Below, in pieces: positions 1 to 64,000 of a DNA stretch of 64,000 nucleotides (positions within the stretch are counted from its first letter, which is position 1; the number at the start of each line of letters is the position of its first letter). Both the position numbers and the translations under genes were made by a program. The stretch is from Clostridia bacterium (lineage in GTDB: Bacteria; Bacillota; Clostridia; Monoglobales; Monoglobaceae). Below the pieces are notes generated by a model, which had not been told where the DNA came from, did not search any database, and saw nothing but the letters and a program-made list of their open reading frames with translations. The stretch spans positions 6,417 to 70,416 of the forward strand of contig JAZNBG010000035.1 in assembly GCA_045586925.1 (NCBI GenBank), given 5' to 3'.

Positions 1-34
1 CGATTTTAAATAATGCGGAAACATCTATATCCAT
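1..34 (-). CDS. First 11 codons of an unidentified CDS that runs off the left edge
   Basis: Minus-strand ATG (complement of 32-34) lies 9 nt downstream of AAGGAG (complement of 44-49). It reads MDIDVSALFKI, which is too short to identify. Confidence 0.3.
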   Translation of the reverse strand, partial: MDIDVSALFKI

Positions 35-116
35 ACACTTGTTCTCCTTGTTTTGTAATTTAGGTTTTATTTTAATACCACTCCGAGATGGCATTGCCAA
101 CCAACTTTCCGGAAAT

Positions 117-187
117 CCTCCCACCGTCTGCGACGGTCCCCCCTCCTTTAGGCAAGGAGGGCTTTGCGGAATGGCGAATCGGGGAGG
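117..187 (-). promoter_or_regulatory. GC-rich three-helix intergenic element (candidate structured leader or ncRNA; family not identified)
   Basis: Outer helix CCTCCC (117-122) / GGGAGG (182-187) encloses two perfect hairpins. These are ACCGTC-tgc-GACGGT (123-137) and CCCTCCTT-taggc-AAGGAGGG (141-161). The element sits in an otherwise AT-rich spacer upstream of the left-edge minus-strand gene. Confidence 0.25.
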
Positions 188-238
188 CAGGGTTAATTGC
201 ATATTGCTACAAAACTAGTATATGTAATTCCTTGAAAA

Positions 239-778
239 TTAAAACAGTTTTGGAGTTTTTTTCAAAGCCTTTGTTCTTGCAAGTGCTTTAACCAGAACAA
301 TCGCAATTATGTAGTCTACGATGTGATGTATGATTGTTCCCACACCGGTAACATAAAATGCGATATAAAACATATTTCCGTTTGACTCCGACCAACCAAC
401 GCTTAAGAAGAGCAATGAAACGAGTGCTTCAAAGATTGCGTGGAGTATCATAGTTGTTGCGCCAACAAGCACAATGCTGCAGTTTTTATTAATCATATAA
501 GCACCAACAACCGCAAAAATGATGTGGGATGCTGCGCGTGCAGTAACTGCGGGGTCAAGACCGGCAAAGATAAAACCTAAGGTTGTGCCCAAAGCGGTAA
601 AGATTGCTGAAATCGGCGAGATAAACATAGCAATAAAAACCGGAACATGTGCTGTCAAAGTAGCTGAAAATGGCGGAAGGTATACTCTAAGCCCACTGAA
701 CATTGTAGGAATGATTATTCCAAAAGCAATGAGCAATGCGGTAATGACCATATCTTTTGTGTTAAATGTCTTTTTCAT
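239..778 (-). CDS. Small polytopic membrane protein, ECF-transporter S-component-like (substrate unknown)
   Basis: 179-aa ORF that is almost entirely hydrophobic helices. The N-terminus MKKTFNTKDMVITALLIAFGIIIP is typical of ECF S components. AAAGGAG RBS upstream. Confidence 0.5.
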   Translation of the reverse strand: MKKTFNTKDMVITALLIAFGIIIPTMFSGLRVYLPPFSATLTAHVPVFIAMFISPISAIFTALGTTLGFIFAGLDPAVTARAASHIIFAVVGAYMINKNCSIVLVGATTMILHAIFEALVSLLFLSVGWSESNGNMFYIAFYVTGVGTIIHHIVDYIIAIVLVKALARTKALKKTPKLF

Positions 779-813
779 CTTTAATTCTCCTTTGCATTTT
801 TGTTAACACTACC

Positions 814-842
814 ATTTTAAGACTTTTATCAAAATATGTCAA
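814..842 (-). promoter_or_regulatory. Sigma-A-type promoter for the 239-778 gene
   Basis: On the minus strand: TTGACA (complement of 837-842), 17 nt, TAAAAT (complement of 814-819). Confidence 0.5.
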
Positions 843-894
843 GTTTTTAGCACGAATAAACAGGTTTTTCTTTGAAATATAAAGACTTTTGTGG

Positions 895-923
895 TTGACA
901 GTATGCAAAAAAAAGAGTATAAT
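895..923 (+). promoter_or_regulatory. Sigma-A-type promoter for metK
   Basis: TTGACA (895-900), 17 nt, TATAAT (918-923), about 60 nt upstream of the metK ATG. Confidence 0.6.
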
Positions 924-986
924 GTTATTTAGTAAAATAGGTGGATTGTGTAAGCTATTCGGCTTAAAATATAGGAGGAAGAAAAA

Positions 987-2147
987 ATGAGTTACAAGAA
1001 GTTGTTCACATCCGAGTCGGTTACAGAGGGGCATCCCGATAAAATTTCCGACTTGATTTCAGATGCGGTACTTGATGCGATTTATGCGAAGGACCCTCAG
1101 GCTCGTGTTGCTTGCGAGGTTACTGTGACAACAGGTTTGGTGGTTGTAGTTGGCGAAATCAGCACAAGTGCAAATATTGATGTACAGGAGATTGTAAGAG
1201 AAACTGTCCGCGAGGTAGGTTATGACCGTGCAAAATACGGTTTTGATTGCGACACCTGCGGTGTTATCTGTGCTCTTGACAAGCAGTCAAGCGATATTGC
1301 AATGGGCGTTGATGACAATGGCGAAGGCCACGGCGCAGGCGACCAGGGTATGATGTTTGGTTTTGCTTGTGACGAAACCGAAAGCTATATGCCTATGGCA
1401 ATTGACCTTGCACACAAGATGGCAAGACGCCTTACTGAAGTCAGAAAGAGCGGGCTTCTCCCATATCTCAGACCTGATGGAAAGACTCAGGTTACCGTCG
1501 AATACAACGAGGATGGAACGGTTAAGAGAATTGACGCCGTTGTTGTATCTAGCCAGCATGACGAAAAGGTTGAAATGGCTGACCTTCGTGCAGATATCGA
1601 AAAGTGGGTTATTCGTGCAACGATTCCTGCGGAGTTGATGGATGCAGATACGAAGATTTATATTAACCCCACGGGCAGATTTGTTATAGGCGGCCCTCAG
1701 GGTGATTCGGGACACACCGGCAGAAAGATTATTGTTGACACCTATGGCGGCTATGCGCGTCACGGCGGCGGTGCGTTCTCGGGCAAGGATCCCACAAAGG
1801 TTGACAGATCTGCGGCGTATGCGGCACGTTATGTTGCCAAGAACGTTGTTGCGGCAGGTCTTGCAAAATCCTGCGAGGTTCAGCTTGCTTATTCGATTGG
1901 TGTTGCAAAGCCTGTATCACTTAGAATTGATACCTTTGGAACAGGTAAAATCAGCGAAGAAAAAATTTCCGAACTGGTTAGCAAGGTGTTTGACCTGACA
2001 CCCAGCGGAATTATTAATACTCTTAATCTTAGAAGACCCATCTATAAACAGACAGCGGCTTATGGACATTTTGGACGCACAGACATTGACCTTCCGTGGG
2101 AGGCAACCGACAAGGCGGGCGTTCTTAAAGAAATGGCAGGGTTTTAA
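987..2147 (+). CDS. metK: S-adenosylmethionine synthetase
   Basis: 386 aa with hallmark motifs [29 protein letters not shown] and [26 protein letters not shown]. Confidence 0.97.
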
Positions 2148-2190
2148 AATTCTGCTGCTCTGCGGAGCAGAAAGAAAATGATAAAATATA

Positions 2191-2227
2191 AAAGATCTGT
2201 CATACTTTAGGCAGGTCTTTTGCTTTA
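2191..2227 (+). terminator. Candidate rho-independent terminator after metK
   Basis: AAAGATCTG / CAGGTCTTT stem (one G-U pair) with a 12-nt loop, followed by TTGCTTT. Confidence 0.4.
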
Positions 2228-2268
2228 AAGTGGTAAAGCACCGGATGCTTCCCAGAGAGGATTACAAA

Positions 2269-2868
2269 ATGGATTATTATGTTTCACCCCTTCAAAATCT
2301 TATAGACGAATTTCAAAAGCTTCCCGGAATCGGCAACAAAACCGCGCAACGTCTTGCGTATTATGTGCTTAATATGCCAGAGCAGTCGGCTAATCGTTTT
2401 GCAAATGCGATTGTTGATGCAAAGAAAAAGATTACCTATTGTAAGGTGTGTCAAAACTTTTCTGATCGTGAAGAATGTTCGGTTTGCAGCAATCCCGCCC
2501 GTGATAAGGGTGTTATTTGTGTTGTTGAAAATCCCCGTGATGTAATTCAGATGGAAAAAACGAACGAGTTCAAGGGCACATATCACGTTCTTCATGGCGC
2601 GATTTCGCCAATGGATAACGTAGGTCCCGAGGATATACGAATAAAAGAACTGATGGCAAGGATTACCTCTGGCGAGGTAAGAGAGGTTATTATGGCAACC
2701 AACCCCAATTTAGAGGGCGAAACAACGGCGATGTATATTTCAAAGCTGATAAAGCCTTTTGGAGTAAAGGTGACAAGAATTGCTCACGGCGTGCCTGTGG
2801 GCGGTGAGCTTGAATATGCCGACGAAATAACTTTGGCAAGGGCACTTCAATGGCGGATTGAGTTATGA
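2269..2868 (+). CDS. recR: Recombination protein RecR
   Basis: HhH motif [17 protein letters not shown], a C4 zinc finger ([16 protein letters not shown]) and a Toprim region. Start moved to ATG 2269, which follows AGAGAGGA; the ORF-track start at 2230 lacks an RBS. Confidence 0.95.
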
Positions 2869-3644
2869 TGAAGGAAAAGATTCGTGAATTTGCTAAGACG
2901 CTTGGACTGCAGAAGGTAGGCTTTTCGGATAATGCGGTGGTTGTATTGTTCCCTTATTTCGTTAAGGGCGAGGAAGGCAACATTTCAATGTACGCACGGG
3001 GGCTTGATTATCACCGCATTGCAGAGGCTAAACTGAAACGGCTGGAGAGCTTTTTGCAGACTTTAGGTGCCACAGAAACTCTTATTCACGCAGACAAGGG
3101 TACACTTGACGACCGTCGGGCGGCATATGATGCGGGGCTTGGCTTTTTTGGAGAAAACGGAATGTTGATTTGCCGCGAATATGGCTCGTATTTCTTTATC
3201 GGGCAGGTGGTGCACAATCTGCCGATTAAATGTGATACTCCACAGACTGAAAAATGTCTGGCGTGCGGAGCGTGCAAAAGGTTCTGCCCCGGTGGAGCTT
3301 TAGGCGAGGATGGGTTTAAAATTGATAAATGCCTATCACAGATTTCGCAGAAAAAGGGAGAGCTTTCTGCTTATGAACAGAAGCTTTTAAAGGAGAATGG
3401 TCTTTGCTGGGGCTGTGATGTATGTCAGGCGGTTTGTCCTCACAATAAGGATTTGCAAACCACGGCAATGCCCGAATTTTGTGAAAGACGAATAATCCGA
3501 CTTAAACCTGAAGATTTAGAGGGCTTAAGCAATCGTGAGTTTAAAGATAAATTTGGCGAATATGCGTTTTCGTGGCGTGGCAAAGGCGTGCTCGAAAGGA
3601 ATTTGAAGATATTGTTTTCTCAAATGGAGGGCATAAATGAATAA
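2865..3644 (+). CDS. QueG-like 4Fe-4S protein (putative epoxyqueuosine reductase)
   Basis: Two ferredoxin-type clusters, [12 protein letters not shown] and [14 protein letters not shown], after an N-terminal DUF1730-like region. Start overlaps the recR stop (ATGATG). Confidence 0.6.
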
Positions 3645-4962
3645 AAATGACATTTTTGAAATAGAAATAACAGGAACAACCGATCAGGGCGATGGCGTAG
3701 GCCGGGCCGAAGGTATGGCGGTGTTTGTTCCTTATGCACTTATGGGCGAGGTTGTGCGAGTTATAATTGTCAAGGTAATGAAATCCTTTGCATACGGCAA
3801 GCTGATGGAGGTAATATCCCCGTCACAGCACAGAATCAAAGCCGAGTGCGAGTATTTTTATAAATGTGGCGGATGTCGGTTCTGGAATGTTGAATACTCT
3901 CAGGAACTTGAATACAAACGACAGAATGTTAAAGATTGTCTGGAGCGGATTGGCAAGATTTATATTGATGTTCCCGAAACATTGGGATGCCTGAACTGCA
4001 GGGGTTACCGCAATAAAGGGCAGTTCCCCGTCAGCAAGGATGGTATTGGTATTTATGCCCAAAACAGCCACAGGGTTATTGATGTTGACAGGTGCATTAT
4101 TCAGGGTGACGAAAACCCTCAGGTCTTGTCTGCTGTTCGTGAGTGGATGACCGAGTGCGGTGTGGAGCCATATAATGAGGAAAACCATTCAGGGTGTATT
4201 CGGCATATTTATACCAGATGTGCACAATCGGGTGTTATGGTGTGCATTGTCACAAGAACAGAGGCTATTCCTTGCCGTGAAAGGCTGGTTGAAATTCTTC
4301 GCCAAAAGGTTGAAGGACTTTCGGGTGTCATTCACAATATGAATGAAAAGCAAACAAATGTTGTTCTTGGCAGACGGTTCAGGACGCTCTGGGGAGAGGA
4401 TTATTTAATTGACAGCATCGGGCACTGCAAATTCAAGTTGTCACCGCTTTCTTTCTATCAGGTAAACAATGCCCAGACAAAGGTTTTATATGACAAGGTA
4501 GCAGAGTTTACACAACTGAACGGATGCGAGGTTGTGTGGGATTTATATTGCGGCATCGGTACAATCGGTCAGTATCTTGCAAAAGATGCAAAGAAAATCG
4601 TGGGTTGCGAGGTTGTTCCTCAGGCGATTGAAAATGCTAAAGAAAATGCAAGGCTCAACGGGATTGAAAATACCGAGTATTATTGTGGAACAGCAGAAGA
4701 GATTGCACCAAAGCTAAATGGCGAAAGACCGGATGTTGTTATTCTTGACCCGCCAAGAAAGGGATGTGAGGAAAGCCTGCTTAAAACTGTTGCAAAAACC
4801 GGTGCAAAGCGGATTGTATATGTTTCCTGCAAACCTTCAACTTTGGCAAGAGATTTGAAAATTCTTGAGGAGCTGGGCTATAAAGTCCAAAAGGTTCAAC
4901 CGGTTGATATGTTCCCCAGGACGCATCATGTTGAGTGCGTCGTGCGACTATATCGGGAATAA
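3637..4962 (+). CDS. 23S rRNA (uracil-C5)-methyltransferase, RlmD/RumA family
   Basis: N-terminal TRAM-like domain, a Cys cluster (CEYFYKCGGCRFW), the SAM motif DLYCGIGTIG, and DPPRKG plus a catalytic Cys (YVSCKPST). Confidence 0.85.
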   Translation: MNKNDIFEIEITGTTDQGDGVGRAEGMAVFVPYALMGEVVRVIIVKVMKSFAYGKLMEVISPSQHRIKAECEYFYKCGGCRFWNVEYSQELEYKRQNVKDCLERIGKIYIDVPETLGCLNCRGYRNKGQFPVSKDGIGIYAQNSHRVIDVDRCIIQGDENPQVLSAVREWMTECGVEPYNEENHSGCIRHIYTRCAQSGVMVCIVTRTEAIPCRERLVEILRQKVEGLSGVIHNMNEKQTNVVLGRRFRTLWGEDYLIDSIGHCKFKLSPLSFYQVNNAQTKVLYDKVAEFTQLNGCEVVWDLYCGIGTIGQYLAKDAKKIVGCEVVPQAIENAKENARLNGIENTEYYCGTAEEIAPKLNGERPDVVILDPPRKGCEESLLKTVAKTGAKRIVYVSCKPSTLARDLKILEELGYKVQKVQPVDMFPRTHHVECVVRLYRE

Positions 4963-5001
4963 TTTTAGCTCACTTAAATAATCTATGCTTTGGAGGTAAT
5001 T

Positions 5002-6135
5002 ATGAAAGCAAATACAACACAATCAAATAATAAAAGAACCAGAAATAGTGCTATTGAGTTGTTGCGTATTTTTTCTATGTTCGCAATTGTTTTGTGCCAT
5101 TTTGCAACACATGGAAGCTTTAGGTTTTCATCACAAAGCATTACAATACCACGTCTTTGGTGGAGTTTTATTGAAATGGGCGGAAACTTCGGCGTTGATG
5201 TCTTTGTTCTGATTTCCGGATACTTTTTAATTGATAATAAAAACACATATTTTAGTTTTACAAAGACAATGAGAATTTGGGGGCAAATAGTTTTTTATTC
5301 CATTTTCCTTTTCGTGTTCTCATTTTTTATTGGGTATGGCAGGTTTAATCTGAGGAATATTATACAAACCTTCTTTCCGATTACTTTTTCTACATGGTGG
5401 TTTGCCAGCACATATTTTGTGTTGTTCCTCTTGCATCCATATATTAATAAATTACTGCATAATTTAGAGAAAAAACAGTATCAGAAACTTTTGATAATTC
5501 TTACAATTTGCTGGTGCATCATTCCAACATTAACGAATAAAAAATTTCAATTAAGTCCGTTGCTGGAATTTGTTTATTTATATTCAATAGCAGGGTACAT
5601 TAAAATATATGGAATTAATCATAAATTGAAAAGCAGTCACTGTTTAGGACTTTTTTGCATATTTACATTTATTACATATCTATCTTGTGTGTTCTTTATG
5701 GTTGCGGGAACAAAAATTGCATCTTTTTCGAACCACTCTCTATATTTTTATGAAAGAAATAAATTACCTACCCTTGCGATGGCGCTTTTCATTTTTATCT
5801 TCTTTATAAAAATGAAACCTTTTTGCAACAACGGGATAAATAAAGTTGCATCTGCAACATTTGGTGTGTATCTTTTGCATGATAGTCCTCTTCTTAGAAG
5901 GTTTTTCTGGATAGACATATTTAAAAATGCCTCATTTCAAAACTCCATTTGGATTATCTTTTATTCTATTGGTGTTTGCATTTTGATTTACAGCGTATGT
6001 ACGCTTATGGATTTAGCCAGACAAAAATTTATTGAAGGACCATATATGAATCTTTTAAGCAAGCATCAGTCAAAAATTATAAGACCAATTAGTTTTGTAT
6101 ATGATAAGGCAAGAAAAATTATCTTTGACGATTAA
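5002..6135 (+). CDS. Membrane O-acyltransferase (acyltransferase family 3)
   Basis: The opening NSAIELLRIFSMFAIVLCHF and about 10 TM helices are typical of acyltransferase_3. ATG 5002 follows GGAGG. Confidence 0.75.
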   Translation: MKANTTQSNNKRTRNSAIELLRIFSMFAIVLCHFATHGSFRFSSQSITIPRLWWSFIEMGGNFGVDVFVLISGYFLIDNKNTYFSFTKTMRIWGQIVFYSIFLFVFSFFIGYGRFNLRNIIQTFFPITFSTWWFASTYFVLFLLHPYINKLLHNLEKKQYQKLLIILTICWCIIPTLTNKKFQLSPLLEFVYLYSIAGYIKIYGINHKLKSSHCLGLFCIFTFITYLSCVFFMVAGTKIASFSNHSLYFYERNKLPTLAMALFIFIFFIKMKPFCNNGINKVASATFGVYLLHDSPLLRRFFWIDIFKNASFQNSIWIIFYSIGVCILIYSVCTLMDLARQKFIEGPYMNLLSKHQSKIIRPISFVYDKARKIIFDD

Positions 6136-6234
6136 TGATATTATAGCAGACCTCAACAAGACACGTCGAAACTTTAGTGCAGGTCGTGAGAATTGATCAA
6201 GAACTGAAATATGACAGAAAAAGGAGGCGAAAAT

Positions 6235-6762
6235 ATGAACACAGTTGTAATTTACAAATCAAAATACGGCTCTACCAAGGCCTATGCCGAATGGATTGCC
6301 GAGGAGCTTGGATGCCCGGCAGTTGATGCCGAAGTTATCAACCCGACGGATTTTGATAAATACGATACAATAGTATATGGCGGAGGTCTGTATGCAGAAA
6401 TGATTGCAGGCATCAGCCTGATAACAAAAAATATGGATAAGCTGAAAAATAAAAAAATAGCTGTATTTTCAGCCGGACTGACACCTCTTGATTGTCGTGA
6501 ATATTATGACAAAATGGTAATAGAGAAGAACTTTAAGCAAGGTGTTCCTTCGAATATAAAGATTTTTAATTTTATGGGCAAGATGATAATTGATGAACTC
6601 AGCCTCCCGCATAAGGCGGCAATAAAAATGCTCAAAAAGGTGATGTCAGGCAAGAAAAACCCCACCGATATGGAACGCTTGCTGATTGATTTATGTGATG
6701 CAGATGGAGATTTTACAAACCGTGATGAAATTGTAGCACTTGTGGAATATATAAAGGGATAA
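6235..6762 (+). CDS. Flavodoxin-domain protein
   Basis: VVIYKSKYGSTKAYAEWIAEEL is a flavodoxin-like FMN-loop motif. ATG 6235 follows AAAGGAGG. Confidence 0.7.
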   Translation: MNTVVIYKSKYGSTKAYAEWIAEELGCPAVDAEVINPTDFDKYDTIVYGGGLYAEMIAGISLITKNMDKLKNKKIAVFSAGLTPLDCREYYDKMVIEKNFKQGVPSNIKIFNFMGKMIIDELSLPHKAAIKMLKKVMSGKKNPTDMERLLIDLCDADGDFTNRDEIVALVEYIKG

Positions 6763-6784
6763 ACACGAAGGATGCGGTAAGCGA

Positions 6785-7477
6785 ATGAACAAAAGAAAAT
6801 TCTTTACGGGAAATCAACTGAAAGTTATTGCTGCAATTGCTATGGTTATTGACCATATTGGTGCTTGCTTATTTCCCCAATTGACTGTTTTGCGAATAAT
6901 CGGACGGCTGGCATATCCTATATTTGCATTTATGATTGCAGAGGGCTTTGAACATACCAAAAACCGTAAAAAATATTTAATCAGAATGGTTGTTATGGCT
7001 GTGTTTTTACAGTTGGTTTATGCGGTGGTAGTGCGGTCGGCGTTTCAGTGCATATTTATAACGTTCTCGTTGTCAATAGTTCTTTGTATGCTTGCAGATA
7101 ACGCAATGAAAAGGAATAATACAATTAATTGGGCTTTGTTTGCGTTAGCGGTGATTGTGGTGTGCTTTTACACAACTGTCTTGCCGGATATTCTGGCAGG
7201 TACAGGATTTGCAGTGGATTACGGTTTCTTTGGCGTTATGCTGCCGGTGGCGGTGTTTATGGCTAGGACAAAAAACGCTAAGCTGATTATATTTACTGTT
7301 ATGCTATGCCTGCTATGGACGGTTTGTGGATATATACAGGGATTTGCACTTATGACAGTTCCGCTTATTGCGATGTACAATGGCGAAAGAGGAAGACGGA
7401 GATTAAAAAACTTCTTTTACATCTTTTATCCGGTGCATATGGCGGTCATTTATCTGATACAGCTTTTTATAAATTGA
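6785..7477 (+). CDS. TraX-family membrane protein
   Basis: LKVIAAIAMVIDHIG and a polytopic profile are typical of the TraX family. It is isolated among housekeeping genes. Confidence 0.65.
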   Translation: MNKRKFFTGNQLKVIAAIAMVIDHIGACLFPQLTVLRIIGRLAYPIFAFMIAEGFEHTKNRKKYLIRMVVMAVFLQLVYAVVVRSAFQCIFITFSLSIVLCMLADNAMKRNNTINWALFALAVIVVCFYTTVLPDILAGTGFAVDYGFFGVMLPVAVFMARTKNAKLIIFTVMLCLLWTVCGYIQGFALMTVPLIAMYNGERGRRRLKNFFYIFYPVHMAVIYLIQLFIN

Positions 7478-7507
7478 ATACACATAGAATAATACGGAGG
7501 ATTAAAA

Positions 7508-8302
7508 ATGGAAACAGGAATAAATTTGTTTTGTTACGGAGACAAAAGTGTACTTGATATATCCGAACAGGTTAAACTGATGAAGGAAAATGATTTTACT
7601 CATACCTTTATAATGGCAGACCATCCGCACCTTGACGCTGCTGTGGTAGACAAGGTTAAGCGCGCCGGGATTACATTTGACACACTCCACGCACCATTTT
7701 ACGGAATTAATGATATGTGGAAGGAAGGTATCGACGGCGACGAAATGCTGCAAAGGCTTGTTGAATGTATCCGGAAATGTGCAGACTTTGATATCCCTGT
7801 TGCGATTGTACATTTGTCATCGGGCAAGCCTGCTCCGGTAATTAGCGATATAGGCAACAGCCGGTTTGCTCGGCTGATTGAAAAAGCGCGGGAGAAAAAT
7901 ATAACATTGGCGTTTGAAAATCAGCGTTTTGTTGCAAATCTTGCGTCTGTGATGGAACAACACGCAGATGCCGGTTTTTGCTGGGATGTTGGTCATGAGG
8001 GCTGTTTTACAAAAGGAATACATTTTATGAACCTGTTTGGCAATAGGCTGACGGCGGTTCATCTGCATGACAACCATCACTTGCCCGATGAGGATGAACA
8101 CCTTATACCATTTGACGGAATTTGCGACTATTCCCATATTGCAGAAACTTTGATTCACTATAATTTTAGTGGGACAGTAATGCTTGAGGTGTTCAGGTCA
8201 GAAAGCGATAAATATATAAATTTTACGGCAAAGGAATATTATAAACACGCAGGAGAGGCTGCAAAAAAGCTTGTCAGCCTGATAGAGAGCAAAAAACAAT
8301 GA
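7508..8302 (+). CDS. Sugar-phosphate isomerase/epimerase (xylose-isomerase-like TIM barrel)
   Basis: 264 aa with AFEN, HLHDN and LE motifs, the metal-binding pattern of the AP-endonuclease-2/TIM-barrel family. GGAGG RBS. Confidence 0.65.
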   Translation: METGINLFCYGDKSVLDISEQVKLMKENDFTHTFIMADHPHLDAAVVDKVKRAGITFDTLHAPFYGINDMWKEGIDGDEMLQRLVECIRKCADFDIPVAIVHLSSGKPAPVISDIGNSRFARLIEKAREKNITLAFENQRFVANLASVMEQHADAGFCWDVGHEGCFTKGIHFMNLFGNRLTAVHLHDNHHLPDEDEHLIPFDGICDYSHIAETLIHYNFSGTVMLEVFRSESDKYINFTAKEYYKHAGEAAKKLVSLIESKKQ

Positions 8303-8309
8303 TAAAGGG

Positions 8310-8340
8310 GCTGTCTGTTTAAACAGACAGCTATCTTTAT
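8310..8340 (+). terminator. Candidate terminator
   Basis: Perfect palindrome GCTGTCTGTTT/AAACAGACAGC (8310-8331) followed by a T-rich tail. Confidence 0.5.
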
Positions 8341-8404
8341 GTGCATATATCTGTATTTAAATTCATATAATTAAACATCCTACTTGCGAGAAAGGAAATA
8401 CAGA

Positions 8405-9607
8405 ATGAAACGATACAGAGCCGTAATAATTGACGGAAAAAAGATTATAAGACGAGGGCTGCAAATTGGCATAATGATGGTTGTTGCAAGCCTTGCCCTT
8501 GTTAATATAAAAATTGCAGACATCCAATGGAATGTCCCTGACGGTCGGCAAATCATCAGCGAAAGCATACCGGCAATTCATGGGGGTAACGACGAAGGCG
8601 GGCTGGCGATTTCAGGCGTTCTTAAGAAGATATTCAGTTTTGTTATGACAATTGACCCAAATGACGAAAGAACGGTAATTTTTTCGGAGCTGCCTGTTGT
8701 CCGTGCGGTAAGCGGTGGTTATCTTGCAAGACTGGCAAATGAAGCTGTTGAGGGGGCATATAGCCACAAGAATACTGATAATAGTCAAGGAACGGCTGAA
8801 ACGCCAATTTCCCAAGAAAATCAATATCCGATAAAAGAGATTGATTCAAGTCAGGCAAAGGCGTTGGGTAAAAATTCAGGAAAGATACTTATTCGCAACG
8901 AAACAACATATAGCATAAATGTTGACGAAATGCTAAAAGCTCCTCTCACATTTGATATGAAGGGAAATGCCCCCAAAATTCTGATAGTACATACACATGG
9001 CACCGAATGCTATTCCCCTGAAGGCGCAGAAACCTATCAGGCAGATAAAAGCGACCGCAGCCTTGACAAATCCCAAAATGTGGTCAAGGTGGGTGAGGCG
9101 ATGAAACAAATCTTTGAGGAACAAGGCATTTCTGTCATTCATGACACCACGCTGCACGACCATCCTGACTTCAACGGCTCCTACGAGAATTCCCGCAAGA
9201 CGGTCGAAGGCTATTTATCAAAATACCCGAGCATATGTATGGTGCTTGATATTCACCGTGATGCCTTTGTATACGAGGATGGCAGCAAGGCAAAATTCAT
9301 TTCCGAAATAGATGGCAAAAAGGTTGCCCAGCTTATGTTTGTTGTGGGAAGCGACGCCGGTGGACTTGAGCATCCTAACTGGCGTGAAAATATGAAGCTG
9401 GCACTTAAACTGCAAAATCACATCAACGGCGACTACCCAACGCTGATGCGTGGTGTAAATCTGCGCACCGAAAGGTTTAACGGGCATACTACCTGCGGCA
9501 GTATGATAATTGAGGTGGGCAGCAGCGGTAATACCCTTTCTGAAGCCGTAGACGGAGCAAAATACGGAGCCTCAGCAATTGCCGAATATTTAAACACCCT
9601 AAAATAG
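8405..9607 (+). CDS. spoIIP: Stage II sporulation protein P
   Basis: N-terminal TM segment and a C-terminal amidase-like domain with ILIVHTHGTECY, LDIHRDA and IIEVGS motifs. ATG 8405 follows GAAAGGAAA. Confidence 0.85.
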   Translation: MKRYRAVIIDGKKIIRRGLQIGIMMVVASLALVNIKIADIQWNVPDGRQIISESIPAIHGGNDEGGLAISGVLKKIFSFVMTIDPNDERTVIFSELPVVRAVSGGYLARLANEAVEGAYSHKNTDNSQGTAETPISQENQYPIKEIDSSQAKALGKNSGKILIRNETTYSINVDEMLKAPLTFDMKGNAPKILIVHTHGTECYSPEGAETYQADKSDRSLDKSQNVVKVGEAMKQIFEEQGISVIHDTTLHDHPDFNGSYENSRKTVEGYLSKYPSICMVLDIHRDAFVYEDGSKAKFISEIDGKKVAQLMFVVGSDAGGLEHPNWRENMKLALKLQNHINGDYPTLMRGVNLRTERFNGHTTCGSMIIEVGSSGNTLSEAVDGAKYGASAIAEYLNTLK

Positions 9608-9611
9608 AATA

Positions 9612-9645
9612 AAGGAGCTGTCGCAAAAAGCGGCAGCTCCTTTGG
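9612..9645. terminator. Bidirectional terminator between convergent spoIIP and the fumarate hydratase gene
   Basis: AAGGAGCTGTCGC-aaaaa-GCGGCAGCTCCTT hairpin flanked by A/T runs on both sides. Confidence 0.6.
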
Positions 9646-9748
9646 GATGGACGCAAAATAGTGCAGATTGGAAAAACTTAGGTCTGAGACTGTATGTGGA
9701 TGCTGCGAGAGGCGAAGTTTTTTCAAAACGCAAAGCGTTTGCAATAAG

Positions 9749-10591
9749 TCATATCTCGTATGTCAGATGCCGTGTAACGTGGCAACTGATATTAACAGCC
9801 ACAGGCAGACCGGCAATGTGGGTAGGAAATGTTTCTACATTCACACCCAAAGCGGTGGTAATTCCGCCGTAGCCCTGAGGACCGATATCAAGTGCGTTAA
9901 TACGTTTAAGCAGCGTATCTTCAATATCTGCATAATATTTATCAGGATTGCTCTTTTGTATATCACGCAGCAATGCCTTTTTTGAAAGGATTGCTGCTTT
10001 TTCCATTGTACCGCCGATACCAACGCCTACAACAATGGGTGGGCAAGGATTACCGGATGCGTTCTTCACTGTTTCAACCACAAAGTCAAGAACACCGTCA
10101 AGCCCGTCTGATGGCTTTAACATTTTTATGGCACTCATATTTTCGCTGCCAAACCCCTTTGGAGCAATGGTAATTTTAAATCCGTTGCCGTCAACAATCT
10201 CGGTGTGAATTATTGCCGGTGTATTGTCCTCTGTATTTCCACGACGAATTGGGTCAGCGACCACCGATTTCCTAAGATAGCCGTCGCGATAGCCTTGCCT
10301 TACACCTTCGTTAATGGCATCATAAAGACCGCCACCGACAATATGTACGTCCTGTCCAAGCTCCAGAAAGAAAACAGCCATACCGGTGTCCTGACAAATG
10401 GGAACATCATTACGCCGCGCAATCTCGGCATTTTTGATAATATCACCTAAGATTTCTGCAGCAAGGGGATTATTTTCTGCATTCCTACCTTCTTTAAGAG
10501 CGTTTTCTATATCTTCGTTAAGATAACAGTTTGATTCTATACACATACGGGCAACAAGTGCCGTAATATCATTTGCATTGATTTCTCGCAT
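9749..10591 (-). CDS. Fe-S type hydro-lyase, fumarate/tartrate alpha subunit (class I fumarate hydratase, N-terminal type)
   Basis: PICQDTGMAVFFLELG, GGTMEKAA and ISCH motifs. Start set at the ATG (10591) 7 nt after GGAGGAA; the longer ORF-track start is unsupported. Confidence 0.8.
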   Translation of the reverse strand: MREINANDITALVARMCIESNCYLNEDIENALKEGRNAENNPLAAEILGDIIKNAEIARRNDVPICQDTGMAVFFLELGQDVHIVGGGLYDAINEGVRQGYRDGYLRKSVVADPIRRGNTEDNTPAIIHTEIVDGNGFKITIAPKGFGSENMSAIKMLKPSDGLDGVLDFVVETVKNASGNPCPPIVVGVGIGGTMEKAAILSKKALLRDIQKSNPDKYYADIEDTLLKRINALDIGPQGYGGITTALGVNVETFPTHIAGLPVAVNISCHVTRHLTYEI

Positions 10592-10702
10592 AAAAATTCC
10601 TCCACAAACATCTTGTTCTAAGTATAACACCAACTTTCGCAAAAATCAAGGCAGTAATACTTTTAACATCTCATCATATATTAGTATGTAGAGGTGATAT
10701 AA

Positions 10703-11596
10703 ATGAAAAAATATAGTTTTGAAATGCTAAAAGCTGACATTGAAACACTTGTACAAAGATTTCCTCAGGTCGAGTGGGGCAGCATAGGGAAGTCTGTGTG
10801 GGGTAACGATTTGTATTACATAAAGCTGGGGCACGGAAAAAAGAAAATTTCATACAATGGTGCTCATCACGGTATGGAATGGATAACATCGGCGTTGCTG
10901 ATGGAATTTGCAAAGGTTTTTCTTGATGCACAGCGGGCAGACAAATGCCTTTGCGGATTTTCTGTTGGAGCATTATGCGAAAAAACTTCCTTATATATAA
11001 TACCAATGGTAAATCCTGACGGCGTAGAGCTATCGACAAAAGGCTTGTCTCGATGGCTAGCCAAAAACGAACGTGATTATCTTATAAAATGCAACGGCTC
11101 GGAAGATTTTACAAAATGGCAGGCAAATGCACACGGCGTTGACTTAAATCACAATTACGATGCAATGTGGCAACAATCCAAAGCTATGGAAAGGGAGTAT
11201 GGAATTTTTGGACCGGGGCCAACACGTTTTTCGGGAGATGCGCCCATATGCGAGCCGGAGAGCCGTGCCCTTGCAGAATTTACTGTCAAGCACGATTTTG
11301 AGATGGTGCTTGCTTTTCACAGTCAGGGCAAGGTGATTTATCAAGGCTTTCAGGGCAAAGAACCGCCCGTGTCAATCAAAATTGCAAACGCCTTTGAATT
11401 AATTTCTCCATATAAAGTCGATACCACCGAGGGAATAGCATCTTTTGGCGGATATAAAGATTGGTTTGTTGACAAATTCTGTCGTCCGGGCTTTACAATA
11501 GAGGTTGGCGAAGGCACAAATCCTCTGCCTTACGAAAATCTTCCTATAATATATAAGGAGACCCTTCCTTTATTGTTAGGCGCAATGACTGTATAA
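10703..11596 (+). CDS. M14 zinc carboxypeptidase (gamma-D-glutamyl-diamino-acid peptidase-like)
   Basis: Zinc-ligand context HHGMEWITS, NPDGVE and a late His in FHSQG. Confidence 0.75.
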   Translation: MKKYSFEMLKADIETLVQRFPQVEWGSIGKSVWGNDLYYIKLGHGKKKISYNGAHHGMEWITSALLMEFAKVFLDAQRADKCLCGFSVGALCEKTSLYIIPMVNPDGVELSTKGLSRWLAKNERDYLIKCNGSEDFTKWQANAHGVDLNHNYDAMWQQSKAMEREYGIFGPGPTRFSGDAPICEPESRALAEFTVKHDFEMVLAFHSQGKVIYQGFQGKEPPVSIKIANAFELISPYKVDTTEGIASFGGYKDWFVDKFCRPGFTIEVGEGTNPLPYENLPIIYKETLPLLLGAMTV

Positions 11597-11662
11597 AGTC
11601 TTGCTAAACCGACAGATATGTGATATACTTACCAAAGAAAATAATCCGAAAGGAATGTTGAT

Positions 11663-12982
11663 ATGACACAGGGAAAAAGGATAAAAGTTATCGGCGCAGG
11701 TCTTGCGGGATGCGAGGCTGCGTGGCAGCTTGCAAACAGGGGCGTTTTTGTGGAACTTTATGAAATGAAACCGCAAAAATTTTCTCCGGCACATAAAAGC
11801 CCCGACTTTGCGGAGTTGGTTTGCAGCAACTCCTTTCGTGCAGACGGAATTTACAATGCAGTCGGTTTGCTTAAAGAGGAGATGCGTCGGCTTGGGTCAT
11901 TGATTATGGAATGTGCAGATAGCGTAAAGGTTCCGGCAGGGGGAGCTTTGGCTGTTGACCGTGATGCCTTTTCAAAAATGGTTACTGAAAAGATAAAAGC
12001 CCATCCCAATATAAATGTAATTGAAGAAGAAGTGACAAAAATCGATACTGATGAATATACTGTTATAGCGGCAGGACCTCTGGCTTCAGATGCCATTGCC
12101 GAGCAGATACTACAGCTAACAGGCAACACAGCTCTTCATTTCTATGATGCGGCAGCACCGATTGTTTCGTTTGAAAGTATTGATATGTCAAAAGCCTTCA
12201 AGGCGGCACGTTACGGAAAGGGCGGCGATGACTATATCAATTGCCCTATGAATAAAGAAGAATACATTGCCTTTCGTGAAGAATTGGTCAATGCCGAGGC
12301 GGCACAGCTCCACGATGGAGTGGAAAATCCAAAAGTGTTTGAAGGCTGTATGCCGATCGAGATTATGGCGGCACGTGGCACAGATACAATGCGTTATGGA
12401 CCGTTGAAACCTGTTGGACTTACCAATCCGCATGACAACAGCCGCCCTTATGCGGTGGTGCAGCTTCGTCAGGATAATGGCGCTGCAAGTATGTATAACA
12501 TAGTAGGCTTTCAAACCCATCTTAAATTCGGCGAACAAAAAAGGGTGTTTGGTATGATTCCGGGACTTGAAAATGCTGAATTTGTCAGATATGGTGTTAT
12601 GCATCGCAACACCTATATAAATTCTCCACAACTGCTAAGCAGTAATTATAGTATGAAGGAATTTCCCAAAGTGTACTTTGCGGGACAGATAACCGGTGTT
12701 GAAGGGTATATCGAATCTGCGTCCTCGGGTCTGTGGGCAGGATTGAGCGCGGCTTGTACGATTAGTGGCAAGGATGCGCCTGAAATTTCTGCAAAGACAG
12801 CAATGGGAGCTTTGGCAAAATATATATCCAACACCGCTGTTACGGACTTTCAGCCTATGAATGTGAATTTTGGCATTTTCGAGGATTTGGGTGAGCGGAT
12901 TAAGGACAAGCGTGAAAAAGCAGAACGATATGCTGCAAGGAGTTTTGAAGAGATAGATAGAATTGCCAAAGAGGTTAGTTAG
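11663..12982 (+). CDS. trmFO: Methylenetetrahydrofolate--tRNA-(uracil-5)-methyltransferase TrmFO
   Basis: FAD fingerprint [23 protein letters not shown], and [18 protein letters not shown]. Confidence 0.95.
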
Positions 12983-13205
12983 CATAAAAAACACCTTTAT
13001 TTTCCAAAAGTTGCTTTTAAATTACAAAAAACACTTGACATAATTGACAAAGAGTATTACAATATATGACGTAGAAGTTTGTTTTTTAAAACAATATGTT
13101 GTTGTTTGAAAAAACAATAAAGAAAATATATAATATTTCTGAAATACCGAATTTGACAAAAGAATTTAAAATGTGTTACAATAATGTTACATTTTTAAAT
13201 TGGTG

Positions 13206-13235
13206 TTGACACATCCGGTGTTTTGGTGATATAAT
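13206..13235 (+). promoter_or_regulatory. Strong sigma-A promoter of the S-layer gene
   Basis: TTGACA (13206-13211), 18 nt, TGaTATAAT extended -10 (TATAAT at 13230-13235). This leaves a ~165-nt leader. Confidence 0.6.
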
Positions 13236-13405
13236 CAACCTAAGTTAATGGGAGTAGTACGCAATGATGTGTGTTTCCCGTTAACAAAGCCTCCCTTACC
13301 TAAATGGAGGGGGACCACACAAATCGTGGTGGTGGGTTTATTCTTATTTATTACTTTGTAAAAAAATTAATAAACATATATTTATTTTTAAAGGAGGATT
13401 TGAGA

Positions 13406-16309
13406 ATGTATAATCTCAAAAAAGTGATTGCTTCTATCTGCGTTATCGCTATGATGCTCACAACTGTTGCTTTTGGTGCAACATACAGTGACGTTGCAGA
13501 AGATAGTGCTTACTATGAAGCAGTTGAAACACTCAACAAACTCGAAATCGTTACAGGTTACGAAGACGGTACTTACAAGCCCGAAGAAGGCGTAACAAGA
13601 GCTGAAATGGCTGCTCTTATCGCTAGAATCCAGGGTTATGGCGACACTGCTGCCGGCAGTGCTAACACAGCTTTCGTTGACGTTCCCGCAAGCCACTGGG
13701 CATCTGGCTATGTTGCTAATGCTGCTGGTATGGGCATCATCAACGGCTATGGCGACGGCAACTTCGGTCCCGATGATCCCGTTCTTTACGAACAGGCTGT
13801 TAAGATGATCATGGCAACTCTTGGCTACACACCTTACGCTGAAAACAACGGTGGTTACCCTGGTGGTTACCTCGCTGCAGCACAGAGATATGATGTAGTT
13901 AACGGCGTTTCAAACGCTACAATGGGTACAAAGGCTAACCGTGGTACAATTGCACAGCTTCTTGTTAATGCAATTGACACACCTCTTATGGCTCAGAAGA
14001 CTTGGGCTACAGATGGTTCAGCTGAATACGTTATCTATGATGGCGAAGACAACCCTCTTAAGACTCTTATGAGTGTAAACCTTGGTTACGTTAAGATCCG
14101 TGGTATCGTTACAGAAAACGCATACACTGACCTTGATGCTGTTAAGTCAATTGACACATCAGTAGAAGAGACAGTTGAAATCGTTATTTCTGACGCATTT
14201 GACACAGCTAACAAAGACTTCCAGGATACAGACAGCACAACAGCTGGTATTCAGTATGAAGTAAGAGATTACCTCGTTGGCGCAACAGATGCTGCTGATT
14301 TCCTTGGTAAGTCAGTTCTTGCTTATGTAAAGAAGCTTGACAACAATGATTACGAAATCGTTTCTATTGCAATTGATACTGCAAGAAATGATGTTCTTGA
14401 AATCGACCTTACACAGTTCAACCAGATTAACGGTCAGGGTAAGTTTGAATACTTCAAGACAGAAGATGCTAAGTCTGCAACAGCTGTAGTTGTTGAAGAA
14501 GACGTAGTTGTATTGAATGGCGATGGTAATGAAACTCTTGCAAGCGTATTCGGTGTTGCAGTTGCTAATAATGGTGCAACAGAATTTGGTGGTAAGATTA
14601 CTCTTATCGACAACGATACAATAAATGGTTATGATGTAATCTTTGTTGAGATTGCTGAAACAGCAGTTGTTAAGAAGGCTGAAGAAGGTTATGTTACATT
14701 CAAGGCTAACACAGCTCTTAACACTCTCGGTGAACTTGTAATTGATGAAGAAGATGAAACTGTTATCATCAACATCACAAAGGATGGCGAAGCTATTGCT
14801 GCTGCTGACCTTAATGAATGGGATGTTCTTTCAATTATTACAAATGCAAATGGTTCATACATCAACGCTGAAGTAATTACTAACTCTGTTGTTGGTACAA
14901 TTAAGTCAGTTTCTAAGTCAACTCCTTCTGCAAATGATAATGCATACACAATTGAAGGTACAAAGTATGACGTAGCTCAGGGCGCTTATGGTTTGAGTGA
15001 CCTTGCTATCGGTGCTGGCGGTACATTCTACATTGATAAGTATGGCAAGATTGCCGCATTCAACGAAGACGCAGCTCTCGCTTCAGGTGTTGCTGCTAAC
15101 TATGCTTATGTAACAGCTACAGCTATTGACACAGATGTTCTTACTAATGCAAACACAGCTCTCATTCAGATGGTTACAGCTGATGGTGTTGTAGCTCTTA
15201 ACGTTAAGACTACAAATGCTAAGATCAACGGTGCTGTATTTGATGCAGATGCTGCTGGTGCAGCTGCTACATTGACAGCTCTTGAAAACACTGTTGTTAA
15301 GTACACAAAGAACTCAGCTAACCTTATTACAGCTATCACAGCTGCTGACGTTCCCGGCGAAGATTTCGTAAGTGTTGCTCAGTCTGGTACACAGACATAT
15401 GATGCTGAAAACGGCAAGTTCACAAACTTCTACCTTGATGCAGATGCACTTGTATTCTTTATCGATGGTACTGATGTTGAAGACAGCTTCCTTGGTTCAG
15501 TTGCTGACCTTGAAGACGAAACACCTTACACAGTTAATGCTCTTTATGCAGATGAAAAGGCTGAAGACAACAACATTCTTGTTGTAGCAGGTGGCGTTGG
15601 TACAGTTAGCCCCAAGACAAACATGGGTGTTCTTACAGCTGTTGGCACATCTGAAAACGAAGATGGCGAATCTATCTACGCTGTAGAAGTTATGGTTAAC
15701 GGTGAAACAATCGTTGCTAACACAACTTCAGACGTATACAACGATGTAAATGTTACTAACCTCACAGTTGGTGATATCGTTAAGGTTAAGGTTGGCAGTG
15801 ATGGTCTTATCTCTTCACTCGAAATCGTTTACAACTTCGCTGAAGGTGTAAGAACATTTGATGCTACTACACTTGCAAACAATGCTGTTACAGCTGCAGT
15901 TGGTACTCCTTCAACAGCTAAAGAAGCATACGTTGGTGGTAAGGTAACATTCTATAAGGATAGCTCAACACAGGCTGACGTTGATGTTGATGGTGATGAC
16001 ACTGCTGATGCAACAATCAAGCTTTCACAGGCTCAGAATGTTTACGTTATCGATGCTAACGGCAGAAATGTTAACATTAAGAAGAACGGTGCTTTCAAGG
16101 CATATGAGTCACTTTACAAGACAGGTCTTGTTGACGTAAAGGTTTCTATCGACCGCGGTGCTGATATCACAGCAACTCAGGCTGATGCTCAGAAAGCTGC
16201 TGACTACGTTTACGCAAGAGTTTATGACGGTAAGGTTGTAGACCTCGTAATTGTTAAGGGTATTGCTGACATGATCGTTCGTGACGGCGCTGCTGTTCCT
16301 GCAGTATAA
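13406..16309 (+). CDS. S-layer protein with three N-terminal SLH domains
   Basis: ATG 13406 follows AAAGGAGG. Signal peptide VIASICVIAMMLTTVAFG. SLH repeats are YSDVAEDSAYYEAVETL, FVDVPASHWASGYV and a third copy. The remainder is long, Thr/Ala/Val/Asp-rich and Cys-free. Codon use suggests high expression. Confidence 0.85.
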   Translation: MYNLKKVIASICVIAMMLTTVAFGATYSDVAEDSAYYEAVETLNKLEIVTGYEDGTYKPEEGVTRAEMAALIARIQGYGDTAAGSANTAFVDVPASHWASGYVANAAGMGIINGYGDGNFGPDDPVLYEQAVKMIMATLGYTPYAENNGGYPGGYLAAAQRYDVVNGVSNATMGTKANRGTIAQLLVNAIDTPLMAQKTWATDGSAEYVIYDGEDNPLKTLMSVNLGYVKIRGIVTENAYTDLDAVKSIDTSVEETVEIVISDAFDTANKDFQDTDSTTAGIQYEVRDYLVGATDAADFLGKSVLAYVKKLDNNDYEIVSIAIDTARNDVLEIDLTQFNQINGQGKFEYFKTEDAKSATAVVVEEDVVVLNGDGNETLASVFGVAVANNGATEFGGKITLIDNDTINGYDVIFVEIAETAVVKKAEEGYVTFKANTALNTLGELVIDEEDETVIINITKDGEAIAAADLNEWDVLSIITNANGSYINAEVITNSVVGTIKSVSKSTPSANDNAYTIEGTKYDVAQGAYGLSDLAIGAGGTFYIDKYGKIAAFNEDAALASGVAANYAYVTATAIDTDVLTNANTALIQMVTADGVVALNVKTTNAKINGAVFDADAAGAAATLTALENTVVKYTKNSANLITAITAADVPGEDFVSVAQSGTQTYDAENGKFTNFYLDADALVFFIDGTDVEDSFLGSVADLEDETPYTVNALYADEKAEDNNILVVAGGVGTVSPKTNMGVLTAVGTSENEDGESIYAVEVMVNGETIVANTTSDVYNDVNVTNLTVGDIVKVKVGSDGLISSLEIVYNFAEGVRTFDATTLANNAVTAAVGTPSTAKEAYVGGKVTFYKDSSTQADVDVDGDDTADATIKLSQAQNVYVIDANGRNVNIKKNGAFKAYESLYKTGLVDVKVSIDRGADITATQADAQKAADYVYARVYDGKVVDLVIVKGIADMIVRDGAAVPAV

Positions 16310-16330
16310 TATCACAATTAGCTTAATTTA

Positions 16331-16360
16331 AAGAGACGGCATTATGCCGTCTCTTTTTTT
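16331..16360 (+). terminator. Rho-independent terminator of the S-layer gene
   Basis: AGAGACGGC-attat-GCCGTCTCT followed by T7. Confidence 0.85.
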
Positions 16361-16534
16361 GTCCATTTTGAATGTCCATAGTAACTAAACTAAAAAGCTT
16401 TACCTTTATTTGTCGAGAAAGATGGAGTGAGAAGGCAAAATGGTGGTATTATTTGCCTGTTGCACAAACAGGAATATTATGATAAAATAAAATGTATAAT
16501 ATTAGAAATTACGATGCAGGCGGAGGTTTTTGAT

Positions 16535-17965
16535 TTGAAAAGAAAAAGTGGTGTTCTTATGCACATTTCATCATTGCCGGGGGATTATTCCTGCGGCAGT
16601 TTTGGAAAAGATGCAAAGAAATTTGTTGATTTTTTGGCAGACTGTGGGTTTTCATATTGGCAGGTTCTGCCGTTTTGCCCTGTGGATGAATATAATTCTC
16701 CGTACAAATCATATTCTACGTTTGCCGGTAATCCATATTTTATAGATCTTGAAATACTTTATGGCAAGGGCTTGATTACCCGTGCCGAGCTTGACGAAGC
16801 AAAACAAGGCTCTCCTTATTTGTGCGAGTTTGAACGACTTTCTACAGACCGTCTGTCTTTGTTGTTAAATGCATCAAAGCGTGTTAACAACAAAGAGGAA
16901 ATAAAACAGTTTATTTTGGAAAATTCGTACATAGAAAGTTTTTGTAGGTTTATGGCGTTAAAGACTGCTAACGATAATATTCAATGGCAGAATTGGGAAA
17001 ATGAAAGTTATGATGCCGATGTTCTTTTTATGTGGCAGTTTATTCAATATGAATTTTTTGCTCAATGGAAGGAAATAAAAAACTATGCCAACAAAAAGGG
17101 GATTGAAATTATTGGGGATATTCCCTTTTATGTATCTCCCGACAGTGCAGATGTATGGGCAAAAAAGGAGCTTTTCCAACTTGACGAAATCGGGTTTCCC
17201 ACATCTGTTGCGGGTGTACCTCCCGATTATTTTTCGGAGGATGGCCAGTTATGGGGAAATCCATTATACAACTGGGATAAGATGGAGTCAGATGGTTACA
17301 GGTGGTGGCTTGACCGTATAGAGTTTATGCTGAAGATTTTCGATGGACTAAGAATTGACCATTTTCGTGCCTTTGAGTCATATTGGGCAGTACCTGCAGA
17401 TGAAAAGACTGCAAAAAATGGAGAATGGATAAAGGGTCCGGGTATGGACCTGATTGCAAAAATCAATGAGATTGCCGGAGATAAACTTATTATTGCCGAA
17501 GATTTAGGGCATATCACCAAAGAGGTTGAGCAGCTTGTCGAAGATAGCGGATTTCCGGGCATGAGGGTCTTTCAATTTGGATTTTTTGGTGGCGAGTCAA
17601 CCCATATGCCACACAATTACAAAAACAACTGTATTGCATATGCCGGAACTCACGACAACAATACCCTTCTTGGCTATCTGTGGGAGCTTGATGCTGAAAA
17701 TCGTCGCAATATGCTTGAATACTGTGGATATACAGACAACGACTGGACACAGGGTCTTGCGGCAATGCAACGTACAATATGGGCAAGTTCGGCAGGGGTG
17801 GTTATGTTTATCATTCAGGATCTGTTAAAATTTGGTTCGGACACAAGACTTAACTTTCCCGGCAGGGCAGAAAACAACTGGCGTTTTCGTGTGACACAGG
17901 AACAGATTAATTCTATTAGTAAAGAAGAGTTTAGACGGCTGAATGAAATTTATTACAGAACATAA
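16535..17965 (+). CDS. malQ: 4-alpha-glucanotransferase (amylomaltase, GH77)
   Basis: SGVLMHISSLPG, WGNPLYNW, RIDHFRAF and THDN motifs. Start is probably TTG 16535, 8 nt after GGAGG; ATG 16514 is the in-frame alternative. Confidence 0.9.
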   Translation: MKRKSGVLMHISSLPGDYSCGSFGKDAKKFVDFLADCGFSYWQVLPFCPVDEYNSPYKSYSTFAGNPYFIDLEILYGKGLITRAELDEAKQGSPYLCEFERLSTDRLSLLLNASKRVNNKEEIKQFILENSYIESFCRFMALKTANDNIQWQNWENESYDADVLFMWQFIQYEFFAQWKEIKNYANKKGIEIIGDIPFYVSPDSADVWAKKELFQLDEIGFPTSVAGVPPDYFSEDGQLWGNPLYNWDKMESDGYRWWLDRIEFMLKIFDGLRIDHFRAFESYWAVPADEKTAKNGEWIKGPGMDLIAKINEIAGDKLIIAEDLGHITKEVEQLVEDSGFPGMRVFQFGFFGGESTHMPHNYKNNCIAYAGTHDNNTLLGYLWELDAENRRNMLEYCGYTDNDWTQGLAAMQRTIWASSAGVVMFIIQDLLKFGSDTRLNFPGRAENNWRFRVTQEQINSISKEEFRRLNEIYYRT

Positions 17966-17982
17966 AAACTTAATAACCTTAA

Positions 17983-18009
17983 AATAACGCTGTAAAGCGT
18001 TATTTTTTT
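17983..18009 (+). terminator. Rho-independent terminator after malQ
   Basis: AATAACGC-tgtaaa-GCGTTATT followed by T7. Confidence 0.8.
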
Positions 18010-18038
18010 GCATACAATCTTTTAAACTGCAAATAATA
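18010..18038 (+). promoter_or_regulatory. Possible forespore-type (sigma-G/F-like) promoter of the spoVA operon
   Basis: GCATA (18010-18014), 17 nt, AATAATA (18032-18038). It resembles the GHATR-N17/18-CATnnTA consensus as I recall it. Weak call. Confidence 0.25.
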
Positions 18039-18066
18039 CTAAAAATACTAAATCGGAGGAAAGTAT

Positions 18067-18516
18067 ATGGATTTTACTAAGCAGGACTATTCCAGTTATA
18101 TAGAACAAAAATCGCCAAACAGCAAGCTGTGGAAAAATATTTTATGTGCCTTTGTAATCGGTGGTATTATCTGCACAATAGGGCAGGCTATAGGCAACAT
18201 TTATAAAATCGTCTTTGGTCTTAATGAAGAAAGCGTAAAGACTGCAGTACCAATAACAATGGTGTTTTTGGGTGCTTTGCTTACGGGGTTTAATGTATAT
18301 AACAAAATTGCAAAAGTTGCAGGAGCAGGAACGTTAGTACCCATTACCGGTTTCGCAAATGCTGTAGTGTCACCTGCAATTGAATTTAAGCGCGAGGGGT
18401 ATGTGCTGGGGGTGGCTGCAAAAATGTTTACCATTGCAGGACCTGTGCTTGTATATGGAATAAATACCTCAATTGTATTGGGACTTTTATATTATCTTTT
18501 TGGGCTGGGGGTGTAG
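18067..18516 (+). CDS. spoVAC: Stage V sporulation protein AC
   Basis: 149-aa membrane protein with SPNSKLWKNILCAFVIGGIICTIGQ and ITGFANAVVSPA, typical of SpoVAC. GGAGG RBS. Confidence 0.9.
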   Translation: MDFTKQDYSSYIEQKSPNSKLWKNILCAFVIGGIICTIGQAIGNIYKIVFGLNEESVKTAVPITMVFLGALLTGFNVYNKIAKVAGAGTLVPITGFANAVVSPAIEFKREGYVLGVAAKMFTIAGPVLVYGINTSIVLGLLYYLFGLGV

Positions 18517-18518
18517 TT

Positions 18519-19142
18519 GTGGATAAAAGACTTGGCGTACAAACTGTAAAAATGGAGCATCCTGTCAATATTCTTTCTGTGGCAAGTGTGGCAGGACAAA
18601 AGGAGTCGCAAGGCCCTTTGGCACAGCATTTTGATATCATTATGGAAGATGCCGAATGGGGCGAGCAAACTTGGGAAAAAACCGAGAGTAAGATGCAAAA
18701 ATCAGCGGTTATACGTGCTGTTGAAAAGGCTAGGGTTGACATTAAGGATATAAACTATCTTTTTGCAGGAGACCTTCTTAATCAGTGTATCAGTTCAACC
18801 TTTGGGCTAATGGATTTTGATATTCCCTTTATGGGAGTTTACGGTGCTTGCTCTACAATGGCAGAGACAATCGGACTTTCGGCAATAGCTATTGACGGCG
18901 GTTTTGCTAGGCTTGCGGCAGCAGTGACGTCAAGTCACTTCTGTACGGCTGAACGGCAGTACAGAAACCCGTTGGAATATGGTGGTCAGCGAACGCCTAC
19001 AGCACAATGGACTGTTACAGGCTCTGGGGCGGCAGTGCTTTCCAAAGAGGGGAAAGGCCCATATGTGACACATTTTACCTCGGGAAAGATTGTTGATTAT
19101 GGCATAAAGGATGCCAATAATATGGGTGCAGCGATGGCACCT
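18519..19142 (+). pseudogene. spoVAD: spoVAD 5' segment (codons 1-208 of a split gene)
   Basis: Thiolase-like SpoVAD N-terminal sequence (GACSTMAETIGLSA, TSSHFCTAERQYR). Homology ends at ...GAAMAP. The ORF then runs 8 unrelated codons to a stop at 19166. Confidence 0.9.
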
Positions 19143-19265
19143 GTAAGTGTTAAACTAACACCATAAGGCGATGTGCTAAATCTCTACAAATTATGCGCTT
19201 TTAAGCCTGATTTTGCATTTTGAGAGGTGATGGTTTAACACTTTTTATTATGGGAAGACGGAGGG

Positions 19266-19625
19266 GTGAAAGTGAGAAAAATTTATACTTATGGGAATGT
19301 ACAAAATTTTATAGAAAGAAGTGATGAAAAACTTAAAAACAAATTTCAAAATATTCTTGCCTATATCTCAAATGAGAAAAACGAACTTCGTGAACCTTAT
19401 GTGAGACATATTTCTCAAAACCGATTTAAAGGACTTTATGAAATAAGACTAAAGGTATCGGGAGCTATGTCAAGAGTTGTCTTTTCAAAGCAAGACGAAA
19501 ATATCATCCTTTTATATGCTTTTTATAAGAATGACAAGAAAGACACCAAAAGAGCACTTGAGCATTCGCTCAGGTTGTTAAATGACACAAGAAAAAATAA
19601 TTACAAGGAGGTACTTATAGCATGA
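19266..19625 (+). CDS. RelE/HigB-type toxin of the Gp49-like (DUF891) family
   Basis: FKGLYEIRLKVSGAMSRVVFSKQDENIILLYAFYKNDKKDTKRALEHSLRLL fits the Gp49/HigB pattern. No HTH antitoxin ORF follows. Confidence 0.6.
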   Translation: MKVRKIYTYGNVQNFIERSDEKLKNKFQNILAYISNEKNELREPYVRHISQNRFKGLYEIRLKVSGAMSRVVFSKQDENIILLYAFYKNDKKDTKRALEHSLRLLNDTRKNNYKEVLIA

Positions 19626-20671
19626 GGAAAATATTTGCAGTTAGTATAGTTTTGATAATTCTGTTGCTCGGGAGCGAAGTTTTTGCAGCATATATTGTTT
19701 CAGGTCAGGATATTTATATCAACGGCTCAAAAGCAGAAATGTCAGCAATAAATTTTAATGATAATAATTATGTGAAACTTCGGGATATTACAAAAGCATT
19801 GAATATTGAGATTACATACAATGCAGAAACAAATACTGTTTCAATCAATACCAACAAGCCTTACACAGAGGAAAATCCGAAAGTTGATTACATAAACGGG
19901 AAATCGTATGCAAGAGAAGATTTCACGCAAAAAGCTAATTCCGGTATTTTTAATGATGTGTATACAAGAGATGCTTATAATGCAATCAGGCAATCTATTA
20001 TTGATATTGCAGAAATTACAAATAATACCGATGAGAATGGATATAATGCAAATTATGAGTATGCTCACTTTGTTGATGACACATCTGACGGAATGGGAGA
20101 AACAATAGAAGCAATGAAATCCGTAACAGCAACAATGTTTGGTTATTACAATTTCAGTTTCGGTTATGAGCCAACAATATCAAACTTCTATGAATATCCC
20201 GGATACCGAATTTGCAAACCACAGATACATAAATACTTTGAACCAGCAAACAATGCAACCGACAGCTTTGTTGCAGAGATATCCAATTTTGCTGACCGAG
20301 AAAAAGTCAAACGGATTGCTGATTATATCTGCGAAAGGGTTGCATATAAGAATGAGAATGTTGCAGGAATAAATAAAGTATTTACAGGCACACCTCCTGT
20401 CAATGGAGTATGCGGTACTTATGCAGATGCATTTGTTTATCTTTGCCAACGAGCAGAAATTCCTTGCATATCAGTTGTTGATGATATTCACGCATGGAAC
20501 GAAGTGTATGTTGACGGCAAATGGTACACTACAGATATAAGCTATTATGATGTAGCAAGAACAGATGAATACCTGTTCCCTAAAAACTATCCTCGCACTG
20601 ATATAAACAAACAGAAAACAAATTTTACAAAAGAATTACTTGTTCCTGGAAGTACAAAAAGTACCGATTAA
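19622..20671 (+). CDS. Secreted transglutaminase-like cysteine-protease-fold protein with an N-terminal copper-amine-oxidase-like stalk domain
   Basis: Signal peptide MRKIFAVSIVLIILLLGSEVFA. NNYVKLRDITKALN stalk motif. Cys-His-Asp core in GVCGTYADAFVYLC ... IHAWNEVYVDGKWYTTD. Confidence 0.6.
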   Translation: MRKIFAVSIVLIILLLGSEVFAAYIVSGQDIYINGSKAEMSAINFNDNNYVKLRDITKALNIEITYNAETNTVSINTNKPYTEENPKVDYINGKSYAREDFTQKANSGIFNDVYTRDAYNAIRQSIIDIAEITNNTDENGYNANYEYAHFVDDTSDGMGETIEAMKSVTATMFGYYNFSFGYEPTISNFYEYPGYRICKPQIHKYFEPANNATDSFVAEISNFADREKVKRIADYICERVAYKNENVAGINKVFTGTPPVNGVCGTYADAFVYLCQRAEIPCISVVDDIHAWNEVYVDGKWYTTDISYYDVARTDEYLFPKNYPRTDINKQKTNFTKELLVPGSTKSTD

Positions 20672-20814
20672 AAACAAATTTTTAATCATATAGGGGGTTG
20701 CAAAAAAATTATTTTTTGGCCAAATTTTTAAATGTGTAGATATTGAAAAAATTGCACACCCCCTAAATGTGCTAAAAACGCAGTAATACAGGCGTTTTCA
20801 GGATGTGCAGAATT

Positions 20815-21137
20815 GTGAATTTTCAGGAAGATTTTGCACTAGTAGGGAGGGTTGCAAAATAGTCTTGAAAATAAGCACTAAAAGTTGTATCAAAGAACAG
20901 AAGTCGCCAAAGCATTTTTGCAGGGACTGTAGTTAAACATTATAATGTAGTTTTGAGTAAAAAGCAGATAAAAGAATTAAAGTTATTGCAAGAGCCTTGA
21001 AGGAAATAAGGAGTATGAACTCTAGAAATAAACTTGCAAAAGACGGAGTATTAGAGTTAAAACACACAACGCTTTGAAGAAAAAAAGAAAAGCAATCCGG
21101 CACCTTTGAAAGAACAAATCTTTTAAGGGTGCTTTTC
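20815..21137 (+). repeat. Direct repeat copy A (~320 bp) ending in a terminator hairpin
   Basis: Aligns with 27833-28161, including the identical blocks CACTAGTAGGGAGGGTTG and AAGTCGCCAAAGCATTTTTGCAGGGA. It ends with the GCACC...GGTGC hairpin (21100-21132) plus a T-run. Confidence 0.8.
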
Positions 21138-21198
21138 ATTACTAAGAAGTCGATATAACATTACAGATTATACTCAAACACAAATTAGTAAATCATAC

Positions 21199-21227
21199 TT
21201 GACTAATTTATTTTTATATGCTATAAT
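21199..21227 (+). promoter_or_regulatory. Sigma-A promoter of the defence gene cluster
   Basis: TTGACT (21199-21204), 17 nt, TATAAT (21222-21227). Confidence 0.55.
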
Positions 21228-21256
21228 GTAGATAACCTAAAATGGAGGTCATGTAT

Positions 21257-22648
21257 ATGTTTATAGGCAGAGAAAGAGAGCTTGAAGCTCTGAATAAGCT
21301 TTATAAATCAAATAAATTTGAATTTGCGGTTATCTATGGCAGACGCCGCGTTGGTAAAACTGCGCTCATAAATGAGTTTATAGATAACAAAAAAGCCATA
21401 TATTTTATGGGTGTTGAAAGCAATGCAAAGCAGAATCTTGAAAACTTCTCAAAAAGCATTATGGAGTTTGCAAGTGGTATTGAAACGGAATCCTCTTTCC
21501 TTTCGTTCCAGGCGGCGTTAGAGTATGTATTCAAGCTTGCGGAAAACGAAAGAATCATTCTTGCTATTGATGAATACCCTTATGTGGCTCGTTCATCAAA
21601 AAGCCTTGCATCTACTTTACAACTTCTAATTGATAAATATAAAGATACATCAAAATTGATGCTTATTCTCTGTGGTTCTTCTATGTCCTATATAGAAGAC
21701 CATGTGCTTGCATATAAAGCGCCTCTTTATGGCAGAAGAACAGCACAAATGAAACTTTTGCCATTTGACTTTGAGGAAACATGCAGATATTTCAAAAATC
21801 TATCTGATGAAGATAAAGCACTTATTTATGGCGTTGCAGGTGGCACACCGCAGTACCTTTTGCAGATGGACGATAAATTAAGCGTTGAAGACAATATAAA
21901 AAACACATACTTAAATCCAATTTCATTCTTGTATGAGGAACCAACTAATCTTTTAAAACAAGAAGTGCGTGAACCGGCTATTTACACTGCGATCATTACA
22001 GCTATTGCAACTGGCTCATCAAGAATGTCAGAGATTTCAAGTAAAGTTGGCGAAGATACAAATGTATGTGCAACTTATATTAAAAACTTGATTAATCTTG
22101 GCATTGTTCAGAAAGAAACACCGTATGGTGAAAAGGCATCTCGTAAGTCAGTTTACTCCATTGAGGACAATATGTTCCGCTTCTGGTATCGCTTTGTTCT
22201 TGAAAACAACTCAATCATTGCACGTGGTGCTGCTGATTTGGTTTACAAAAGAATTGAACCACATTTTTCTAACTATATGGGTAAGGTTTTTGAAGAAATT
22301 TGTAAACAGTATCTTTGGAAACAACTTCTTTCCGGTAACTGCCCTGTAGAGTTTACCTCTCTCGGCCGCTGGTGGGGTAATGATCCGAAAGAAAAGAGCC
22401 AAACTGAAATTGATATTATGGGAGAACAGGATAAAAACACAGCTCTCTTTGCAGAATGTAAGTGGACTAACGAAAAGGTTGACCTCGGTGTTTTAGAAAC
22501 ACTTATAAAACGAGGTAATTTGTTCTCATATAAAACAAAGCATTATTACCTGTTCTCAAAATCAGGATTTACAAAAGGTTGTATTGATAAGGCTAACGAG
22601 ATGAGTAATGTAAGTTTGATAGAGTTTGCGGATATGATGGAGGTATAG
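21257..22648 (+). CDS. AAA+ ATPase (Arch_ATPase type) with a C-terminal DUF234 nuclease-like domain
   Basis: The opening MFIGRERELEAL and Walker A GRRRVGKTAL, plus Walker B LAIDEYPY. The C-terminus EIDIMGEQDKNTALFAECKW resembles a PD-(D/E)xK motif. Confidence 0.65.
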   Translation: MFIGRERELEALNKLYKSNKFEFAVIYGRRRVGKTALINEFIDNKKAIYFMGVESNAKQNLENFSKSIMEFASGIETESSFLSFQAALEYVFKLAENERIILAIDEYPYVARSSKSLASTLQLLIDKYKDTSKLMLILCGSSMSYIEDHVLAYKAPLYGRRTAQMKLLPFDFEETCRYFKNLSDEDKALIYGVAGGTPQYLLQMDDKLSVEDNIKNTYLNPISFLYEEPTNLLKQEVREPAIYTAIITAIATGSSRMSEISSKVGEDTNVCATYIKNLINLGIVQKETPYGEKASRKSVYSIEDNMFRFWYRFVLENNSIIARGAADLVYKRIEPHFSNYMGKVFEEICKQYLWKQLLSGNCPVEFTSLGRWWGNDPKEKSQTEIDIMGEQDKNTALFAECKWTNEKVDLGVLETLIKRGNLFSYKTKHYYLFSKSGFTKGCIDKANEMSNVSLIEFADMMEV

Positions 22649-22649
22649 T

Positions 22650-24737
22650 ATGGCTAAGAAAAAGAATAAACATGAAGCATTGTCTGTTGGAAGATTAATT
22701 AACGAAGTTTTAGTCGATCAGCTAGGAATCCCATTTCGAAACATAGTTAATGATACAACTTTTTCAGATTTTACAGGTTCTAAAAGACCAGATATTTTAA
22801 TAGGAAATTTTGAATATACTGGATCAAACAATGAACAATATATAAAAAATCTTGTTGCATATGCAGAAGCAAAAGACATTACATGCAAAGTGGATGATAC
22901 TGAGTGGAAAGATGCGGTAAATCAAGGTAAAGAAAAGGCTGCAAAATTAGGATTACCATTTTTCGGTGTAACAAATTGTAAAACAACATATTTTTACAAT
23001 TTAAAAACCGGAAATAGAATTTCTTTAAACGGTAATGTCATCTATGAATTTCAGACATTGGATGTTTTTAGAATAATAAAAAAGCAATTAACCGAAAAAC
23101 CAAATGTTGATGATATAAAAATAGGTATAGATTCACTATCCTCTGTTTCAGAAGCTGTTTTCAACAAAAAACTTTGGGAGCTAAAAGAAGAATATCGTGC
23201 GATAGATTTCGAAAATAATACACAAAAAATAGATTTTACTGTAGGAATGATTGCGTTAGAATATTATGAAGAAAAAGCTGAGATAGATGGAACTAAAGAT
23301 AATTCTATGCAGTATTGGTCTACATGTAAGGCGATGATTCCCAATCCATATACATATGAAAACTCAAACACAATAACAACGATTTTAGTAACATATATAG
23401 ATAGACTTACTGGCGAAGAGTCGGAGTTTAAAGAATTTTCTCCGCTTTTAAAGAAGGTAAAGGAATTAATAAGCGGTCAGAAACCTATGATTAATTCTAA
23501 ACGTTTGCAATCTATATATTTTATTATTGATTCTATGCGACCTCTGCATGGTACGGGCTTTGACTTGTTCGGTGCAGTGTATGAAAATTTTGCAAACACA
23601 AAAGAGAAGAAGGATTTTGGTGAGTATTTTACAAGGCGACATTATGCACATGTTTTTGCGGAGTTATTGTTGCAGAAAGAAGATATTTTTAATTCCGAAT
23701 ATAAATTTTCTATTTTAGACCCAGCTTGTGGAACTGGCGGAATGCTTACAGAAAGTTTTAAGGTTTTGAAAAACAACTATGAATCTTCGGGTACATTTGA
23801 TCAAGAAGCACAAACTTTTTTGTCCGAAGAGTGCTTTTATGGAATAGATGTAAGAGGAGAAAATATTTCAAGAACCCGTTTAAATATGTTTTTGGTTGGT
23901 GATGGGCACACAAACATGCACTCTGATGACTCATTAAACCCAACAACAAAAACTGGGAAGAAATTTTTGAATAAAAAATATAAATATATCATAACAAACC
24001 CTCCTTATGGACCGGGTACAGAATTAGCAAACACAGATAGTATAAACTCTTATAGGTTCGAAATAGCGTTTATCTGTAGAATTATAGATCTCCTAGAAAG
24101 AAATGGTCAAGCGTGTATAATCACCCCTGATGGCATTTTGGAAAACCCTTCTTTGAAAAAGTTTCGAAATGAGATTTTGCAAACATGTGAAATATATGCA
24201 ATAGTTTCTTTACCCAAGTTTGCTTTTGCACCTTATACAAAAGAAAAAACATACGCATTATTCATTAGAAAACTACATGATAGAGCGTCCTCGGAGCAAA
24301 CCAATAAAAAATTGCCTACTGGGAAATTCCAATCAACTCCAATTTGGATGTATATCATTGATAACGATGGCTTTGCTAATTCTGATAAGAGATTCCCTAC
24401 TAGACTTAGAGATTCAAGTCAAAGATGGCAGCATGATGAGGTTTCGGGTTATGCTGATAGCGAAGGTATAGAAAGAAAAAGTATTCTTGAACAGCGATGG
24501 TTAAATTTTGACGATACAGCTACGGGTGGAACATTGTGGATTGATGAAGATGGCATTGAAGTAAAAATGAGAAAAGGTGGCTTTGTACAAATTGACTCTA
24601 TTCGAAATAATGATTTTTTGACTTTACTTCCAGAATATTATCTAAGACCATATGAACCTAAGTTTATAACAGAGGAACAATTTAATGAAAGTATGGATAA
24701 TATTGAACGTGAGATAAAAGAGTTTTTTGGACTGTAG
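22650..24737 (+). CDS. Fused restriction endonuclease / N6-adenine methyltransferase (BcgI-A-like, type IIB/IIG)
   Basis: N-terminal PD...ExK candidate (RPDILI ... AYAEAKD). Methyltransferase motif I LDPACGTGGML and motif IV ITNPPYG. No HsdR gene nearby. Confidence 0.6.
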   Translation: MAKKKNKHEALSVGRLINEVLVDQLGIPFRNIVNDTTFSDFTGSKRPDILIGNFEYTGSNNEQYIKNLVAYAEAKDITCKVDDTEWKDAVNQGKEKAAKLGLPFFGVTNCKTTYFYNLKTGNRISLNGNVIYEFQTLDVFRIIKKQLTEKPNVDDIKIGIDSLSSVSEAVFNKKLWELKEEYRAIDFENNTQKIDFTVGMIALEYYEEKAEIDGTKDNSMQYWSTCKAMIPNPYTYENSNTITTILVTYIDRLTGEESEFKEFSPLLKKVKELISGQKPMINSKRLQSIYFIIDSMRPLHGTGFDLFGAVYENFANTKEKKDFGEYFTRRHYAHVFAELLLQKEDIFNSEYKFSILDPACGTGGMLTESFKVLKNNYESSGTFDQEAQTFLSEECFYGIDVRGENISRTRLNMFLVGDGHTNMHSDDSLNPTTKTGKKFLNKKYKYIITNPPYGPGTELANTDSINSYRFEIAFICRIIDLLERNGQACIITPDGILENPSLKKFRNEILQTCEIYAIVSLPKFAFAPYTKEKTYALFIRKLHDRASSEQTNKKLPTGKFQSTPIWMYIIDNDGFANSDKRFPTRLRDSSQRWQHDEVSGYADSEGIERKSILEQRWLNFDDTATGGTLWIDEDGIEVKMRKGGFVQIDSIRNNDFLTLLPEYYLRPYEPKFITEEQFNESMDNIEREIKEFFGL

Positions 24738-24746
24738 GAGGAATAA

Positions 24747-25901
24747 ATGAAATATCAAGTAAAAGATTATCCTATTTGTGATGCTATCTCTTGCATGAGT
24801 GGAAATTCTGGTTTAACAGAGGAATTTATATATAGTACGACACAGATAAAGGGTAAAAGGTATATAGTTTTATCCAGTGCTTTAGAAGAGGAAACAATGA
24901 TGGGCGAAGTTCCGATGTGTACTTTAAACGATAAACCAATTAAAGTCTTTGAAAATAAGGAAGGGCTACTGGTTGCCAGAAATGGCAGAGCCGGGACAAC
25001 AAGATATTTAACCCCAGGGCGATATACAATTAATGATCATGCATATATCCTTTCGGTTAAAAAAGGTTGTCCATATAAAATTGATCTGAGATGGTTGGCT
25101 ATTCAATATAAAACTGAATTTCTTTCATATTCATCAGCTTCAGATAATGGCACATGGAACAAAACTGGCTTTTTTAAAAATGTTACAATAGACGTTCCTG
25201 ATATTGATGAGCAGATACGAATCGTTAATATGGTAGAAAAGGCACAACAAACTATAGAAAAGATAAAAATAATTAAGAAGGATTTGCTTAAAGCATTTGA
25301 ACGCATAATTTCTGTCGAATATTCTAAATATGTTAAACGTAATATACCAATTAATGATGTTTTAGATTGTATGAGTGGCAATTCGGGATTAACATCCGAA
25401 TTCATATATAGCACTTTACATAAGCCAGGTAAAAGATTCAAAGTTTTGTCTGGAGCAACACAAGAAGAGAATTTATTAGGAGAAATCCCCAAATGTGCAA
25501 TAGACGATAAAATGATTAAAACTTTTGAAGATAAAGAAGGTCTCCTAGTTGTTAGAAAAGGGAAAGCAGGTGCTACAAAGTTTCTGCCAAAGGGTAACTA
25601 TACAATAAATGATGATGCATATATCTTGTCTGTAAAGCCGGACTTTGAAAAGTTGGTTGATATTAGGTGGATAAAGATTCATTGTAAAACAGACTTTATG
25701 AATTATTCATCATCTTCGGACAATGGTACATGGAACAAAACAGGCTTTTTTAAAAATGTTACAATAGACATTCCAGCGTTGGAAGAACAAAAACGTGTTG
25801 CAGCAACATATGAGAAGGCCGAAAAGTATTTTGAAAAAATACAAAAAATCGAAAAGCAACTAACAGAATTGTTGGATAAAAGGCTCTGTTCAGAATTGTA
25901 A
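24747..25901 (+). CDS. HsdS-like specificity subunit with two homologous target-recognition domains
   Basis: The two halves (aa ~10-190 and ~200-384) align throughout, for example CMSGNSGLTEEFIYST / CMSGNSGLTSEFIYST and SDNGTWNKTGFFKNVTID in both. Confidence 0.75.
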   Translation: MKYQVKDYPICDAISCMSGNSGLTEEFIYSTTQIKGKRYIVLSSALEEETMMGEVPMCTLNDKPIKVFENKEGLLVARNGRAGTTRYLTPGRYTINDHAYILSVKKGCPYKIDLRWLAIQYKTEFLSYSSASDNGTWNKTGFFKNVTIDVPDIDEQIRIVNMVEKAQQTIEKIKIIKKDLLKAFERIISVEYSKYVKRNIPINDVLDCMSGNSGLTSEFIYSTLHKPGKRFKVLSGATQEENLLGEIPKCAIDDKMIKTFEDKEGLLVVRKGKAGATKFLPKGNYTINDDAYILSVKPDFEKLVDIRWIKIHCKTDFMNYSSSSDNGTWNKTGFFKNVTIDIPALEEQKRVAATYEKAEKYFEKIQKIEKQLTELLDKRLCSEL

Positions 25902-26018
25902 TGATAGTCAGATGTGTGAAGTTTTTTGATTTGCATATACCAAGAGCTCAAAAAAACATAGACTTTAGATAAGATTGATGTTTAAGTGATTGAACTCTTC
26001 TTACAGGAGGGAATATAA

Positions 26019-26660
26019 ATGTGGAGAAAGTTCCGTTGGGATATGTTTGTTACATCATTTATCCCATTATGGTTTTCTATTATTGTTTTTAATCTATGGA
26101 AAGTAGTAGAAATTTCAATTGATGTTTGGGATAAGAAAAGCAAGTACATTGATAACATAGTAAATTGCATTGAAAAAAGCTATGTTGAACTCGGTGTTAT
26201 GCTTGTTGTTATTTTACTTGTTTGGATTAGTATTAGTGGAATTAGCTCTTTTATAAAGGAACGTAAGTCTACAGAAAATAATCCTAAAGGGAAAATAATA
26301 CGAGCAACTAAAGCTAACAAACTTTCTTCTGAGTTTTTGTTAGCATACATACTTCCTATGATAGCTTTTGACTTTGGAGAAATAAAGGATATAGTTTTGT
26401 TTGTTATATACTTTTCTGTATTGGCCTTTTTGTGCATAAGAAACAATAATATTTATACAAATATTCTTTTGGAATTTAAGGGTTATAAAATGTACAACTG
26501 CGATATTGAGTGTTCGGTGCTTGAAAAGAAAAAGATTTATCACGACAGCTTGATAATAAGTGAAGTAGACTTAACTCAGATGGAAGAAAATGAGATACCA
26601 TATTGGGATTTTGACAAATATATTTATATAGCAATAAACGAGGTGGAAGATAGTGAGTAA
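26019..26660 (+). CDS. Four-TM membrane protein, KwaA-like (candidate Kiwa component)
   Basis: 213 aa with 4 predicted TM helices. It overlaps the next gene by 8 nt. Size and architecture match KwaA as I recall it, but no sequence comparison was possible. Confidence 0.35.
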   Translation: MWRKFRWDMFVTSFIPLWFSIIVFNLWKVVEISIDVWDKKSKYIDNIVNCIEKSYVELGVMLVVILLVWISISGISSFIKERKSTENNPKGKIIRATKANKLSSEFLLAYILPMIAFDFGEIKDIVLFVIYFSVLAFLCIRNNNIYTNILLEFKGYKMYNCDIECSVLEKKKIYHDSLIISEVDLTQMEENEIPYWDFDKYIYIAINEVEDSE

Positions 26661-27585
26661 AACCGTACTAAAGACAATATGTGAATGTGGAAAAAATGGT
26701 CAATATTCATGGAGTTTGTTTTTCTTCAAAACAGACAAAAGAAATAAACAGCCTTATAAAATGTTTAAGGTTCGTTTTAAAAACGCTAATTATCTTACTA
26801 CATATGCAGCAAACTTAATTGAGACTGTTGATAAGTTTCAAATTGAACCTATAAGCGATGTCCAGGATTACGATGGTGAGAATTCAAAAGTATCATGTGA
26901 TAAGATTGAATTGTCTAATCAACTAATTAGCGAACAGTGGACCTTATTCACCGAAGCTGTTGCAAGTGCCGCTGATGGTAAAGCCGACGGAAGAATTAAT
27001 GGTTATATATTGTACGGACAATCTTTAAAAGAAGATGACAAGCCTATTACACTTGTTAAAGTGGCAAATCCGATAACAAAGCTTACAAACAAAAAAAGTG
27101 TAATATTCACGACTACTGCAGATGATGAACTGGAATTAATGTCTGATGATGTATGTAGGCTTTATCTTACTACTGACTTTATTGTTTTTGATGGAACCAT
27201 GTATACATTCAACCATACATTTGAAACAATCTTTAATCTTGAGAAAACAATGGCTAAGGTGAAGAATGATGCTATAGAAGAGATATTAAGTACAAATGCT
27301 TTTTCTAATCCTGAAGAATTTAAAGCATTGGCAGGAAAATACAAATCATCACGCACCTTTATAACTCTTAAAAAAGAACGTGTAAATAGAATTAAAGATA
27401 AACGCAGTAGGAAGAAAGTCGCAGAAATGCTCAAACTTCCACTTGGTAGTGATGGAGAGTTTAATATAACAAAACCAGAAGATGCGTCTCTTTTATTGCG
27501 ATATCTGTGTTTTAAAATATTCCAGGATAATGAGACAATGGATGTGCTTGAGGCTAATACTGTAAACAAATTAAATCTTGCATAA
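26653..27585 (+). CDS. Soluble 310-aa protein, KwaB/DUF4868-like (candidate Kiwa component)
   Basis: Translationally coupled to the membrane protein upstream. Size is typical of KwaB. The assignment rests on architecture only. Confidence 0.35.
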   Translation: MSKTVLKTICECGKNGQYSWSLFFFKTDKRNKQPYKMFKVRFKNANYLTTYAANLIETVDKFQIEPISDVQDYDGENSKVSCDKIELSNQLISEQWTLFTEAVASAADGKADGRINGYILYGQSLKEDDKPITLVKVANPITKLTNKKSVIFTTTADDELELMSDDVCRLYLTTDFIVFDGTMYTFNHTFETIFNLEKTMAKVKNDAIEEILSTNAFSNPEEFKALAGKYKSSRTFITLKKERVNRIKDKRSRKKVAEMLKLPLGSDGEFNITKPEDASLLLRYLCFKIFQDNETMDVLEANTVNKLNLA

Positions 27586-27832
27586 GGTTCAATAAAAAGA
27601 CATGGAGAAATCAAACTCCACAGCTTTGCAGGAATATATGTTTTCTGAAACAAAATGAATATAAAATATACATTCATTTTAGGTGAGAAATATACAAATT
27701 TTACTCCCGAGGGGGTTGGGAAAAACGGAAATTTTAGCGTTTTTTGAAAAGTAGTCAAAAAAGCATAACAACTCCACATATCAAATGCCGCTTATCCCTA
27801 GTAAAATAGCCACATTCAGGACTTGTAAAAAT

Positions 27833-28161
27833 TTAATTTTCAGACCACTTTTCCCACTAGTAGGGAGGGTTGGGGAAAACGCTTTTTGGTGTAATATTAA
27901 AAACGGTAAAAAATACACAAGTCGCCAAAGCATTTTTGCAGGGAATGTAGTTAGACGTAACGAGGTAATTTTGAGTGAAAACCAGTTAAACGTACAAAAG
28001 TAGTTACAAGAGCTTTGGAGGAAATAGCGAGAACAAAACTTGCGGATATAGTTAGCAAAAGACGGAGCAATAAAGTTGAAACACACAACGATTTGAAGGA
28101 ATAAAACATAAATAAATTCAGCACCGTTGAAAGATTTAAAATCTTTTGAGGGTGCTTTTTC
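27833..28161 (+). repeat. Direct repeat copy B (~320 bp) ending in a terminator hairpin
   Basis: Homologous to 20815-21137. It ends with a GCACC...GGTGC hairpin (28121-28155) plus T5, immediately upstream of the resolvase promoter (TGaTATAAT, hexamer 28193-28198). Confidence 0.8.
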
Positions 28162-28233
28162 TATAAACAAAATAATAACACCTGTCCGGTGATATAATAT
28201 CATAAAAAGCCATTATGGTTTGGAGGTGTTGTT

Positions 28234-28908
28234 ATGACATATGGATATGTTAGAGTGTCCTCAAGTGATCAAAATGTAGACAGACAATTAATTGAAATGG
28301 AAGGATTAACAATCCCCGTACAAAATATTTTTATAGATAAACAATCGGGTAAAGACTTTAAGCGCCCACAATATATTAAATTGCTTGAGGTTCTTAAAAA
28401 AGGTGATTTATTATATGTAAAGTCAATAGACCGTTTGGGGCGAAACTATAAAGAAATACTGGAACAATGGCAAATGCTGACTAAAGAAATGGAAGTTGAT
28501 GTTGTTGTAATAGATATGCCACTTTTAGATACACGAACTGCTAAAGATTTGCTCGGTACATTCATAGCGGACTTGGTTTTACAAGTGCTTTCTTTTGTGG
28601 CTCAAAGCGAGCGTGAAAACATAAAGAAACGCCAAGAAGAAGGCATAAAAGCTGCCAGACTTCGTGGCGTTAAATTTGGACGACCTGTTATTCCCGTGCC
28701 GGATAATTTTGAGTTTCTTGTTGAACAATGGGAACATGGGGAAATATCCGCCGATTATGTGGCTCAGAAAAGCGAAATGAGTGAATCAACCTTTTATAGA
28801 AGATTAAAAGAATTAAGGAAAAACACAAAACAAAAATCACTGTCAAATGGTACACTTTTTGACAGTGATTATTTTTTGTTGATATATACTGTTAAAAACA
28901 GATTTTAA
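28234..28908 (+). CDS. Small serine recombinase (resolvase/invertase family)
   Basis: Catalytic N-terminus YGYVRVSSSDQNVDRQ, SIDRLGRN, and a C-terminal HTH (SESTFYRRLKE). The last ~25 codons read through a terminator hairpin. Confidence 0.85.
   Translation: MTYGYVRVSSSDQNVDRQLIEMEGLTIPVQNIFIDKQSGKDFKRPQYIKLLEVLKKGDLLYVKSIDRLGRNYKEILEQWQMLTKEMEVDVVVIDMPLLDTRTAKDLLGTFIADLVLQVLSFVAQSERENIKKRQEEGIKAARLRGVKFGRPVIPVPDNFEFLVEQWEHGEISADYVAQKSEMSESTFYRRLKELRKNTKQKSLSNGTLFDSDYFLLIYTVKNRF
28835..28878 (+). terminator. Rho-independent terminator overlapping the resolvase 3' end
   Basis: 13-bp perfect stem AATCACTGTCAAA / TTTGACAGTGATT followed by ATTTTTTG. Confidence 0.7.
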
Positions 28909-29051
28909 CACAAAAATTATACTATATTCCCCTTGAAAAGTCAATTAAATGATTTTATTTCTTACCAATCTCCAGTTGAACTGCCTTTGTCAAAAAGTGT
29001 ACTTTTTGGTAAAGCTATCAAGTTATTAGCTAATGGAGGTGTTCGACAAGA

Positions 29052-29552
29052 ATGGAAAACAACAGAGAACAGGAACTGAGGAAGCATAGATGCTGTTTTA
29101 CAGGTCATAGACCTGATAAAATGATACAAGGCGAAAAAGAGATTAAACCGCTACTTGAGGCGGCTATAGATAAGGCAATAGCTGAAGGTTATGTAACTTT
29201 TTTAACGGGCATGGCAATGGGGACAGATATATGGGCTGCTGAAATAATTTTAGATAGAAAGAAAAAGAACAAAAATTTACATCTTATTTGCGCACTGCCG
29301 CATCCTGGCTTCGATAGCAAAAGAAGTGTTGCAGAGAAAATACGGTTTGCAAAAATACTAAAGAAAGCAGATATAGTAAGAGAAATAAGCAATCACTTCT
29401 TCAAGTCATGTTACCAAAAACGAAATGAATGGATGGTTGACAGATCAAATTTGGTTATAGCGGTATTCAACGGAGAACCAAGTGGGACTAAAAATACGGT
29501 CATTTACGCTCAAAGGAAGGGCGTAGAAATCAATAATGTTTTAAAAAACTAA
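29052..29552 (+). CDS. SLOG-fold protein of the DUF1273/YpsA family
   Basis: CCFTGHRP, FLTGMAMGTDIWAAE and the ALPHP pattern resemble B. subtilis YpsA-type SLOG proteins. Confidence 0.6.
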   Translation: MENNREQELRKHRCCFTGHRPDKMIQGEKEIKPLLEAAIDKAIAEGYVTFLTGMAMGTDIWAAEIILDRKKKNKNLHLICALPHPGFDSKRSVAEKIRFAKILKKADIVREISNHFFKSCYQKRNEWMVDRSNLVIAVFNGEPSGTKNTVIYAQRKGVEINNVLKN

Positions 29553-29637
29553 ATATACAAATACAACAAATCATTGACAACTTCATTATATTATTTTAAA
29601 GCAGTGGTAGAATATATACATAAAGGAGTTGTCGAAT

Positions 29638-30477
29638 ATGAAAAGAATTACAAACGAATTAATTAAGAAATTCAGAGAATATCTGTTAAGTGAAGAAAAG
29701 GCAGTAGCAACGATAGAAAAGTATATCCACGATGTTCTTGTGTTTATGACTTGGCTTGCAGGAGCAGAGGTTACCAAAATGGCAGTTCTTGAATATAAAC
29801 AGGAACTAACTGAGAAGTATGCTCCCACAAGTGTTAATGCCGCGCTTTCTTCGTTGAATAGTTTCTTTGTTTTCAATGAATGGTACGATTGTAAAGCGAA
29901 AGCTGTGAAAATTCAAAAGCAGATTTTTGCCAATAAAGAGAAGGAATTATCAAAGGCTGAATACGAAAGACTGCTTTTAGCGGCAAAACAAAAGAAAAAT
30001 CAAAGACTTTACTTTCTTATGCAGACGATATGCAGCACCGGGATACGTGTATCTGAGTTGAGATTTATAACAGTTGAAGCTGTTTTAAGAGGACAGGCAC
30101 ATATTAACTGTAAAGGTAAGATGCGGGTTGTTATTCTCACAAATCAACTCTGTAAAATGCTGAAGAACTATATAAAAGATAATAAAATAATAAGTGGCTC
30201 GGTTTTTGTTACTAAAACAGGTAAGCCACTTGATCGTTCTAATATATGGTCGGATTTGAAAAAACTCTGTGAATGTGCGGGAGTAGATAAAGAAAAAGTT
30301 TTTCCACATAATTTTAGGCATTTGTTTGCGCGCACTTATTATACTTTGCAAAAAGATATAGTTCGTCTTGCTGATATCCTCGGTCATTCCAATGTAAACA
30401 CTACAAGGATTTACACAATGGAAAGCGGAGAGATGCATCGCAAGCAATTGCAAAAACTTGGATTACTGATATGTTAA
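29638..30477 (+). CDS. Tyrosine site-specific recombinase (XerC/D-like)
   Basis: SAM-like N-terminal domain. Catalytic residues are in TGIRVSEL (Arg), HNFRHLFA (His-x-x-Arg) and GHSNVNTTRIYT (His, Tyr). ATG 29638 follows AAGGAG. Confidence 0.85.
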   Translation: MKRITNELIKKFREYLLSEEKAVATIEKYIHDVLVFMTWLAGAEVTKMAVLEYKQELTEKYAPTSVNAALSSLNSFFVFNEWYDCKAKAVKIQKQIFANKEKELSKAEYERLLLAAKQKKNQRLYFLMQTICSTGIRVSELRFITVEAVLRGQAHINCKGKMRVVILTNQLCKMLKNYIKDNKIISGSVFVTKTGKPLDRSNIWSDLKKLCECAGVDKEKVFPHNFRHLFARTYYTLQKDIVRLADILGHSNVNTTRIYTMESGEMHRKQLQKLGLLIC

Positions 30478-30486
30478 ATTAAAAAA

Positions 30487-30508
30487 CCACATAATTTCTC
30501 TTATGTGG
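30487..30508 (+). repeat. Left core-type recombination site (8-6-8)
   Basis: CCACATAA-tttctc-TTATGTGG has perfect inverted half-sites around an asymmetric 6-bp spacer. It lies 10 bp after the recombinase stop codon. Confidence 0.6.
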
Positions 30509-30584
30509 TAAAACTGAATGAAGAGTTCCCCAATTTGTGTGTTATGAAATATGCATAACGGCTATTTTAACCCGAAAAAAGAAC

Positions 30585-30644
30585 GCCAATAAGACCAATG
30601 TATTGTGGTATTTTTGCATTGGTCTTATTGGCATTTATTTTTTT
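30585..30644. terminator. Bidirectional rho-independent terminator inside the invertible segment
   Basis: 16-bp perfect stem GCCAATAAGACCAATG / CATTGGTCTTATTGGC, with GAAAAAAGAAC upstream and ATTTATTTTTTT downstream. Confidence 0.8.
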
Positions 30645-30684
30645 GTAGAGTTTCGATGAAATTTTACAAAATTCTCTCAAATCA

Positions 30685-30713
30685 TTGACATTTCGATAAT
30701 AATATGTTACCAT
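30685..30713 (+). promoter_or_regulatory. Promoter inside the invertible segment, currently facing the TetR/T7SS-like operon
   Basis: TTGACA (30685-30690), 17 nt, extended -10 TGtTACCAT (hexamer 30708-30713). Confidence 0.45.
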
Positions 30714-30749
30714 ATTAAAGTATAATTATGTATAGAGCAGTTGTGCGTA

Positions 30750-30771
30750 CCACATAAGAGAAATTATGTTG
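30750..30771 (-). repeat. Right core-type recombination site (8-6-8, inverted)
   Basis: CCACATAA-gagaaa-TTATGTTG. The spacer is the reverse complement of the left site's spacer, so the two sites are in inverted orientation. Confidence 0.6.
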
Positions 30772-30805
30772 TAAGTGGAGTTTATTTTTTTTGAGTAAAA
30801 TTATG

Positions 30806-30819
30806 ACCGACTGGTCGGT
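30806..30819. promoter_or_regulatory. Palindromic operator candidate upstream of the TetR gene
   Basis: ACCGAC-tg-GTCGGT dyad, 29 nt before the TetR start. Confidence 0.35.
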
Positions 30820-30847
30820 ATAGTGTAAACAAAAAGAGGTGTTACTA

Positions 30848-31417
30848 GTGCTTAGCGATGAACAGAGAGAACAGAAAAAGCAAGAATTGCTGGAAAAATG
30901 CTTTGAACTTTTCGTAAAACAAGGATTAGAGAATACCAGTCTGAACGAGTTGGTGGCATACTGCAATGTTCACAAATCAACTATGTATAGCTACTTGGCG
31001 TCAAAAGATGAGATTGTAATCGAATGTGCAAAAATGCATATGCTTGAACTTGATAAGATGTTCAGCAATGTATTTAAAAATCCACCAAATACACTTAAAG
31101 AAGTATTGCAACATGGTTTTGAAAAGATTGTAGAGGAAAAAAGTAAACTAAGGTTTGTATATCAGGTTATATCAAGTCCATTGTACGGAGAACAGGCACA
31201 AAAAGAGTTATCTTCAATTTATATGAAATATGTAGATTATTCTGAACCTATTGCAAAGATGTATAAGGTTGATGAAGCAGAATTTAGGACATGCTTTGTT
31301 TTATTTTTAAGTACAATGCATGACTATTGTATGTGGGGGAATGAATTCCTTGCTAGAGAAAAGTTGGTATACATATATAACAAGGTAACGGAATTAGACA
31401 AAAATAAAGCAAATTAA
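30848..31417 (+). CDS. TetR/AcrR-family transcriptional regulator
   Basis: N-terminal HTH LFVKQGLENTSLNELVAYCNVHKSTMYSYLASKDEI. GTG 30848 lies 8 nt after AGAGG; the ORF-track start at 30839 overlaps the RBS. Confidence 0.8.
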   Translation: MLSDEQREQKKQELLEKCFELFVKQGLENTSLNELVAYCNVHKSTMYSYLASKDEIVIECAKMHMLELDKMFSNVFKNPPNTLKEVLQHGFEKIVEEKSKLRFVYQVISSPLYGEQAQKELSSIYMKYVDYSEPIAKMYKVDEAEFRTCFVLFLSTMHDYCMWGNEFLAREKLVYIYNKVTELDKNKAN

Positions 31418-31432
31418 GGAGTTGTTTTTAAA

Positions 31433-32569
31433 ATGGCTATAATTGATAGAATAAAATATGATGGTCCACAAGATGCTTCGCCATGGTTGATTCACAAATA
31501 TCCAAGTGAAGAATTTGTTTTAGGTTCGCAGTTGATTGTAAATCAGGGACAAGAGGCTTTGTTCTTCAAAGGTGGAGAAGCACTCGATTTATTTGGTGCG
31601 GGAACTCACACTTTACATACGGGAAATCTACCCTTACTGAAAAAAATAGTTAATTTACCGTTTGGTGGAGAAACACCGTTCTCAGCAGAAATTTATTATA
31701 TTAATAAAACTTCAAAATTAGATATGAATTGGGGTACTGCAAACCCATTTCAGCTTGAAGATCCCAAATATGGTCTTATATTATCTATAAGATCACACGG
31801 CAAGTATGGATTGCGTATTACGGATTCAAGAATGTTTGTTAATGAGCTTGTTGGCGCTATTCCTAATGGTGCAACAGTAAACTATCCGTTTGTTGCAAGT
31901 TATTTTAGTGGTTTGTTAACTACATATGTAAAAACTGTTATTTCTAATTTTATGATAAAACAAAAGATTTCTTTTCTTGAGGTAACGGCGTACTTAAGGG
32001 AATTATCGGAAGAATGCCAAAAAGAGATTTCAAACGAGTTCGATAAATATGGTGTTGAAATACAAAATTTCTTTATTGAAGCTATTTCACCTCCAAAAGA
32101 AGAATTTGAAAAGCTTCGCACATATAAAGAAGAGTTGTCTTTGGGAAATGATTTCTATAAACAACGTCGTTCTTTTGATGTATTAGAAAAATTGGCAGAT
32201 AACCCCAATGCAGGTGGAATGGCTAATGCAGGAATCGGATTGGGTATGGGCTTAGGGGTCGCTCCTAATATGGGAAATATTTTTGGTGGAATTGGTGAAA
32301 ATACCATGAATATCAATGGTCAGACAGGCGCGCAAGGAAAAGTATGCCCTAAATGTTCTGCCCAGGTTGCTGAAGGATTAAAGTTCTGTGGTAATTGTGG
32401 GGAGAGGATTAGCAATTCGTTGATATGTCCATCATGCAATCATGAAAATCCTGAAAATACTAAGTTCTGTGGCAACTGTGGTCAAAAACTTGTAAACAAA
32501 TGCAGCGAATGTGGAACAGAGAACGATTTAGGTCAAAAATTCTGCGGTAATTGTGGAAATAAACTGTAA
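31433..32569 (+). CDS. SPFH/Band-7 domain protein with C-terminal triple zinc ribbon (YdjI-like)
   Basis: The N-terminal ~230 aa resemble B. subtilis YdjI (virion-core-like SPFH). A Gly/Met-rich linker is followed by CPKCSAQV..CGNCG, CPSCNHEN..CGNCG and CSECGTEN..CGNCG. Confidence 0.7.
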   Translation: MAIIDRIKYDGPQDASPWLIHKYPSEEFVLGSQLIVNQGQEALFFKGGEALDLFGAGTHTLHTGNLPLLKKIVNLPFGGETPFSAEIYYINKTSKLDMNWGTANPFQLEDPKYGLILSIRSHGKYGLRITDSRMFVNELVGAIPNGATVNYPFVASYFSGLLTTYVKTVISNFMIKQKISFLEVTAYLRELSEECQKEISNEFDKYGVEIQNFFIEAISPPKEEFEKLRTYKEELSLGNDFYKQRRSFDVLEKLADNPNAGGMANAGIGLGMGLGVAPNMGNIFGGIGENTMNINGQTGAQGKVCPKCSAQVAEGLKFCGNCGERISNSLICPSCNHENPENTKFCGNCGQKLVNKCSECGTENDLGQKFCGNCGNKL

Positions 32570-32589
32570 AAGAGGTGAAAAGACAGAAT

Positions 32590-35500
32590 ATGGGCAAATA
32601 TATAGCATATTTTTACATAGACAATCAATTAATGCAATTTGATCTCGACTTGTTGCTAAATAATTGTGTTGATAATTATTTAGGTGAATCAATTCTTCCG
32701 GTAGGAAGTAAGCAACTATTTCCCATTAAAACAGAGAATAAAAAATATTACCTTTATGGGAATTTTAGCAATTGGAAAATTGTTTGTAACGGAAGTGAAG
32801 TCGGAGAAAAAGTTGAAATATCACATGGAAGTTACATCAATTTTTCATCTAAGAAAAGCTCCTATTCTGTTTTGATATCAGAAACAGCTAACTTTAGTAT
32901 ATATAATAATTGTTTGGAAATTCAAAAAAATCAGAATATCTTTATAGGTAGGGCTCCGGAGAGCAACATTGTAATAGATATTAACGATAGTGTATCAAGA
33001 AAACATGCAGCAATAAGATTAGATGCATCAGGCAATGGCTTTGTTGAGGATTTGTCACGTAAAACAGGTGTTTTCCTAAATGGAAAAAGAATTGTTTCAA
33101 GCGAAATAAAATGTGGGGACATTATTCATATAATGGGTGTGTCTATATGTTTTATGGGGACATTTCTTGTTGTTCCTAAAAATATTGTTACAAACGGGAT
33201 GAAAGAGGTCAAGTCTTTTAATGTTGCGCAGCCAACAGATAAAGAGCTTGAAGATACTTATGCAAGGACACCAAGAATATTAAAGTCATTGGATAGAAAC
33301 AAAATAATTATAGATGCACCTACACAGCCTCAAAAATCCAAACAACAACCTTTTATTCTGGTTGCGGGACCTTCTGCGACAATGGCATTAGGTATGATGG
33401 CTAGTTTTGGAGTAACTTTAGCTAATGCACTGAATGGTGGAAACATATCTTCAACTATTACCGGTGGTGTAATGGTTATAAGTATGTTGTTGGGTTCTTT
33501 AATGTGGCCTTCTTTACTTAGAAATTACACTAAAAGACAAGAAATCGCAAATGAAAAGTATAGAGTAGAGAAATATAAATACTATTTGTCGGAAAAAGAA
33601 GCAGAAATAAGAAAATCCTACGAAAGAAATTGCAGAATATGGAATGAAAATCTTTTGCCAGCACCCGATAAATTGTCTCAAATTGTTTTTGAACGAGGTA
33701 TAAATCTTTGGGAAAGAACATTTACAGATGAGGACTTTCTGCAGGTTAGACTTGGAATAGGTGCCAAATTATTTGAAACAGAAATCCAACATCCAAATAA
33801 AGGCTTTACATTGCATGATGACGCATTGATAGATGAAGCAATAAACTTAGCAAACAAATATAAAATGTTAGAAAATGTTCCAATTAGCGTATCATTAATA
33901 AACCAAAGAACAGTTGGAATAGTTGGAGAAAGTGAAAAAATACATAATACACTTAGATGTATGATTCTAAACACGGTTGCACTTCACTCACCTGAGGATG
34001 TAAAGATTTGTGTTATTTGTAATGAACTTCAAATTGAGCAGGTAGAGTGGATAAAAGATTTGCCTCATTGTTGGGATTCTGCTAAAACAACACGATATTT
34101 TGCAACTAATAATATGGAAGCACAAAGACTGCTCAATGATATGGATGAGAAAATTCAAGAAAGAGAAGAATTGATTGACAAAGATGCAATCAGAACCCCT
34201 CATACCATAGTTGTTGTTTTGGATGAAAAAGTAGTTGAAAATATACCTTTTTATAGATACTTAATTGATTCCAAAAACAATGTAGGCATATCCTCTATTT
34301 TTATTGCAGAACACTTTAATAGAATACCTAAAGAGTGTACTGCAATAATTCAAAACGAAAAAGATATATGCGGAATTTATACAAAGAATGAAAACGATAA
34401 TAGATTTGTTTGTTTCAAATCTGATGAGTTTAAACTGACGGATGCTAAAAAAATCAGTCAGAGTATGTCTGAGATTCCGGTTAAGGTTGAGAAAACAAAA
34501 CTTAGTGTTCCTAACCGTGTATCATTTTTGGATATGTATAAGGTGGGAAATATTGAGAATCTTTCAATTGAACAAAAATGGGCAAATAATATGTCAGACA
34601 AAACGCTTGCTGTTCCTATTGGAATAAAAGCAGGCGGAGAATTGTTCTGTTTGGATATACACGAAAAACACCATGGTTGTCACGGATTAGTTGCCGGAAT
34701 GACAGGCTCGGGTAAAAGTGAATTTTTACAGGCATTTATATTATCAGCATTAATTAATTTTAGTCCTAATGAAATTGCATTTGTACTGGTGGACTTTAAA
34801 GGTGGAGATATGGCTCGACCATTTTTGAAGGTTCCGCATCTTTCTGCAACTATATCAAATCTATCCGAAAATATTTTGTATAGAGCATTGATTTCTTTGG
34901 AGGCAGAAGTAAAATCAAGACAAAAAATATTTAATGAAGCCGCATCATTGTTGGGCATTGATAAAATTGATATTAATTCATACCATAAATATTTTAAGGA
35001 AGGTAGATTAACATTACCATTACCACACTTAGTAATTGTAATAGATGAGTTTGCACAATTGAAATCTCAACAACCTGAATTCATGGCTAAACTTGTTGAA
35101 ATAGCTCAGGTCGGAAGAAGTTTAGGAATTCATCTGATATTAGCAACGCAAAAACCGAGCGGTGTTGTTGATCCGCAAATATGGAGCAACTCAAGATTTA
35201 AAGTATGTTTGAAAGTGTTGGATAAGCAGGATAGTACGGAAATGATAAACAGACCGGATGCTGCTTTAATTAAATCTCCTGGACGTGCTTATGTTCAGGT
35301 CGGCTATGATGAAATTTTCGAACAGTTACAGTCAGGTTATAGCGGTGCTGATTATGTTGAACAAAAAGAGTATACAGATGATGAAGATGTAACAATAAAA
35401 CTTATAGATTCTGCTGCTATGCCAATTAGAAGCGCTCGTAGTATATCAGGAAATCTTAAGAGTGGTAAGACACAGTTAGAAGAAACTATAAATAAGATTG

Positions 35501-37239
35501 TTGAAATCGCTGATGAAAAGGGATTAAGTGTAAAGCCTTTGTGGTTGGAGCCACTAAAGGAAACAATATATCTTACAGAATGTGTTGATAAGTTATACAC
35601 AGATTCTTTCGAAATTTGTTGGGATCAAGATTTAGATATCTCAACTACATTGGGAATCATCGATATAATTGAAACACAGAAACAGATACCTTTAAATATT
35701 TCATTGCCGCAGAGCGGACATATTGCTATTTATGGTTCTTCTGGAACTGGAAAGACTACATTGTTACAAACAATTATTTTCTCGCTGGCAACAAAATATT
35801 CACCGGAACTGTTAAACATTTTTGCTTTTGATTTTGGCGGACGCAATTTAGGGAATTTATCGCTTCTTCCGCATTGCGTTAACGTAGCTTTTGGCGATGA
35901 AGAGGACAAAATTTCATATATGTTTGAGCAGATACTTGAATGTATCGAATCAAGAAAAGTTTTGTTTGCAAAAAATAACTGCGCTACATATGAATCGTAT
36001 TTAGCAACAACAAAAAATAAACTTCCTGCAGTTCTTTTGGTGCTGGATAACTATGCTATATTCAGAGAAAAAATGTTCAAGAATGAAGATGATTTAGTTA
36101 GAATTGTTGCTAATGCAAAGGCGTACGGAATATATTTGATCGTTACAGGAAATAGCAAGAATGCAATTTATTACAAAGTTTCTGAACACATATCAAATAA
36201 TATTACTTTGCGTATGAATGATAAAATGAATTACCGTGATATATTAAATGTTTCTATACCTATTGAACCTGATAATATCAAAGGAAGAGGGTTGACAGTC
36301 TTTAATAAAAAAGCGGTAGAAATTCAGGCAGCACTTCCGTTGGAAGCAGAGAACGAGGCTGACAGAGCTGAAAAGCTGAACAAAATATACACTGCTATGT
36401 CACAGGCATATAACGGAACCAATGTGGCTAGTGTTTACTCTTCTTCAACTGAAAATAGTAAATCTAATATTTCAGAAGAAAATAGTACAATTAAAACATC
36501 TGTTATTTCAACAAGGAAAGTTCCGTCAACACTTCCTATTGTTAATGCTGATGATCATACAATTGTTTGTGGTTCTTCTGTTGTAAGCGGTCAGCTTCAA
36601 GGGTTTGAAATGCGTAATACTACAAATGTATTTATAGGTGTTAATGGTTCTGAATATCCAAATCGATTGCTTGAAAGAATTATTAATTTAAACAATGCTG
36701 CATTTTACGATATTTGCTCCTCATCATCGTTAGAAGGTGAATTTATTACATCGGTAAATACGGAATCTGAAATTCATGAAATGCTTCAAAATCTCGTTTA
36801 TGAAGTTAATGATCGAGAGAGTGAACTTCAAATGTTGCAGGCTGCGAATGTCGATGATTCTGAAGTATACGGATATATGCAAAAATATAAGAGGATTTTC
36901 TTGTTGATAAGAAGTTTCTCTAAGTTCTATGATGAGATAAGTGATGATGATTTAAAATTGTTGTTGACAATGTTGAAGAAGCAACGTCATCTAGGTATAT
37001 ATATTCTCACCATAGATGATATTGAAAGTATAGAACCATATTGTGATACAGCTTTATACATTGAATTAATAAAAACCGAAAAAGGCGTTGTTCTTGGTGG
37101 CAATATTAGTGATAAACAGGCGGCTCGATTGTGTAAACAATTCTCTGAAATACCTGTTGCAGAAAGAAACAAGAAACTGTCTGATAACAATGCATTTATG
37201 TATAATGATGCAAAATGGTCAGTAATTGAAATCAATTAA
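32590..37239 (+). CDS. essC: FHA-domain FtsK/SpoIIIE-family ATPase, EssC/EccC-like type VII secretion translocase
   Basis: FHA motif IGRAPESNIVI..SVSRKHAAI..TGVFLNGKRI, then two TM helices. P-loop 1 is GMTGSGKSE with VIDEF. P-loop 2 is GSSGTGKTT with LVLDNY. A third ATPase-like region lacks a P-loop lysine. ATG 32590 was chosen; GTG 32575 is an alternative. Confidence 0.85.
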   Translation: MGKYIAYFYIDNQLMQFDLDLLLNNCVDNYLGESILPVGSKQLFPIKTENKKYYLYGNFSNWKIVCNGSEVGEKVEISHGSYINFSSKKSSYSVLISETANFSIYNNCLEIQKNQNIFIGRAPESNIVIDINDSVSRKHAAIRLDASGNGFVEDLSRKTGVFLNGKRIVSSEIKCGDIIHIMGVSICFMGTFLVVPKNIVTNGMKEVKSFNVAQPTDKELEDTYARTPRILKSLDRNKIIIDAPTQPQKSKQQPFILVAGPSATMALGMMASFGVTLANALNGGNISSTITGGVMVISMLLGSLMWPSLLRNYTKRQEIANEKYRVEKYKYYLSEKEAEIRKSYERNCRIWNENLLPAPDKLSQIVFERGINLWERTFTDEDFLQVRLGIGAKLFETEIQHPNKGFTLHDDALIDEAINLANKYKMLENVPISVSLINQRTVGIVGESEKIHNTLRCMILNTVALHSPEDVKICVICNELQIEQVEWIKDLPHCWDSAKTTRYFATNNMEAQRLLNDMDEKIQEREELIDKDAIRTPHTIVVVLDEKVVENIPFYRYLIDSKNNVGISSIFIAEHFNRIPKECTAIIQNEKDICGIYTKNENDNRFVCFKSDEFKLTDAKKISQSMSEIPVKVEKTKLSVPNRVSFLDMYKVGNIENLSIEQKWANNMSDKTLAVPIGIKAGGELFCLDIHEKHHGCHGLVAGMTGSGKSEFLQAFILSALINFSPNEIAFVLVDFKGGDMARPFLKVPHLSATISNLSENILYRALISLEAEVKSRQKIFNEAASLLGIDKIDINSYHKYFKEGRLTLPLPHLVIVIDEFAQLKSQQPEFMAKLVEIAQVGRSLGIHLILATQKPSGVVDPQIWSNSRFKVCLKVLDKQDSTEMINRPDAALIKSPGRAYVQVGYDEIFEQLQSGYSGADYVEQKEYTDDEDVTIKLIDSAAMPIRSARSISGNLKSGKTQLEETINKIVEIADEKGLSVKPLWLEPLKETIYLTECVDKLYTDSFEICWDQDLDISTTLGIIDIIETQKQIPLNISLPQSGHIAIYGSSGTGKTTLLQTIIFSLATKYSPELLNIFAFDFGGRNLGNLSLLPHCVNVAFGDEEDKISYMFEQILECIESRKVLFAKNNCATYESYLATTKNKLPAVLLVLDNYAIFREKMFKNEDDLVRIVANAKAYGIYLIVTGNSKNAIYYKVSEHISNNITLRMNDKMNYRDILNVSIPIEPDNIKGRGLTVFNKKAVEIQAALPLEAENEADRAEKLNKIYTAMSQAYNGTNVASVYSSSTENSKSNISEENSTIKTSVISTRKVPSTLPIVNADDHTIVCGSSVVSGQLQGFEMRNTTNVFIGVNGSEYPNRLLERIINLNNAAFYDICSSSSLEGEFITSVNTESEIHEMLQNLVYEVNDRESELQMLQAANVDDSEVYGYMQKYKRIFLLIRSFSKFYDEISDDDLKLLLTMLKKQRHLGIYILTIDDIESIEPYCDTALYIELIKTEKGVVLGGNISDKQAARLCKQFSEIPVAERNKKLSDNNAFMYNDAKWSVIEIN

Positions 37240-37255
37240 ATAGGAGGTGTATAAT

Positions 37256-38044
37256 ATGAATTTTTCTGACAAATCTTTACATTTAACATATGATGAGTTT
37301 TATGCATTAATGTGTTTGTTAGGTGCAAAAAGTGTTCAAGGAACTTTTGTTGAAAATCATAATAATATATCTCCAAATGATTTCGAGAATATATGGGCAG
37401 TCTGCGAAAAATCACTGATTTCTAAAGGATATATGACATTAGACGGTGAGGATTTGCAGCTGGATATTAGTTTATATAGCATTATAACAGCATGTGTGAA
37501 TGCCGAAAGAAAATATAGTGTACAATTGTCAAAAGATAAATCCAATATTATTGATACAGTTTTTTATGATGGAAATAAGGCAATGGTATGTATCAATAAT
37601 TGTGATGAAAAGAAAGAGGTTTATTTAAGTTATTGCAATAAAAAGAAATCTTTTGATAATGTGGTTAAGGAAATTCCGGATATTACACAAAATATGCTTA
37701 ACGAAAAATCTGCTGAAATTACCCTTTCACAGCAGGAATATTTCACACTCATGTCTAGTGCTAATTTGGGGGACTATACCAAGGCTCGAAATCTATTCCC
37801 TGATGATATGGAAGAAGAATATTTAATGGATTTGATAAACACATTAAAAAATTCTTATGGGTTACTATCGGTTAATGAATTTGAAGATGAGGAAATTAGC
37901 ACTTACAGCATTTTATTTGGAAAAGAATCTTTATGGGCTATTTATGCACAGGATGAAGAAACAATATCCTTTAAATTGGTATCCAAAACTGATTTAGAAG
38001 ATAGCCTCGCGCAAACTTTTGGTTATGACGGAGGTGGCAAATAA
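37256..38044 (+). CDS. Soluble acidic protein of unknown function (possible EspG-like secretion chaperone)
   Basis: No TM segments. The N-terminal LTYDEFYALMCLLGAK loosely recalls the EspG N-terminus. Its position between the essC-like and yukD-like genes is suggestive. ATG 37256 follows AGGAGG. Confidence 0.25.
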   Translation: MNFSDKSLHLTYDEFYALMCLLGAKSVQGTFVENHNNISPNDFENIWAVCEKSLISKGYMTLDGEDLQLDISLYSIITACVNAERKYSVQLSKDKSNIIDTVFYDGNKAMVCINNCDEKKEVYLSYCNKKKSFDNVVKEIPDITQNMLNEKSAEITLSQQEYFTLMSSANLGDYTKARNLFPDDMEEEYLMDLINTLKNSYGLLSVNEFEDEEISTYSILFGKESLWAIYAQDEETISFKLVSKTDLEDSLAQTFGYDGGGK

Positions 38045-38045
38045 A

Positions 38046-38303
38046 ATGACTGAAAAAATTACGTTATCGGTATGTGTACTAGGAATTAATAAAAATTGTG
38101 ATTTTTCTGTTCCGACAAATATGTCAGTTAGAGAAGCAATTAAGTTAATGAAAAAGGTGATAACCGAAGAATATTGGGGTAACTCACCTATGCCAAAGAG
38201 CAGAATGAATTTGATGAAGTTGTCTGATCTTGAGGTATTAAATGATTCATTGAGTTTTGCCCAACTCGGTATTTCAAGTGGAGAAAGATTGATTTTTGTT
38301 TAA
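38046..38303 (+). CDS. YukD/EsaB-like ubiquitin-fold T7SS protein
   Basis: 85 aa. The pattern CDFSVPTNMSVREAIKLM ... LGISSGERLIFV parallels B. subtilis YukD (which ends CGITNGDRLEIL). ATG 38046 follows GGAGG. Confidence 0.65.
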   Translation: MTEKITLSVCVLGINKNCDFSVPTNMSVREAIKLMKKVITEEYWGNSPMPKSRMNLMKLSDLEVLNDSLSFAQLGISSGERLIFV

Positions 38304-38317
38304 GGAGTGTAAAAAAT

Positions 38318-38614
38318 ATGGCAACGTTTAGAATTAACTATTCAAGAGTTATTTCGCAAGCTAACTCTATGAATAATTTAAGTGGCGATCTTTCTTCTGA
38401 AATACGTAGGTTAGAAAATATGTTAAGCGAAGCTCGAAGTAATTGGAAAGGTCCAGCATCAGAAACATTTCAAAGACAATTAAGTAATTTAATAGGAGAT
38501 ATGAAGAACACAAAAAGTAAAATGTCAAGTGTTTCAAGTACAATTAAGAGTGTCGCAAGAAGGATACAAGCAGAAGATGAGCGAGCTGCTGAAAGAGCAA
38601 AAAAACTGAAATAA
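38318..38614 (+). CDS. WXG100-family protein (paralogue 1)
   Basis: 98-aa helical hairpin with a central W-K-G (SNWKGPASETF). Confidence 0.7.
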   Translation: MATFRINYSRVISQANSMNNLSGDLSSEIRRLENMLSEARSNWKGPASETFQRQLSNLIGDMKNTKSKMSSVSSTIKSVARRIQAEDERAAERAKKLK

Positions 38615-38632
38615 GAATTTGGAGGTGGAAAT

Positions 38633-38743
38633 ATGGAAGCTGCGGCTGCAACACCGATTAATTCAGTAGCAAGTACAGTGGTACCTATAGCGGTTGCTGT
38701 GCTTGTTGGAGTGGCAATTTTCGCTTTTTTAAGGCGAAAGTAA
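38633..38743 (+). CDS. 36-aa single-pass membrane peptide (not in the ORF track)
   Basis: ATG 38633 lies 6 nt after GGAGGTGG. It reads MEAAAATPINSVASTVVPIAVAVLVGVAIFAFLRRK: a hydrophobic helix followed by an RRK anchor. Confidence 0.5.
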   Translation: MEAAAATPINSVASTVVPIAVAVLVGVAIFAFLRRK

Positions 38744-38809
38744 AGATTAACTTAGGGTTATAAAATAATTATTATAACAAAATTATTTTTCGAAAGGAGC
38801 AAATTTATT

Positions 38810-39121
38810 ATGGCAAACGCATGGTCAGTAACCACAGAAAGACTTACATCTTCTGCAAACATTTTGGAGGAAAAAGTCGCAACGTACAATTCAGAATGGG
38901 GCAAACTTTACACAGAGGTTCAGAATTTAAAATCCTCACAGTGGCAGGGTATCGCAAGTGATGCATTCAACGCAAAACTTGAGTCCTACAAAAATGATTT
39001 TGAAGAATTAGCAAAAGTATTGAACAGCTATAAAGATTTCTTGAAATCAGCAGCAGAAAGATATGAGAAAACAGAAGAAGCAGTAAAAGATGCAGCTGGA
39101 AATCTTAATGCCGGAATATAA
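38810..39121 (+). CDS. WXG100-family protein (paralogue 2)
   Basis: 103 aa with central W-Q-G (SSQWQGIASDAF) and a C-terminal YEKTE (YxxxE) motif. Confidence 0.8.
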   Translation: MANAWSVTTERLTSSANILEEKVATYNSEWGKLYTEVQNLKSSQWQGIASDAFNAKLESYKNDFEELAKVLNSYKDFLKSAAERYEKTEEAVKDAAGNLNAGI

Positions 39122-39145
39122 ATAAAATTTTAGGAGGATTTTAAA

Positions 39146-39445
39146 ATGGCTACAATTAAAGTTGATTCAACAGTAATGAGAGACAAAGCAGGCACATTTA
39201 AGAATGTTGCTAACACAATAAAAAATTTAACAGATGAAATGACTCAGGAGATAGAAAGTTTACGTTCAGCATGGGAAGGCGAATCCGCTGAAGCAACTGT
39301 ATCAAAATTTAAAAGTTTAGCTTCAACATTTGAAGAAAAGTTCAATACAATTAACCAGTATGCATCTTTCCTTGAGGAAGCAGCTAATGCTTATGACGAT
39401 GCAGAAAAGGCTGTCGCTCAGGGAGCAGAAGGCACACAGGCTTAA
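39146..39445 (+). CDS. esxA: WXG100-family protein, EsxA-like (paralogue 3)
   Basis: 99 aa with central W-E-G (SAWEGESAEA) and a C-terminal YDDAE (YxxxE) motif. Strong AGGAGG RBS. Confidence 0.8.
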   Translation: MATIKVDSTVMRDKAGTFKNVANTIKNLTDEMTQEIESLRSAWEGESAEATVSKFKSLASTFEEKFNTINQYASFLEEAANAYDDAEKAVAQGAEGTQA

Positions 39446-39461
39446 TTTGAAGTTTGATAAA

Positions 39462-39506
39462 CACAGAGGCATATAAAATGCATATCTGAAATTATATGTC
39501 TCTGTG
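39462..39506 (+). promoter_or_regulatory. Intercistronic 15-bp stem-loop after the esxA-like gene
   Basis: CACAGAGGCATATAA / TTATATGTCTCTGTG (one G-U pair) with a 15-nt loop and no T-run. It is flanked by GAAGTTTGA direct repeats. Confidence 0.5.
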
Positions 39507-39531
39507 AAGTTTGAATTAAGGAGGTGTAAAG

Positions 39532-40791
39532 GTGCCTTACATAAAAGTTGACACAAGGAGATTATCCAACTTTGGAAATGTTGCATCTTCTACAAGAGGT
39601 AGAGTTGGTAATATAAAATCTTCATTTTCCTCTATTGGGAGTTCTCTTGATTGGGATGTAAAGGCTTGTTCTGGTATCAATAGGACAATAAGCCAAATTA
39701 ACAACGAACTTTCAGCAGAGATGTCGAGTTTAAGGAGAATTGAAACTTTTTTTGATTTGGCAGTTAGGAAATATAATGACGCCGAAAAATCCAAAGAAAA
39801 ACTATCAAAAATTCCTCAAACGAGAAGGGTAGCTACTCTTGGTCCAGGAGGTAGAATGAATAATACAACTAAAAATGTTGCATTATTATCTGTTTATAAA
39901 AATAACAAAGCCAGTATAACATCCCAGGTAAAAGTGAAAGAAAATTCCGAATGGACAAAACTTCTCAAGAAAATAGCAAAAAAAGCAGGTTTCGCTGGCT
40001 CCATTTACGGAATTTTAAGTGGAGAATCTGAAACCATTCAACATATAAAAGATGGAGAATATGCAAAAGCGATGCAGAGCTTTGCTGGAGTGGCGAAAGG
40101 TGTAATTAAAACTGTTCCAAAGATATTTGATAAATATGGAAAGATGAAAAAAGCATCCCATTTATTGACCCCTATGCAGAAATTAAAAAATTGGGGGAAA
40201 TCAATAGTTGGATTAGATGATATGATAAAAGCACCTTCAAAAGCTTCAAAAGTAACATCAAGAATCTATAATAATATGCAAAAGTTAGATATAAAAAAAC
40301 TTGGCAAGGTTACGAAGTGTGATGTTATTATAAGTAGCATTGTAAGTATTATTGGTAATGCCTCTGAATATATGGAAGGCAAGATAAGCGCTGCGAGAGC
40401 GGCAGCTGAAACCATTGGAGAAACTGTAATAGAAATTGGAAAAACCGCACTACTGTATAAAGTAGTTGGTGTTGCTGCAACTGCTGTAGCAAGTGCTGCA
40501 GGCATAGCTGCTGTTCCTGCAATTGCAGTAGCCGGTGCTGTAGTTGTGATTAGTTGGGGCATTGATAAGTTGACAGAAAAACTAACAGGAAAAAATTTCA
40601 CTGAATGGTTATCTGATGGAATAATTGATGTTGCTTCATACGTCGGCAAGTCAGTGAAACAGGTTGCAAATACTGTAGTTCCAGCAATTCGTAATACCTG
40701 TACCAATGTTATAAACAAGGCTGGTGAATTCTTCGGAAACGTAAAAAATGGCGTGAATAATTTCTTTGGAAAATTAAGATTTGCATTTTAA
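39532..40791 (+). CDS. Putative T7SS substrate: N-terminal WXG100/LXG-like helical domain fused to a C-terminal Gly/Ala-rich membrane-active region
   Basis: The N-terminal ~85 aa form a helical hairpin with the turn LDWDVKA and YNDAE (YxxxE). The C-terminus has AAETIGETV..LLYKVVGVAATAVASAAGIAAVPAIAVAGAVVVISWGI, a glycine-zipper-like hydrophobic hairpin. GTG start after AAGGAGG. Confidence 0.5.
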   Translation: MPYIKVDTRRLSNFGNVASSTRGRVGNIKSSFSSIGSSLDWDVKACSGINRTISQINNELSAEMSSLRRIETFFDLAVRKYNDAEKSKEKLSKIPQTRRVATLGPGGRMNNTTKNVALLSVYKNNKASITSQVKVKENSEWTKLLKKIAKKAGFAGSIYGILSGESETIQHIKDGEYAKAMQSFAGVAKGVIKTVPKIFDKYGKMKKASHLLTPMQKLKNWGKSIVGLDDMIKAPSKASKVTSRIYNNMQKLDIKKLGKVTKCDVIISSIVSIIGNASEYMEGKISAARAAAETIGETVIEIGKTALLYKVVGVAATAVASAAGIAAVPAIAVAGAVVVISWGIDKLTEKLTGKNFTEWLSDGIIDVASYVGKSVKQVANTVVPAIRNTCTNVINKAGEFFGNVKNGVNNFFGKLRFAF

Positions 40792-40809
40792 AAAAAGGAG
40801 TGAATTTAA

Positions 40810-41079
40810 ATGATTAAAGATTTATTGCCGGTTGGTAGTGTAGTTTTACTTAAAGGTGGCATAAAAAAGTTAGTTATTATGGGGATTAAGCAGGCTAACG
40901 CTGAAGAACCTGATGTTGAATATGACTATGCAGGAGTAATGTATCCAGAAGGATATTTGGGAAATGATACCCTTTACCTTTTTAACCACGCTGATATAAA
41001 TGATATTATTTTTACTGGATATACCAATCCTGAACGTGATGAGTTTTTATTAGAAGTAGAAAAATTATACAATGATTAA
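40810..41079 (+). CDS. DUF4176-like small protein (family commonly encoded in Firmicute T7SS loci)
   Basis: The opening LLPVGSVVLLKGGIKKLVIMG and the size (89 aa) fit DUF4176 as I recall it. Confidence 0.55.
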   Translation: MIKDLLPVGSVVLLKGGIKKLVIMGIKQANAEEPDVEYDYAGVMYPEGYLGNDTLYLFNHADINDIIFTGYTNPERDEFLLEVEKLYND

Positions 41080-41863
41080 TGCAGTTGCTTTTTCAAATGT
41101 TGGGAATATCAGGAGTAACCACGAAGACAATTATTTACTTGGCGTTGGCAACCACATTGACGAAGTGATACAGAGGCAAATGAGAAATAATCTCTACATG
41201 CAGAAATCCACCTATACGGGTGATGCAGGTGTATTTGCAGTTTGTGATGGTATGGGTGGACATGCTTCTGGAGAGGTTGCAAGTTATGCAGCTATTTGCT
41301 GGTTAAACAATAAAGCTAATTTATTGCTGAATTCTCAACCTACAGAAATAATCAGTTGCATAACAGAATTGAATTCACATATATGTAATGAAGCTGATAA
41401 ATCCTCATGTTGTAACAACATGGGAAGTACTTTAAGTGCAATGATAATCAATGGCAGAAGTATTCATACCATTAATGCCGGAGATAGCCGTATATATTCC
41501 TTTAAAAATGATAAATTATCACAGATAACTACAGACCACACTGAGGGACAGCGATTATTGGACCTTGGATTACTTACAATGAATGAGTTGCCAGAATTTT
41601 CGTCACGAAAATCGTTATATAAGTACTTGGGACGAAAGGGAGAATTGATAGCTGATGTAGTAGATATTAGTGGTAGTGATGGGTTGTATATGATCTGCAG
41701 TGACGGCCTTACGGATGCACTTAATGATTGCGAAATTGAGGGAATATTTTTAAAACGTGATTCAATTTCGGATATCGGACAAGAGCTAATGGATTCTGCT
41801 TTAGCGAAAGGAAATTTATGTGCTGATAATGTGACGTTATTATTAGTTGAAATATCTTACTGA
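41072..41863 (+). CDS. PP2C-family Ser/Thr protein phosphatase
   Basis: AVCDGMGGHASGEVAS, GDSRIY and ICSDGLTD metal-binding motifs. Overlaps the upstream gene by 8 nt. Confidence 0.85.
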   Translation: MINAVAFSNVGNIRSNHEDNYLLGVGNHIDEVIQRQMRNNLYMQKSTYTGDAGVFAVCDGMGGHASGEVASYAAICWLNNKANLLLNSQPTEIISCITELNSHICNEADKSSCCNNMGSTLSAMIINGRSIHTINAGDSRIYSFKNDKLSQITTDHTEGQRLLDLGLLTMNELPEFSSRKSLYKYLGRKGELIADVVDISGSDGLYMICSDGLTDALNDCEIEGIFLKRDSISDIGQELMDSALAKGNLCADNVTLLLVEISY

Positions 41864-43653
41864 TGAAAGAAGGGATAAATTTGATAGGAAAAACCATTTT
41901 AGGTTATACCATTGAGGAAGAAATTGGTTCGGGTGGTTTTGGAACAGTTTATAAGGCTTATAAAAGGGACGAATCCGGAACATTTATTAGAGCAATTAAA
42001 CATATATCCCTTCCTACAAAAAAACAATACAACGATGTACTAAATTCAATGGGTGGAGATTATGCTAAGGCAGATAACTATTTCAATGATATATTGAACG
42101 ATCTCGTCAGCGAAATAAAGATATTATATAATCTTACAGAGCAAGGAGTTCTAAACGTTGTAAGATATACTGATCACCACATTGAGAAACAACAGAACCC
42201 TATCAAATATGATATATACCTTTCTATGGAATATCTAACACCATTTGACGAATATATCCAAACAAGCAAACTTGCGGTTAGGGATGTTATAAAATTAGGA
42301 AAGGATATTTCAGCTGCACTTATCGCTTGCCATAAGAATACCATTATGCATCGAGATATTAAAGATGAAAACATCTTTGTATCTAACGATGGCACATATA
42401 AATTAGGAGATTTTGGGGTTTCAAAAAAAATGCAAGACAGCTCAAGGGCTGAAAGTATGAAAGGTACACCTAATTATATCGCACCTGAAGTGTATTTAGG
42501 AAAAGGCAAATATGATTGCACTGTCGATATATACTCATTGGGGATTGTATTATACAAGCTTCTCAACTATAATCGTAATCCGTTTTTGCCTGAATATCCG
42601 TTGGAATACAATAGTGTAGATGAAGATAAAGCTTTTGAAATGCGTATGAAAGGAGATACGCCTCCTGCTCCGCTTAATGCAAACAATAAACTTGGCGAAG
42701 TAATTTTGAAAGCTATAAGCATTAGAGAAAATCGCTATAACGATGCAGCCGAGCTATATGAATGCTTAAATGAAATCGAAAAAAGCTTAACAAACGAGGA
42801 ACTTAATAAGGTTGTTATATCTCCAATAAAGAATATTGTTGATAAAAAGCCTGAACCTACACCACAGATTCAGAGTGACAAAAATTTAAAAGAAACTATT
42901 GGTGAAGATTATAATGTAACCAATCAGGAAGAAAAAGAGACAGGAAATGGCGCTCTTTTTGAAACTCATGGAGATGATTATACTCCTCCGGTAATAAAAA
43001 GAGAAGAGTCCCAAACAGAATCTATAGTAACAAAGGACGAAGAAGCAGAAGATTGCATAGAAGATGTTGAACAGGAAAAGCCATTAGTGAAAACAAAAAC
43101 AAGAAAGAAAACTTTGCTATATGTCGGCATGGTTTTGGCTGTATTTGTAGCATTGCTTGGATTTAAAATAGCAAACAATATAATGTCAAAAGATAATTGG
43201 ACCGGATTTAGTCATGTATATAATGTTACTGCTGAAGGAAAATATGCAGACGGAAAAAGCGAAGATGAAACAGGAGAAAAATTTGAAATAGATTCAGAGA
43301 CAATTAAAATGGCTTTGGAAGATAATATTCCTAAAAAATTGCCATTAGATCAAGAATATAACTTTGAATTTACAATATATTCACCTGATATGCCAGAGAG
43401 CATAATGGTTTTAGCCGGTAAAGGTGGCGGATATGTTAATTTCGAATATATATCTTGTGCAGAGGAAACAAGCAAGGCATATATAAAATTTCCGTGGGAG
43501 TTTCAAAGTAACCTTAATGGAGAAACTCTGTATTCCCCAGGAGAGAAAATTAGATTTAGAATTGTGGTAGAATACAGAACGAAAAACGATGATGGTTCTA
43601 CTCGTTATGAGAAAATCTATCTTGATAAAACAGCTTTAACATTAACAAAATAA
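41863..43653 (+). CDS. Hanks-type Ser/Thr protein kinase 1 (single TM, extracytoplasmic C-terminal domain)
   Basis: GSGGFGTVYKA, AIKHI, HRDIKDENIF, GDFGVS and YIAPEV. TM segment LLYVGMVLAVFVALLGF. TGATG overlap with the phosphatase gene. Confidence 0.9.
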   Translation: MKEGINLIGKTILGYTIEEEIGSGGFGTVYKAYKRDESGTFIRAIKHISLPTKKQYNDVLNSMGGDYAKADNYFNDILNDLVSEIKILYNLTEQGVLNVVRYTDHHIEKQQNPIKYDIYLSMEYLTPFDEYIQTSKLAVRDVIKLGKDISAALIACHKNTIMHRDIKDENIFVSNDGTYKLGDFGVSKKMQDSSRAESMKGTPNYIAPEVYLGKGKYDCTVDIYSLGIVLYKLLNYNRNPFLPEYPLEYNSVDEDKAFEMRMKGDTPPAPLNANNKLGEVILKAISIRENRYNDAAELYECLNEIEKSLTNEELNKVVISPIKNIVDKKPEPTPQIQSDKNLKETIGEDYNVTNQEEKETGNGALFETHGDDYTPPVIKREESQTESIVTKDEEAEDCIEDVEQEKPLVKTKTRKKTLLYVGMVLAVFVALLGFKIANNIMSKDNWTGFSHVYNVTAEGKYADGKSEDETGEKFEIDSETIKMALEDNIPKKLPLDQEYNFEFTIYSPDMPESIMVLAGKGGGYVNFEYISCAEETSKAYIKFPWEFQSNLNGETLYSPGEKIRFRIVVEYRTKNDDGSTRYEKIYLDKTALTLTK

Positions 43654-43698
43654 AAGCAATATGTTGATAATTTTGAAATTAAGAAAGAAGGGATAAAG

Positions 43699-45585
43699 TT
43701 GATAGGACAAACAATTTTGGGATATACAATCGAAGAAGAAATAGGTTCAGGTGGCTTTGGCACAGTATATAAAGCGAGAAAAAGTAACCAATCAGGAACT
43801 TATGTGCGTGCAATTAAACATATATCCCTTCCTACAAAAAAACAATACAATGATGTTTTGAACTCAATGGGTGGAGATTATTCGAAGGCGGACGATTATT
43901 TTTCGGATATCCTAAAAGATATTGTTGGAGAAATTCAAATATTAAATAACCTTACTGAACAAGGTGTTCGTAACGTTGTTTGGTATTATGAAAATCAAAT
44001 AGATGAGTGCCAATCTCCACTAAGGTATGACATATATATTTTAATGGAATATCTAACCCCGTTTGATGAATACATACAAGTAAATGAATTTACGGTGAGA
44101 GATGTAATAAAACTAGGTAAAGATATTGCAACAGCACTTGTTGCTTGTCATAAAAATAATGTTATACATCGTGATATTAAAGATGAAAATATATTTGTTG
44201 CAAACGACGGAACATATAAATTAGGTGATTTTGGAGTATCAAAGAAACTTCAAGACCGTTCCCGGGCTGAAAGTATGAAAGGTACACCAAATTACATTGC
44301 ACCAGAGGTATATTTGGGTAGAGGAACCTACGATAATACTGTAGATATATATTCACTTGGGATAGTGTTATATAAATTACTTAATTATAATCGTAATCCA
44401 TTTATGCCTAAATATCCTGAACCATTCAACAGCAATGATGAAGATGTTGCCTTTGAAAACAGAATGAAGGAATTAACACCAGAACTTCCTCAAAATGCTG
44501 AAAACAGTCTTGGTAACATCATTTTGAAGGCTATTGGAAAGCGTGATGAACGTTATGATTCAGCAACAGATTTTTTAGATATTCTTATGGAAACTGAAAA
44601 AAGCTTAACAAACGAGGAATTGAACAAGGTTATAATCACACCTGTAGCAAACGATAAACAGCAAACAGCAGGAACAGTGAATAAAGAAAGTAATATTCCT
44701 CTGAAAGAAACAATTGGTGAGAATTATGAGGTTACGTCAAATGTTGTTAAGGGACAAGGAAATGGGAATCTTTTTGAAACTCAAGGCGAAAAATATGTTC
44801 CACCAGTATTGCCGGATGAGCCAAAAAGGATAATTCATGAAGCAAAAGCGGAGCCTCCTAAAATAGAAACACCCAAAGAAGAAAAATATGAATATGATTA
44901 TGCTCCAAAAGGTCCTCGTACTGCACCACCAGAAGAACCGCATGTTGAACCTATTCAAAAAGGAAGTTTTGATTGGTTATTATATGCTACACCTTTTGTG
45001 ATTTTATTGGTATATATCGTATTGTTTTTCGTGTTACTACCAAAAGCTTATGATAACACAGTATCATTTATAGATTGGGCAATTAAAAATCCGCAGGATT
45101 TGCTTGAAGCGATGAAATCGTCTGATAATGTATTGCCGCCAATATATAAGGTTATTTTCCTTAAATTATTAAATATAGCGTTGTTTTCAGGGTTGGTTAT
45201 ATCGTTATATTTCATCGGAAGAAAACTTCATTTTTCTAAACCAAATTATGCATCCAATGCAACATTGATAGACAAAGAAGCTTACTATTTGTCCTTGGAA
45301 ATATACGAAGAATTAAAGGCTGAATCTATACCCAATACGTCAGATATTATATCTTCTGTAAAAGTAGTACATGACAGATTGAAAAATGATAGCTCTTTTG
45401 GTATAGGAAATCAAAGTGTGATTCGTTGCGAACAGGAAATTGAGTCACTATTAAGAGTTGTTCAGTCAAATATTGCAGGTTTGAAAAATGATAGTACATT
45501 TTCTGGCTCAAAACAGACTATACTAACTTCCTGCAACAGAATAATGGCAAAAATCAAAATGAGAACAGAGTTAAAAAAGAGATAA
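43699..45585 (+). CDS. Hanks-type Ser/Thr protein kinase 2 (paralogue; different multi-TM C-terminal half)
   Basis: The kinase domain is nearly colinear with kinase 1 (same G-loop, HRDIKDENIF, DFG, APE). The C-terminus has two or more TM segments and a distinct tail. TTG start within a duplicated GAAAGAAGGGATAAA leader. Confidence 0.9.
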   Translation: MIGQTILGYTIEEEIGSGGFGTVYKARKSNQSGTYVRAIKHISLPTKKQYNDVLNSMGGDYSKADDYFSDILKDIVGEIQILNNLTEQGVRNVVWYYENQIDECQSPLRYDIYILMEYLTPFDEYIQVNEFTVRDVIKLGKDIATALVACHKNNVIHRDIKDENIFVANDGTYKLGDFGVSKKLQDRSRAESMKGTPNYIAPEVYLGRGTYDNTVDIYSLGIVLYKLLNYNRNPFMPKYPEPFNSNDEDVAFENRMKELTPELPQNAENSLGNIILKAIGKRDERYDSATDFLDILMETEKSLTNEELNKVIITPVANDKQQTAGTVNKESNIPLKETIGENYEVTSNVVKGQGNGNLFETQGEKYVPPVLPDEPKRIIHEAKAEPPKIETPKEEKYEYDYAPKGPRTAPPEEPHVEPIQKGSFDWLLYATPFVILLVYIVLFFVLLPKAYDNTVSFIDWAIKNPQDLLEAMKSSDNVLPPIYKVIFLKLLNIALFSGLVISLYFIGRKLHFSKPNYASNATLIDKEAYYLSLEIYEELKAESIPNTSDIISSVKVVHDRLKNDSSFGIGNQSVIRCEQEIESLLRVVQSNIAGLKNDSTFSGSKQTILTSCNRIMAKIKMRTELKKR

Positions 45586-45602
45586 AAAGGAGCGAATAAA
45601 TA

Positions 45603-46196
45603 ATGGCACATCAAGTAGTTGAACTGGAATGTCCAGGCTGTGGAAAACCCATAACAACAAGTACAAAACAATGCCCACAATGTTTTAGGGAGATTGTAAT
45701 CACCACCTTTAATAGTGTAGCATCTATGTCACCGTTGGATATAAACAAATATGCAAGTGCATATAGAAAAGCTTTAGCTGGAAATCCGGATAATAAAGAT
45801 TTGAACACATCAATAGCATTTTGTTACTTGAAATTAAAACTGTATGATAAAGCGTTACCTTGCTTTGAAAAAGCTATTGAAGACAATTTTGATAATTCAG
45901 AAACATATTTTTATGCGGCTATATGCCTGCTGAAAGGTAAAAAAGCATTTCTTACTCTTAGAACTGATATTGATAAGATTGAAGAGTACATACAAGCTGC
46001 AATCATGATAGAGCCTAAAGCTATCTATTATTACTTTTGGGCATATATAAGATACGATCATCATTTTAGAAAGGCGTATAATATGAGTCCAAATTATAGG
46101 GAGTTATTATCACAAGCTACACAAATAGGATTATCACAAACTGATGTACAGGAATTGTATAGTACTTTAGGAATTGACCGTCCTGCACAGTTATAA
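45603..46196 (+). CDS. Zinc-ribbon plus TPR-like repeat protein
   Basis: CPGCGKPITTSTKQCPQCF is followed by TPR-like helices (AFCYLKLKLYDKALPCFEKAIE). Confidence 0.5.
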   Translation: MAHQVVELECPGCGKPITTSTKQCPQCFREIVITTFNSVASMSPLDINKYASAYRKALAGNPDNKDLNTSIAFCYLKLKLYDKALPCFEKAIEDNFDNSETYFYAAICLLKGKKAFLTLRTDIDKIEEYIQAAIMIEPKAIYYYFWAYIRYDHHFRKAYNMSPNYRELLSQATQIGLSQTDVQELYSTLGIDRPAQL

Positions 46197-46228
46197 AAAG
46201 TACAATTTAAGAAGGGAGTTGTTTATTT

Positions 46229-47422
46229 TTGATCTGTAAAAAATGTGGAATACGATTAGAAGAAGATGCATTGTTTTGTGGCAATTGCGGAAGCAAAGTA
46301 GAACCTGATTCTGCTAAAACCGCGGTTGAGGATTCAAGTCATGAGTTTGTTTACCCAGAGATACCTATGCCTTCAAAAACAACAACGGTAAAGAGGAAAA
46401 ATAACATGTTGATTCCAATAATATCAATTTCTGTTGTTGCTATTGTTCTAATTGTAGCTTTGATATTATTTTTACTACCAAAATTTTTGAATACTAGTGA
46501 AGATGTGGGCACAGATGTTACAACACAGGATGTTATAACAAAAACAGAAGATTTATCTGATTCCTCTTCAAGTACTGAAAGAACAGAAATAGAAGATAGT
46601 GAAATCAGAAATATTATAAATCAATATTCAAACTACACCGATTTTGGTATATATGTTCATAATTTAAACAATGATTATGAATATGGTTTTAATGATGATT
46701 CTGTGTTTTTAGCTTCTGCTATGTGTCAGGTTGTAATATTAGATACCTTATCAAGAACTGTAGAAGATAACAATATAGATATTAATCAGGAGGAACTATA
46801 TTTTAGCTATATACCTAATGGTAAAGAAGCTCCTACGAGCAAAAATGAATCTGACACATATATAAATTTAAAAAAATGCATAGAAGATGTTGCAGTCTAT
46901 GGAGATAATAACAAATCTAATCATATCGTCGATTATATTGGACAAGTCAATAATGTTAACAATGGATTTGACGTAATAAACAATATGCTTAGACGTAACG
47001 GATATACAGATACACATATTAACAGGAAAACTTTTATTAATCCGGATTATATTGATAATAGCGTACCTGCTAATACGACTACTCCAAGCGAAATAGCAGA
47101 TATATTTGAAAATCTAATCAACAACGGCGGATTTGGAAATAAAAATTATATGATGAACATATTCAAATCTGTTGCACTTGATGGACAACCTATAGGCTTG
47201 AAAAAATGTGTGCCTGCGTATTACGATATTTGCAATGTAAATGCTTTGAACTCGCAATCCACTAACAATGTTGCTATTATTAGCGATGGTAATACGGAAT
47301 TAGCTATTGCAATACTATCAACAACCGATGAATCAAAAACTGATGTAGAAAATAACGAAGATCGTGAAATTGTTATAGCAGAATTAATGAAATACATATT
47401 AGATACACAGTTTGAAAATTAG
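46229..47422 (+). CDS. Zinc-ribbon / TM / degenerate class-A beta-lactamase-like ectodomain protein
   Basis: CKKCGIRL..CGNCG, then TM segment LIPIISISVVAIVLIVALILFLL. The ectodomain is colinear with the next protein, but SxxK is SAMC and no KTG is present. Confidence 0.5.
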   Translation: MICKKCGIRLEEDALFCGNCGSKVEPDSAKTAVEDSSHEFVYPEIPMPSKTTTVKRKNNMLIPIISISVVAIVLIVALILFLLPKFLNTSEDVGTDVTTQDVITKTEDLSDSSSSTERTEIEDSEIRNIINQYSNYTDFGIYVHNLNNDYEYGFNDDSVFLASAMCQVVILDTLSRTVEDNNIDINQEELYFSYIPNGKEAPTSKNESDTYINLKKCIEDVAVYGDNNKSNHIVDYIGQVNNVNNGFDVINNMLRRNGYTDTHINRKTFINPDYIDNSVPANTTTPSEIADIFENLINNGGFGNKNYMMNIFKSVALDGQPIGLKKCVPAYYDICNVNALNSQSTNNVAIISDGNTELAIAILSTTDESKTDVENNEDREIVIAELMKYILDTQFEN

Positions 47423-47431
47423 AGGTGTGGA

Positions 47432-48445
47432 ATGAATAACGAAAGATTAGACCGAAAACAAAGAAAAGTACGAAAAAAGAGATTGTTTATGGTTAAGGTA
47501 ATTGCATTCATTCTTTTTATCGTTATAGTTTTTATTGCAGGATTTTACTTTGGTAAAACATATAGCTCTAAAAGCATTCCAGTAGCAAATTTTGACAATG
47601 AATATTCTGAGGAAAAGAGCAAATTAACTGATAATTCCGATGAATTTGATAAATTAAACATTTTAAAGACGGATTTAGTTAGTATTATGAATAACAAATA
47701 TCCTACTGTAGATTTGTCCTTTGCAATCAAAAATCTTGATACGGGTGCTATGGTAGTACATAATAACAAAAAAATGAATAGTGCAAGCATAATTAAATTA
47801 TTCATTTTAGAAACTGTATATAATGAAATTATTCAAGGTAAGTATGTGCTTTCCGAGGAACGAGAAAAAGAATTGGAAAAAATGATTACGGAAAGTGATA
47901 ATAACGCTGCCAACAACTTTATAGATGACTTTGGTGGACAAAATGAAAAGCGTAAGGTTGATGAAACTAATTTAATTAATAAAACAATAAAAGAAAAAGG
48001 ATATTTGTTTACTGAATTAAATCGAAAAATGCATGATAAAACACCACCAGAAGGTCCGTCGGGATATCAGAATTATACCTGTGTCGAAGATGTATGTAAA
48101 TTCTTAGAAGGAATATACAACAAAACTCTTTTTGAAGAACCATACAATACATATGCTTTAAATTTAATGAAAAATCAAAAAAGAAGAGCCAAAATCCCTG
48201 CTATGATAACAGACGAATATAACGATGTTATAGTTGCAAATAAAACTGGTGAGTTGTCCCAGGTGGAAAATGATGCAGCAATAATAATGAGTGATGATTT
48301 TAACATTATATTTGTGGTATTAACTGATAACATACCATTCAAGGCGGATGGTACAACTGATTATGATTTAAAAGAAGAAGTTCAAAAAACCATTTCTAAA
48401 CTAGGGTTAAAGGTTGTTGAATTTTATAATGCAAATCAGTTTTAA
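47432..48445 (+). CDS. Membrane-anchored serine hydrolase of the class-A beta-lactamase/PBP-like fold
   Basis: N-terminal TM anchor. All three motifs are present: SIIK (SxxK), SDN and KTG. Confidence 0.65.
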   Translation: MNNERLDRKQRKVRKKRLFMVKVIAFILFIVIVFIAGFYFGKTYSSKSIPVANFDNEYSEEKSKLTDNSDEFDKLNILKTDLVSIMNNKYPTVDLSFAIKNLDTGAMVVHNNKKMNSASIIKLFILETVYNEIIQGKYVLSEEREKELEKMITESDNNAANNFIDDFGGQNEKRKVDETNLINKTIKEKGYLFTELNRKMHDKTPPEGPSGYQNYTCVEDVCKFLEGIYNKTLFEEPYNTYALNLMKNQKRRAKIPAMITDEYNDVIVANKTGELSQVENDAAIIMSDDFNIIFVVLTDNIPFKADGTTDYDLKEEVQKTISKLGLKVVEFYNANQF

Positions 48446-48518
48446 GCTTAAAACGCAACTTGACAAAAAATTAGTTCTGACAACAAAACAAAATATATAA
48501 AACAAAGGAGAATAAATT

Positions 48519-49976
48519 ATGCAATGTCCAAAATGTGGAAAAGAGAATGCAGACAAAATGAAATTTTGTAGTCAATGCGGAAGCCCATTGGCTGACAATG
48601 AACAAAGAAAAGATGAAAGTACAGTGGTAGCTGGTGAAACAATATCGTCAAATGCATCATATACAAAACCTAAAAATTCAGTTGATGAAAATGTTAAAAG
48701 ATCAAAAATTTATTCATACTTCTATGGTTCAAACACTGTTTTTCAGCAGTTTATAATCATATTAGGTGTTTTCTGTCTTATGATGATTAATGTTGCTAAT
48801 GTAGCACAATATGCAAAGTACAACTCTATGCAAGAGAAGTATTATGAGTTGCGAGAAGAAGTATCAATGGCTGAAAGCGAGTATGAAGAGCTCTACTATG
48901 AATATAGATATGACTTTGATGTTGACCGATATGAGGCTGTTTCAGTTACAAAAGACGAAAAAGATTATGATGAAAAAGTTGAATATAATAAAGCTTTAGA
49001 AAAATATGAAAAAGCTAATGAAAAATGTGAACAGTATTCAGAAAAAATGAACAATGCACATTCTTCAACACCGTTTATGGAAACTGTTTTCAAATTTCTA
49101 GGATATATAGCAATTTTAGTTGGTGTTATTTGGTTTATTTATAAAAAAATCACTTTTGATAAAAGTGGAGAATATGTATATGATCAAGAATTGAAAGATA
49201 AAATTGAAGAAGCAAAACAAAAAGGAATGGACAAGCTTAACATTATTTCTGAGCAAATTGAGAAGGTAGAACCGGTTGTACTTAACGGTATTGCTCATGT
49301 TGATAATGATTTAGTGTCAGCAATATCCATAGGTAAGCTCGGCGCGTTATTCCAAACTTTGTTCAAGTTTATTTTGTCCTTTGATAAGATAATTATAGGA
49401 TTAATAGGTTCGTCTATTTTAACTACAATAAGTACATTTTTAGTTTCTAAAAATGTGCCGTTTATAATTGTATTTTTGCTGGTATTTGGCGGTATAGGAT
49501 ATTTAGGATGTCTCGTATATAAAAAGTATGAAATTGATTCCTACATAAAGCCTAAAACCATTGAAAGATTAAATAAATTTGCACCGCACTACATTGAAAG
49601 AGTAGGTAGTGATGACAGATTAAGAGTATCCCTTCCTGCTATTACGGTTTATATGTTTGGTGACGACCAGTTGTATATGTACTATCAGTATTTGGATATT
49701 GTAACTGGTAAAATATTCTGCGAAGGTGTTCATGAATACTTCTATGAGGATATCGTGGGTGTTACCTCTGCTCAGGAAACTAAAAAGACATATAAACGCT
49801 ATGGATTTATGAATCTCTTCTTGAGAAGCATTGATTATCTTAAAGAACATATTACAGTGGTTTCAAGCGGATGCATGCATAAGGAATCATATGTTGTTGA
49901 TATCGGACATTCTCTTCTCGACACACAATTTGTTGGTATGAGAAATCTTATTCGTCAGAAGAAAATGGAAAAGTGA
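48519..49976 (+). CDS. Zinc-ribbon multi-pass membrane protein of unknown function
   Basis: CPKCGKEN..CSQCG, an acidic coiled-coil segment and about 4 TM helices. The C-terminal ~130-aa domain is shared with the next protein. Confidence 0.45.
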   Translation: MQCPKCGKENADKMKFCSQCGSPLADNEQRKDESTVVAGETISSNASYTKPKNSVDENVKRSKIYSYFYGSNTVFQQFIIILGVFCLMMINVANVAQYAKYNSMQEKYYELREEVSMAESEYEELYYEYRYDFDVDRYEAVSVTKDEKDYDEKVEYNKALEKYEKANEKCEQYSEKMNNAHSSTPFMETVFKFLGYIAILVGVIWFIYKKITFDKSGEYVYDQELKDKIEEAKQKGMDKLNIISEQIEKVEPVVLNGIAHVDNDLVSAISIGKLGALFQTLFKFILSFDKIIIGLIGSSILTTISTFLVSKNVPFIIVFLLVFGGIGYLGCLVYKKYEIDSYIKPKTIERLNKFAPHYIERVGSDDRLRVSLPAITVYMFGDDQLYMYYQYLDIVTGKIFCEGVHEYFYEDIVGVTSAQETKKTYKRYGFMNLFLRSIDYLKEHITVVSSGCMHKESYVVDIGHSLLDTQFVGMRNLIRQKKMEK

Positions 49977-50060
49977 TAAAGAATTATTTTAATGTTAACT
50001 ACTGTGTAATGCCACTACATAGATGTTATATACAAACAACACAAAAGGAGATGTTTAAAC

Positions 50061-50720
50061 ATGGGACTTATTGATGGCGCAGCAGCTGCAGCTGAATTCG
50101 CACAATGGCAAGCACAAAGAAAGAACCTGATGAAAGCGGCTAATCCCACTCAGAAAAAGGCAATTAAATACTTTATTCCTGAACCAGGATGCAAAGGTCT
50201 TTTTGACAAAGTATCAGACGAAGAATATGATGAAATCGTAAAGGGTATGGTTAAGTCAAGCAATTCTTATCAGAGAGCTCTTGACAAAATCGGTCTTGAT
50301 GAAAGCGAACTTAAAGAGATTCCTCCGGTTACATTATACGGATACGAAGAAGGCAAGAATAGCTTTTCAAAAACAAATATAGATGGAACATACAGAACTA
50401 ACCTTTACTCCATCACACACTTGTTCTTCTCTGCTACACAGGTTTATATGTATCAGCTCGTTTTAAATACAATGAAGAATGACCGCAAGGAAAGAACTGA
50501 AGAATATTTCTATAAGGATATTACAAACTTCTCAACTCTTTCCGATACTGTTGAGTCTATTACTTTCAAGGGCTGTCAGAATACAGTGCAGAAAGTATCT
50601 GTTGAAGTACAGAAATTCTCTCTTATCGTACCTGGCGACAAATTCACTTGTGCTACATACGGTGATATCGATCAGCAGGTAAGAGCAATGAAAAATAAGC
50701 TTAGAGAAAAGAAACAATAA
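50061..50720 (+). CDS. Hypothetical soluble protein sharing a C-terminal domain with the 48519-49976 product
   Basis: QVYMYQL..EEYFYKDI..VRAMKNKLREKK parallels QLYMYYQ..HEYFYEDI..FVGMRNLIRQKK. Strong AAGGAG RBS. Confidence 0.45.
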   Translation: MGLIDGAAAAAEFAQWQAQRKNLMKAANPTQKKAIKYFIPEPGCKGLFDKVSDEEYDEIVKGMVKSSNSYQRALDKIGLDESELKEIPPVTLYGYEEGKNSFSKTNIDGTYRTNLYSITHLFFSATQVYMYQLVLNTMKNDRKERTEEYFYKDITNFSTLSDTVESITFKGCQNTVQKVSVEVQKFSLIVPGDKFTCATYGDIDQQVRAMKNKLREKKQ

Positions 50721-50752
50721 TTAGTTATAGCGTGCACGCTAAAGGTAATTAT

Positions 50753-50786
50753 AGGTGATATAGGTGGCATCTGTATCACCTTTTTT
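50753..50786 (+). terminator. Rho-independent terminator closing the long T7SS-like operon
   Basis: AGGTGATA / TATCACCT stem with a 13-nt loop, followed by T6. It is preceded by the palindrome AGCGTGCACGCT (50729-50740). Confidence 0.6.
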
Positions 50787-50802
50787 CTTAAAGGATGGTC
50801 AC

Positions 50803-51294
50803 ATGTTTAGAAAGAAAAAAGAATTTGTTGAGTATCACAAATATAAAGTTGTGAAAGAAAAAAAGATAGTAAGAAAAGAAGAAATATATCCTGAAACACA
50901 TCAAAAATTGGTAAGACCTAAAATAAACTACCTTAGTGTCTGTTTGAAAATAGCATTTAGTCTAGTTGTAAATCTTTTAATAATGATGTTGATTTTTGAT
51001 TTGATTACAAGGAAAGCGTCAATAACACACGAATGGATTTGGCGTGTTTTGACTTTTGTTTTTCTACAGGTGATAACAATTATAATTAGCTTAAAAAGAA
51101 TTGTGATTTTTATAATTAGATTGTATCAAAGGTATGCTCCGTATGAGGTAAGATCAACTTGTTTGTTTGTACCTAATTGTTCGGAATATATGGTTTTGGC
51201 AATTGAAAAATATGGTTTAATTAAAGGAATTAAAATGGGGCTAGCACGATTTAATCGATGTAAACCTCCATATGGCGGAGTAGATTATCCATAA
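50803..51294 (+). CDS. YidD-like membrane protein insertion efficiency factor domain with an N-terminal two-TM extension
   Basis: The C-terminus YAPYEVRSTCLFVPNCSEYMVLAIEKYGLIKGIKMGLARFNRCKP matches the YidD (haemolytic domain) signature. ATG 50803 was chosen because the ORF-track start lies inside the terminator. Confidence 0.6.
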   Translation: MFRKKKEFVEYHKYKVVKEKKIVRKEEIYPETHQKLVRPKINYLSVCLKIAFSLVVNLLIMMLIFDLITRKASITHEWIWRVLTFVFLQVITIIISLKRIVIFIIRLYQRYAPYEVRSTCLFVPNCSEYMVLAIEKYGLIKGIKMGLARFNRCKPPYGGVDYP

Positions 51295-51316
51295 TAAAAA
51301 AGAGAGGAGAATATGT

Positions 51317-51556
51317 ATGAATCTTATAGTTGCAATCGGAGGAGTAATTTTAAGTCTGATAATAAATTTCTTACCTACTATAATTGCTTTTGTAAAAGGA
51401 AGTTATAAAAAAATTAATGTTTTATTATTAAATGGCATTCCATATGCTTTGTCTGTTGTGTTGATTTTTATTTCGATCCCTGTACTGAACCCAATAATTG
51501 CTTTAATAAATATTGTTTCATGGGTTGCAGCTTTAATAATGGCTTTGAAAAATTAG
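51317..51556 (+). CDS. Small membrane protein, superinfection-immunity (Imm, PF14373-like) family
   Basis: FLPTIIAFVKGSYKKINVLLLN ... VSWVAALIMAL fits the pattern of that family as I recall it. Confidence 0.5.
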   Translation: MNLIVAIGGVILSLIINFLPTIIAFVKGSYKKINVLLLNGIPYALSVVLIFISIPVLNPIIALINIVSWVAALIMALKN

Positions 51557-51662
51557 AGGTTTTTTATACATAAGAACAATAAAAGAATATTATTTTAAAA
51601 AATTAATAAAAAAAACAACTCCACCTATTGTAAAGATAAAAATGATGTGTTAAAATATGCTT

Positions 51663-51850
51663 GTAAAAACTCATGATGAGTTTCAGGTAAGAAGATTACA
51701 CAGGTAAGAAGTTAAGCAGGTTTAAGATGTTACTCAAAGGGACAAGTCTGCCCTTTTGCAGAAAACGCACCTGTGATTGTCATAAGTGGAAACAAAAAGA
51801 AAGCAAACGCAAGTAATGAACCTACGGGGGATTTCGGTGTTTGCTTTTAT
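51663..51850 (+). ncRNA. Candidate small RNA unit 1 (own promoter and terminator)
   Basis: Promoter TTGTAA (51628-51633), 17 nt, TGtTAAAAT (hexamer 51651-51656). The body has GGTAAGAAG twice plus TTAAGCAGGT, then the GGGACAAGTCTGCCC motif with a T-run (51739-51757). The second hairpin is AAGCAAAC/GTTTGCTT with a T-run ending at ~51850. Confidence 0.3.
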
Positions 51851-51972
51851 TTTATCAAGTAGTAGAAAATAAAAATGCTTCGAGTATAGAAAAAACATTG
51901 AAAAAGTGAAACGATATGTTTATTTTCCCTCCAGGTATTGTAAATCAGGAAATAATAATGTAAAATGTACTT

Positions 51973-52056
51973 GTAAAAATGGTAAGCAGTTACACGGGTA
52001 AGCAGTTAAGCAGGTTAGCATAAAAATTGTTGGCGGGATAAGTCTGTCCGTTTTTA
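51973..52056 (+). ncRNA. Candidate small RNA unit 2 (paralogue of unit 1)
   Basis: Promoter TTGTAA (51938-51943), 17 nt, TAAAAT (51961-51966). The body has GGTAAGCAG twice plus TTAAGCAGGT, then GGGATAAGTCTGTCC followed by T5. Confidence 0.3.
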
Positions 52057-52674
52057 GCTATCTGCTTTAATGGAAAGTGTGAAAAGCATTATCCAATTTT
52101 ACGGAGATTAAAATTATATAGGCGGTAACAAAGAATGTAGAAACTATCCTATGGGATAAGACTGCATTCTTTTTGTTTTTAGAAGATAGATTTATCGGTT
52201 AGGAATAAAAGTTTTTATGAAGTCCTATACGGCACTTTTTACACTGTCTTGTAAAAGGATGTACGGACACAAAGATGTTTTGGTTGGAGAAACAAAAATG
52301 CAGAGTTTGCCATCGGATTTGTACGCATAGACTTTAAAAAATCCGTAGAGGTTGGACAGAACCTTGACATAGTAGCGGCTGTGAAAATATTAAATTACAT
52401 ATGTCACCGCTATGACATATTTCAGCATCGGCATAAATATATGCACCTGAGTTTAGCAGGGATGCTACCGCAGGAGAGTTTCTCCAACTACCTTTTGCGG
52501 GAATATTACTAACCGAGCAATATGCTTTAGATAAAATGGAGACAGGAACAAAGAAAACGTCTCAAAATACTGCAAATACTGGGTTTCTCACACAGTCATA
52601 CCGGGAAACACAGAGGTAACGAGGTGAAATTCCAACGGGATAGGTATGCCCTATGCTGAGGAAAGGACATTACA

Positions 52675-53535
52675 ATGTGTAAAAACATATACAAGAACTT
52701 GGAAATACAGTACAAGAAATTATTCCGCCATTTAAAGGTCGGAAGTTTCAAAACAAGAGAACGTTACGGAAAGGCGTTTAAGCGATTCATGGTATTTTTG
52801 GCAAGAGAATATCATTTGCAAAAGTTGGCAAACATTTCAGAAAAGCATATATACGCTTATGTAAGCTATATGCAAAATAAAGGTTTGTCTGCCTCAACAA
52901 TAAAGACCGAGCTTGCGGCAATACGATTTTTCCACGACAGTATGCCGTACACAAGAAGCACCTTGCCGACAAATGATGAACTCGAACTTGAAAAACGTAA
53001 TTTCGGCGGAGTTGACAGAACTTGGTCCGAAATAGAGTTTGCAAAAATGCTTGCAGCATCAGTGATGGGAGAATATCCGGAGTATTCGGGAATGCTTTAC
53101 CTTGGAAGATATGCCGGACTTCGTTTGGAAGAATGTTTCCGCATTGACACCAACGATGCTAAAAATGCTCTTGAAACGGGACAGCTACTGGTTAAAGGCA
53201 AAGGTGGACTCACAAGGTATGTACCGATTTGCTATCAACTTGAGATTGTATTTCGTGATATGTTAAAGATTACACCTATCGGACAAAAGCTATTTGTAAG
53301 ACCGTATGACAAGACACATCTTGCAATGAAGCGTTTGCAAAATTTTATTGCATACCACAGAAAAGAGTTTACTGAAAACAGAATTACCTTTCATGGACTT
53401 CGACATACATATGCTCACGAACAGTATGAGAAGTTCATAAAAGAAGGTTGTTCGGAATTTGATGCCCGAAAAAAGGTATCGGAGCTGCTCGGTCATCATC
53501 GTGATGATGTAACGAGAATATATTTAGCCGAATAA
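52675..53535 (+). CDS. Tyrosine recombinase/integrase
   Basis: SAM-like N-terminal domain (HIYAYVSYMQNKGLSASTIKTELAAIRFF). GLRLEE (Arg), HGLRHTYA (His-x-x-Arg) and LGHHRDDVTRIYL (His, Tyr). Confidence 0.8.
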   Translation: MCKNIYKNLEIQYKKLFRHLKVGSFKTRERYGKAFKRFMVFLAREYHLQKLANISEKHIYAYVSYMQNKGLSASTIKTELAAIRFFHDSMPYTRSTLPTNDELELEKRNFGGVDRTWSEIEFAKMLAASVMGEYPEYSGMLYLGRYAGLRLEECFRIDTNDAKNALETGQLLVKGKGGLTRYVPICYQLEIVFRDMLKITPIGQKLFVRPYDKTHLAMKRLQNFIAYHRKEFTENRITFHGLRHTYAHEQYEKFIKEGCSEFDARKKVSELLGHHRDDVTRIYLAE

Positions 53536-53582
53536 AAATTTGAATATTTGGAAATTATTAGATATAGCGAAAGGAGCTTTGT

Positions 53583-53789
53583 ATGATAAGTACTTCTGAT
53601 ATCGATAATTTCGTAGATTTGAAAAATTTGGCTATTGATAAAACAAAACCAATTGAGGAGCGGCTAAAGCAATTTATCACGGATGTAAAAAATCCGTATA
53701 TGGTAAGAGTTGGCGATACACTGGTACGAATAGAATTTACCGGTGGAAGAAACTTTTCAGATGCTTTAACTGCAGCTTTCGGTGCATAA
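53583..53789 (+). CDS. 68-aa protein of unknown function immediately upstream of the large serine recombinase (possible directionality or accessory factor)
   Basis: AAAGGAG RBS. The suggested role rests on position only. Confidence 0.3.
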   Translation: MISTSDIDNFVDLKNLAIDKTKPIEERLKQFITDVKNPYMVRVGDTLVRIEFTGGRNFSDALTAAFGA

Positions 53790-53813
53790 GTGGAAATTTC
53801 ATAATATTTCCTC

Positions 53814-53842
53814 TTGAAGTTTAGGCGGCGGTATGATATAAT
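53814..53842 (+). promoter_or_regulatory. Sigma-A-like promoter of the large serine recombinase gene
   Basis: TTGAAG (53814-53819), 17 nt, TGaTATAAT (hexamer 53837-53842). Confidence 0.45.
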
Positions 53843-53897
53843 TTTTAATGTAGAGATTAGCATATCGCCGTCAAAATAAAAGACGGAGGTACGCGAT

Positions 53898-55580
53898 ATG
53901 ACAAATACAAAATATGCGATGTACTTAGAGCAGCCTCCAGTATTTAAAATACAGTGGAGAGCTGCTCTTTATATAAGACTTTCAAAAGAAGATGGCGACA
54001 AAGGAGAAAGTAACTCTGTAACATCGCAGAGAGAAATATTAAAAGAATTCTTAAAGCTTCGCCCTGACATTGAACTCTATGACATTTATGTAGATGATGG
54101 TTGGTCGGGTACAAACTTTGACAGACCTGATTTTACACGAATGATGGAAGATATTTATTCCGGCAATGTAAATTGTGTTATAGTAAAGGATTTATCGAGA
54201 TTCGGAAGAAACTATACTGATAGCGGAAATTATCTTGACAATGTGTTTGTGAGGCTCAGAGTTCGTTTTATTGCACTTAATAACGGTGTTGATACCGCAT
54301 CAAACAATATGAACGCTGCAACACAGTGTATTTCTGTAGGTGTTACTAATGTTATCAACGAAAGTGTTGCCGCAACAACTTCGGTGAATGTTCGCGGAAC
54401 ACTGAATGTAAACCGTGCTCAAGGTAAATTTATAGGTTCTTTTCCAACATACGGATATTTAAAAGATCCTAATGACCATCATAAACTTATTGTTGATGAA
54501 GAAGTTGCGCCTGTTATTCGGTCAATATTTGAACGATTTGTTGCAGGTAAAAGTATAATCGGCATTGCAAAGGAACTAAACGAAGAAGGTATTCCTAATC
54601 CTTCAATGTATAAGAAACTTAAAGGTTTTAATTATAGACATCCCGTAGGAAAAAGCAATGACGGATTATGGCCGGACAGTTCTGTGCGAAGAATACTGCG
54701 AAATGAAATGTATATCGGCAATATGGTGCAAGGTAAAAATACAACAATAAGTTATAAGATTAAGCAATGCAGGCCAATTCCTAAAGAGGATTGGATTATT
54801 GTTGAAAACACTCACGAGGCTATTGTAAGTAAAGAGATATTTGAAAAAGCACAGTCTCTTTTCAACAAAAACATACGAGTCGCACCACAGAAAAAAGAAG
54901 TAGATTTATTTTCTGGTTTTGTTCGCTGTGCTGATTGTCATAGAACTATGAATAAGAAAACCAATGTCCATTCTTATGCAACATATCATTATTATCGTTG
55001 TTCTACTGCAAGAAAGATGAAAAAAAGTGCTTGTGGTAATCATACGATAAGAATTGATAAGCTGGAAGAAGCGGTATTAGTTGTTATTCAGAACATGGTT
55101 GATGTGGCAATTGAAATGGATGATATTCTAAAGAGAATCAATTCCAATGGTGAAAGAAAAAAAGAATCCAAACATCTTAAAAAGGCAATCGAAACACAAA
55201 CTGCTGAAAGGGATAAATGCAAACGAATGATGGTTGATTTGTATCCTGACTGGAAGAATGGCATTATTACTCAAGAGGAATATTTAATGTTAAAGCAGGG
55301 TATTTCAGAAAAAATAGAAACTCTTGATAAAATGATAGAAAATCTCACCGAAACAGCAAGAAGTTACGAGGAAGGAGTAAATGATGAAAATGAATTTATA
55401 GCCCATTTCAAGGCTCATGGCAAAATAAAAGCTTTAACCCGAAATCTTCTGCTTGAGTTGGTTGACGAGATTTTAGTTCACGAGGGCGGAGATATTACCG
55501 TGAAATTCAAGTTTAACGATGCCTATAAAGAAGTTATGGAATATATTGAAATGAATAAGGATGTTATTAAGACTGCTTAA
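53898..55580 (+). CDS. Large serine recombinase (SpoIVCA/SprA/phage-integrase type)
   Basis: 560 aa. Resolvase catalytic domain (AALYIRLSKEDGDKGESNSVTSQ, VKDLSRFGRN), a recombinase domain, a zinc-ribbon (CADCHRTM...YYRCST..ACGNH) and a coiled-coil tail. It lies 130 bp from the right junction. Confidence 0.9.
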   Translation: MTNTKYAMYLEQPPVFKIQWRAALYIRLSKEDGDKGESNSVTSQREILKEFLKLRPDIELYDIYVDDGWSGTNFDRPDFTRMMEDIYSGNVNCVIVKDLSRFGRNYTDSGNYLDNVFVRLRVRFIALNNGVDTASNNMNAATQCISVGVTNVINESVAATTSVNVRGTLNVNRAQGKFIGSFPTYGYLKDPNDHHKLIVDEEVAPVIRSIFERFVAGKSIIGIAKELNEEGIPNPSMYKKLKGFNYRHPVGKSNDGLWPDSSVRRILRNEMYIGNMVQGKNTTISYKIKQCRPIPKEDWIIVENTHEAIVSKEIFEKAQSLFNKNIRVAPQKKEVDLFSGFVRCADCHRTMNKKTNVHSYATYHYYRCSTARKMKKSACGNHTIRIDKLEEAVLVVIQNMVDVAIEMDDILKRINSNGERKKESKHLKKAIETQTAERDKCKRMMVDLYPDWKNGIITQEEYLMLKQGISEKIETLDKMIENLTETARSYEEGVNDENEFIAHFKAHGKIKALTRNLLLELVDEILVHEGGDITVKFKFNDAYKEVMEYIEMNKDVIKTA

Positions 55581-55586
55581 ACAAAA

Positions 55587-55618
55587 GGCTCCTGCAGGTA
55601 TAATAAAATGCAGGAGTC
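55587..55618 (+). terminator. Candidate terminator after the recombinase gene
   Basis: GGCTCCTGCA / TGCAGGAGTC stem (one G-U pair) with a 12-nt loop and a weak T tail. Confidence 0.4.
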
Positions 55619-55711
55619 TTACTTTGTGAATTTTCACATAAAAACACACGTAGAATTATAGAAAACAAACAAAAATAAAAAATTTATGGTGTACCCTTGA
55701 CATTTTCCCCT

Positions 55712-56104
55712 GCGGCGGCAGATACCTTGGCAGCGCATTTTAAAGACACGGGCAGACAACCTGACTTTTATGACCTGATTTTATCGGGTGATTTAGGAAT
55801 TGTGGGCAAGGCGGCATTAATTGACCTGATGTACGAAAAAGGATACAGAATATCAAGTAATTATGACGATTGCGGTTGTATGATTTTTGACATAGACAAT
55901 CAGGATATGCATGCTGGCGGTTCGGGTTGCGGGTGTCTGGCGGTAACGTTGTGCGGATATATTATGGATATTATTAAGGCGGGAAAACTGAAAAACGTGC
56001 TTTTTATGGGGACGGGAGCATTACTCAGTCCCACATCAACGCTGCAAGGCGGAACAATTCCATCGGTGGCACACGCGGTGGCAATTACTGCAGAGAGGGG
56101 GTAG
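55712..56104 (+). pseudogene. spoVAD: spoVAD 3' segment (codons 209-338 of the split gene)
   Basis: From AAADTLAAHFKDTGRQPDFYDLILSGDL onward it matches the SpoVAD C-terminal half (GGSGCGCLAV, TGALLSPT). There is no RBS or plausible own start. It is in frame with the 5' segment if 19142 is joined to 55712. Confidence 0.9.
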
Positions 56105-56109
56105 AACAA

Positions 56110-56475
56110 ATGGAAATGTTTATGGAATATTTTAATGCTTTCTGGGTTGGGGGTGTATTTTGTGCAATTGCTCAAATTTTGATTGACAAGACCAAAATGA
56201 CCCCTGCCAGAATTCTGGTGTCATTTGTGGTTGCAGGCGTGATACTTGGCGGTGTGGGCATATATGAAAAAATTGTTGATTTTGCGGGGGCGGGTGCAAC
56301 TGTGCCCATTATCGGATTCGGAAACACCTTGGCAAAGGGCGTTTTAAAGGGGATTCGGCAGAATGGCTTCTTGGGAGTGTTTACAGGTGGGGCGTCGGCA
56401 GCAGCAGGCGGAATTGCGGCATCGATTTTCTTTGGGTTTTTGGCGGCAATTATTTTCAAGCCGAGGCAGAAATAA
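56110..56475 (+). CDS. spoVAE: Stage V sporulation protein AE (SpoVAEb type)
   Basis: 121-aa membrane protein with AFWVGGVFCAIAQILID and VPIIGFGNTLAKG, which is paralogous to SpoVAC. Confidence 0.88.
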   Translation: MEMFMEYFNAFWVGGVFCAIAQILIDKTKMTPARILVSFVVAGVILGGVGIYEKIVDFAGAGATVPIIGFGNTLAKGVLKGIRQNGFLGVFTGGASAAAGGIAASIFFGFLAAIIFKPRQK

Positions 56476-56566
56476 ACAAAAATTTTTAAGCTTTAACTAT
56501 TGCAAAAACTCTCTGAAAATAGTATAATAAAATAGTATATCTATATACTGAGGGGGAGTGTTTTGT

Positions 56567-57976
56567 TTGAAGGAAATCGACAGCATTGAAATGGAAAAAC
56601 AGCGTGATTTTATACAGAAAATCCGCATCGAAAACCAAGCGGCAAACCGACGTCCTCTTGCATTTGTTGAGACCTATGGCTGTGCGCAAAATGAAAACGA
56701 TTCTGAACATCTAAAGGGAATGCTTAGTGATATGGGCTATGGCTTTTGTGATAAAGCAGAGGATGCCGATTTGGTGCTTTACAACACCTGTGCCGTGCGT
56801 GAAAATGCAGAGCTTCGTGTTTTTGGCAACCTTGGTGCTCTTAAGCATCTCAAACGAAAAAAACCGTCGATGATTATCGGCGTTTGCGGATGTATGATTC
56901 AGCAACAACATATTGCCGAACAAATAAAGAAAAAGTACAAGCATGTTGATATGGTATTTGGTACCCACGTTGTATACCGTTTTCCTCAGCTTTTGAATGA
57001 TGTATTGGCTGATGGCAGAGTTATTGACATTGAAGACAGCGATGGCAGAATTTTTGAGGGTGTTACATCGGTGCGTGACAATCCGCCACTTGCGAAAATT
57101 CCCATTATGTACGGGTGCAATAACTTCTGTACATATTGTATAGTGCCTTATGTCCGTGGCAGAGAACGTAGCCGCAGCGTCGTGAATATTTTAAATGAGA
57201 TACGAGATGTTGCAGCCAAAGGTTATAAAGAGGTTATGCTACTTGGACAAAATGTAAATTCGTACGGCAAGGATTTGCCGGATAAGATAACTTTTGCGCA
57301 GCTTCTGGAGATGGTTTGTGAGGTTGAGGGAATCGAGCGTATTCGTTTTATGACCTCACACCCTAAGGATATTTCGGACGAGCTGATTGATGTTATGGCT
57401 CGGCAGAAAAAAATCTGCAAGCAACTGCATTTGCCGGTGCAATGCGGCTCGGACAGAATTTTAAAGAAAATGAACCGCAGCTACACCCGTGAAAAGTATC
57501 TGGATATTGTAAAAAAGGTTCGCGAAAGGATGCCTGAAATTGTTTTGACATCGGATGTTATTGTGGGCTTTCCGGGTGAAACCAATGAGGATTTTGAGGA
57601 TACAATGTCGATACTTTCTGAGGTTGAGTACGATATGATATTTTCCTTTATCTATTCAAAACGCAAGGGTACACCTGCGGCAGAGATGGAGGATTGCCTG
57701 ACAGACGAAGAAAAACACAGAAATTTTGACCGTATGGTTGCCTTCCAGAATGAGATTTCCAAAAAGAAGAACGACAGATATTTGGGGAGAGGCGAGAAGG
57801 TATTGGTTGAGGGATTAAGCAAGACCAATCCGGAATTTCTGAGTGGAAGAACTGATGGCGGAAAGATTGTTAATTTCCGTGGCGAAGAGGATTTGGTTGG
57901 AAAAATTGTTGATGTAAAAATTACAGAAATAAAAACTTGGTCGCTGATTGGCGAGATAATACAGGAGGACAAATAA
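56567..57976 (+). CDS. miaB: tRNA-2-methylthio-N6-dimethylallyladenosine synthase MiaB
   Basis: UPF0004 N-terminal domain (ETYGCAQNENDSE), radical-SAM CNNFCTYCIVP and a TRAM C-terminus. Start is TTG 56567 (8 nt after GGGGGAG) or ATG 56591. Confidence 0.93.
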   Translation: MKEIDSIEMEKQRDFIQKIRIENQAANRRPLAFVETYGCAQNENDSEHLKGMLSDMGYGFCDKAEDADLVLYNTCAVRENAELRVFGNLGALKHLKRKKPSMIIGVCGCMIQQQHIAEQIKKKYKHVDMVFGTHVVYRFPQLLNDVLADGRVIDIEDSDGRIFEGVTSVRDNPPLAKIPIMYGCNNFCTYCIVPYVRGRERSRSVVNILNEIRDVAAKGYKEVMLLGQNVNSYGKDLPDKITFAQLLEMVCEVEGIERIRFMTSHPKDISDELIDVMARQKKICKQLHLPVQCGSDRILKKMNRSYTREKYLDIVKKVRERMPEIVLTSDVIVGFPGETNEDFEDTMSILSEVEYDMIFSFIYSKRKGTPAAEMEDCLTDEEKHRNFDRMVAFQNEISKKKNDRYLGRGEKVLVEGLSKTNPEFLSGRTDGGKIVNFRGEEDLVGKIVDVKITEIKTWSLIGEIIQEDK

Positions 57977-57977
57977 A

Positions 57978-58382
57978 ATGAGAAACACCATTATTGAGAA
58001 AGCACAGGAACTTGGTACACTTATTGCTGAAAGCCCTGAAAAAGAGAGATTGACTGCGGCGGGTGATGCAATGAACAACAACGAGGAGGCAACAACACTT
58101 CTTCGGACATACAACGAAAACCGCAAAACCGCAACAGAAAACTTAAGAGGTAAAGAACCTACAAGAGAAGAACTTGAGGAATATAGAAATTATGTTCAGG
58201 CAGAATTTGAAAAGATTGCTGAAAATAAGCTGATTGCAGAATACATCGAAGCAAGCAAGGAATTTGATTTGATGGTTCAGCAGGTTAATGCTGTTCTTAG
58301 CTACTTTATCACCGGTCAGGAGCAGGATAGTGCAGAGGGCGGTTGCAGTGGAAACTGTTCAAGCTGCAGCAGCTGTCATTAA
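57978..58382 (+). CDS. YlbF/YmcA-family regulator with a Cys-rich C-terminal tail
   Basis: Helical YlbF-like body (FEKIAENKLIAEYIEASKEFDLMVQQVN). Tail is GGCSGNCSSCSSCH. Confidence 0.7.
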   Translation: MRNTIIEKAQELGTLIAESPEKERLTAAGDAMNNNEEATTLLRTYNENRKTATENLRGKEPTREELEEYRNYVQAEFEKIAENKLIAEYIEASKEFDLMVQQVNAVLSYFITGQEQDSAEGGCSGNCSSCSSCH

Positions 58383-58463
58383 GATTTTGACGAAGATTTA
58401 TTGATTAAGAATAAAAGTTTAAAGTGGCAAATGATTATTGAGTTAATTTTGGGGGAATTATAG

Positions 58464-61082
58464 ATGGCAGAATTTACGCCAATGATGCGTCAGTATTTTG
58501 AAATAAAGGAGCAGTATAAGGACAGCATCCTTATGTACCGTCTCGGTGATTTTTACGAGATGTTTTTTGACGATGCTCTGACGGCGTCAAAGGTTCTTGA
58601 AATAACCCTTACCGGCAGAGATTGCGGTCAGGAGGAGCGTGCTCCTATGTGCGGTGTGCCTTTTCACTCGGTGGACAGCTATATTGCCAAGCTGGTTGAA
58701 AATGGTTATACCGTTGCCATTTGCGAACAGACTGAAGACCCAAGCACAGCAAAAGGTATTGTCAAGCGTGATGTTGTTCGTGTTATTACCCCCGGTACGA
58801 TTATGGATTCTGCAGCTTTAGATGAATCTAAGAATAATTATCTGGCAGCCGTGTATATTGAAGGACAGGGTGCAGGTATTTCATTCGTGGATATTACCAC
58901 GGGTGAAATATCGGTAAATGAGTTTGAGGGCGAGGACTTAGAAATTCAAATTCTTAATGAAATCAGCAGATTTTCACCTGCTGAAATTATTCTTAACCTT
59001 GAGGCGTATGAAAAAGAACAACTCCTTGGTATGATTGCCGAAAGATTCGGGTGCCCTATACGAAATTATTACAACTGGGCATTTGAACGAGATGCGGCAA
59101 AAAAGAGTGTTGCAGAAAAATTCGGCGAAGTACAGCAGGAACTGTTTGAAAAGGGTTTTGCTATATGCAGTCTTGGGGCACTTTTAATGTTCCTGGGAGA
59201 GACCCAGAAAACTGAACTTGCCAACCTGCGTGAAGTTCAGGTTATTGAATCTCAGGAATATATGGAGCTTGACCTTTACAGCATTCGTAACCTTGAACTT
59301 TTAGAGACTATGCGTGATAAAAAAGCAAAGGGTAGCCTTCTTGCGGTGCTTAACAAAACCAAGACATCAATGGGTGGAAGACTTTTAAGAAAATGGATTA
59401 CAATGCCCCTTGCCAATTGTGCAAAAATCCAAAACAGACATCGTGCGGTGGCAGAACTGGTTGCAAACCCCATTCTGCGTGAAGAGATTATCGAAGCGCT
59501 GAAGTCAATTCAGGATATTGAACGATTGATAGCTAAGGCGGCATATAAAACTGCCAACTGTCGTGATTTGCTTGCAATAGCAGATTCTCTTGAAAAGCTG
59601 CCGCAAATAAAAAATCTTTTGGGCAAATGCACATCAGGCGTCTTGCAGAGACTTTACGAGCAGATGGATGAGCTTGCAGATGTAAGAGATGTAATCCGTG
59701 ATGCGATTAATCCTGACCCACCGATTTCGTTGAGAGAGGGTAATCTTATCCGTGATGGTTTCAGTCACGAGGTTGACTCCAGACGTGAGCTTATGCAAAA
59801 TGGCGTAAGCTGGATAAAGAATTTTGCCGAGGAAGAAAAGGAAAAGACAGGAATTAAAAATATCAAAGTGGGGTACAACCGTGTCTTCGGCTATTATCTT
59901 GAAGTAAGCAAGCAAAGCACAGGGGATGTTCCTGAATATTTTGTAAGAAAGCAGACTCTTTCAAACTGCGAAAGATACATAACACCACAGATTAAAGAGG
60001 TTGAAGAAAAGATTGTCGAGGCAGAAAGCCAGATTGTCAATATGGAATATGAGATGTTCTGCAAGGTTCGTGACCTTGTGGCAGATCAGGTGGCAAGAAT
60101 TCAGCTTACGGCGCACGCTGTTGCCACAACCGATGTTTTGTGCTCTTTTGCCTTTGTTGCCGAGAAAAATCGGTACGTTATGCCTGATATGAATATTTCG
60201 GATAAAATTATAATTAAAGACGGCAGGCATCCTGTTGTTGAATCTTTGTCGGCTATGTTTATTCCCAACGACACTCAGCTTGATGGTGCAGACAGTCAGA
60301 TTGCAATTATTACAGGTCCTAACATGGCGGGCAAGTCAACCTATATGCGACAGACGGCGCTTATTGTTCTTATGGCGCAGCTGGGATCGTTTGTTCCTGC
60401 AAGCTCTGCGGAGATAGGGGTTGTAGATAAAATCTTCACTCGTGTCGGCGCATCAGATGATTTATCTGCAGGACAAAGTACATTTATGGTTGAAATGAGT
60501 GAGGTGGCATATATTCTTGACAATGCTACAAAGAAAAGTCTTGTAATATTTGATGAAATCGGCCGTGGAACAAGTACTTTTGATGGACTGGCAATTGCAT
60601 GGTCGGTGGTTGAATATATGGCAAACAAAAATAAATGCGGGGCAAAAACTCTGTTTGCAACTCATTATCACGAGCTTACCGAGCTTGAGGACAGGCTGGG
60701 TGGTGTAAAGAATTATTGCATTGCAGTTAAAAAGCATGGTGATGACATCACCTTCCTGAGAAAGATAATCCGTGGCGGTGCTGACGGCAGTTATGGTGTT
60801 GAGGTTGCGGCTTTGGCAGGGGTCAAAAAGGAAGTTACCAAACGCGCCAAGGAAATCCTTAAGGAACTTGAAATTCGTGACGGCAACGGCGCATCAAATG
60901 TTACGGTAAAAAATACTCAGAAGAAAAAAACTGAAGATACCAGCCTTGACCAACTGAGCTTGGGCGGATTTGAGGAAAACGAAATCGTTAGTGAAATCAA
61001 GAGCCTTACGCTTGATAATATGTCGCCTATGGAGGCACTGACAAAGCTTTATGCATTAAAGGCAAAAGCAGAAAATTTATAA
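58464..61082 (+). CDS. mutS: DNA mismatch repair protein MutS
   Basis: TPMMRQYFEIKEQY, Walker A GPNMAGKSTYMRQ, STFMVEM and DEIGRGTST. Confidence 0.98.
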   Translation: MAEFTPMMRQYFEIKEQYKDSILMYRLGDFYEMFFDDALTASKVLEITLTGRDCGQEERAPMCGVPFHSVDSYIAKLVENGYTVAICEQTEDPSTAKGIVKRDVVRVITPGTIMDSAALDESKNNYLAAVYIEGQGAGISFVDITTGEISVNEFEGEDLEIQILNEISRFSPAEIILNLEAYEKEQLLGMIAERFGCPIRNYYNWAFERDAAKKSVAEKFGEVQQELFEKGFAICSLGALLMFLGETQKTELANLREVQVIESQEYMELDLYSIRNLELLETMRDKKAKGSLLAVLNKTKTSMGGRLLRKWITMPLANCAKIQNRHRAVAELVANPILREEIIEALKSIQDIERLIAKAAYKTANCRDLLAIADSLEKLPQIKNLLGKCTSGVLQRLYEQMDELADVRDVIRDAINPDPPISLREGNLIRDGFSHEVDSRRELMQNGVSWIKNFAEEEKEKTGIKNIKVGYNRVFGYYLEVSKQSTGDVPEYFVRKQTLSNCERYITPQIKEVEEKIVEAESQIVNMEYEMFCKVRDLVADQVARIQLTAHAVATTDVLCSFAFVAEKNRYVMPDMNISDKIIIKDGRHPVVESLSAMFIPNDTQLDGADSQIAIITGPNMAGKSTYMRQTALIVLMAQLGSFVPASSAEIGVVDKIFTRVGASDDLSAGQSTFMVEMSEVAYILDNATKKSLVIFDEIGRGTSTFDGLAIAWSVVEYMANKNKCGAKTLFATHYHELTELEDRLGGVKNYCIAVKKHGDDITFLRKIIRGGADGSYGVEVAALAGVKKEVTKRAKEILKELEIRDGNGASNVTVKNTQKKKTEDTSLDQLSLGGFEENEIVSEIKSLTLDNMSPMEALTKLYALKAKAENL

Positions 61083-61126
61083 ACAATATACGGTGTACCG
61101 TGAATTAGTTAAAAGAGGAAAAAGTT

Positions 61127-63058
61127 ATGGCACAAATCAAAGTATTGTCGCAGGCTGTTGCTGACAAAATTGCTGCAGGCGAGGTTGCTGAAAGACCTTC
61201 GGCTGTGGTTAAGGAGCTTGTTGAAAACTCAATAGATGCAGGGGCTGACAGGATTACTGTTGAAATAAAAAAGGGCGGCATCACATACATATCCGTTGAG
61301 GATAATGGAAAGGGAATTCCATATGACGAGGTGGAATTTGCCTTTCTTCGTCACGCAACAAGCAAGCTGAGAGATATAGACGATTTGTTTGAGATACAGA
61401 CAATGGGATTTCGTGGCGAGGCACTGGCAAGTATTTGTGCGGTGTCGGATGTGACGGCAATCACTAAGGAAAAAGGTGCGGTAGAGGGTGCCCACGTGAC
61501 AGTAAACCACGGCAAAGCATCACAAAAGGAGACTGTGGCTTGCAATGAAGGTACAATTATGATAGTTGAAAACCTTTTTGCATCTGTGCCTGCCAGAATG
61601 AAATTTTTAAAGAAGGATTCTACCGAGTCGGGTTATGTGGCAGATGTGCTGAGCCGTATTGCTCTGTCAAAACCTGATATTGCTTTCAGATATATCTGTG
61701 ACGGAAAGGAACAGTTTTCAACTTCCGGTGACGGAAATCTTAAAAATGCAATTCTTAACATTTATGGCATAGACCACGCCAAAGGCGTGCTGGAGGTAGA
61801 ACATACCGAGCAAGGCGTAACGGTTTCGGGTATGGTCGGCAAGGCAGAGCTTGCTCGTGGCAATCGTTCTCGGCAAACCTTGTTTGTAAACGGCAGATAC
61901 ATTAAAAATCATGTTATTTCAAAGATTGTTGAGGAAGCCTATCGTAATGTTCTTATGACAGGGAAGTTCCCGTTTTTTGTGCTGAACATTAAGCTTGCAC
62001 CAAGCTTGGTTGATGTAAATGTTCATCCTGCAAAAACCGAGATTAAGTTTGCAAACGAAAAGGAAATATACGATATAGTTTATCACGGTGTTAAAAATGC
62101 TATATACCGACGCCCCGAAATTCCGGTAAAAGAGCCGGAAGCGGCAACGGAAAAGGTGATATATGAAGCAAAGCCGATTTCATCACCAACAGTAGTAAGC
62201 AAAGAACCGGAAAGGATTGACAGACAAACAGTTAGCGAATTTCTTAAAAACACAGTTCCAAGCAACTTGGGCAGAAGGTTTAATTCTCCAAGGCCTGAAA
62301 ATGTTTTTGAAAGCAAAAGTGAACAGTTGATTCAGGAAACTGCAAAGAGTGATATTGCAACATTCCCTGTTCTCGAAATGGAGGATATTCCGCATAAGAT
62401 AGATGTGGTTGTTCCGCAAAGCAATGAAAATACAGTACAATTGCCATTGTTTGAGGAAGGCAGTATTGATGCGGCCGAGCCTTCGGTGATTGTTGGTCAG
62501 GTTTTTGGGACTTATGTAATAGTGCAAAAGGGCGACAAGATGTTTTTGATAGACCAGCATGCCGCCCACGAGAGAAAGCGATTTGAGACCTTAAAAAAGG
62601 ACTACAGCGAACGTGGCGTTTCTGGTCAAATGCTGCTTGCACCCATTGTTATGGATGTGGACAACCGTGAGGTTCAGGTGGTTAAGGAAAATAAAGAAAC
62701 TCTTGAAAATATGGGATTTGACATTGAAGAATTTGGCCGAAATTCGGTAATTATCCGCCAGACCCCGCTTATTTCGGATGAGGAGGATATAAAAGACCTT
62801 GCAACAGAGGTAATATCCATATTAGGTGATGGCAGACCGTCGGGGCTTCTGAGCTTTGAAGAAAGGCTTCTTGACACCATATCCTGCAAATATGCCATTA
62901 AGGCAAATAAGAAACTCAGCACTCTTGAGATGGAGGTGCTTGTGCGGGACGTTGAGGAACTTGAAAATTCGGGTATTACAACCTGTCCTCATGGCAGACC
63001 TATCAGGATAGAGTTTACAAAGCGTGAAATTGAAAAAATGTTTAAGAGGATTGTTTAG
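61127..63058 (+). CDS. mutL: DNA mismatch repair protein MutL
   Basis: GHKL ATPase motifs IAAGEVAERPSAVVKELVENSIDAG and GFRGEALASI. C-terminal endonuclease motif DQHAAHER and CPHGRP. Confidence 0.98.
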   Translation: MAQIKVLSQAVADKIAAGEVAERPSAVVKELVENSIDAGADRITVEIKKGGITYISVEDNGKGIPYDEVEFAFLRHATSKLRDIDDLFEIQTMGFRGEALASICAVSDVTAITKEKGAVEGAHVTVNHGKASQKETVACNEGTIMIVENLFASVPARMKFLKKDSTESGYVADVLSRIALSKPDIAFRYICDGKEQFSTSGDGNLKNAILNIYGIDHAKGVLEVEHTEQGVTVSGMVGKAELARGNRSRQTLFVNGRYIKNHVISKIVEEAYRNVLMTGKFPFFVLNIKLAPSLVDVNVHPAKTEIKFANEKEIYDIVYHGVKNAIYRRPEIPVKEPEAATEKVIYEAKPISSPTVVSKEPERIDRQTVSEFLKNTVPSNLGRRFNSPRPENVFESKSEQLIQETAKSDIATFPVLEMEDIPHKIDVVVPQSNENTVQLPLFEEGSIDAAEPSVIVGQVFGTYVIVQKGDKMFLIDQHAAHERKRFETLKKDYSERGVSGQMLLAPIVMDVDNREVQVVKENKETLENMGFDIEEFGRNSVIIRQTPLISDEEDIKDLATEVISILGDGRPSGLLSFEERLLDTISCKYAIKANKKLSTLEMEVLVRDVEELENSGITTCPHGRPIRIEFTKREIEKMFKRIV

Positions 63059-63061
63059 CTT

Positions 63062-63988
63062 ATGCTGAAAAAGATTATAGCAGTTGCAGGACCTACAGCC
63101 TCGGGCAAGACGTCTTTAGCGATAGAAATTGCCCGTAAATTTGACGGCGAGGTGGTTTCCTGTGATTCTATGCAGATTTACAGGTTTATGGATATTGGCA
63201 CGGCAAAGCCCGACAAGAGCGAGCAGGAGGCAGTGCGACATCATATGATTGATATATTGAACCCAACAGAGCGATGCAGTGTGGCAGACTTTGTGAGGTT
63301 GGCAAGAGAGTGTATTGATGATATTATCCGGCGAGGTAAATTGCCTATTCTTGCCGGTGGAACAGGTCTTTATATGGACAGCGTGCTTGAAAATATTGTG
63401 TTTGAGGATTTTGGCAGTGACCCGAAGTTCCGTGCCGAAATGCAGCAATTGGCAGATACAGAGGGTGTGGATGTGCTCCACAGCATACTTGCCAAAAGAG
63501 ATCCTGAAGCGGCAGAAAAAATTCATCCCAATAATGTAAGACGTGTTATTCGTGCATTGGAGGTGTGCCATCTTACAGGCAAAACCTTTACACAGGTAAA
63601 TCTTGAGTCAAGGCGGGAGCCTGTGTATGATGCATTGATACTGGGAATTGATGCCGATCGTGAAATTCTTTATGAAAGAATAAATATGCGTGTTGACAAA
63701 ATGATGGATGGTGGCTTGCTTGAAGAGGTTCGTACTCTCTGTGATATGGGGATAGACCGTGATACAACCGCTATGCAGGCAATCGGCTATAAGGAAATTC
63801 TGGAGTTTTTAGAGGGGAATGTCACCATTGATGAGGCGGTAGAAAAAATCAAAATGGAAAGCCGCCGATATGCAAAAAGACAGATGACCTGGTTCAGACG
63901 CAACGACAAAATACAATGGATCAGCGCCGAGTCACCAGAATATGTGGCGATTGTTACAGAGAAATGCAAAGAGTTTTTACAAATCTAG
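63062..63988 (+). CDS. miaA: tRNA dimethylallyltransferase MiaA
   Basis: P-loop GPTASGKTSLAIEIA, DSMQIYRFMDIGTAKP and a C-terminal YAKRQMTWFR. Confidence 0.97.
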   Translation: MLKKIIAVAGPTASGKTSLAIEIARKFDGEVVSCDSMQIYRFMDIGTAKPDKSEQEAVRHHMIDILNPTERCSVADFVRLARECIDDIIRRGKLPILAGGTGLYMDSVLENIVFEDFGSDPKFRAEMQQLADTEGVDVLHSILAKRDPEAAEKIHPNNVRRVIRALEVCHLTGKTFTQVNLESRREPVYDALILGIDADREILYERINMRVDKMMDGGLLEEVRTLCDMGIDRDTTAMQAIGYKEILEFLEGNVTIDEAVEKIKMESRRYAKRQMTWFRRNDKIQWISAESPEYVAIVTEKCKEFLQI

Positions 63989-64000
63989 CGAAATGGAGCT

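Follow-up and report, generated by a model that had tools for sequence, protein, structure and literature searches.

Gene content of the type VII secretion locus

The window (the whole stretch of DNA analysed, 64,000 nucleotides) carries a type VII secretion system (T7SS) operon spanning ~30.8-51.6 kb. Its genes are as follows (coordinates, strand, product):

30839..31417, +, TetR-family regulator at the operon head (TetR_N, E 1.9e-8)
31433..32569, +, YdjI-like soluble SPFH protein (Band_7_1, E 3.2e-44) with a Gly-rich linker and, at the C-terminus, three zinc ribbons (Zn_Ribbon_1/DZR)
32590..37239, +, EssC-type motor ATPase (1549 aa from the ATG) with an FHA domain, two TM segments, a DUF domain, Walker A motifs in D1 and D2, and a degenerate D3
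37253..38044, +, EspG-fold chaperone-like protein (the "263-aa acidic protein", pI 4.4)
38046..38303, +, YukD/EsaB-like ubiquitin-fold protein (Pfam YukD, E 2e-4, under the gathering score)
38318..38614, +, WXG100 paralogue 1 (WKG; WXG100, E 2.3e-12), basic (pI 10.5), without YxxxE
38633..38743, +, 36-aa single-TM peptide (Kyte-Doolittle score 2.73)
38810..39121, +, WXG100 paralogue 2 (WQG; WXG100, E 6e-14), with YEKTE near the C-terminus
39146..39445, +, WXG100 paralogue 3 (WEG; WXG100, E 2e-14; PPE, E 1.3e-7), with YDDAE near the C-terminus
39532..40791, +, 419-aa basic protein with a WXG100-like domain at the N-terminus (LDW, YNDAE), then a variable middle, then a hydrophobic hairpin rich in Ala/Gly
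40810..41079, +, DUF4176 protein (DUF4176, E 1.5e-24)
41072..41863, +, PP2C/PPM Ser/Thr phosphatase (PP2C, E 4e-11)
41863..43653, +, membrane Hanks-type Ser/Thr kinase 1 (Pkinase, E 6e-42), one TM at 418-436, unique C-terminal domain
43699..45585, +, membrane Hanks-type Ser/Thr kinase 2 (Pkinase, E 6e-43), hydrophobic segments at 427-445 and 478-496, conserved C-terminal domain
45603..46196, +, zinc-ribbon and TPR protein of 197 aa (TPR and DZR matches), a conserved system component
46229..47422, +, zinc-ribbon protein with one TM and a degenerate beta-lactamase fold (Beta-lactamase2, E 4e-16; Zn_Ribbon_1), window-specific
47432..48445, +, membrane-anchored beta-lactamase/PBP-fold protein (Beta-lactamase2, E 8e-31) with SxxK, SDN and KTG motifs, window-specific
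48519..49976, +, zinc-ribbon, four-TM, PH-like protein (Zn_Ribbon_1, E 1e-8; TM scan), aligning with the 219-aa (p219) family
50061..50720, +, 219-aa PH/PTB-like fold protein of a conserved family, orthologues mostly membrane-anchored
50764..51294, +, YidD-domain membrane fusion protein (YidD, E 6e-18), operon end
51317..51556, +, 79-aa membrane protein (weak Imm_superinfect match, E 5e-4, under the gathering score), operon end

The original prediction placed a single unidirectional operon at 30848-41079. The genes do share the + strand, which is kept past 41079 up to ~51556; the proposed end at 41079 does not hold. Every component on its list was found in the sequence (EssC, the YukD-like protein, three WXG100 proteins, DUF4176, the SPFH/zinc-ribbon protein and others), and it had missed the defining extra parts: two active Hanks kinases, PP2C, the TPR/zinc-ribbon protein and the PH-like family.

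The motor was identified with NCBIfam TIGR03928 'T7_EssCb_Firm' (1019.8 bits, cut-off 778.4), with Pfam (FHA, E 1.4e-15; FtsK_SpoIIIE, E 5e-61) and with the YukB structure 9qks (E 1e-133). The predicted FHA domain, two TM helices, two P-loops and third ATPase domain without the P-loop lysine were borne out by the Pfam, hydrophobicity and motif data: two hydrophobic segments lie at ~254-281 and ~284-311, Walker A motifs at 703 (GMTGSGKS) and 1049 (GSSGTGKT), and a P-loop lysine motif was sought and not found in the third domain (local sequence GVNGSEYP). The FHA domain keeps the phosphothreonine (pThr)-binding motifs GR (G120, R121), SxxH (S136, H139) and NG (N164, G165); across 119 EssC family members the R, S and N are invariant or nearly so and the H is retained in 90. 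Directly upstream of essC, the YdjI-like SPFH/zinc-ribbon protein was confirmed by Band_7_1 and its three zinc ribbons, and a search of this protein for a TM-like segment found none.

Downstream of essC, the acidic 263-aa protein is present as described, its EspG chaperone fold having gone unrecognised; an EspG-like gene was detected in some related loci only. The YukD-like ubiquitin-fold assignment is upheld by the Pfam match and by the orthologues, 7/9 of which match Pfam YukD (best E 1e-6); a weak match to the EccD N-terminal domain was also obtained. The three WXG100 paralogues and their WKG, WQG and WEG motifs were confirmed (Pfam E 2e-12 to 2e-14). Paralogue 1 is a candidate EsxA-like core protein; identity between loci is 37-90% for paralogue 2 (WXG2) and 37-89% for paralogue 3 (WXG3). 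The 36-aa TM peptide, proposed as an apparatus part, does exist and is conserved no further than L001, the sole other locus with a homologue; likewise, L001 holds the only homologue of the TetR-family regulator among related loci.

The N-terminus of the 419-aa protein (pI 10, hydrophobic hairpin at 307-344) aligned with the WXG3 family in hhalign (probability 93.6%, E 2e-7). A C-terminal YxxxE had been predicted for two WXG100 proteins and for this protein: it is found in WXG2 and WXG3, and the YNDAE of the 419-aa protein sits instead at residues 81-85, the end of the N-terminal WXG-like domain. The gene is 3' of WXG3 in all aligned loci, and its product is only 50% identical between L001 and the window, compared with 91% for EssC. 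The protein is a candidate LXG-like membrane-active substrate. Since no immunity gene is evident beside it and its architecture as a whole is conserved, it may serve as a structural or membrane component and not as a toxin. The DUF4176 assignment of the adjacent gene was confirmed by Pfam, and DUF4176 proteins are known to act as chaperones of LXG effectors (PMC12482557).

Both kinases have intact catalytic motifs. Kinase 1, whose first ~400 aa share 65% identity with kinase 2, is an extra paralogue, and kinase 2, with full-length orthologues 39-89% identical in loci holding the complete gene, is the conserved kinase of the system. The phosphatase scored 159 bits against Stp1_PP2C, under the cut-off. 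The zinc-ribbon/TPR protein has orthologues in L001, L004-L007, L010 and L011 (upstream of essC in three Bacilli-type loci) and matched 115 representative clusters at E<=1e-30. In the protein at 46229..47422, SxxK and KTG were sought and neither was found; the beta-lactamase/PBP-fold protein that follows it has no homologue in L001-L008. The protein at 48519..49976 is, judged by alignment, a paralogue of the 219-aa protein.

Conservation across related loci and the T7SSb core proteins

The same gene set was found in 11 other loci (n=12 with the window), from gut Clostridia MAGs to Cytobacillus and Paenibacillus, and is kept across L001-L013 at 42-91% EssC identity. A YukD-like orthologue lies 3' of EssC in all related loci, directly or with the EspG-like gene between; these orthologues were called by homologue search (L001-L008), by alignment (L009-L011) or by size and position (L012-L013). 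The TPR and PH-like genes lie on the opposite side of essC in Bacilli-type loci, still within the locus. The co-occurrence of SPFH and essC, which the original prediction had proposed for survey, extends to 10/12 loci including the window. SPFH identity (53-96% where measured) parallels that of EssC (96/89/76/64/53% versus 91/73/49/46/42%). The SPFH gene is missing from L008 and L012, and the PP2C gene, present in 11/12 loci, is missing from L008; therefore, neither is universally required.

EssB, EsaA and EssA had been predicted to be lacking, and the HMM searches proposed with that claim agreed: none was found among the operon ORFs with Pfam (E<=0.1) or NCBIfam (E<=1 or 0.1). Listeria EsaA, EssA and EssB returned nothing at E<=10 in a six-frame search of the 64-kb window, in which the positive controls from Listeria were recovered (EsxA, E 2e-9; EssC, E 5e-179; DUF4176, E 5e-14). 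Two ORFs just past 41079 resemble EssB in topology, with TM helices after a cytoplasmic kinase fold; they were rejected as EssB and are true kinases. The EssB, EsaA and EssA genes could sit beyond the 64-kb window.

The locus is a real, widely conserved Gram-positive type VII secretion variant. Because the same gene set occurs in 11 loci besides the window, where EssC identity falls as low as 42%, the data support a conserved alternative composition and not a decayed T7SSb.

Relation to published systems and proposed mechanism

T7SS variants without EssB, EsaA and EssA, with kinases, phosphatases and pThr-competent FHA domains, have already been published as T7SSc to T7SSj (Garrett, Higginson & Palmer 2024, Microlife, PMC11217815). 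Of the distinct apparatus composition originally suggested, a conserved T7SS locus without the three proteins stands, and the idea itself is not new. The component list fits none of T7SSc to T7SSj, of which T7SSj and T7SSe are closest. With moderate confidence, the ~30.8-51.6 kb operon is read here as a self-contained, probably phosphorylation-gated Bacillota T7SS variant, belonging to a conserved family that matches no published subtype's component list.

The locus resembles T7SSj and T7SSe in its FHA-EssC with GR, SxxH and NG, in having at least two WXG100 proteins, and in its counterparts of TsxD (membrane Ser/Thr kinase), TsxF (PPM phosphatase), the YukD-like TsxB and TsxK (zinc-ribbon TM proteins) (PMC11217815). 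The FHA motif pattern is the same as in TsdC, TseC and TsjC; a zinc ribbon with a single TM occurs in TseK and a TPR domain in TsjD. These likenesses would suit a branch of T7SSj or T7SSe in which TsxI and TsxJ are gone or encoded elsewhere, the SPFH, TPR and PH-like proteins being lineage-specific accessories. Such a branch is unlikely: no large Ig-like signal-peptide protein (TsxI) and no DUF6382 (DUF6382-FHA TsxJ) were detected among the scanned window ORFs or in the Pfam lists of the called genes of related loci, five RefSeq EssC accessions of the family are missing from the TsxC accession lists, and the available part of the supplementary material on the published subtypes does not mention SPFH, band 7 or DUF4176. 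The locus also differs from both subtypes in its SPFH/zinc-ribbon, separate TPR/zinc-ribbon, PH-like and EspG-fold proteins and its fixed WXG2-WXG3-(WXG-fusion)-DUF4176 cassette.

With T7SSb (S. aureus Ess, B. subtilis Yuk, Listeria) the locus shares the EssC architecture (FHA, two TM, DUF, D1-D3), YukD/EsaB, WXG100 and DUF4176 proteins, and its EssC exceeds the NCBIfam equivalog cut-off for T7SSb-type EssC (TIGR03928). As 64 kb of the genome were inspected, an ordinary T7SSb with a split locus was considered, having EssB, EsaA and EssA elsewhere in the chromosome and kinase, phosphatase and SPFH neighbours unrelated to secretion. This is very unlikely, given that canonical T7SSb EssCs are 30-34% identical to the locus EssC and align only from residue ~216 to ~1486, which leaves the FHA region unaligned. 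The locus FHA domain is of the pThr-binding type: GR, SxxH and NG are conserved at ~100% in the kinase-linked TsdC, TseC and TsjC, compared with 0%, 0% and 21%, respectively, in 100 T7SSb EssC sequences (Garrett et al. Table S1, PMC11217815). Furthermore, the accessory genes remain in 12 loci, at EssC identity down to 42%, despite rearranged gene order. T7SSc (B. anthracis, Brevibacillus, Paenibacillus) likewise combines a membrane kinase, similar to EssB in topology, with a PPM phosphatase, an EspG-like TscG, YukD and WXG100; it differs in a TscC without FHA domains, a vWA protein (TscE), a single WXG100 and no SPFH protein.

In a further, quite improbable reading, an independent signalling module for membrane stress or phage defence (YdjGHI/Psp-like), built from the SPFH, zinc-ribbon, TPR, PH-like, kinase and PP2C genes, travels beside a minimal EssC/WXG100 cassette. 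YdjI-like SPFH proteins do function in the Psp membrane-stress response (PMC8581546) and the island is defence-rich, but the operon lacks PspA, PADLOC gave no match for the SPFH, TPR, PH-like, Zn485, p419 and EspG-like proteins, the pThr motifs of the EssC FHA domain are found together with the kinase, which is also the case in other T7SS subtypes, and the adjacency is kept in L005, L010 and L011 without nearby recombinase or transposase genes.

For a phosphorylation-gated T7SS variant, we infer secretion by the system, phosphorylation and pThr binding by the FHA domain from the sequences. The membrane kinase would fill the place of the T7SSb EssB pseudokinase and phosphorylate threonine on itself or a partner; the EssC FHA domain would read this mark, licensing motor assembly or activation, and PP2C would reset it. 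The type VI PpkA/PppA/Fha pathway follows a similar logic: assembly of the secretion machine is gated by a membrane Hanks kinase together with a PP2C and an FHA reader (discussed in PMC11217815). That machine is unrelated, and the reader at the locus is fused to the motor ATPase.

The SPFH protein may be brought to the membrane by the zinc-ribbon, TM and PH-like proteins, as B. subtilis YdjI (SamI) is by YdjG/H. The soluble SPFH protein YdjI carries its zinc finger at the C-terminus and requires the membrane proteins YdjG/H (PMC8581546); the locus protein resembles it in solubility, low-complexity linker, C-terminal zinc finger(s) and membrane partners encoded nearby, and differs in having no PspA partner at the locus. 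Once recruited, it could scaffold or confine the complex in the manner of FloA, an SPFH-family protein that scaffolds the T7SS of S. aureus, where it interacts with EssB (PMC5718613). The Band_7_1 gene here lies inside the operon, whereas FloA, a membrane-anchored housekeeping flotillin, is encoded elsewhere.

WXG1 would be an EsxA-like core substrate, WXG2 and WXG3 (YxxxE) Lap- or EsxB-like targeting partners of the 419-aa putative membrane-active substrate, and the DUF4176 and EspG-like chaperones would hold that substrate export-competent. The T7SSb LXG cassettes (Lap1-Lap2-LXG-DUF4176) are comparable in their two small upstream WXG100-like genes, helical N-terminal targeting domain and DUF4176 directly downstream, and the T7SSa EspG-PE/PPE system in its EspG-fold chaperone within the locus. 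Unlike those cassettes, the 419-aa N-terminal domain has no Pfam LXG match, the cassette is fixed in the core operon at every locus and no immunity gene is evident.

The mobile element in spoVAD

The entire T7SS operon is carried by an element with the following features:

19144..55712, no strand, low-GC element of 36,569 bp in spoVAD
53898..55580, +, large serine recombinase (Resolvase, Recombinase, Zn_ribbon_recom, DUF4368) at the right end of the element

The GC content of the element is 0.334, and that of the flanks 0.414 and 0.428. The match to the SpoVAD Pfam profile falls into two pieces (positions 1-207 and 201-328), and joining the flanks in silico at a shared CCTG restored a 338-aa SpoVAD ORF. 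The original description of the system as island-borne mobile cargo is therefore right for this window and wrong as an inherent trait, since no recombinase or transposase genes lie near the system in L005, L010 and L011.

As with skin in sigK, SPbeta in spsM and gin in gerE, the element splits a sporulation gene, has a terminal large serine recombinase and leaves an ORF that a precise join restores; it differs from these in its target, spoVAD, and in its cargo of a secretion system and defence genes. The spoVA operon of B. subtilis is expressed in the forespore, not in the mother cell. The defence genes of the island encode Kiwa and the methylase and specificity subunit of a type I restriction-modification system.

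The operon, its motor and the search for EssB, EsaA and EssA

The genes from position 30839 to about 51556 are all on the + strand and are closely spaced or overlapping. The operon had previously been ended at 41079, a limit that no longer holds, as genes on the + strand run on to about 51556. A promoter/terminator scan gave no enrichment over shuffled sequences and did not mark the operon limits.

[quoted passage not shown]
30839-31417, +, TetR regulator
31433-32569, +, SPFH protein (Band_7_1, E-value 3e-44) with three C-terminal zinc ribbons
32590-37239, +, EssC-type ATPase (FHA, E-value 1e-15; FtsK_SpoIIIE, E-value 5e-61, three stretches; TIGR03928)
41072-41863, +, PP2C phosphatase
41863-43653, +, membrane Hanks-type Ser/Thr kinase 1
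43699-45585, +, membrane Hanks-type Ser/Thr kinase 2
45603-46196, +, zinc-ribbon/TPR protein
46229-48445, +, two membrane-anchored beta-lactamase-fold proteins
48519-49976, +, zinc-ribbon/4-TM protein
50061-50720, +, 219-aa protein (PH-like by fold comparison)
50764-51556, +, YidD-domain membrane protein and 79-aa membrane protein

All the parts listed in the original prediction (EssC, a YukD-like protein, three WXG100 proteins, a DUF4176 protein and the SPFH protein) are present, since HMM searches and the EssC motifs bore out each of them. EssC scored 1019.8 bits against NCBIfam TIGR03928 (cut-off 778.4), matched the structures of YukB, EccC and EssC, and has the tandem FtsK/SpoIIIE-type domains of an EssC-type T7SS membrane ATPase. 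Walker A motifs were located in D1 (GMTGSGKS at residue 703) and D2 (GSSGTGKT at 1049); D3 (local sequence GVNGSEYP) showed no P-loop lysine motif and, searched in isolation, no Pfam match. Two adjoining hydrophobic segments lie at residues ~254-311. A conjugative FtsK-like DNA translocase was rejected as a reading, because EssC is above the equivalog cut-off and its gene neighbours encode YukD-like, WXG100 and DUF4176 proteins.

The FHA domain of EssC carries the phosphothreonine-binding motifs G120-R121, S136-x-x-H139 and N164-G165. Across 119 EssCs of the family, the arginine and asparagine are invariant, and the serine and histidine are kept in 117 and 90 sequences, respectively. According to Table S1 of Garrett et al., GR, SxxH and NG occur at ~100% in TsdC, TseC and TsjC, the EssC proteins of kinase-linked subtypes, and at 0%, 0% and 21%, respectively, in T7SSb EssC (n=100 TsbC) (PMC11217815). 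By these motifs, the window EssC is grouped with the kinase-linked systems and apart from T7SSb, where the FHA domain is without GR and SxxH. Its identity to T7SSb EssCs (30-34%, confined to residues ~216-1486) is consistent with this grouping; identity within its own family is at least 42% over nearly the full length.

EssB/YukC, EsaA and EssA had no match among the operon ORFs in Pfam (E-value ≤0.1) or NCBIfam (E-value ≤1 or 0.1), nor was any found in the sampled larger host and island ORFs of the window. As a control, the annotated canonical T7SSb proteins of a Listeria locus were searched against the six-frame translation of the whole window: EsxA (E-value 2e-9), EssC (5e-179) and DUF4176 (5e-14) had counterparts, and EsaA, EssA, EssB and EsaB gave nothing at E-value ≤10. 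The T7SSb set of an EssB/YukC pseudokinase, EsaA/YueB and EssA was thus not detected within the 64-kb window.

The statement that no ORF resembles EssB proved half right: no ORF is similar to the EssB models, but two proteins, kinases 1 and 2, share the EssB topology, in which TM helices come after a cytoplasmic kinase fold, and these are true kinases. They are the largest operon ORFs after EssC (~600 aa) and keep every catalytic motif (G-loop, AxK, HRDxKxxN, DFG, APE). Their first ~400 residues are 65% identical, and their C-terminal parts are unrelated. In one copy a single TM is combined with a C-terminal domain of ~160 aa; in the other there are two hydrophobic segments, and the C-terminal domain is conserved. 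Pfam searches with the separated C-terminal regions returned no match. Duplication of the kinase gene occurred independently in the window and in L013, a related locus (18797-22425). In PADLOC, the kinase matches were generic and the accessory genes gained no support as a defence module.

Among the downstream genes, the beta-lactamase-fold pair is missing from the related loci searched. SxxK, SDN and KTG are retained in the second protein (47432-48445); the first (46229-47422), which has a zinc ribbon, is degenerate at the active site. The pair could be accessories for cell-wall remodelling or sensing. The protein encoded at 50764-51294 joins an N-terminal extension with 2 TM to a YidD domain (membrane protein insertion efficiency factor).

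Related loci and published subtypes

Among the candidates scored, 190 EssC homologues were found at E-value ≤1e-20, with identities of 41-98% (for the best 120 of 190). Named carriers of the family are Clostridia metagenome-assembled genomes, Cytobacillus firmus, C. citreus, Sporosarcina globispora and Paenibacillus aurantiacus (RefSeq). For the comparison of gene content, 11 distinct loci besides the window were used (L001-L013, of which L003/L004 and L005/L006 are duplicates). A contig scan with EssC yielded two close loci only; the remoter loci were obtained by protein search and contig look-ups.

In each locus that reaches far enough downstream, the gene order is EssC(FHA), [EspG-like], YukD, three WXG100, WXG-fusion (324-430 aa), DUF4176 and membrane kinase. 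With the window included, PP2C is present in 11/12 loci, and the SPFH/zinc-ribbon gene in 10/12, directly or a few genes upstream of essC. SPFH identity follows EssC identity across the loci and is higher. The TPR/zinc-ribbon and PH-like genes are within the locus in most cases. Clostridia-type loci have them downstream, and in Bacilli-type L007, L010 and L011 they come after the SPFH gene and before essC; the TPR protein has 115 representative clusters at E-value ≤1e-30. Two loci of the same EssC family, L008 (5618-20135) and L012 (6549-20132), form a sub-variant without SPFH, and L008 is also without PP2C; downstream, both have a Zn-ribbon/TPR/NPCBM fusion together with a number of multi-zinc-ribbon proteins (YARHG, DUF2752, lectin).

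A different arrangement was seen on the plasmid of the gut Lachnospiraceae Agathobacter rectalis (NZ_CP143948.1, locus 4609-11854), with YukD, a separate 228-aa FHA protein, a shortened EssC, and WXG100 and Imm59 genes. It was rejected as a comparator for this arrangement, in which no kinase or SPFH gene is annotated; EssB, EsaA and EssA are likewise not annotated in the stretch examined.

Subtypes T7SSc to T7SSj were defined by Garrett, Higginson and Palmer in 2024, and several of these are without EssB/EsaA/EssA and carry a TsxD kinase, a TsxF PPM phosphatase, FHA, EspG-like and zinc-ribbon TM proteins (PMC11217815). The original prediction was partly supported: the locus is a genuine non-canonical T7SS, but the concept itself is already published (PMC11217815), and the list of substitute parts offered with it was incomplete or wrong. 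The nearest of these subtypes to be compared were T7SSe and T7SSj, which share with the window an FHA-EssC with phosphothreonine motifs, the membrane kinase TsxD and the PPM phosphatase TsxF. An Ig-like Pfam match, as expected for their large Ig-like TsxI, was found neither in the scanned window ORFs nor in the Pfam lists precomputed for the loci, and for their TsxJ (DUF6382 + FHA) no DUF6382 was found at E-value ≤0.1 in the operon ORFs or listed for the related loci. T7SSc has an EssC without FHA and the vWA protein TscE, whereas the window has FHA and no vWA match; T7SSf has TsfV (TadZ-like AAA+) and TsfJ and no kinase, whereas the window has two kinases and no TsfV or TsfJ match. The component list fits none of T7SSc-j, and the status of a separate subtype is provisionally proposed from gene content.

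The published TsxC lists (PMC11217815) contain none of five RefSeq EssC accessions from the window's family, and the terms 'SPFH', 'band 7' and 'DUF4176' did not occur in the Garrett et al. supplements, within the part of Supplementary Data 2 that was covered. Full-text literature searches found no paper joining T7SS or EssC with SPFH or with the gene set of the window (EssC + FHA + PP2C + WXG100); subtypes beyond a and b were found in the Garrett paper only (PMC11217815), and the few other papers that use the subtype names gave no hint of another one. What remains new is a conserved composition outside the a-j catalogue: SPFH, TPR, PH-like and EspG-like proteins, the kinase/PP2C pair and a fixed WXG-fusion cassette.

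In its fullest form, our proposal is that the family would make up an eleventh T7SS subtype, complete in itself, widespread among gut Clostridia and found in some Bacilli. In it, the EssB/EsaA/EssA membrane core would be replaced by an SPFH scaffold of its own and by an active membrane kinase with PP2C, read by the EssC FHA domain; the system would export one conserved membrane-inserting WXG-fusion protein, and horizontal spread could come about through a recombinase-driven element that carries it and interrupts a sporulation gene expressed in the forespore. This compound statement is put forward tentatively, and we judge it slightly less probable than its contrary. This T7SS family would be an addition to the published a-j catalogue. 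It is frequent in metagenome assemblies from the gut, and among Bacilli with a name and a genome sequence it has members in Cytobacillus firmus, Sporosarcina globispora and Paenibacillus aurantiacus.

Substrates, SPFH protein and proposed mechanism

The three WXG100 ORFs, WXG1 (WKG), WXG2 (WQG) and WXG3 (WEG), had E-values of 2e-12 to 2e-14, above the Pfam WXG100 and TIGR03930 cut-offs. WXG1 is basic and without YxxxE; WXG2 and WXG3 are acidic and carry YxxxE, 37-90% conserved across the loci. The DUF4176 protein was matched at E-value 1.5e-24. The YukD-like protein scored 22.3 bits (Pfam gathering threshold 27), and YukD was matched in 7/9 orthologues (best E-value 1e-6); it was counted as the YukD/EsaB ubiquitin-like protein of a T7SS. 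Against PDB sequences, its family profile gave only non-significant ubiquitin-like matches, and the EspG-like and PH-like family profiles gave nothing significant. The last two identities were settled by fold comparison only, the EspG-like protein having a full-length structural match to EspG1, EspG3 and EspG5.

The 419-aa protein (pI about 10) has an N-terminal domain of ~90 residues related to the WXG3 family (hhalign probability 93.6%, E-value 2e-7), with a conserved LDW and YxxxE/D at residues 81-85. After it come a variable middle and, at 307-344, a hydrophobic hairpin rich in Ala and Gly; the tail is loosely conserved. Pfam LXG had no match in the family of this protein, and its WXG-like nature comes from profile-profile comparison. 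Two WXG100-like genes, the 419-aa protein and DUF4176 mirror the gene order of the T7SSb Lap-Lap-LXG-DUF4176 cassette, where DUF4176 is an effector chaperone (PMC12482557).

The SPFH protein resembles YdjI/SamI-like proteins in having Band_7_1, no TM anchor, a C-terminal zinc finger and membrane partners encoded nearby. It differs in the lack of a PspA partner, for which no match was found among the operon ORFs. YdjI of B. subtilis, a soluble protein recruited by the membrane proteins YdjG/H, has a low-complexity linker and a zinc finger at the C-terminus (PMC8581546). In S. aureus, assembly of the T7SS is promoted by the flotillin FloA, which interacts with EssB (PMC5718613).

In Gram-positive bacteria, T7SS are one of the main pathways for interbacterial toxins and for virulence factors. 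From the gene identities, which are established, we infer the following mechanism, including export and phosphorylation. At the membrane, the partner of the EssC FHA domain would be the kinase 2 type (two hydrophobic segments and conserved C-terminal domain), standing in for the EssB pseudokinase; threonine phosphorylation would be needed for the two to interact, and PP2C would undo the interaction. The same logic is found in the PpkA/PppA/Fha switch of type VI secretion, discussed by Garrett et al. (PMC11217815). The SPFH protein would be recruited by the zinc-ribbon, TM and PH-like proteins and scaffold the machine. WXG1 would be an EsxA-like core substrate, WXG2 and WXG3 would act as targeting partners for the 419-aa protein, and DUF4176 and the EspG-fold protein would chaperone the latter. 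Judging by its hydrophobic hairpin, the 419-aa protein may insert into membranes or form pores.

The weak points of this scheme are the lack of an evident immunity gene for the 419-aa protein, the detection of an EspG-like gene in some loci only, and the two loci without SPFH. The 79-aa membrane protein, with a weak, sub-threshold 'superinfection immunity' match, is a possible immunity candidate. The natural pairing of a motor FHA domain with a real kinase and phosphatase makes the idea of a phospho-gated T7SS directly testable, and an operon-encoded SPFH protein would make the FloA-T7SS link of S. aureus a genetic rule.

The spoVAD element and mobile context

A low-GC block (about 0.33; background 0.41-0.43) extends over roughly 19-56 kb of the window. 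The SpoVAD profile is split between 18519-19166 (profile positions 1-207) and 55697-56104 (positions 201-328), flanked by spoVAC and spoVAE. Joining at a shared CCTG removes 36,569 bp (19144-55712; GC 0.334) and restores a 338-aa SpoVAD ORF. The locus had been described as island-borne, and this is confirmed and made precise by the spoVAD element.

Further features of the spoVAD element (window coordinates, description)
26019-26660, KwaA of a Kiwa system
26653-27585, KwaB of the same system
53898-55580, +, large serine recombinase at the right end of the element

A split sporulation gene, a precise ORF-restoring join and a large serine recombinase at one end are the structural features of a skin-like intervening element; on these the insertion is classed as such, and its excision in sporulation is predicted. 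To our knowledge, all known intervening elements lie in mother-cell genes. The spoVA operon of B. subtilis is forespore-expressed. The literature search found no paper pairing spoVAD with an intervening element.

The defence/addiction cargo at 19266-27585 also includes a Gp49-like toxin gene, a transglutaminase-like protein, an ATPase_2/DUF234/Mrr_cat protein, and a type I restriction-modification methylase with its specificity subunit. Residence on an island is not inherent to the system, because in L005, L010 and L011 no recombinase or transposase genes were found near the locus.

Just upstream of the T7SS operon is a resolvase-YpsA(SLOG)-tyrosine integrase module (28234-30477). Homologues of the window resolvase and integrase (74% and 72% identity) are also just upstream in L003 (6217-8556), with a YpsA-domain gene between them, and the integrase has a homologue in L001 (7031-7894) as well. 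It may be that the T7SS operon is itself a smaller mobile cassette inside the spoVAD element. A second tyrosine recombinase is encoded at 52675-53535.

What the first reader, a model, noticed from the sequence alone, without database searches (positions are those of the whole stretch)
32590..45585. FHA-bearing translocase co-transcribed with a PP2C phosphatase and two Ser/Thr kinases
Seen in sequence:
- The EssC-like FHA domain keeps the canonical phosphothreonine-binding residues: Gly-Arg in FIGRAP, Ser-x-x-His in SVSRKHA, and Asn-Gly in FLNGKRI.
- Nine genes downstream, translationally coupled (8-nt and 1-nt overlaps), lie a PP2C phosphatase with intact metal motifs and two Hanks kinases with complete G-loop, VAIK-type Lys, HRD, DFG and APE motifs.
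- The kinase domains are tandem paralogues with long stretches of identical nucleotides, including a duplicated leader GAAAGAAGGGATAAA-TTGATAGGA.
- Their sensor halves differ. Kinase 1 has one TM plus a ~160-aa external domain. Kinase 2 has a multi-TM region plus a cytoplasmic tail.

Established analogy: the PpkA/PppA/Fha1 threonine-phosphorylation switch of the P. aeruginosa H1-T6SS.

Inference: secretion by this T7SS-like machine may be gated post-translationally by two different signals.
Basis: partly seen in the sequence, partly recalled or inferred. Interest (0 to 1): 0.6.

Follow-up and report, generated by a model that had tools for sequence, protein, structure and literature searches.

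The report
Kinase-controlled type VII secretion island
This is a type VII protein-secretion gene cluster on a mobile island of a gut Clostridia bacterium; its motor ATPase carries a phosphothreonine-reader (FHA) domain and is always encoded with its own kinase and phosphatase, an arrangement already proposed for related systems in 2024.

Summary
Window 31.4-46.2 kb is one same-strand T7SS cluster: SPFH/zinc-ribbon protein, EssC-class ATPase with tandem FHA domains, YukD-like protein, three WXG100 proteins, a 419-aa Gly/Ala-zipper protein, DUF4176, an intact PP2C, two intact Hanks kinases and a TPR protein.

Corrections:
The peptide-contacting Asn of the S/T-x-N-G loop is Thr here and is never Asn in 120 relatives.
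- Kinase 1 probably starts at TTG 41881, not at the ATG that overlaps the PP2C stop.
- The paralogues share 77% of nucleotides; the longest exact run is 41 nt.

Ten of ten related loci with enough sequence (42-98% EssC identity, gut Clostridia to Paenibacillus and Cytobacillus) encode a PP2C and a kinase beside this EssC type. The conserved kinase is kinase 2. Kinase 1, with an orphan Ig-like ectodomain, occurs only in 98%-identical relatives.

The kinases' variable linker holds two conserved Thr motifs, candidate FHA docking sites.

The phospho-gating idea and the T6SS analogy were published by Garrett et al. 2024 for T7SSd/e/j. This lineage's gene set matches none of their subtypes. Gating itself is untested.

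The parts
30839..31417 (+). TetR-family regulator at the head of the cluster. Found only in close relatives.
   Evidence: Pfam TetR_N E 1.9e-8. Present in L001 and L006/L007 at 90-98% identity and absent from distant loci. A promoter-like site lies at 30685-30713, a consensus match only.
31433..32569 (+). SPFH (Band_7_1) protein with three C-terminal zinc ribbons, 5 nt upstream of essC. Conserved partner of this EssC lineage.
   Evidence: Pfam Band_7_1 E 3e-44, with Zn_Ribbon_1 and DZR. Present next to or near EssC in L001, L002, L004-L008 and L010-L016 at 53-99% identity; not seen in L009.
32575..37239 (+). EssC-class FtsK/SpoIIIE translocase: tandem FHA domains, two TM helices and P-loop ATPase domains.
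   Evidence: NCBIfam TIGR03928 1019.8 bits against cut-off 778. Pfam FtsK_SpoIIIE and FHA. Walker A GMTGSGKS at 708-715 and GSSGTGKT at 1054-1061. More than 200 full-length homologues.
32596..32889 (+). FHA1-like degenerate beta-sandwich (EssC residues about 8-105).
   Evidence: Not detected by Pfam. AF2 model with pLDDT above 90 in this stretch. The whole N-terminus aligns over 217-245 columns with the tandem FHA domains of B. subtilis YukB (9qks_H), Geobacillus EssC (5fwh) and S. aureus EssC (1wv3).
32902..33189 (+). FHA2 (EssC residues about 110-205), with near-canonical pThr-binding residues: G125, R126, S141, R142, H144, N169, G170. The canonical loop Asn is T164.
   Evidence: Pfam FHA E 1.4e-15. 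The best PDB sequence hits are pThr-binding FHA domains, not EssC FHA domains. Conservation over 120 relatives: G and R 100%, S/R/K 98%, H 74%, N169 100%.
37247..38044 (+). 265-aa soluble protein of unknown function. Lineage-restricted.
   Evidence: No Pfam, NCBIfam or PADLOC family. tblastn finds homologues in L001, L002, L006-L009 at 28-96% identity. 271-aa genes occupy the same position in L012 and L014.
38019..38303 (+). Probable YukD/EsaB-like ubiquitin-fold protein.
   Evidence: Pfam YukD E 3e-4, 21.9 bits, below the gathering score of 27. Same position in all related loci; marked 'YukD (weak)' in L004 and L013.
38318..38614 (+). WXG100 protein 1.
   Evidence: Pfam WXG100 47.4 bits (gathering score 27.3). 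TIGR03930 48.1 bits against cut-off 44.85.
38633..38743 (+). 36-aa single-TM small ORF with its own Shine-Dalgarno (GGAGGUGG), in the gap between WXG100-1 and WXG100-2.
   Evidence: Read from the sequence. The same 36-aa gene is called in L006-L008. Distant loci have no room for it.
38810..39121 (+). WXG100 protein 2.
   Evidence: Pfam WXG100 52.5 bits.
39146..39445 (+). WXG100 protein 3.
   Evidence: Pfam WXG100 53.8 bits.
39532..40791 (+). 419-aa protein with a Gly/Ala-rich hydrophobic hairpin (residues 307-344). Conserved position. Candidate membrane-active substrate or machine component.
   Evidence: No family hit. Hydropathy. Homologues at 27-99% identity in the same position in L001, L002, L006-L013.
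40810..41079 (+). DUF4176 protein, a family reported to stabilise an LXG toxin.
   Evidence: Pfam DUF4176 E 1.5e-24. Present in all loci with enough sequence. Role taken from the title of PMC12482557.
41072..41863 (+). PP2C/PPM Ser/Thr phosphatase with intact metal-binding motifs.
   Evidence: Pfam PP2C. PDB hits tPphA, Stp, PstP and PppA at E 1e-23 to 1e-17. Motifs listed.
41863..43653 (+). Kinase 1 (probable start TTG 41881): Hanks kinase, linker, one TM, about 160-aa Ig-like ectodomain. Lineage-specific paralogue.
43699..45585 (+). Kinase 2: Hanks kinase, linker, two-TM hairpin, about 130-aa cytoplasmic tail. The conserved kinase of the lineage.
   Evidence: Pfam Pkinase E 5.9e-43. TMs at 427-445 and 478-496. 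The kinase domain and the C-terminal domain are conserved in L001, L006, L011-L014. Kinases of the same size follow the PP2C in L015 and L016.
42892..42966 (+). K1 linker motifs ETIGE (42892-42906) and LFET (42955-42966): candidate phospho-acceptor and FHA docking sites.
   Evidence: Thr and Gly of ETIG are invariant, and L-F-x-T/S is conserved, in 9 kinases whose linkers are otherwise 16-26% identical in the distant loci.
44707..44781 (+). K2 linker motifs ETIGE (44707-44721; T338) and LFET (44770-44781; T361).
45603..46196 (+). 197-aa zinc-ribbon plus TPR protein. Conserved member of the cassette.
   Evidence: Pfam TPR families. Present at 39-97% identity in L001, L006, L011-L014, either after the kinase or beside the SPFH gene.
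46229..51294 (+). Variable or accessory tail: two membrane-anchored class-A beta-lactamase-like proteins (46229-47422, 47432-48445), a zinc-ribbon four-TM protein (48519-49976), a 219-aa protein (50061-50720) and a two-TM YidD-domain protein (50764-51294).
   Evidence: Pfam. Hydropathy. The 219-aa and YidD-like genes recur in L011, L012 and L014. The beta-lactamase-like genes are only 34-39% identical even in the 90-98% EssC relatives.

Best explanation
The region is a complete type VII secretion cluster of an apparently unclassified lineage, carried on a roughly 35 kb low-GC integrated element.

Gene set: SPFH/zinc-ribbon protein, EssC with tandem FHA domains, a YukD-like protein, three WXG100 proteins, a Gly/Ala-zipper protein, DUF4176 and a TPR protein. 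A dedicated Hanks kinase and PP2C phosphatase are built-in parts of the system.

Proposed mechanism (inferred):
1. The membrane-anchored kinase (K2 type) takes the place that the EssB pseudokinase holds in T7SSb.
2. It autophosphorylates, or is phosphorylated, on conserved Thr residues in its disordered juxtamembrane linker (ETIG and LFET motifs).
3. FHA2 of EssC, which keeps the phosphate-binding Arg and Ser, docks on these pThr sites. Docking promotes assembly or activation of the EssC motor.
4. The PP2C removes the mark and switches the machine off.

In this strain and its 98% relatives a second paralogue, K1, keeps the same catalytic residues and the same two linker motifs but carries a single TM and an Ig-like ectodomain. 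It would add an extracellular input to the same reader.

Shown here: gene content, intact catalytic and reader residues, the tandem-FHA fold, and the conserved linkage. Inferred: phosphorylation, which sites are used, FHA docking, and any effect on secretion.
For: Identity of the proteins:
- EssC is established by NCBIfam above its cut-off and by a tandem-FHA fold match to solved EssC/YukB structures.
- Three WXG100 proteins score above the Pfam gathering score.
- The kinase and PP2C motifs are intact.

Linkage:
- A PP2C and a kinase lie next to this EssC type in all ten related loci with enough sequence.
- In nine they sit directly or nearly directly after DUF4176 (L001, L006-L008, L011, L012, L013, L014, L015, L016).
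- In L009 a PP2C and a PASTA kinase lie directly upstream of EssC.
- The tblastn matrix shows that the K2 kinase domain and its C-terminal domain are orthologous across the lineage.

Reader domain:
- G125 and R126 are 100% conserved; S141, R142 and K143 are 98% conserved over 120 relatives.
- FHA2 is closer in sequence to pThr-binding FHA domains (ArnA, CT664, Rv1747) than to EssC FHA domains.

Candidate docking sites:
- The kinase linkers are only 16-26% identical in the distant loci, yet the Thr and Gly of ETIG are invariant in 9 of 9 kinases and LFx(T/S) is conserved in 9 of 9, K1 included.

Context:
- No EssB, EsaA or EssA homologue was found in the cluster.
- Garrett et al. found GR/SxxH/NG conserved in TsxC exactly in the subtypes that have a kinase (Table S1).
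- A 2026 preprint shows experimentally that kinase/phosphatase/FHA pathways control Esx in Actinomycetales (PMC13622651).
Against: - There is no direct evidence of phosphorylation or pThr binding.
- The peptide-contacting Asn of the canonical S/T-x-N-G loop is Thr here and is absent from the whole family.
- His144 is only 74% conserved.
- In T7SSb the EssC FHA domains bind the EssB pseudokinase, presumably without phosphorylation (PMC11217815). A kinase-fold/FHA contact therefore need not be phospho-dependent.
- The conserved linker motifs could instead bind the TPR protein, the PP2C or something else.
- L009 lacks the K2-type kinase.
- K2 has only about a 32-aa external loop, so what it senses is unclear.
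Confidence: 0.55

Rival explanations
1. The kinase and PP2C regulate the system, but not through the EssC FHA domain. They would phosphorylate substrates, chaperones or a transcription factor (for example the TetR protein at the head of this cluster). The FHA domains would act only as phospho-independent assembly modules, as in T7SSb.
For: - IreK-dependent transcriptional activation of T7SSb in E. faecalis, as cited in PMC11217815.
- The Esr1 pathway of Actinomycetales acts on transcription.
- A TetR gene heads the cluster in close relatives.
- The canonical loop Asn is missing from FHA2.
- The EssC FHA-EssB contact in T7SSb is phospho-independent.
Against: - The TetR gene is absent from the distant loci that still keep the PP2C and kinase.
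- The phosphate-binding Arg and Ser of FHA2 are 98-100% conserved under this linkage, whereas TsbC has lost them (Table S1).
- The kinase linker carries conserved Thr motifs.
Confidence: 0.22
2. The kinase is mainly a structural core subunit, an EssB substitute that happens to keep its catalytic residues. Phosphorylation would be incidental, so there is no switch.
For: - The topology is EssB-like: a cytoplasmic kinase fold plus a TM.
- No EssB is present in the cluster.
- Garrett et al. note the same parallel for TscD.
Against: - All catalytic motifs are intact in both paralogues and in the orthologues.
- A PP2C is present in 10 of 10 loci, which would have no purpose without phosphorylation.
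Confidence: 0.1
3. The kinase/PP2C pair is an unrelated signalling or defence module that merely travels on the same mobile island. It could be a cell-envelope stress or anti-phage kinase, such as one related to MADS or PD-T4-6.
For: - The island carries defence genes: an N6-methylase with an S subunit, and a KwaB-like gene.
- PADLOC gives domain-level hits of the kinases to mad6 and PD-T4-6, and of the EssC ATPase to mad8 and SspH.
Against: - The pair keeps the same position inside the T7SS cassette in loci whose flanks are entirely different, both chromosomal and mobile contexts.
- NCBIfam MAD6 scores 110 bits against a cut-off of 460.
- No non-catalytic protein of the cluster hits PADLOC.
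Confidence: 0.05

Closest known systems
T7SSe, T7SSj and T7SSd of Garrett, Higginson & Palmer 2024 (microLife 5:uqae013; PMC11217815)
   Same: [quoted passage not shown]
- A membrane Ser/Thr kinase (TsxD) and a PPM phosphatase (TsxF).
- A YukD-like TsxB and more than one WXG100 protein.
- Zinc-ribbon/TM proteins resembling TseK.
- The authors already propose control by threonine phosphorylation and draw the T6SS analogy.
   Different: - No Ig-like giant TsxI, no DUF6382-FHA TsxJ and no TseH were found in the window or in 10-kb flanks of the relatives.
- This lineage has an SPFH/zinc-ribbon protein, a separate TPR protein, DUF4176 and three WXG100 proteins. [quoted passage not shown]
- The kinase has a two-TM hairpin and a cytoplasmic tail rather than one TM and an external domain.
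- The EssC N-terminal 600 aa is only 26-30% identical to each of their representatives.
- Five RefSeq accessions of this lineage are absent from their lists.
T7SSb (S. aureus Ess, B. subtilis Yuk)
   Same: - An EssC-class ATPase (TIGR03928 above its cut-off).
- The tandem-FHA fold of the N-terminus.
- YukD/EsaB-like and WXG100 proteins, and DUF4176.
   Different: - No EssA, EssB or EsaA.
- FHA2 keeps the pThr-binding Arg and Ser, which TsbC lacks (0% in Table S1).
- An active kinase stands where the EssB pseudokinase would be.
- Canonical EssC proteins align only from residue about 221 onwards, at about 33% identity.
Threonine-phosphorylation pathway of the T6SS (P. aeruginosa PpkA/PppA/Fha1; A. 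tumefaciens PpkA-TssL-Fha)
   Same: The logic is the same: a membrane Hanks kinase, a PP2C phosphatase and an FHA reader are encoded inside a secretion cluster. The PP2C here matches PppA (6jkv) at E 2.4e-17. The Agrobacterium case is cited in PMC11217815.
   Different: - The machine is unrelated.
- The FHA reader is fused to the motor ATPase rather than being a separate Fha protein.
- From my own knowledge, PpkA carries a periplasmic vWA domain, which is not present here.
- This is an analogy of function, not membership.
Esr threat-sensing pathways linked to Esx in Actinomycetales (bioRxiv 2026; PMC13622651)
   Same: A kinase/phosphatase pair changes the Thr phosphorylation of an FHA-domain output protein and controls Esx/T7SS, with experimental support.
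   Different: - Those pathways use MoxR, vWA and beta-propeller sensors, and a separate FHA protein (EsrG).
- The demonstrated output is mainly transcriptional.
- They are in a different phylum, and the T7SS is an EccC type.
Mycobacterial PknB/PstP with FHA proteins (FhaA, GarA, Rv1747) (from my own knowledge)
   Same: FHA domains dock on pThr sites in disordered linkers created by a membrane Hanks kinase, and a PP2C reverses the mark. FHA2 here is close in sequence and structure to the Rv1747, FhaA and GarA FHA domains.
   Different: Those proteins act in cell-wall and metabolic regulation, not in a secretion ATPase.

Membership tests
Type VII secretion system (general: EssC/EccC ATPase plus WXG100) | Membrane FtsK/SpoIIIE ATPase of the EssC/EccC class | tested here: met
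   NCBIfam TIGR03928 1019.8 bits against cut-off 778.4. Pfam FtsK_SpoIIIE E 5e-61.
Type VII secretion system (general: EssC/EccC ATPase plus WXG100) | WXG100-family protein(s) in the cluster | tested here: met
   Three genes with Pfam WXG100 at 47-54 bits (gathering score 27.3). TIGR03930 is above its cut-off for the first.
Type VII secretion system (general: EssC/EccC ATPase plus WXG100) | YukD/EsaB ubiquitin-like protein (present in most subtypes) | tested here: inconclusive
   Pfam YukD 21.9 bits, below the gathering score of 27. Position and size are conserved in the relatives.
T7SSb | EssB pseudokinase, EsaA and EssA membrane components | tested here: not met
   No Pfam hit to YukC/EssB, EsaA or EssA in any ORF from 28 to 51 kb.
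T7SSb | Tandem N-terminal FHA domains on EssC | tested here: met
   AF2 model with pLDDT 88. Top Foldseek hits are 9qks_H, 5fwh and 1wv3 over 217-245 columns.
T7SSe (Garrett et al. 2024) | TseC with FHA motifs GR, SxxH and NG, plus a TseD kinase and a TseF PPM phosphatase | tested here: met
T7SSe (Garrett et al. 2024) | TseI (large Ig-like protein with signal peptide and C-terminal TM) and TseJ (DUF6382 plus FHA), said to be encoded at all T7SSe loci | tested here: not met
   No DUF6382, second FHA protein or Ig-like giant in the window or in the flanks of L006 and L010-L016. Only L009 has an Ig-like gene fragment upstream.
T7SSe (Garrett et al. 2024) | TseC-clade membership of the ATPase | tested here: inconclusive
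   30% identity to the TseC representative, rebuilt from machine-read text of their Fig. S2. This is no closer than to TsiC, TsjC or TsfC. No phylogeny was run.
T7SSj (Garrett et al. 2024) | TsjD kinase with a C-terminal TPR domain; TsjI, TsjJ and TsjK | tested here: not met
   The kinases have no TPR; a separate 197-aa TPR protein follows them. No TsjI or TsjJ equivalents were found.
Canonical pThr-binding FHA domain | Gly-Arg, Ser-x-x-His, and the Asn of the S/T-x-N-G loop (Rad53 G69, R70, S85, H88, N107; numbering from my own knowledge) | tested here: inconclusive
   GR and SRKH are present. The loop Asn is replaced by Thr164. The FLNG motif aligns with the second NG.
Canonical pThr-binding FHA domain | Binding of phosphothreonine peptides | not testable with these tools
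   Needs ITC, fluorescence polarisation or pull-down with the isolated domain.
Hanks-type Ser/Thr kinase | G-loop, beta3 Lys, alphaC Glu, HRD...N, DFG, APE | tested here: met
   Both paralogues. Pfam Pkinase E 1e-42. Best PDB match is the S. aureus PknB kinase domain 4eqm.
PP2C/PPM phosphatase | Metal-binding Asp motifs (RxxxED, DGxGG, DG(L/V)(T/W)D, DN) | tested here: met
T6SS threonine-phosphorylation pathway (PpkA/PppA/Fha1) | Association with T6SS core genes and a stand-alone Fha protein | tested here: not met
   No T6SS families among the Pfam hits of the region. The FHA domain is fused to EssC. This is a functional analogy only.
MADS anti-phage system | Mad6 kinase and Mad8 ATPase at equivalog level | tested here: not met
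   NCBIfam MAD6 109.8 bits against cut-off 460. The PADLOC mad6 and mad8 hits cover only the generic kinase and FtsK domains.

The most novel reading that the evidence does not exclude
This would be a widespread, mobile and so far unclassified T7SS lineage in which an active membrane Hanks kinase has replaced the EssB pseudokinase as the FHA-docking core subunit. Assembly of the secretion motor would then itself depend on phosphorylation, with an SPFH scaffold and a TPR protein as further lineage-specific parts. In this strain two paralogous kinases with different sensor halves would compete for, or cooperate on, the same FHA reader through shared pThr linker motifs. That would make it a natural two-input gate on a secretion machine.
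Probability: 0.3. Interest if true: 0.7.

Novelty: new variant of a known kind. Interest (0 to 1): 0.45.

Why it matters
T7SS of Bacillota deliver antibacterial toxins and shape gut communities, but how the machines are switched on after translation is largely unknown.

This lineage is common in gut metagenomes; some EssC clusters hold more than 1000 member sequences. It also occurs in cultivable Paenibacillus and Cytobacillus.

The phospho-gating hypothesis of Garrett et al. therefore becomes directly testable by point mutation.

It would also show whether EssB-type pseudokinases descend from, or were replaced by, active kinases.

The concept itself is not new, so the gain is a good test case and probably one more T7SS subtype, not a new principle.

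Tried and rejected
1. Searching with the N-terminal 662 aa of EssC gave only 18 hits and suggested a rare protein. That was an artefact of the word index; the full-length search found more than 200 full-length relatives.
2. I considered the conserved R-T-P-R-I motif before TM1 (EssC T232) as a phospho-site. I rejected it as kinase-specific because R-[ST]-P-R-[IF] occurs in all TsxC representatives, including those that have neither FHA domains nor kinases.
3. The MADS/PD-T4-6 defence reading of the kinases and the FtsK domain was rejected.
4. The plasmid collection has no near DNA match, and canonical EssC proteins there align only from residue about 221.
5. I looked up five RefSeq accessions of this lineage, and the words SPFH, Band and DUF4176, in the Garrett supplements. 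None was found. Two of the files were cut when stored, so this is weak negative evidence.
6. The AlphaFold-database fold library was not available.
8. The terminator and promoter scans do not differ from shuffled sequence.

Full report
**What is there**

ORF listing and Pfam/NCBIfam scans show one uninterrupted + strand gene array.

| Coordinates | Gene product |
|---|---|
| 30839-31417 | TetR regulator |
| 31433-32569 | SPFH (Band_7_1) protein with three zinc ribbons |
| 32575-37239 | 1554-aa FtsK/SpoIIIE protein; passes NCBI's EssC equivalog model (TIGR03928, 1019.8 bits, cut-off 778) |
| 37247-38044 | 265-aa protein of unknown function |
| 38019-38303 | Weak YukD-like protein |
| 38318-38614, 38810-39121, 39146-39445 | Three WXG100 proteins |
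| 39532-40791 | 419-aa protein with a Gly/Ala-rich hydrophobic hairpin |
| 40810-41079 | DUF4176 |
| 41072-41863 | PP2C |
| 41863/41881-43653 | Hanks kinase K1 |
| 43699-45585 | Hanks kinase K2 |
| 45603-46196 | Zinc-ribbon/TPR protein |
| 46229-51294 | Accessory membrane proteins |

No EssA, EssB or EsaA is present. No + strand terminator-like site lies between 30.5 and 49.4 kb, but the scan does not differ from shuffled sequence. Co-transcription is therefore plausible, not shown.

The cluster sits in a low-GC stretch (about 0.33 against 0.43) from about 20 to 52-56 kb. The stretch also holds recombinases, an N6-methylase with an S subunit and a KwaB-like gene, and ends at a large serine recombinase gene (53898-55580). 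It lies between chromosomal genes of a spore-former: spoIIP, an SLH protein and malQ on one side, mutS on the other. It is an integrated mobile element.

The FHA motifs FIGR, SRKHA and FLNG are at EssC residues 123-126, 141-145 and 167-170.

HMMER alignments to solved pThr-binding FHA domains (ArnA 5a8i, CT664 3gqs, Rv1747 6cah, Vps64 6a8w) pair the query's R-K-T-G with their S-x-N-G. They pair the query's L-N-G with their second NG. The peptide-contacting Asn (Rad53 N107, from my own knowledge of Durocher et al. 2000) is therefore Thr164.

Across 120 full-length relatives:
- G125 and R126 are 100% conserved.
- S141, R142 and K143 are 98% conserved.
- H144 is 74% conserved (Cys or Thr otherwise).
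- N169 is 100% conserved.
- Position 164 is T, V or I and never N.

By that published criterion the domain is 'conserved'. By the structural five-residue criterion it is four of five.

An AlphaFold2 model of residues 1-252, built on 29 sequences, has pLDDT 88 and pTM 0.78 and shows two beta-sandwiches. Foldseek ranks the B. subtilis T7b core unit (9qks_H), Geobacillus EssC FHA (5fwh) and S. aureus EssC N-terminus (1wv3) first, over 217-245 columns. Single pThr-binding FHA domains follow. So the N-terminus has the EssC tandem-FHA architecture: FHA1 is degenerate and FHA2 has a canonical-type sequence.

The PP2C metal motifs and all Hanks motifs are intact.

The 8-nt overlap is real. The 1-nt overlap depends on the ATG at 41863. 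The duplicated leader contains a Shine-Dalgarno (AAGAAGGGA) followed by TTG, which is the only possible start of K2 and thus the likely start of K1.

The paralogues are 77% identical over 738 nt, with exact runs of 41, 25 and 24 nt. Their kinase domains are 75% identical at the protein level.

K1 has one TM and about 160 external residues. K2 has two TMs, about a 32-aa loop and about a 130-aa cytoplasmic tail.

**Is the linkage more than chance?**

A full-length EssC search returned more than 200 relatives at 41-98% identity. All have a Pfam FHA domain and nearly all cover the full query length. I read the genomic context of eleven lineages.

| Locus | Source, EssC identity | Kinase/phosphatase arrangement |
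|---|---|---|
| L006-L008 | 98% | The window's cluster, with both kinases |
| L001 | Hadza gut MAG, uncultured Clostridia, 90% | One kinase, the orthologue of K2 |
| L009 | 58% | PP2C and a PASTA kinase directly upstream of EssC |
| L010/L011 | 49% | PP2C then one 618-640-aa kinase after DUF4176 |
| L012 | 45% | Same |
| L013 | 46% | Same |
| L014 | Paenibacillus aurantiacus, 42% | Same |
| L015 | Cytobacillus firmus, 42% | Same |
| L016 | 42% | Same |

L010/L011 and L012-L016 all read SPFH ... EssC, YukD-like, three WXG100, a 324-430-aa protein, DUF4176, PP2C and then the kinase. Their flanks are entirely different from one another. L002 and L004/L005 end before that point.

So ten of ten informative loci, counting the window, carry the pair.

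A tblastn matrix shows these proteins to be conserved in the cassette: SPFH, EssC, YukD-like, the three WXG100, the 419-aa family, DUF4176, PP2C, the K2 kinase domain and its C-terminal domain, and the TPR protein. K1's ectodomain occurs only in the 98% relatives.

**The kinases**

Nine kinases were aligned. The juxtamembrane linker is 16-26% identical between distant lineages.
- In an '(E/L/A)-T-(I/V/L)-G' motif, the Thr and Gly are invariant in 9 of 9 (K2 T338).
- An 'L-F-x-(T/S)' motif is conserved in 9 of 9 (K2 T361).
- K1 keeps both motifs.

Short conserved Thr motifs in a disordered linker next to a kinase domain are what FHA docking sites look like in the mycobacterial PknB system (my own knowledge). 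I propose them as the phospho-ligands of FHA2. This is inference.

**Comparison with what is known**

Garrett, Higginson & Palmer (2024; PMC11217815) described T7SSc-j. They reported membrane kinases (TsxD), PPM phosphatases (TsxF) and FHA proteins in these clusters. They showed that GR, SxxH and NG are conserved in TsxC in the subtypes that have a kinase (TsdC, TseC, TsjC) and lost in TsbC. They proposed control by threonine phosphorylation, citing the T6SS precedent. A 2026 preprint adds experimental evidence in Actinomycetales.

This lineage does not fit their subtype definitions.
- T7SSe and T7SSj require an Ig-like giant TsxI and a DUF6382-FHA TsxJ. Neither was found here or in the relatives' flanks.
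- SPFH and DUF4176 are not mentioned in the paper or its held supplements. A TPR appears there only as the C-terminal domain of the TsjD kinase.
- I rebuilt their Fig. S2 representatives from machine-read text. The window's EssC N-terminal 600 aa is 26-30% identical to TsiC, TseC, TsjC, TsfC and TsdC alike.
- Five RefSeq accessions of this lineage are not in their lists.
- I found no paper linking SPFH to EssC and no later subtype scheme.

I therefore file it as a new variant of a known kind. No phylogeny was run, and two of the supplement files were truncated when stored.

**Mechanism and rivals**

The best-supported reading (confidence about 0.55) is a reader-writer-eraser switch on the motor itself. 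The kinase stands in for the EssB pseudokinase, pThr in its linker recruits or activates EssC through FHA2, and the PP2C resets the switch.

| Rival | Confidence |
|---|---|
| Regulation through other targets or transcription, with a phospho-independent FHA | 0.22 |
| A purely structural kinase | 0.10 |
| An unrelated module travelling on the same island | 0.05 |

Three observations keep the first rival alive: the missing loop Asn, the variable His144, and the phospho-independent FHA-EssB precedent in T7SSb.

The 'two signals' idea applies only to this strain and its close relatives. K2's signal is unlikely to be extracellular.

**Verdict**

What this work adds:
- a probably unclassified, widespread, mobile T7SS lineage;
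- named candidate phospho-sites;
- a natural two-kinase variant.

Noticed in passing
window 38633-38743 (+): A 36-aa ORF (MEAAAATPINSVASTVVPIAVAVLVGVAIFAFLRRK) with its own Shine-Dalgarno lies in the 195-nt gap between WXG100-1 and WXG100-2. It looks like a single-pass membrane peptide. It is also called as a gene in L006-L008, and distant loci have no room for it.
   Followed up: partly
window 31433-32569; L001, L002, L004-L008, L010-L016: An SPFH (Band_7_1) protein with two or three zinc ribbons is encoded next to or near this EssC type in every related locus except L009. No paper in the library links SPFH with EssC. From my own knowledge, flotillin is reported to scaffold T7SS assembly in S. 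aureus.
   Followed up: partly
window 21242-27585: The same low-GC island carries an ATPase_2/DUF234 protein, an N6-adenine methylase of Eco57I/MmeI type with a type I S-subunit-like gene, and a TM protein followed by a KwaB-like protein (a possible Kiwa defence pair).
   Followed up: no
window 28234-30477 and 52675-55580; L006, L010: A resolvase, YpsA (SLOG) and tyrosine recombinase trio precedes the T7SS cassette here and in L006 and L010. A second tyrosine recombinase and a large serine recombinase close the low-GC region. The T7SS cassette appears to travel on integrative elements. L006 also has a RepA_N gene.
   Followed up: partly
window 46229-48445: Two membrane-anchored class-A beta-lactamase-like (Beta-lactamase2) proteins, the first with an N-terminal zinc ribbon, follow the TPR gene. 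In relatives with 90-98% identical EssC the corresponding gene is only 34-39% identical, so this is a variable cargo region.
   Followed up: no
window 39532-41079: The 419-aa protein has an N-terminal region that looks helical (judged from the sequence only) and a Gly/Ala-zipper hydrophobic hairpin (residues 307-344). It is always followed by DUF4176, a family reported to stabilise an LXG toxin. It may be a conserved membrane-active substrate or a core pore component.
   Followed up: partly
L004 3454-8087; L005 2155-6431: In one sub-lineage EssC is split into two genes: a 366-aa FHA-TM part and an ATPase part of 1164 aa in L004 (its L005 counterpart is called at 1045 aa). The split was seen on four contigs.
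   Followed up: no
L009 2-3400: In the 58%-identity relative, the PP2C and a PASTA-domain kinase lie directly upstream of EssC, preceded by the end of an Ig-like (Big_2/fn3) protein. This recalls TseI of T7SSe. No SPFH, TPR or K2-type kinase is on that 17.6 kb contig.
   Followed up: partly
window 50764-51294; L011 15380-15862; L012 9060-9578: A YidD (membrane-protein insertion efficiency factor) domain fused to an N-terminal part with two TMs recurs in the cassette.
   Followed up: no
P0142, P0145 (relatives of the K1 ectodomain): Proteins sharing K1's orphan ectodomain carry a repeated 'EKTVSxF(D)' Thr-containing motif in their cytoplasmic linker. This may be another docking motif.
   Followed up: no

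Follow-up and report, generated by a model that had tools for sequence, protein, structure and literature searches.

The 419-aa protein encoded at 39532..40791 of the 64,000-nt window (the whole stretch of DNA analyzed), which we designate X419, most likely serves uncultured gut Clostridia as a weapon that is secreted by an unusual type VII secretion system (T7SS) and inserts into membranes. We give a probability of roughly 0.55 to the reading that X419 is a polymorphic effector substrate of the surrounding atypical T7SS, chaperoned by a DUF4176 protein and able to insert into membranes. Its N-terminal domain also carries RHS and TNT toxins, its C-terminal portion is swapped as a cassette, and the sequence of the adjacent DUF4176 protein tracks that of the C-terminal module. 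Together, these observations argue for a polymorphic effector with a chaperone, and against a structural or tip component.

Organization of the X419 gene

The features discussed below are as follows.

32575..37239, + strand: EssC-type ATPase, 1554 aa, an ORF whose 90%-identical orthologues are recorded with FHA and FtsK_SpoIIIE domains
38318..39445, + strand: three WXG100 paralogues (38318-38614, 38810-39121 and 39146-39445) and a 36-aa transmembrane (TM) peptide (38633-38743)
39462..39506, + strand: 15-bp stem-loop
39519..39524, + strand: ribosome-binding site AGGAGG
39532..40791, + strand: X419, with predicted N-terminal export domain, variable helical middle, hydrophobic hairpin and amphipathic tail
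39532..39795, + strand: N-terminal WXG100-like helical hairpin (aa 1-88), with LDWD turn at aa 39-42 and Y81-x-x-x-E85
39910..40656, + strand: divergent allelic cassette (aa ~127-375)
39949..40221, + strand: middle helical domain (aa ~140-230), varying between alleles
40312..40446, + strand: conserved polar helices before the hairpin (aa 261-305)
40462..40566, + strand: hydrophobic Ala/Gly/Val helix-Pro-helix hairpin (aa 311-345), with P329 at the turn
40567..40788, + strand: amphipathic helical tail (aa 346-419), ending FFGKLRFAF, with helices predicted at low confidence
40810..41079, + strand: small DUF4176 protein, 89 aa, starting 18 nt after the X419 stop codon

The product described in the initial annotation is a genuine ORF, with a GTG start and the ribosome-binding site at a 7-nt spacing. 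The GTG start is supported because all homologues begin with MPYIKV or VPHIKV. The strings singled out in that annotation were all located in the translation: LDWDVKA (aa 39-45), YNDAE (aa 81-85) and the hydrophobic stretch VGVAATAVASAAGIAAVPAIAVAGAVVVISWGI (aa 312-344). Scans of X419 against Pfam, NCBIfam and PADLOC returned no significant match. PDB sequence searches, using X419 itself and two profiles, gave no significant match either, and none of the solved T7SS toxins resembles X419 in sequence. An AlphaFold2 (AF2) model computed from a 46-sequence alignment was of good quality only over residues 1-88 and ~140-230; a smaller 14-sequence alignment gave a pLDDT of 37.

The N-terminal domain resembles WXG100 proteins

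In the AF2 model from the 46-sequence alignment, the N-terminal domain of X419 consists of two helices spanning residues 8-38 and 49-88, with pLDDT of 82-96. The WXG-like N-terminus proposed initially is borne out by this hairpin, by hhalign comparison with the WXG100 proteins of the locus (W41 and Y81 aligned; probability 85%, E 6e-6), and by matches of an N-domain HMM to the neighboring WXG100 proteins (E 2e-5 and 6e-4). Foldseek searches with the domain placed EsxA/EsxB at the top with target-normalized TM scores of 0.6-0.8, but with E>1, and these fold matches are unspecific. A few relatives give weak PF06013 matches, while X419 itself falls below the Pfam threshold. All 14 close homologues have W41 and Y81, and all have Asp or Glu at position 85; most of 145 representatives show the LDWD turn and a Y-x-x-x-D/E motif again, a recurrence that argues against coincidence.

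Like WXG100/ESAT-6 proteins, including the T7SSa composite signal, the domain spans ~90 residues as a two-helix hairpin whose turn carries a Trp and whose second helix is followed by Y-x-x-x-D/E. Unlike these proteins, which stand alone and carry W-x-G, X419 has the turn L-D-W-D-V and continues for a further 330 residues. Profile searches for an LXG domain had been suggested; no PF04740 or NCBIfam LXG match to X419 was obtained even at E<=1, and the N-domain spans only ~90 aa, so that X419 is not an LXG protein. At the level of motif letters, L39-D40-W41-D42 agrees with the LDXD T7SS N-terminal domain (Zhang and Aravind; typified by S. aureus SACOL0281/EsaD).

A profile search recovered the N-domain in at least 411 protein clusters (50% identity), at the N-terminus every time, and no Pfam or NCBIfam model covers it. 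We infer that it serves as a T7SS export or targeting domain, which would provide a family that currently lacks database annotation with a name and with a function that can be tested.

The three genes upstream of X419 encode WXG100 proteins by Pfam (E 2e-12 to 2e-14). They belong to three paralogue classes that are conserved across loci, with YxxxE present in classes B and C, and are likely co-secretion partners of the X419 N-domain. When compared with the Lap families, these small helical proteins score as WXG100 (PF06013), and not as DUF3130/DUF3958 or DUF5344/DUF5082. The FHA-EssC ATPase encoded further upstream is the presumed exporter.

A divergent cassette within a near-identical island

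The blastn alignment of the island with that of locus L009 is 94.5% identical over 9.18 kb; it breaks at 39910, within the X419 gene, and resumes at 40657. Near-identical island DNA thus flanks a cassette encoding aa ~127-375 of X419, and the last ~45 aa are conserved again relative to L009 (77% aa, 85% nt). Amino acid identity is 33-60% within the cassette, against 93-100% in the N-domain; across near-identical islands, the ranges are 33-60% for the C-terminal part and 83-100% for the N-domain. X419 as a whole is 62% identical to its L009 counterpart, while every neighbor is 96-100% identical except for two small proteins at 79% and 91%; relative to L001, the corresponding values are 51% for X419 and 80-96% for its neighbors. 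No gene of the island is less conserved than X419, which is unlike what would be expected of machinery. The middle helical domain is modeled by AF2 as four helices (pLDDT 63-83), and its HMM matches only 12 of the 145 representatives.

No immunity gene was found to co-vary with the cassette in this island type. A hypervariable cassette without a co-varying immunity gene would also be consistent with a surface-displayed protein that re-anchors via its hairpin in the producer membrane and displays the middle domain for adhesion, kin recognition or as a decoy, its diversity arising from phage, host immunity or self/non-self discrimination, and not from toxin-immunity arms races. In line with this, TspA is envelope-associated in its producer in a T7SS-dependent manner (PMC7456083). 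However, the hairpin of X419 lies inside the variable cassette and is as divergent as the middle domain, the same N-domain carries bona fide toxins, and DUF4176 partners have so far been documented only for toxins (PMC12478183, PMC12482557). We consider surface display quite unlikely.

The N-domain carries other toxins in the same slot

The order of genes in the L094 island is the same as in the window: SPFH, FHA-EssC, YukD-like, three WXG100, the effector slot, slot+1, PP2C, kinase and TPR. The occupant of the L094 slot is a 1611-aa RHS toxin with the N-domain (E 1e-25); the gene after it encodes a polytopic DUF6560 membrane protein, and neither an X419-type module nor DUF4176 was found in this locus. 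In L008, the N-domain precedes a Gly-rich hydrophobic region and a TNT NADase (E 1.9e-24), and the next gene encodes a DUF4176 fusion. No X419-type protein was present in the DNA recovered for L094 or L008. N-domain fusions include RHS, TNT and Mbeg1-like modules. In L095 and L097, N-domain proteins with unrelated C-termini occur in tandem, each with separate accessory genes. Most loci have a single X419-type copy at a fixed place beside the core genes, and the near-universal presence of such a copy in this island type is to be read with the sample in mind, since the loci were mostly collected by searching with X419 itself. The arrangement is that of polymorphic toxin systems, in which a conserved N-terminal trafficking domain is joined to exchangeable C-termini, including RHS and enzymatic toxins. 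New toxin and immunity modules could be mined from gut metagenomes with an N-domain profile.

With RHS and TNT cargo on the same N-domain, and with the C-terminal three quarters of X419 behaving as a recombining cassette, the reading of X419 as an effector is favored over that of a machinery part. The alternative offered in the initial annotation was a structural or tip role, which would make X419 part of the secretion machine. Its gene lies within the core operon, and canonical EssA, EssB and EsaA were undetectable in the gene cluster, so that some membrane parts are unaccounted for. Against this, X419 is 51-62% identical between islands whose machinery is 85-100% identical, and the recombination breakpoints fall inside its gene. 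A T7SSb core component should be conserved in step with EssC and always present; X419 did not behave in this way, an RHS toxin taking its place in L094, and L095 and L097 have it in duplicate or in arrays with unrelated C-termini. Together with the toxin-chaperone role of DUF4176 proteins (PMC12478183), this leaves a structural or tip role very improbable.

Hydrophobic hairpin and C-terminal module

The hydrophobic hairpin described initially is present, with Kyte-Doolittle hydropathy of up to 2.45, but it does not end the protein: 74 residues of predicted amphipathic helices follow. A hydrophobic hairpin with central proline was found in 45 of 46 family members, and small-xxx-small repeats in 36 of the 46. 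The glycine zipper attributed to this segment holds loosely, as Ala-rich small-xxx-small repeats (for example, A318-A322-A326-A330-A334), but not strictly: the motif (G/A/S)xxxGxxxG or GxxxGxxx(G/S/T) (PMC12744356) does not occur in X419, and 16 of the 46 relatives have one.

The polar helices preceding the hairpin are conserved, with N276 invariant and E293 and E297 nearly so in two alignments. An HMM of the C-terminal module matched 45 of the 145 representatives; among the relatives, weak matches were observed to DUF6861 (two proteins) and to the Gly-zipper_Omp family (one protein). The C-terminal 190 residues of X419 were modeled by AF2 with pLDDT below 50.

Pore-forming colicins such as colicin Ia, and the diphtheria toxin T domain, are helical and have an Ala/Gly/Val-rich hairpin of ~35 residues near the C-terminus. 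Their likeness to X419 is one of layout only and serves as a lead, there being no sequence match or reliable structural match, and the C-terminal model being of low confidence.

A DUF4176 protein tracks the C-terminal module

The initial annotation had noted a DUF4176-like gene downstream of X419, and this assignment was confirmed by Pfam (PF13780, E 1.5e-24); the 89-aa protein also matches PDB 9dcs_A, a small DUF4176 (E 1e-8). In all X419-type loci with recovered downstream DNA, a DUF4176 gene follows the effector, either immediately or one gene later. In L014, the two are separated by a 238-aa gene with no detectable relation to the 265-aa protein of the window.

Over eight loci, and with pairs that are not independent, the identity of the DUF4176 protein tracks that of the C-terminal module (rank correlation 0.74-0.87), in contrast to 0.27 for the N-domain; the highest correlation on these same pairs (rho 0.87) was obtained for the region of aa 261-305, which may be a candidate DUF4176 contact region. 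Between L010 and L012, the N-domains are 93% identical and the PP2C and kinase 88-91%, with values of 7-35% for the C-terminal part and 41-44% for DUF4176. The effectors of L097 are each accompanied by a DUF4176 protein of their own, with 46% identity between the two DUF4176 proteins.

DUF4176 (Ltc) proteins have been shown experimentally to be toxin-specific chaperones, and it has been proposed that membrane-inserting helices are bound by small DUF4176 proteins (PMC12478183). In S. suis, there is a one-to-one correspondence between DUF4176 proteins and C-terminal toxin types, a pore-former included (PMC12482557). The earlier inference from the DUF4176 neighbor to a structural or tip part thus finds no support in what is known of this family, and the 89-aa protein may instead be the cognate chaperone of X419. 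The co-variation described here would provide independent comparative support for the published proposal that small DUF4176 proteins chaperone the membrane-inserting helices of toxins.

Search for an immunity gene

The first reading of the sequence had found no obvious immunity gene, and our search of the window likewise found no cognate one. The immunity families DUF443, DUF5079/5080 and DUF5085 are absent among the island genes, and the accessory proteins, membrane or soluble, that adjoin effectors in L014, L094, L095 and L096 have no homologue in the window. In several relatives, a gene for a membrane protein follows the effector (DUF6560 in L094, 145-aa and 386-aa proteins in L095, a 166-aa protein in L096), and in L096 it is an X419-type effector that is followed by a 2-TM protein. 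The window differs in this from the polymorphic toxin systems described by Zhang and Aravind, in which an immunity gene lies directly downstream and orphan cassettes occur; the window has none. A sharply bounded 750-bp cassette that has no cognate immunity gene raises the question of how producers escape self-intoxication.

Several neighboring genes were considered as immunity candidates and rejected. Variation in p219 and in the YidD fusion is independent of the effector, which is 100% identical in L003 and L004 while these two proteins are 67% and 53% identical, respectively. The p79 protein, with three TM segments and a weak Imm_superinfect match, is 84% identical where the effector is 51% identical, and is missing in L003 and L004. 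Of the polytopic Zn-ribbon protein (485 aa), L001 retains only an 87-aa zinc-ribbon fragment. The 36-aa TM peptide encoded among the WXG100 genes does not occur in several loci.

An immunity gene would be unneeded if X419 were a secreted translocator or helper, non-toxic itself, with its hairpin in the target membrane mainly letting other cargo cross. Type III translocators likewise have hydrophobic hairpins and dedicated chaperones, and such a role would also be consistent with the single copy at a fixed position by the core genes in most loci, and with the combination of a dedicated chaperone and no immunity gene found. The placement of the Gly-rich region between the N-domain and TNT in L008 suggests that such regions can serve translocation, and modeling of TspA also retrieved the translocator YopB (PMC7456083). 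However, the slots of L094 and L008 hold RHS or TNT and the recovered DNA has no X419-type protein, so that a universal helper is not required; moreover, X419 is the most variable gene of the island, and the 2-TM protein after the X419-type effector of L096 is what an immunity gene would predict. On balance, we regard a translocator role as unlikely.

Proposed mechanism and comparison with known systems

Under the preferred reading of X419 as a chaperoned, membrane-inserting effector, we propose that in the producer the DUF4176 protein would bind the hydrophobic or amphipathic C-terminal module, which would thereby remain soluble, stable and harmless. Export would then begin with the N-domain, which probably pairs with one of the three upstream WXG100 proteins and would present the export signal to the FHA-EssC ATPase, while the chaperone would not be exported and would stay behind. 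Once outside, the hairpin and its flanking amphipathic helices may insert into the membrane of a target cell, whether bacterial or host, permeabilizing or depolarizing it in the manner of TspA, TelD, TelE and EsxX.

TspA (S. aureus) and TelD (S. intermedius), both LXG-type membrane-depolarizing toxins of T7SSb, are like X419 in size (TspA has 469 aa), in a helical N-terminal export domain, in a polymorphic C-terminus with hydrophobic segments, and in their link to T7SS. TspA has one or two TM segments near its C-terminus and a polymorphic C-terminal domain, and has been modeled on colicin Ia (PMC7456083). TelD further shares a small DUF4176 partner, MQE10_09270, which is needed for its stability and export (PMC12478183). 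In contrast, TspA and TelD have an LXG domain of ~200 aa in place of the ~90-aa WXG100-like LDWD/YxxxE domain of X419, and Lap (DUF3130/DUF3958) partners upstream in place of WXG100 proteins; DUF443 immunity genes, which are known with toxins of this type, were not found here. The secretion system also differs from T7SSb in having an SPFH protein, active-type kinases and PP2C, and in that EssA, EssB and EsaA were not detected.

The glycine-zipper pore-formers TelE (S. gallolyticus), EsxX (S. aureus ST398) and LXG1-CT3 (S. suis) have as their toxic region a small-residue-rich hydrophobic segment near the C-terminus, and X419 has a segment of this kind. Until these toxins are exported, a soluble protein of the cytoplasm binds their hydrophobic region: ExiAB for EsxX, TipE for TelE and DUF4176 for LXG1-CT3. 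Unlike these toxins, X419 has no strict glycine zipper, no accompanying DUF5085, DUF5079 or DUF5080 genes and no detected sequence similarity to them. If the preferred reading is correct, membrane-targeting toxins of T7SS would extend from Bacilli to uncultured gut Clostridia, in a non-canonical T7SS.

More tentatively, the LDWD/YxxxD-E domain of ~90 residues could be a third, unannotated class of type VII toxin-targeting domain beside LXG and stand-alone WXG100, combining a mycobacterial-style composite signal in a single hairpin. Its partners would be WXG100 paralogues dedicated to it, within a T7SS subtype of uncultured gut Clostridia that includes an SPFH protein and is controlled by kinase and phosphatase. 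The X419-type membrane module, the cargo that the domain carries most often, might then dispense with a classical immunity protein, self-protection coming from the DUF4176 chaperone together with target specificity or regulated firing. This wider proposal is possible, though doubtful as a whole.

Other features of the locus

The DZR-TPR family is widespread outside T7SS loci; the T7SS was found at only 3 of 80 loci anchored on DZR-TPR. An antisense ORF at 40266-40718, opposite X419, was rejected as a gene, and we judge it to be a by-product of GC-rich Ala/Gly codons because unrelated alleles show similar antisense ORFs. The stem-loop at 39462..39506 lies in the 86-nt stretch that separates the last WXG100 gene from X419, has no U-tract and was not called by a terminator scan; its predicted RNA fold has an energy of -22.5 kcal/mol and a z-score of -4.05.

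The X419 gene and its setting

X419, a 419-aa protein, is encoded in a non-canonical T7SS cluster (31433-46196) within a recombinase-bounded island.

Genes of the cluster and the surrounding island
21242-22648, DUF234 ATPase (low-GC island)
22650-25901, type I R-M system (low-GC island)
26653-27585, KwaB-like protein (low-GC island)
28234-28908, resolvase
29629-30477 and 52675-53535, integrases
31433-32569, SPFH/Band-7 protein with double Zn-ribbon
32575-37239, FHA-EssC
37247-38044, 265-aa unknown protein
38019-38303, YukD-like protein
Within 38318-39445, three WXG100 genes
39532-40791, + strand, X419 (419 aa; GTG start; AGGAGG upstream with a 7-nt spacer)
18 nt 3' of the X419 gene, small DUF4176 gene (E 1.5e-24)
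41072-41863, PP2C
41863-43653 and 43699-45585, two transmembrane Hanks kinases
45603-46196, Zn-ribbon and TPR protein
46229-49976, two Zn-ribbon/TM/beta-lactamase-like (PF13354) proteins and a Zn-ribbon polytopic 485-aa protein
53898-55580, large serine recombinase

The GTG start is supported by the homologues, all of which open with MPYIKV or VPHIKV. The three genes upstream encode WXG100 proteins. As the initial annotation described, X419 contains LDWDVKA (aa 39-45), YNDAE (aa 81-85) and an Ala/Gly/Val stretch (aa 312-344). X419 had no match in Pfam, NCBIfam or PADLOC, and no sequence relative among solved structures in single-sequence and profile searches. Neither Pfam nor NCBIfam recognised it as an LXG protein, the toxin class with which it had been compared.

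X419 carries a WXG100-like N-terminal domain

X419 comprises a WXG100-like N-terminal hairpin (N-domain, aa 1-88), a variable cassette (aa ~127-375) and an overlapping C-terminal module (C-module, aa ~261-419). The proposed WXG-like character of the N-terminus is supported by hhalign comparison with a profile of the three WXG100 paralogue classes of the locus (probability 85%, E 6e-6, 87 columns). The alignment puts W41 opposite the WXG tryptophan, and Y81xxxE opposite the YxxxE found in the third WXG100 class, and the N-domain HMM matches the WXG100 genes of the window itself (E 2e-5 and 6e-4). Among 14 close homologues, residues 1-90 are much more conserved than the remainder; M1-V6, D40, W41, D42 and Y81 never vary, and an acidic residue (D or E) occupies position 85 throughout. 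A profile search of 1.84 billion representatives yielded 411 proteins of 79 to 1611 aa (159 at E<=1e-10), always with the match at the N-terminus. The LDWD turn and Y-x-x-x-D/E motif are kept by most of the 145 best representatives. The domain contains a literal L-D-x-D motif, which makes it a possible counterpart of the T7SS toxin N-domain named 'LDXD' by Zhang and Aravind and typified by S. aureus SACOL0281.

The three WXG100 genes (38318-39445), compared with the related loci L003, L007 and L008, represent three conserved paralogue classes; YxxxE is present in classes B and C, while class A has no YxxxD/E motif. Of the three, class C is the nearest to the N-domain, and both open with M-x-x-IKV.

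Toxins share the N-domain and the gene position

X419 has its N-domain and gene position, directly after the third WXG100 gene, in common with bona fide toxins. The 107 family members that reach 300 aa or more include one with DUF6531 and RHS repeats, one with a TNT NADase and one with an Mbeg1-like hydrolase domain. Locus L094, the source of the RHS protein, matches the window in gene order: SPFH/Zn-ribbon, FHA-EssC, YukD-like, three WXG100, effector position, following gene, PP2C, kinase and TPR. There the RHS toxin (N-domain match E 1e-25) occupies the effector position, followed by a polytopic DUF6560 membrane protein, and the recovered 20.6 kb contain neither an X419-type module nor DUF4176. 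The L008 effector, from a Ruminococcus MAG, continues after its N-domain with a hydrophobic region rich in Gly and then a TNT domain (E 1.9e-24), and the next gene encodes a DUF4176 fusion. In L095, three N-domain proteins whose C-termini are unrelated stand in tandem, and behind each come separate accessory genes, encoding respectively a 9-TM protein, a 2-TM protein with DUF4176, and a soluble protein with DUF4176.

In the L008 fusion (11393-11944), DUF4176 follows an additional, uncharacterised N-terminal domain of ~80 aa, which could be an immunity or adaptor module.

The X419 gene contains a recombining cassette

Within its island, no gene is less conserved than that of X419. Relative to L009, the SPFH, EssC and three WXG100 proteins are 96-100% identical and X419 62%; relative to L001, neighbours are 80-96% identical and X419 51%. 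In nucleotide sequence, the 9.18 kb that end at position 39910 (codon ~126) are 94.5% identical between the window and L009; identity then drops to roughly 45-65% and returns to 85% from 40657 (codon ~375). The corresponding protein identities are 93-100% for the N-domain and 33-60% for the cassette, delimiting a recombining segment. X419 could alternatively be a variable protein displayed at the surface, a reading we consider quite improbable beside that of an effector.

DUF4176 tracks the C-terminal part of the effector

In every locus with recovered downstream DNA, the X419-type effector is paired with DUF4176, directly or after one gene. L097 has two effector-DUF4176 pairs in tandem, and in L096 a 2-TM protein separates the two genes. 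The effectors of L010 and L012 share 93% identity in the N-domain and 7-35% in the C-terminal part; their DUF4176 proteins are 41-44% identical, and PP2C and kinase 88-91%. Across eight loci, a small sample of non-independent pairs, DUF4176 identity correlated with that of the effector stretch immediately preceding the hairpin (rho 0.87) and of the hairpin (rho 0.74), and weakly with that of the N-domain (rho 0.27). These comparisons favour DUF4176 as the putative cognate partner of the effector C-terminal part.

The window protein belongs to the small class (89 aa) and matches the solved small DUF4176 9dcs_A (E 1e-8). DUF4176 proteins are toxin-specific chaperones (Gkragkopoulou et al., PMC12478183): the membrane-depolarising toxin TelD needs the small protein MQE10_09270 for stability and export, and small DUF4176 proteins were proposed to bind the membrane-inserting helices of such toxins. 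In S. suis, DUF4176 groups match C-terminal toxin types one-to-one, including a pore-forming toxin (Wu et al., PMC12482557). The DUF4176 neighbour had initially been taken as a hint of a structural role, and this literature points the opposite way.

Three comparative lines, namely other cargoes in the same position, lowest conservation in the island and DUF4176 tracking the C-terminal part, favour X419 as an effector; a structural part of the secretion machine is highly improbable. We put the probability that X419 is an exported effector with a DUF4176 chaperone at roughly 0.85.

The C-module and a possible membrane activity

Of the 145 representatives, 45 are recovered with an HMM of aa 261-419 and only 12 with one of the middle region. 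Conserved in the C-module are polar helices, in which N276 is invariant and E293 and E297 nearly so; next, an Ala/Gly/Val helix-Pro-helix hairpin (with the central Pro present in 45 of 46; P329 in X419); and then a T-G...T-E-x-V-S-D motif and amphipathic helices. The hairpin is the sole such hydrophobic segment in X419 (Kyte-Doolittle maximum 2.45, 19-residue window). It does not end the protein, as first stated, but is followed by 74 residues of predicted helix. Of the supposed glycine zipper, the strict motif (as defined in PMC12744356) is absent and Ala-based small-xxx-small repeats are present. AlphaFold models residues 231-419 at pLDDT below 50, compatible with, but no proof of, a region that may need a partner or membrane. 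The layout resembles that of TspA, a 469-aa protein, modelled on colicin Ia, with 1-2 TM segments near the C-terminus and a polymorphic C-terminal domain (PMC7456083).

In the producer cell, DUF4176 would shield the hydrophobic or amphipathic C-module, and the FHA-EssC ATPase would recognise the N-domain, probably paired with one WXG100 paralogue. After export, the hairpin and flanking helices may enter a target membrane and make it permeable. That X419 is such a chaperoned effector and also damages membranes has slightly better than even odds; a translocator-like helper is an unlikely alternative role. T7SS membrane toxins with chaperones are already known; the targeting domain, host system and immunity-less arrangement are new here.

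Candidate immunity genes

The initial annotation saw no obvious immunity gene, and this stands, since no gene in the window qualifies as cognate immunity. The X419, DUF4176 and PP2C genes leave no space for another, and the window contains no orphan cassettes, nor does it encode homologues of the accessory proteins located after related effectors in L014, L094, L095 and L096.

The segment 50061-51556 encodes three further small proteins. The first two, soluble (219 aa) and a 2-TM YidD-domain fusion (176 aa), are hypervariable between islands (42% and 30% identical to L001, where EssC is 90%). As an immunity pair they were rejected, varying independently of the effector (L003 versus L004: effector 100%, pair 67% and 53%). 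The 79-aa three-TM protein that follows, with a weak Imm_superinfect match, was likewise rejected: its identity is 84% against 51% for the effector, and L003 and L004 lack it.

Secretion system and island

No EssA, EssB or EsaA was detected in the cluster. It resembles the kinase/phosphatase variants T7SSc-j (Garrett et al., PMC11217815) and was not matched to any of them; it carries an SPFH protein, PP2C and transmembrane Hanks kinases, and that paper does not mention SPFH proteins. Related islands occur in uncultured Clostridia, Flemingiibacterium and Ruminococcus MAGs and gut metagenomes. A mobile or defence island seems to carry the T7SS.

The low-GC region spans ~20000-53000 (GC 0.30-0.35, versus 0.42-0.44 in the flanks), and integrases also flank L001, L003, L011 and L012. 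Between the first and second WXG100 genes, 38633-38743 encodes a 36-aa single-TM peptide, conserved in L001, L002 and L009; L011-L013 have longer small ORFs at this site. The peptide could be a small membrane component resembling EssA, TseH or TseK. Just ahead of X419, in the spacer that follows the last WXG100 gene, is a 15-bp perfect stem-loop without a U-tract (39462-39506; -22.5 kcal/mol, z -4.05), which may be an attenuator or mRNA-stability element setting the WXG100:effector ratio.

The variable block after the TPR gene (46229-49976) is replaced in sister islands by YARHG and Amidase_3 (L001, L010) or NADase_transloc and Peptidase_M15_4 (L011, L013); these proteins may act on the cell wall as accessory enzymes or form a second set of effectors. 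The Zn-ribbon and TPR family (57-83% identical to the window protein) occurs widely in metagenomes from gut, digesters and termites (L014-L093), mostly without T7SS genes nearby, and is therefore not T7SS-specific. In L014, an inserted gene for a radical-SAM protein (2571-3446) separates DUF4176 from PP2C.
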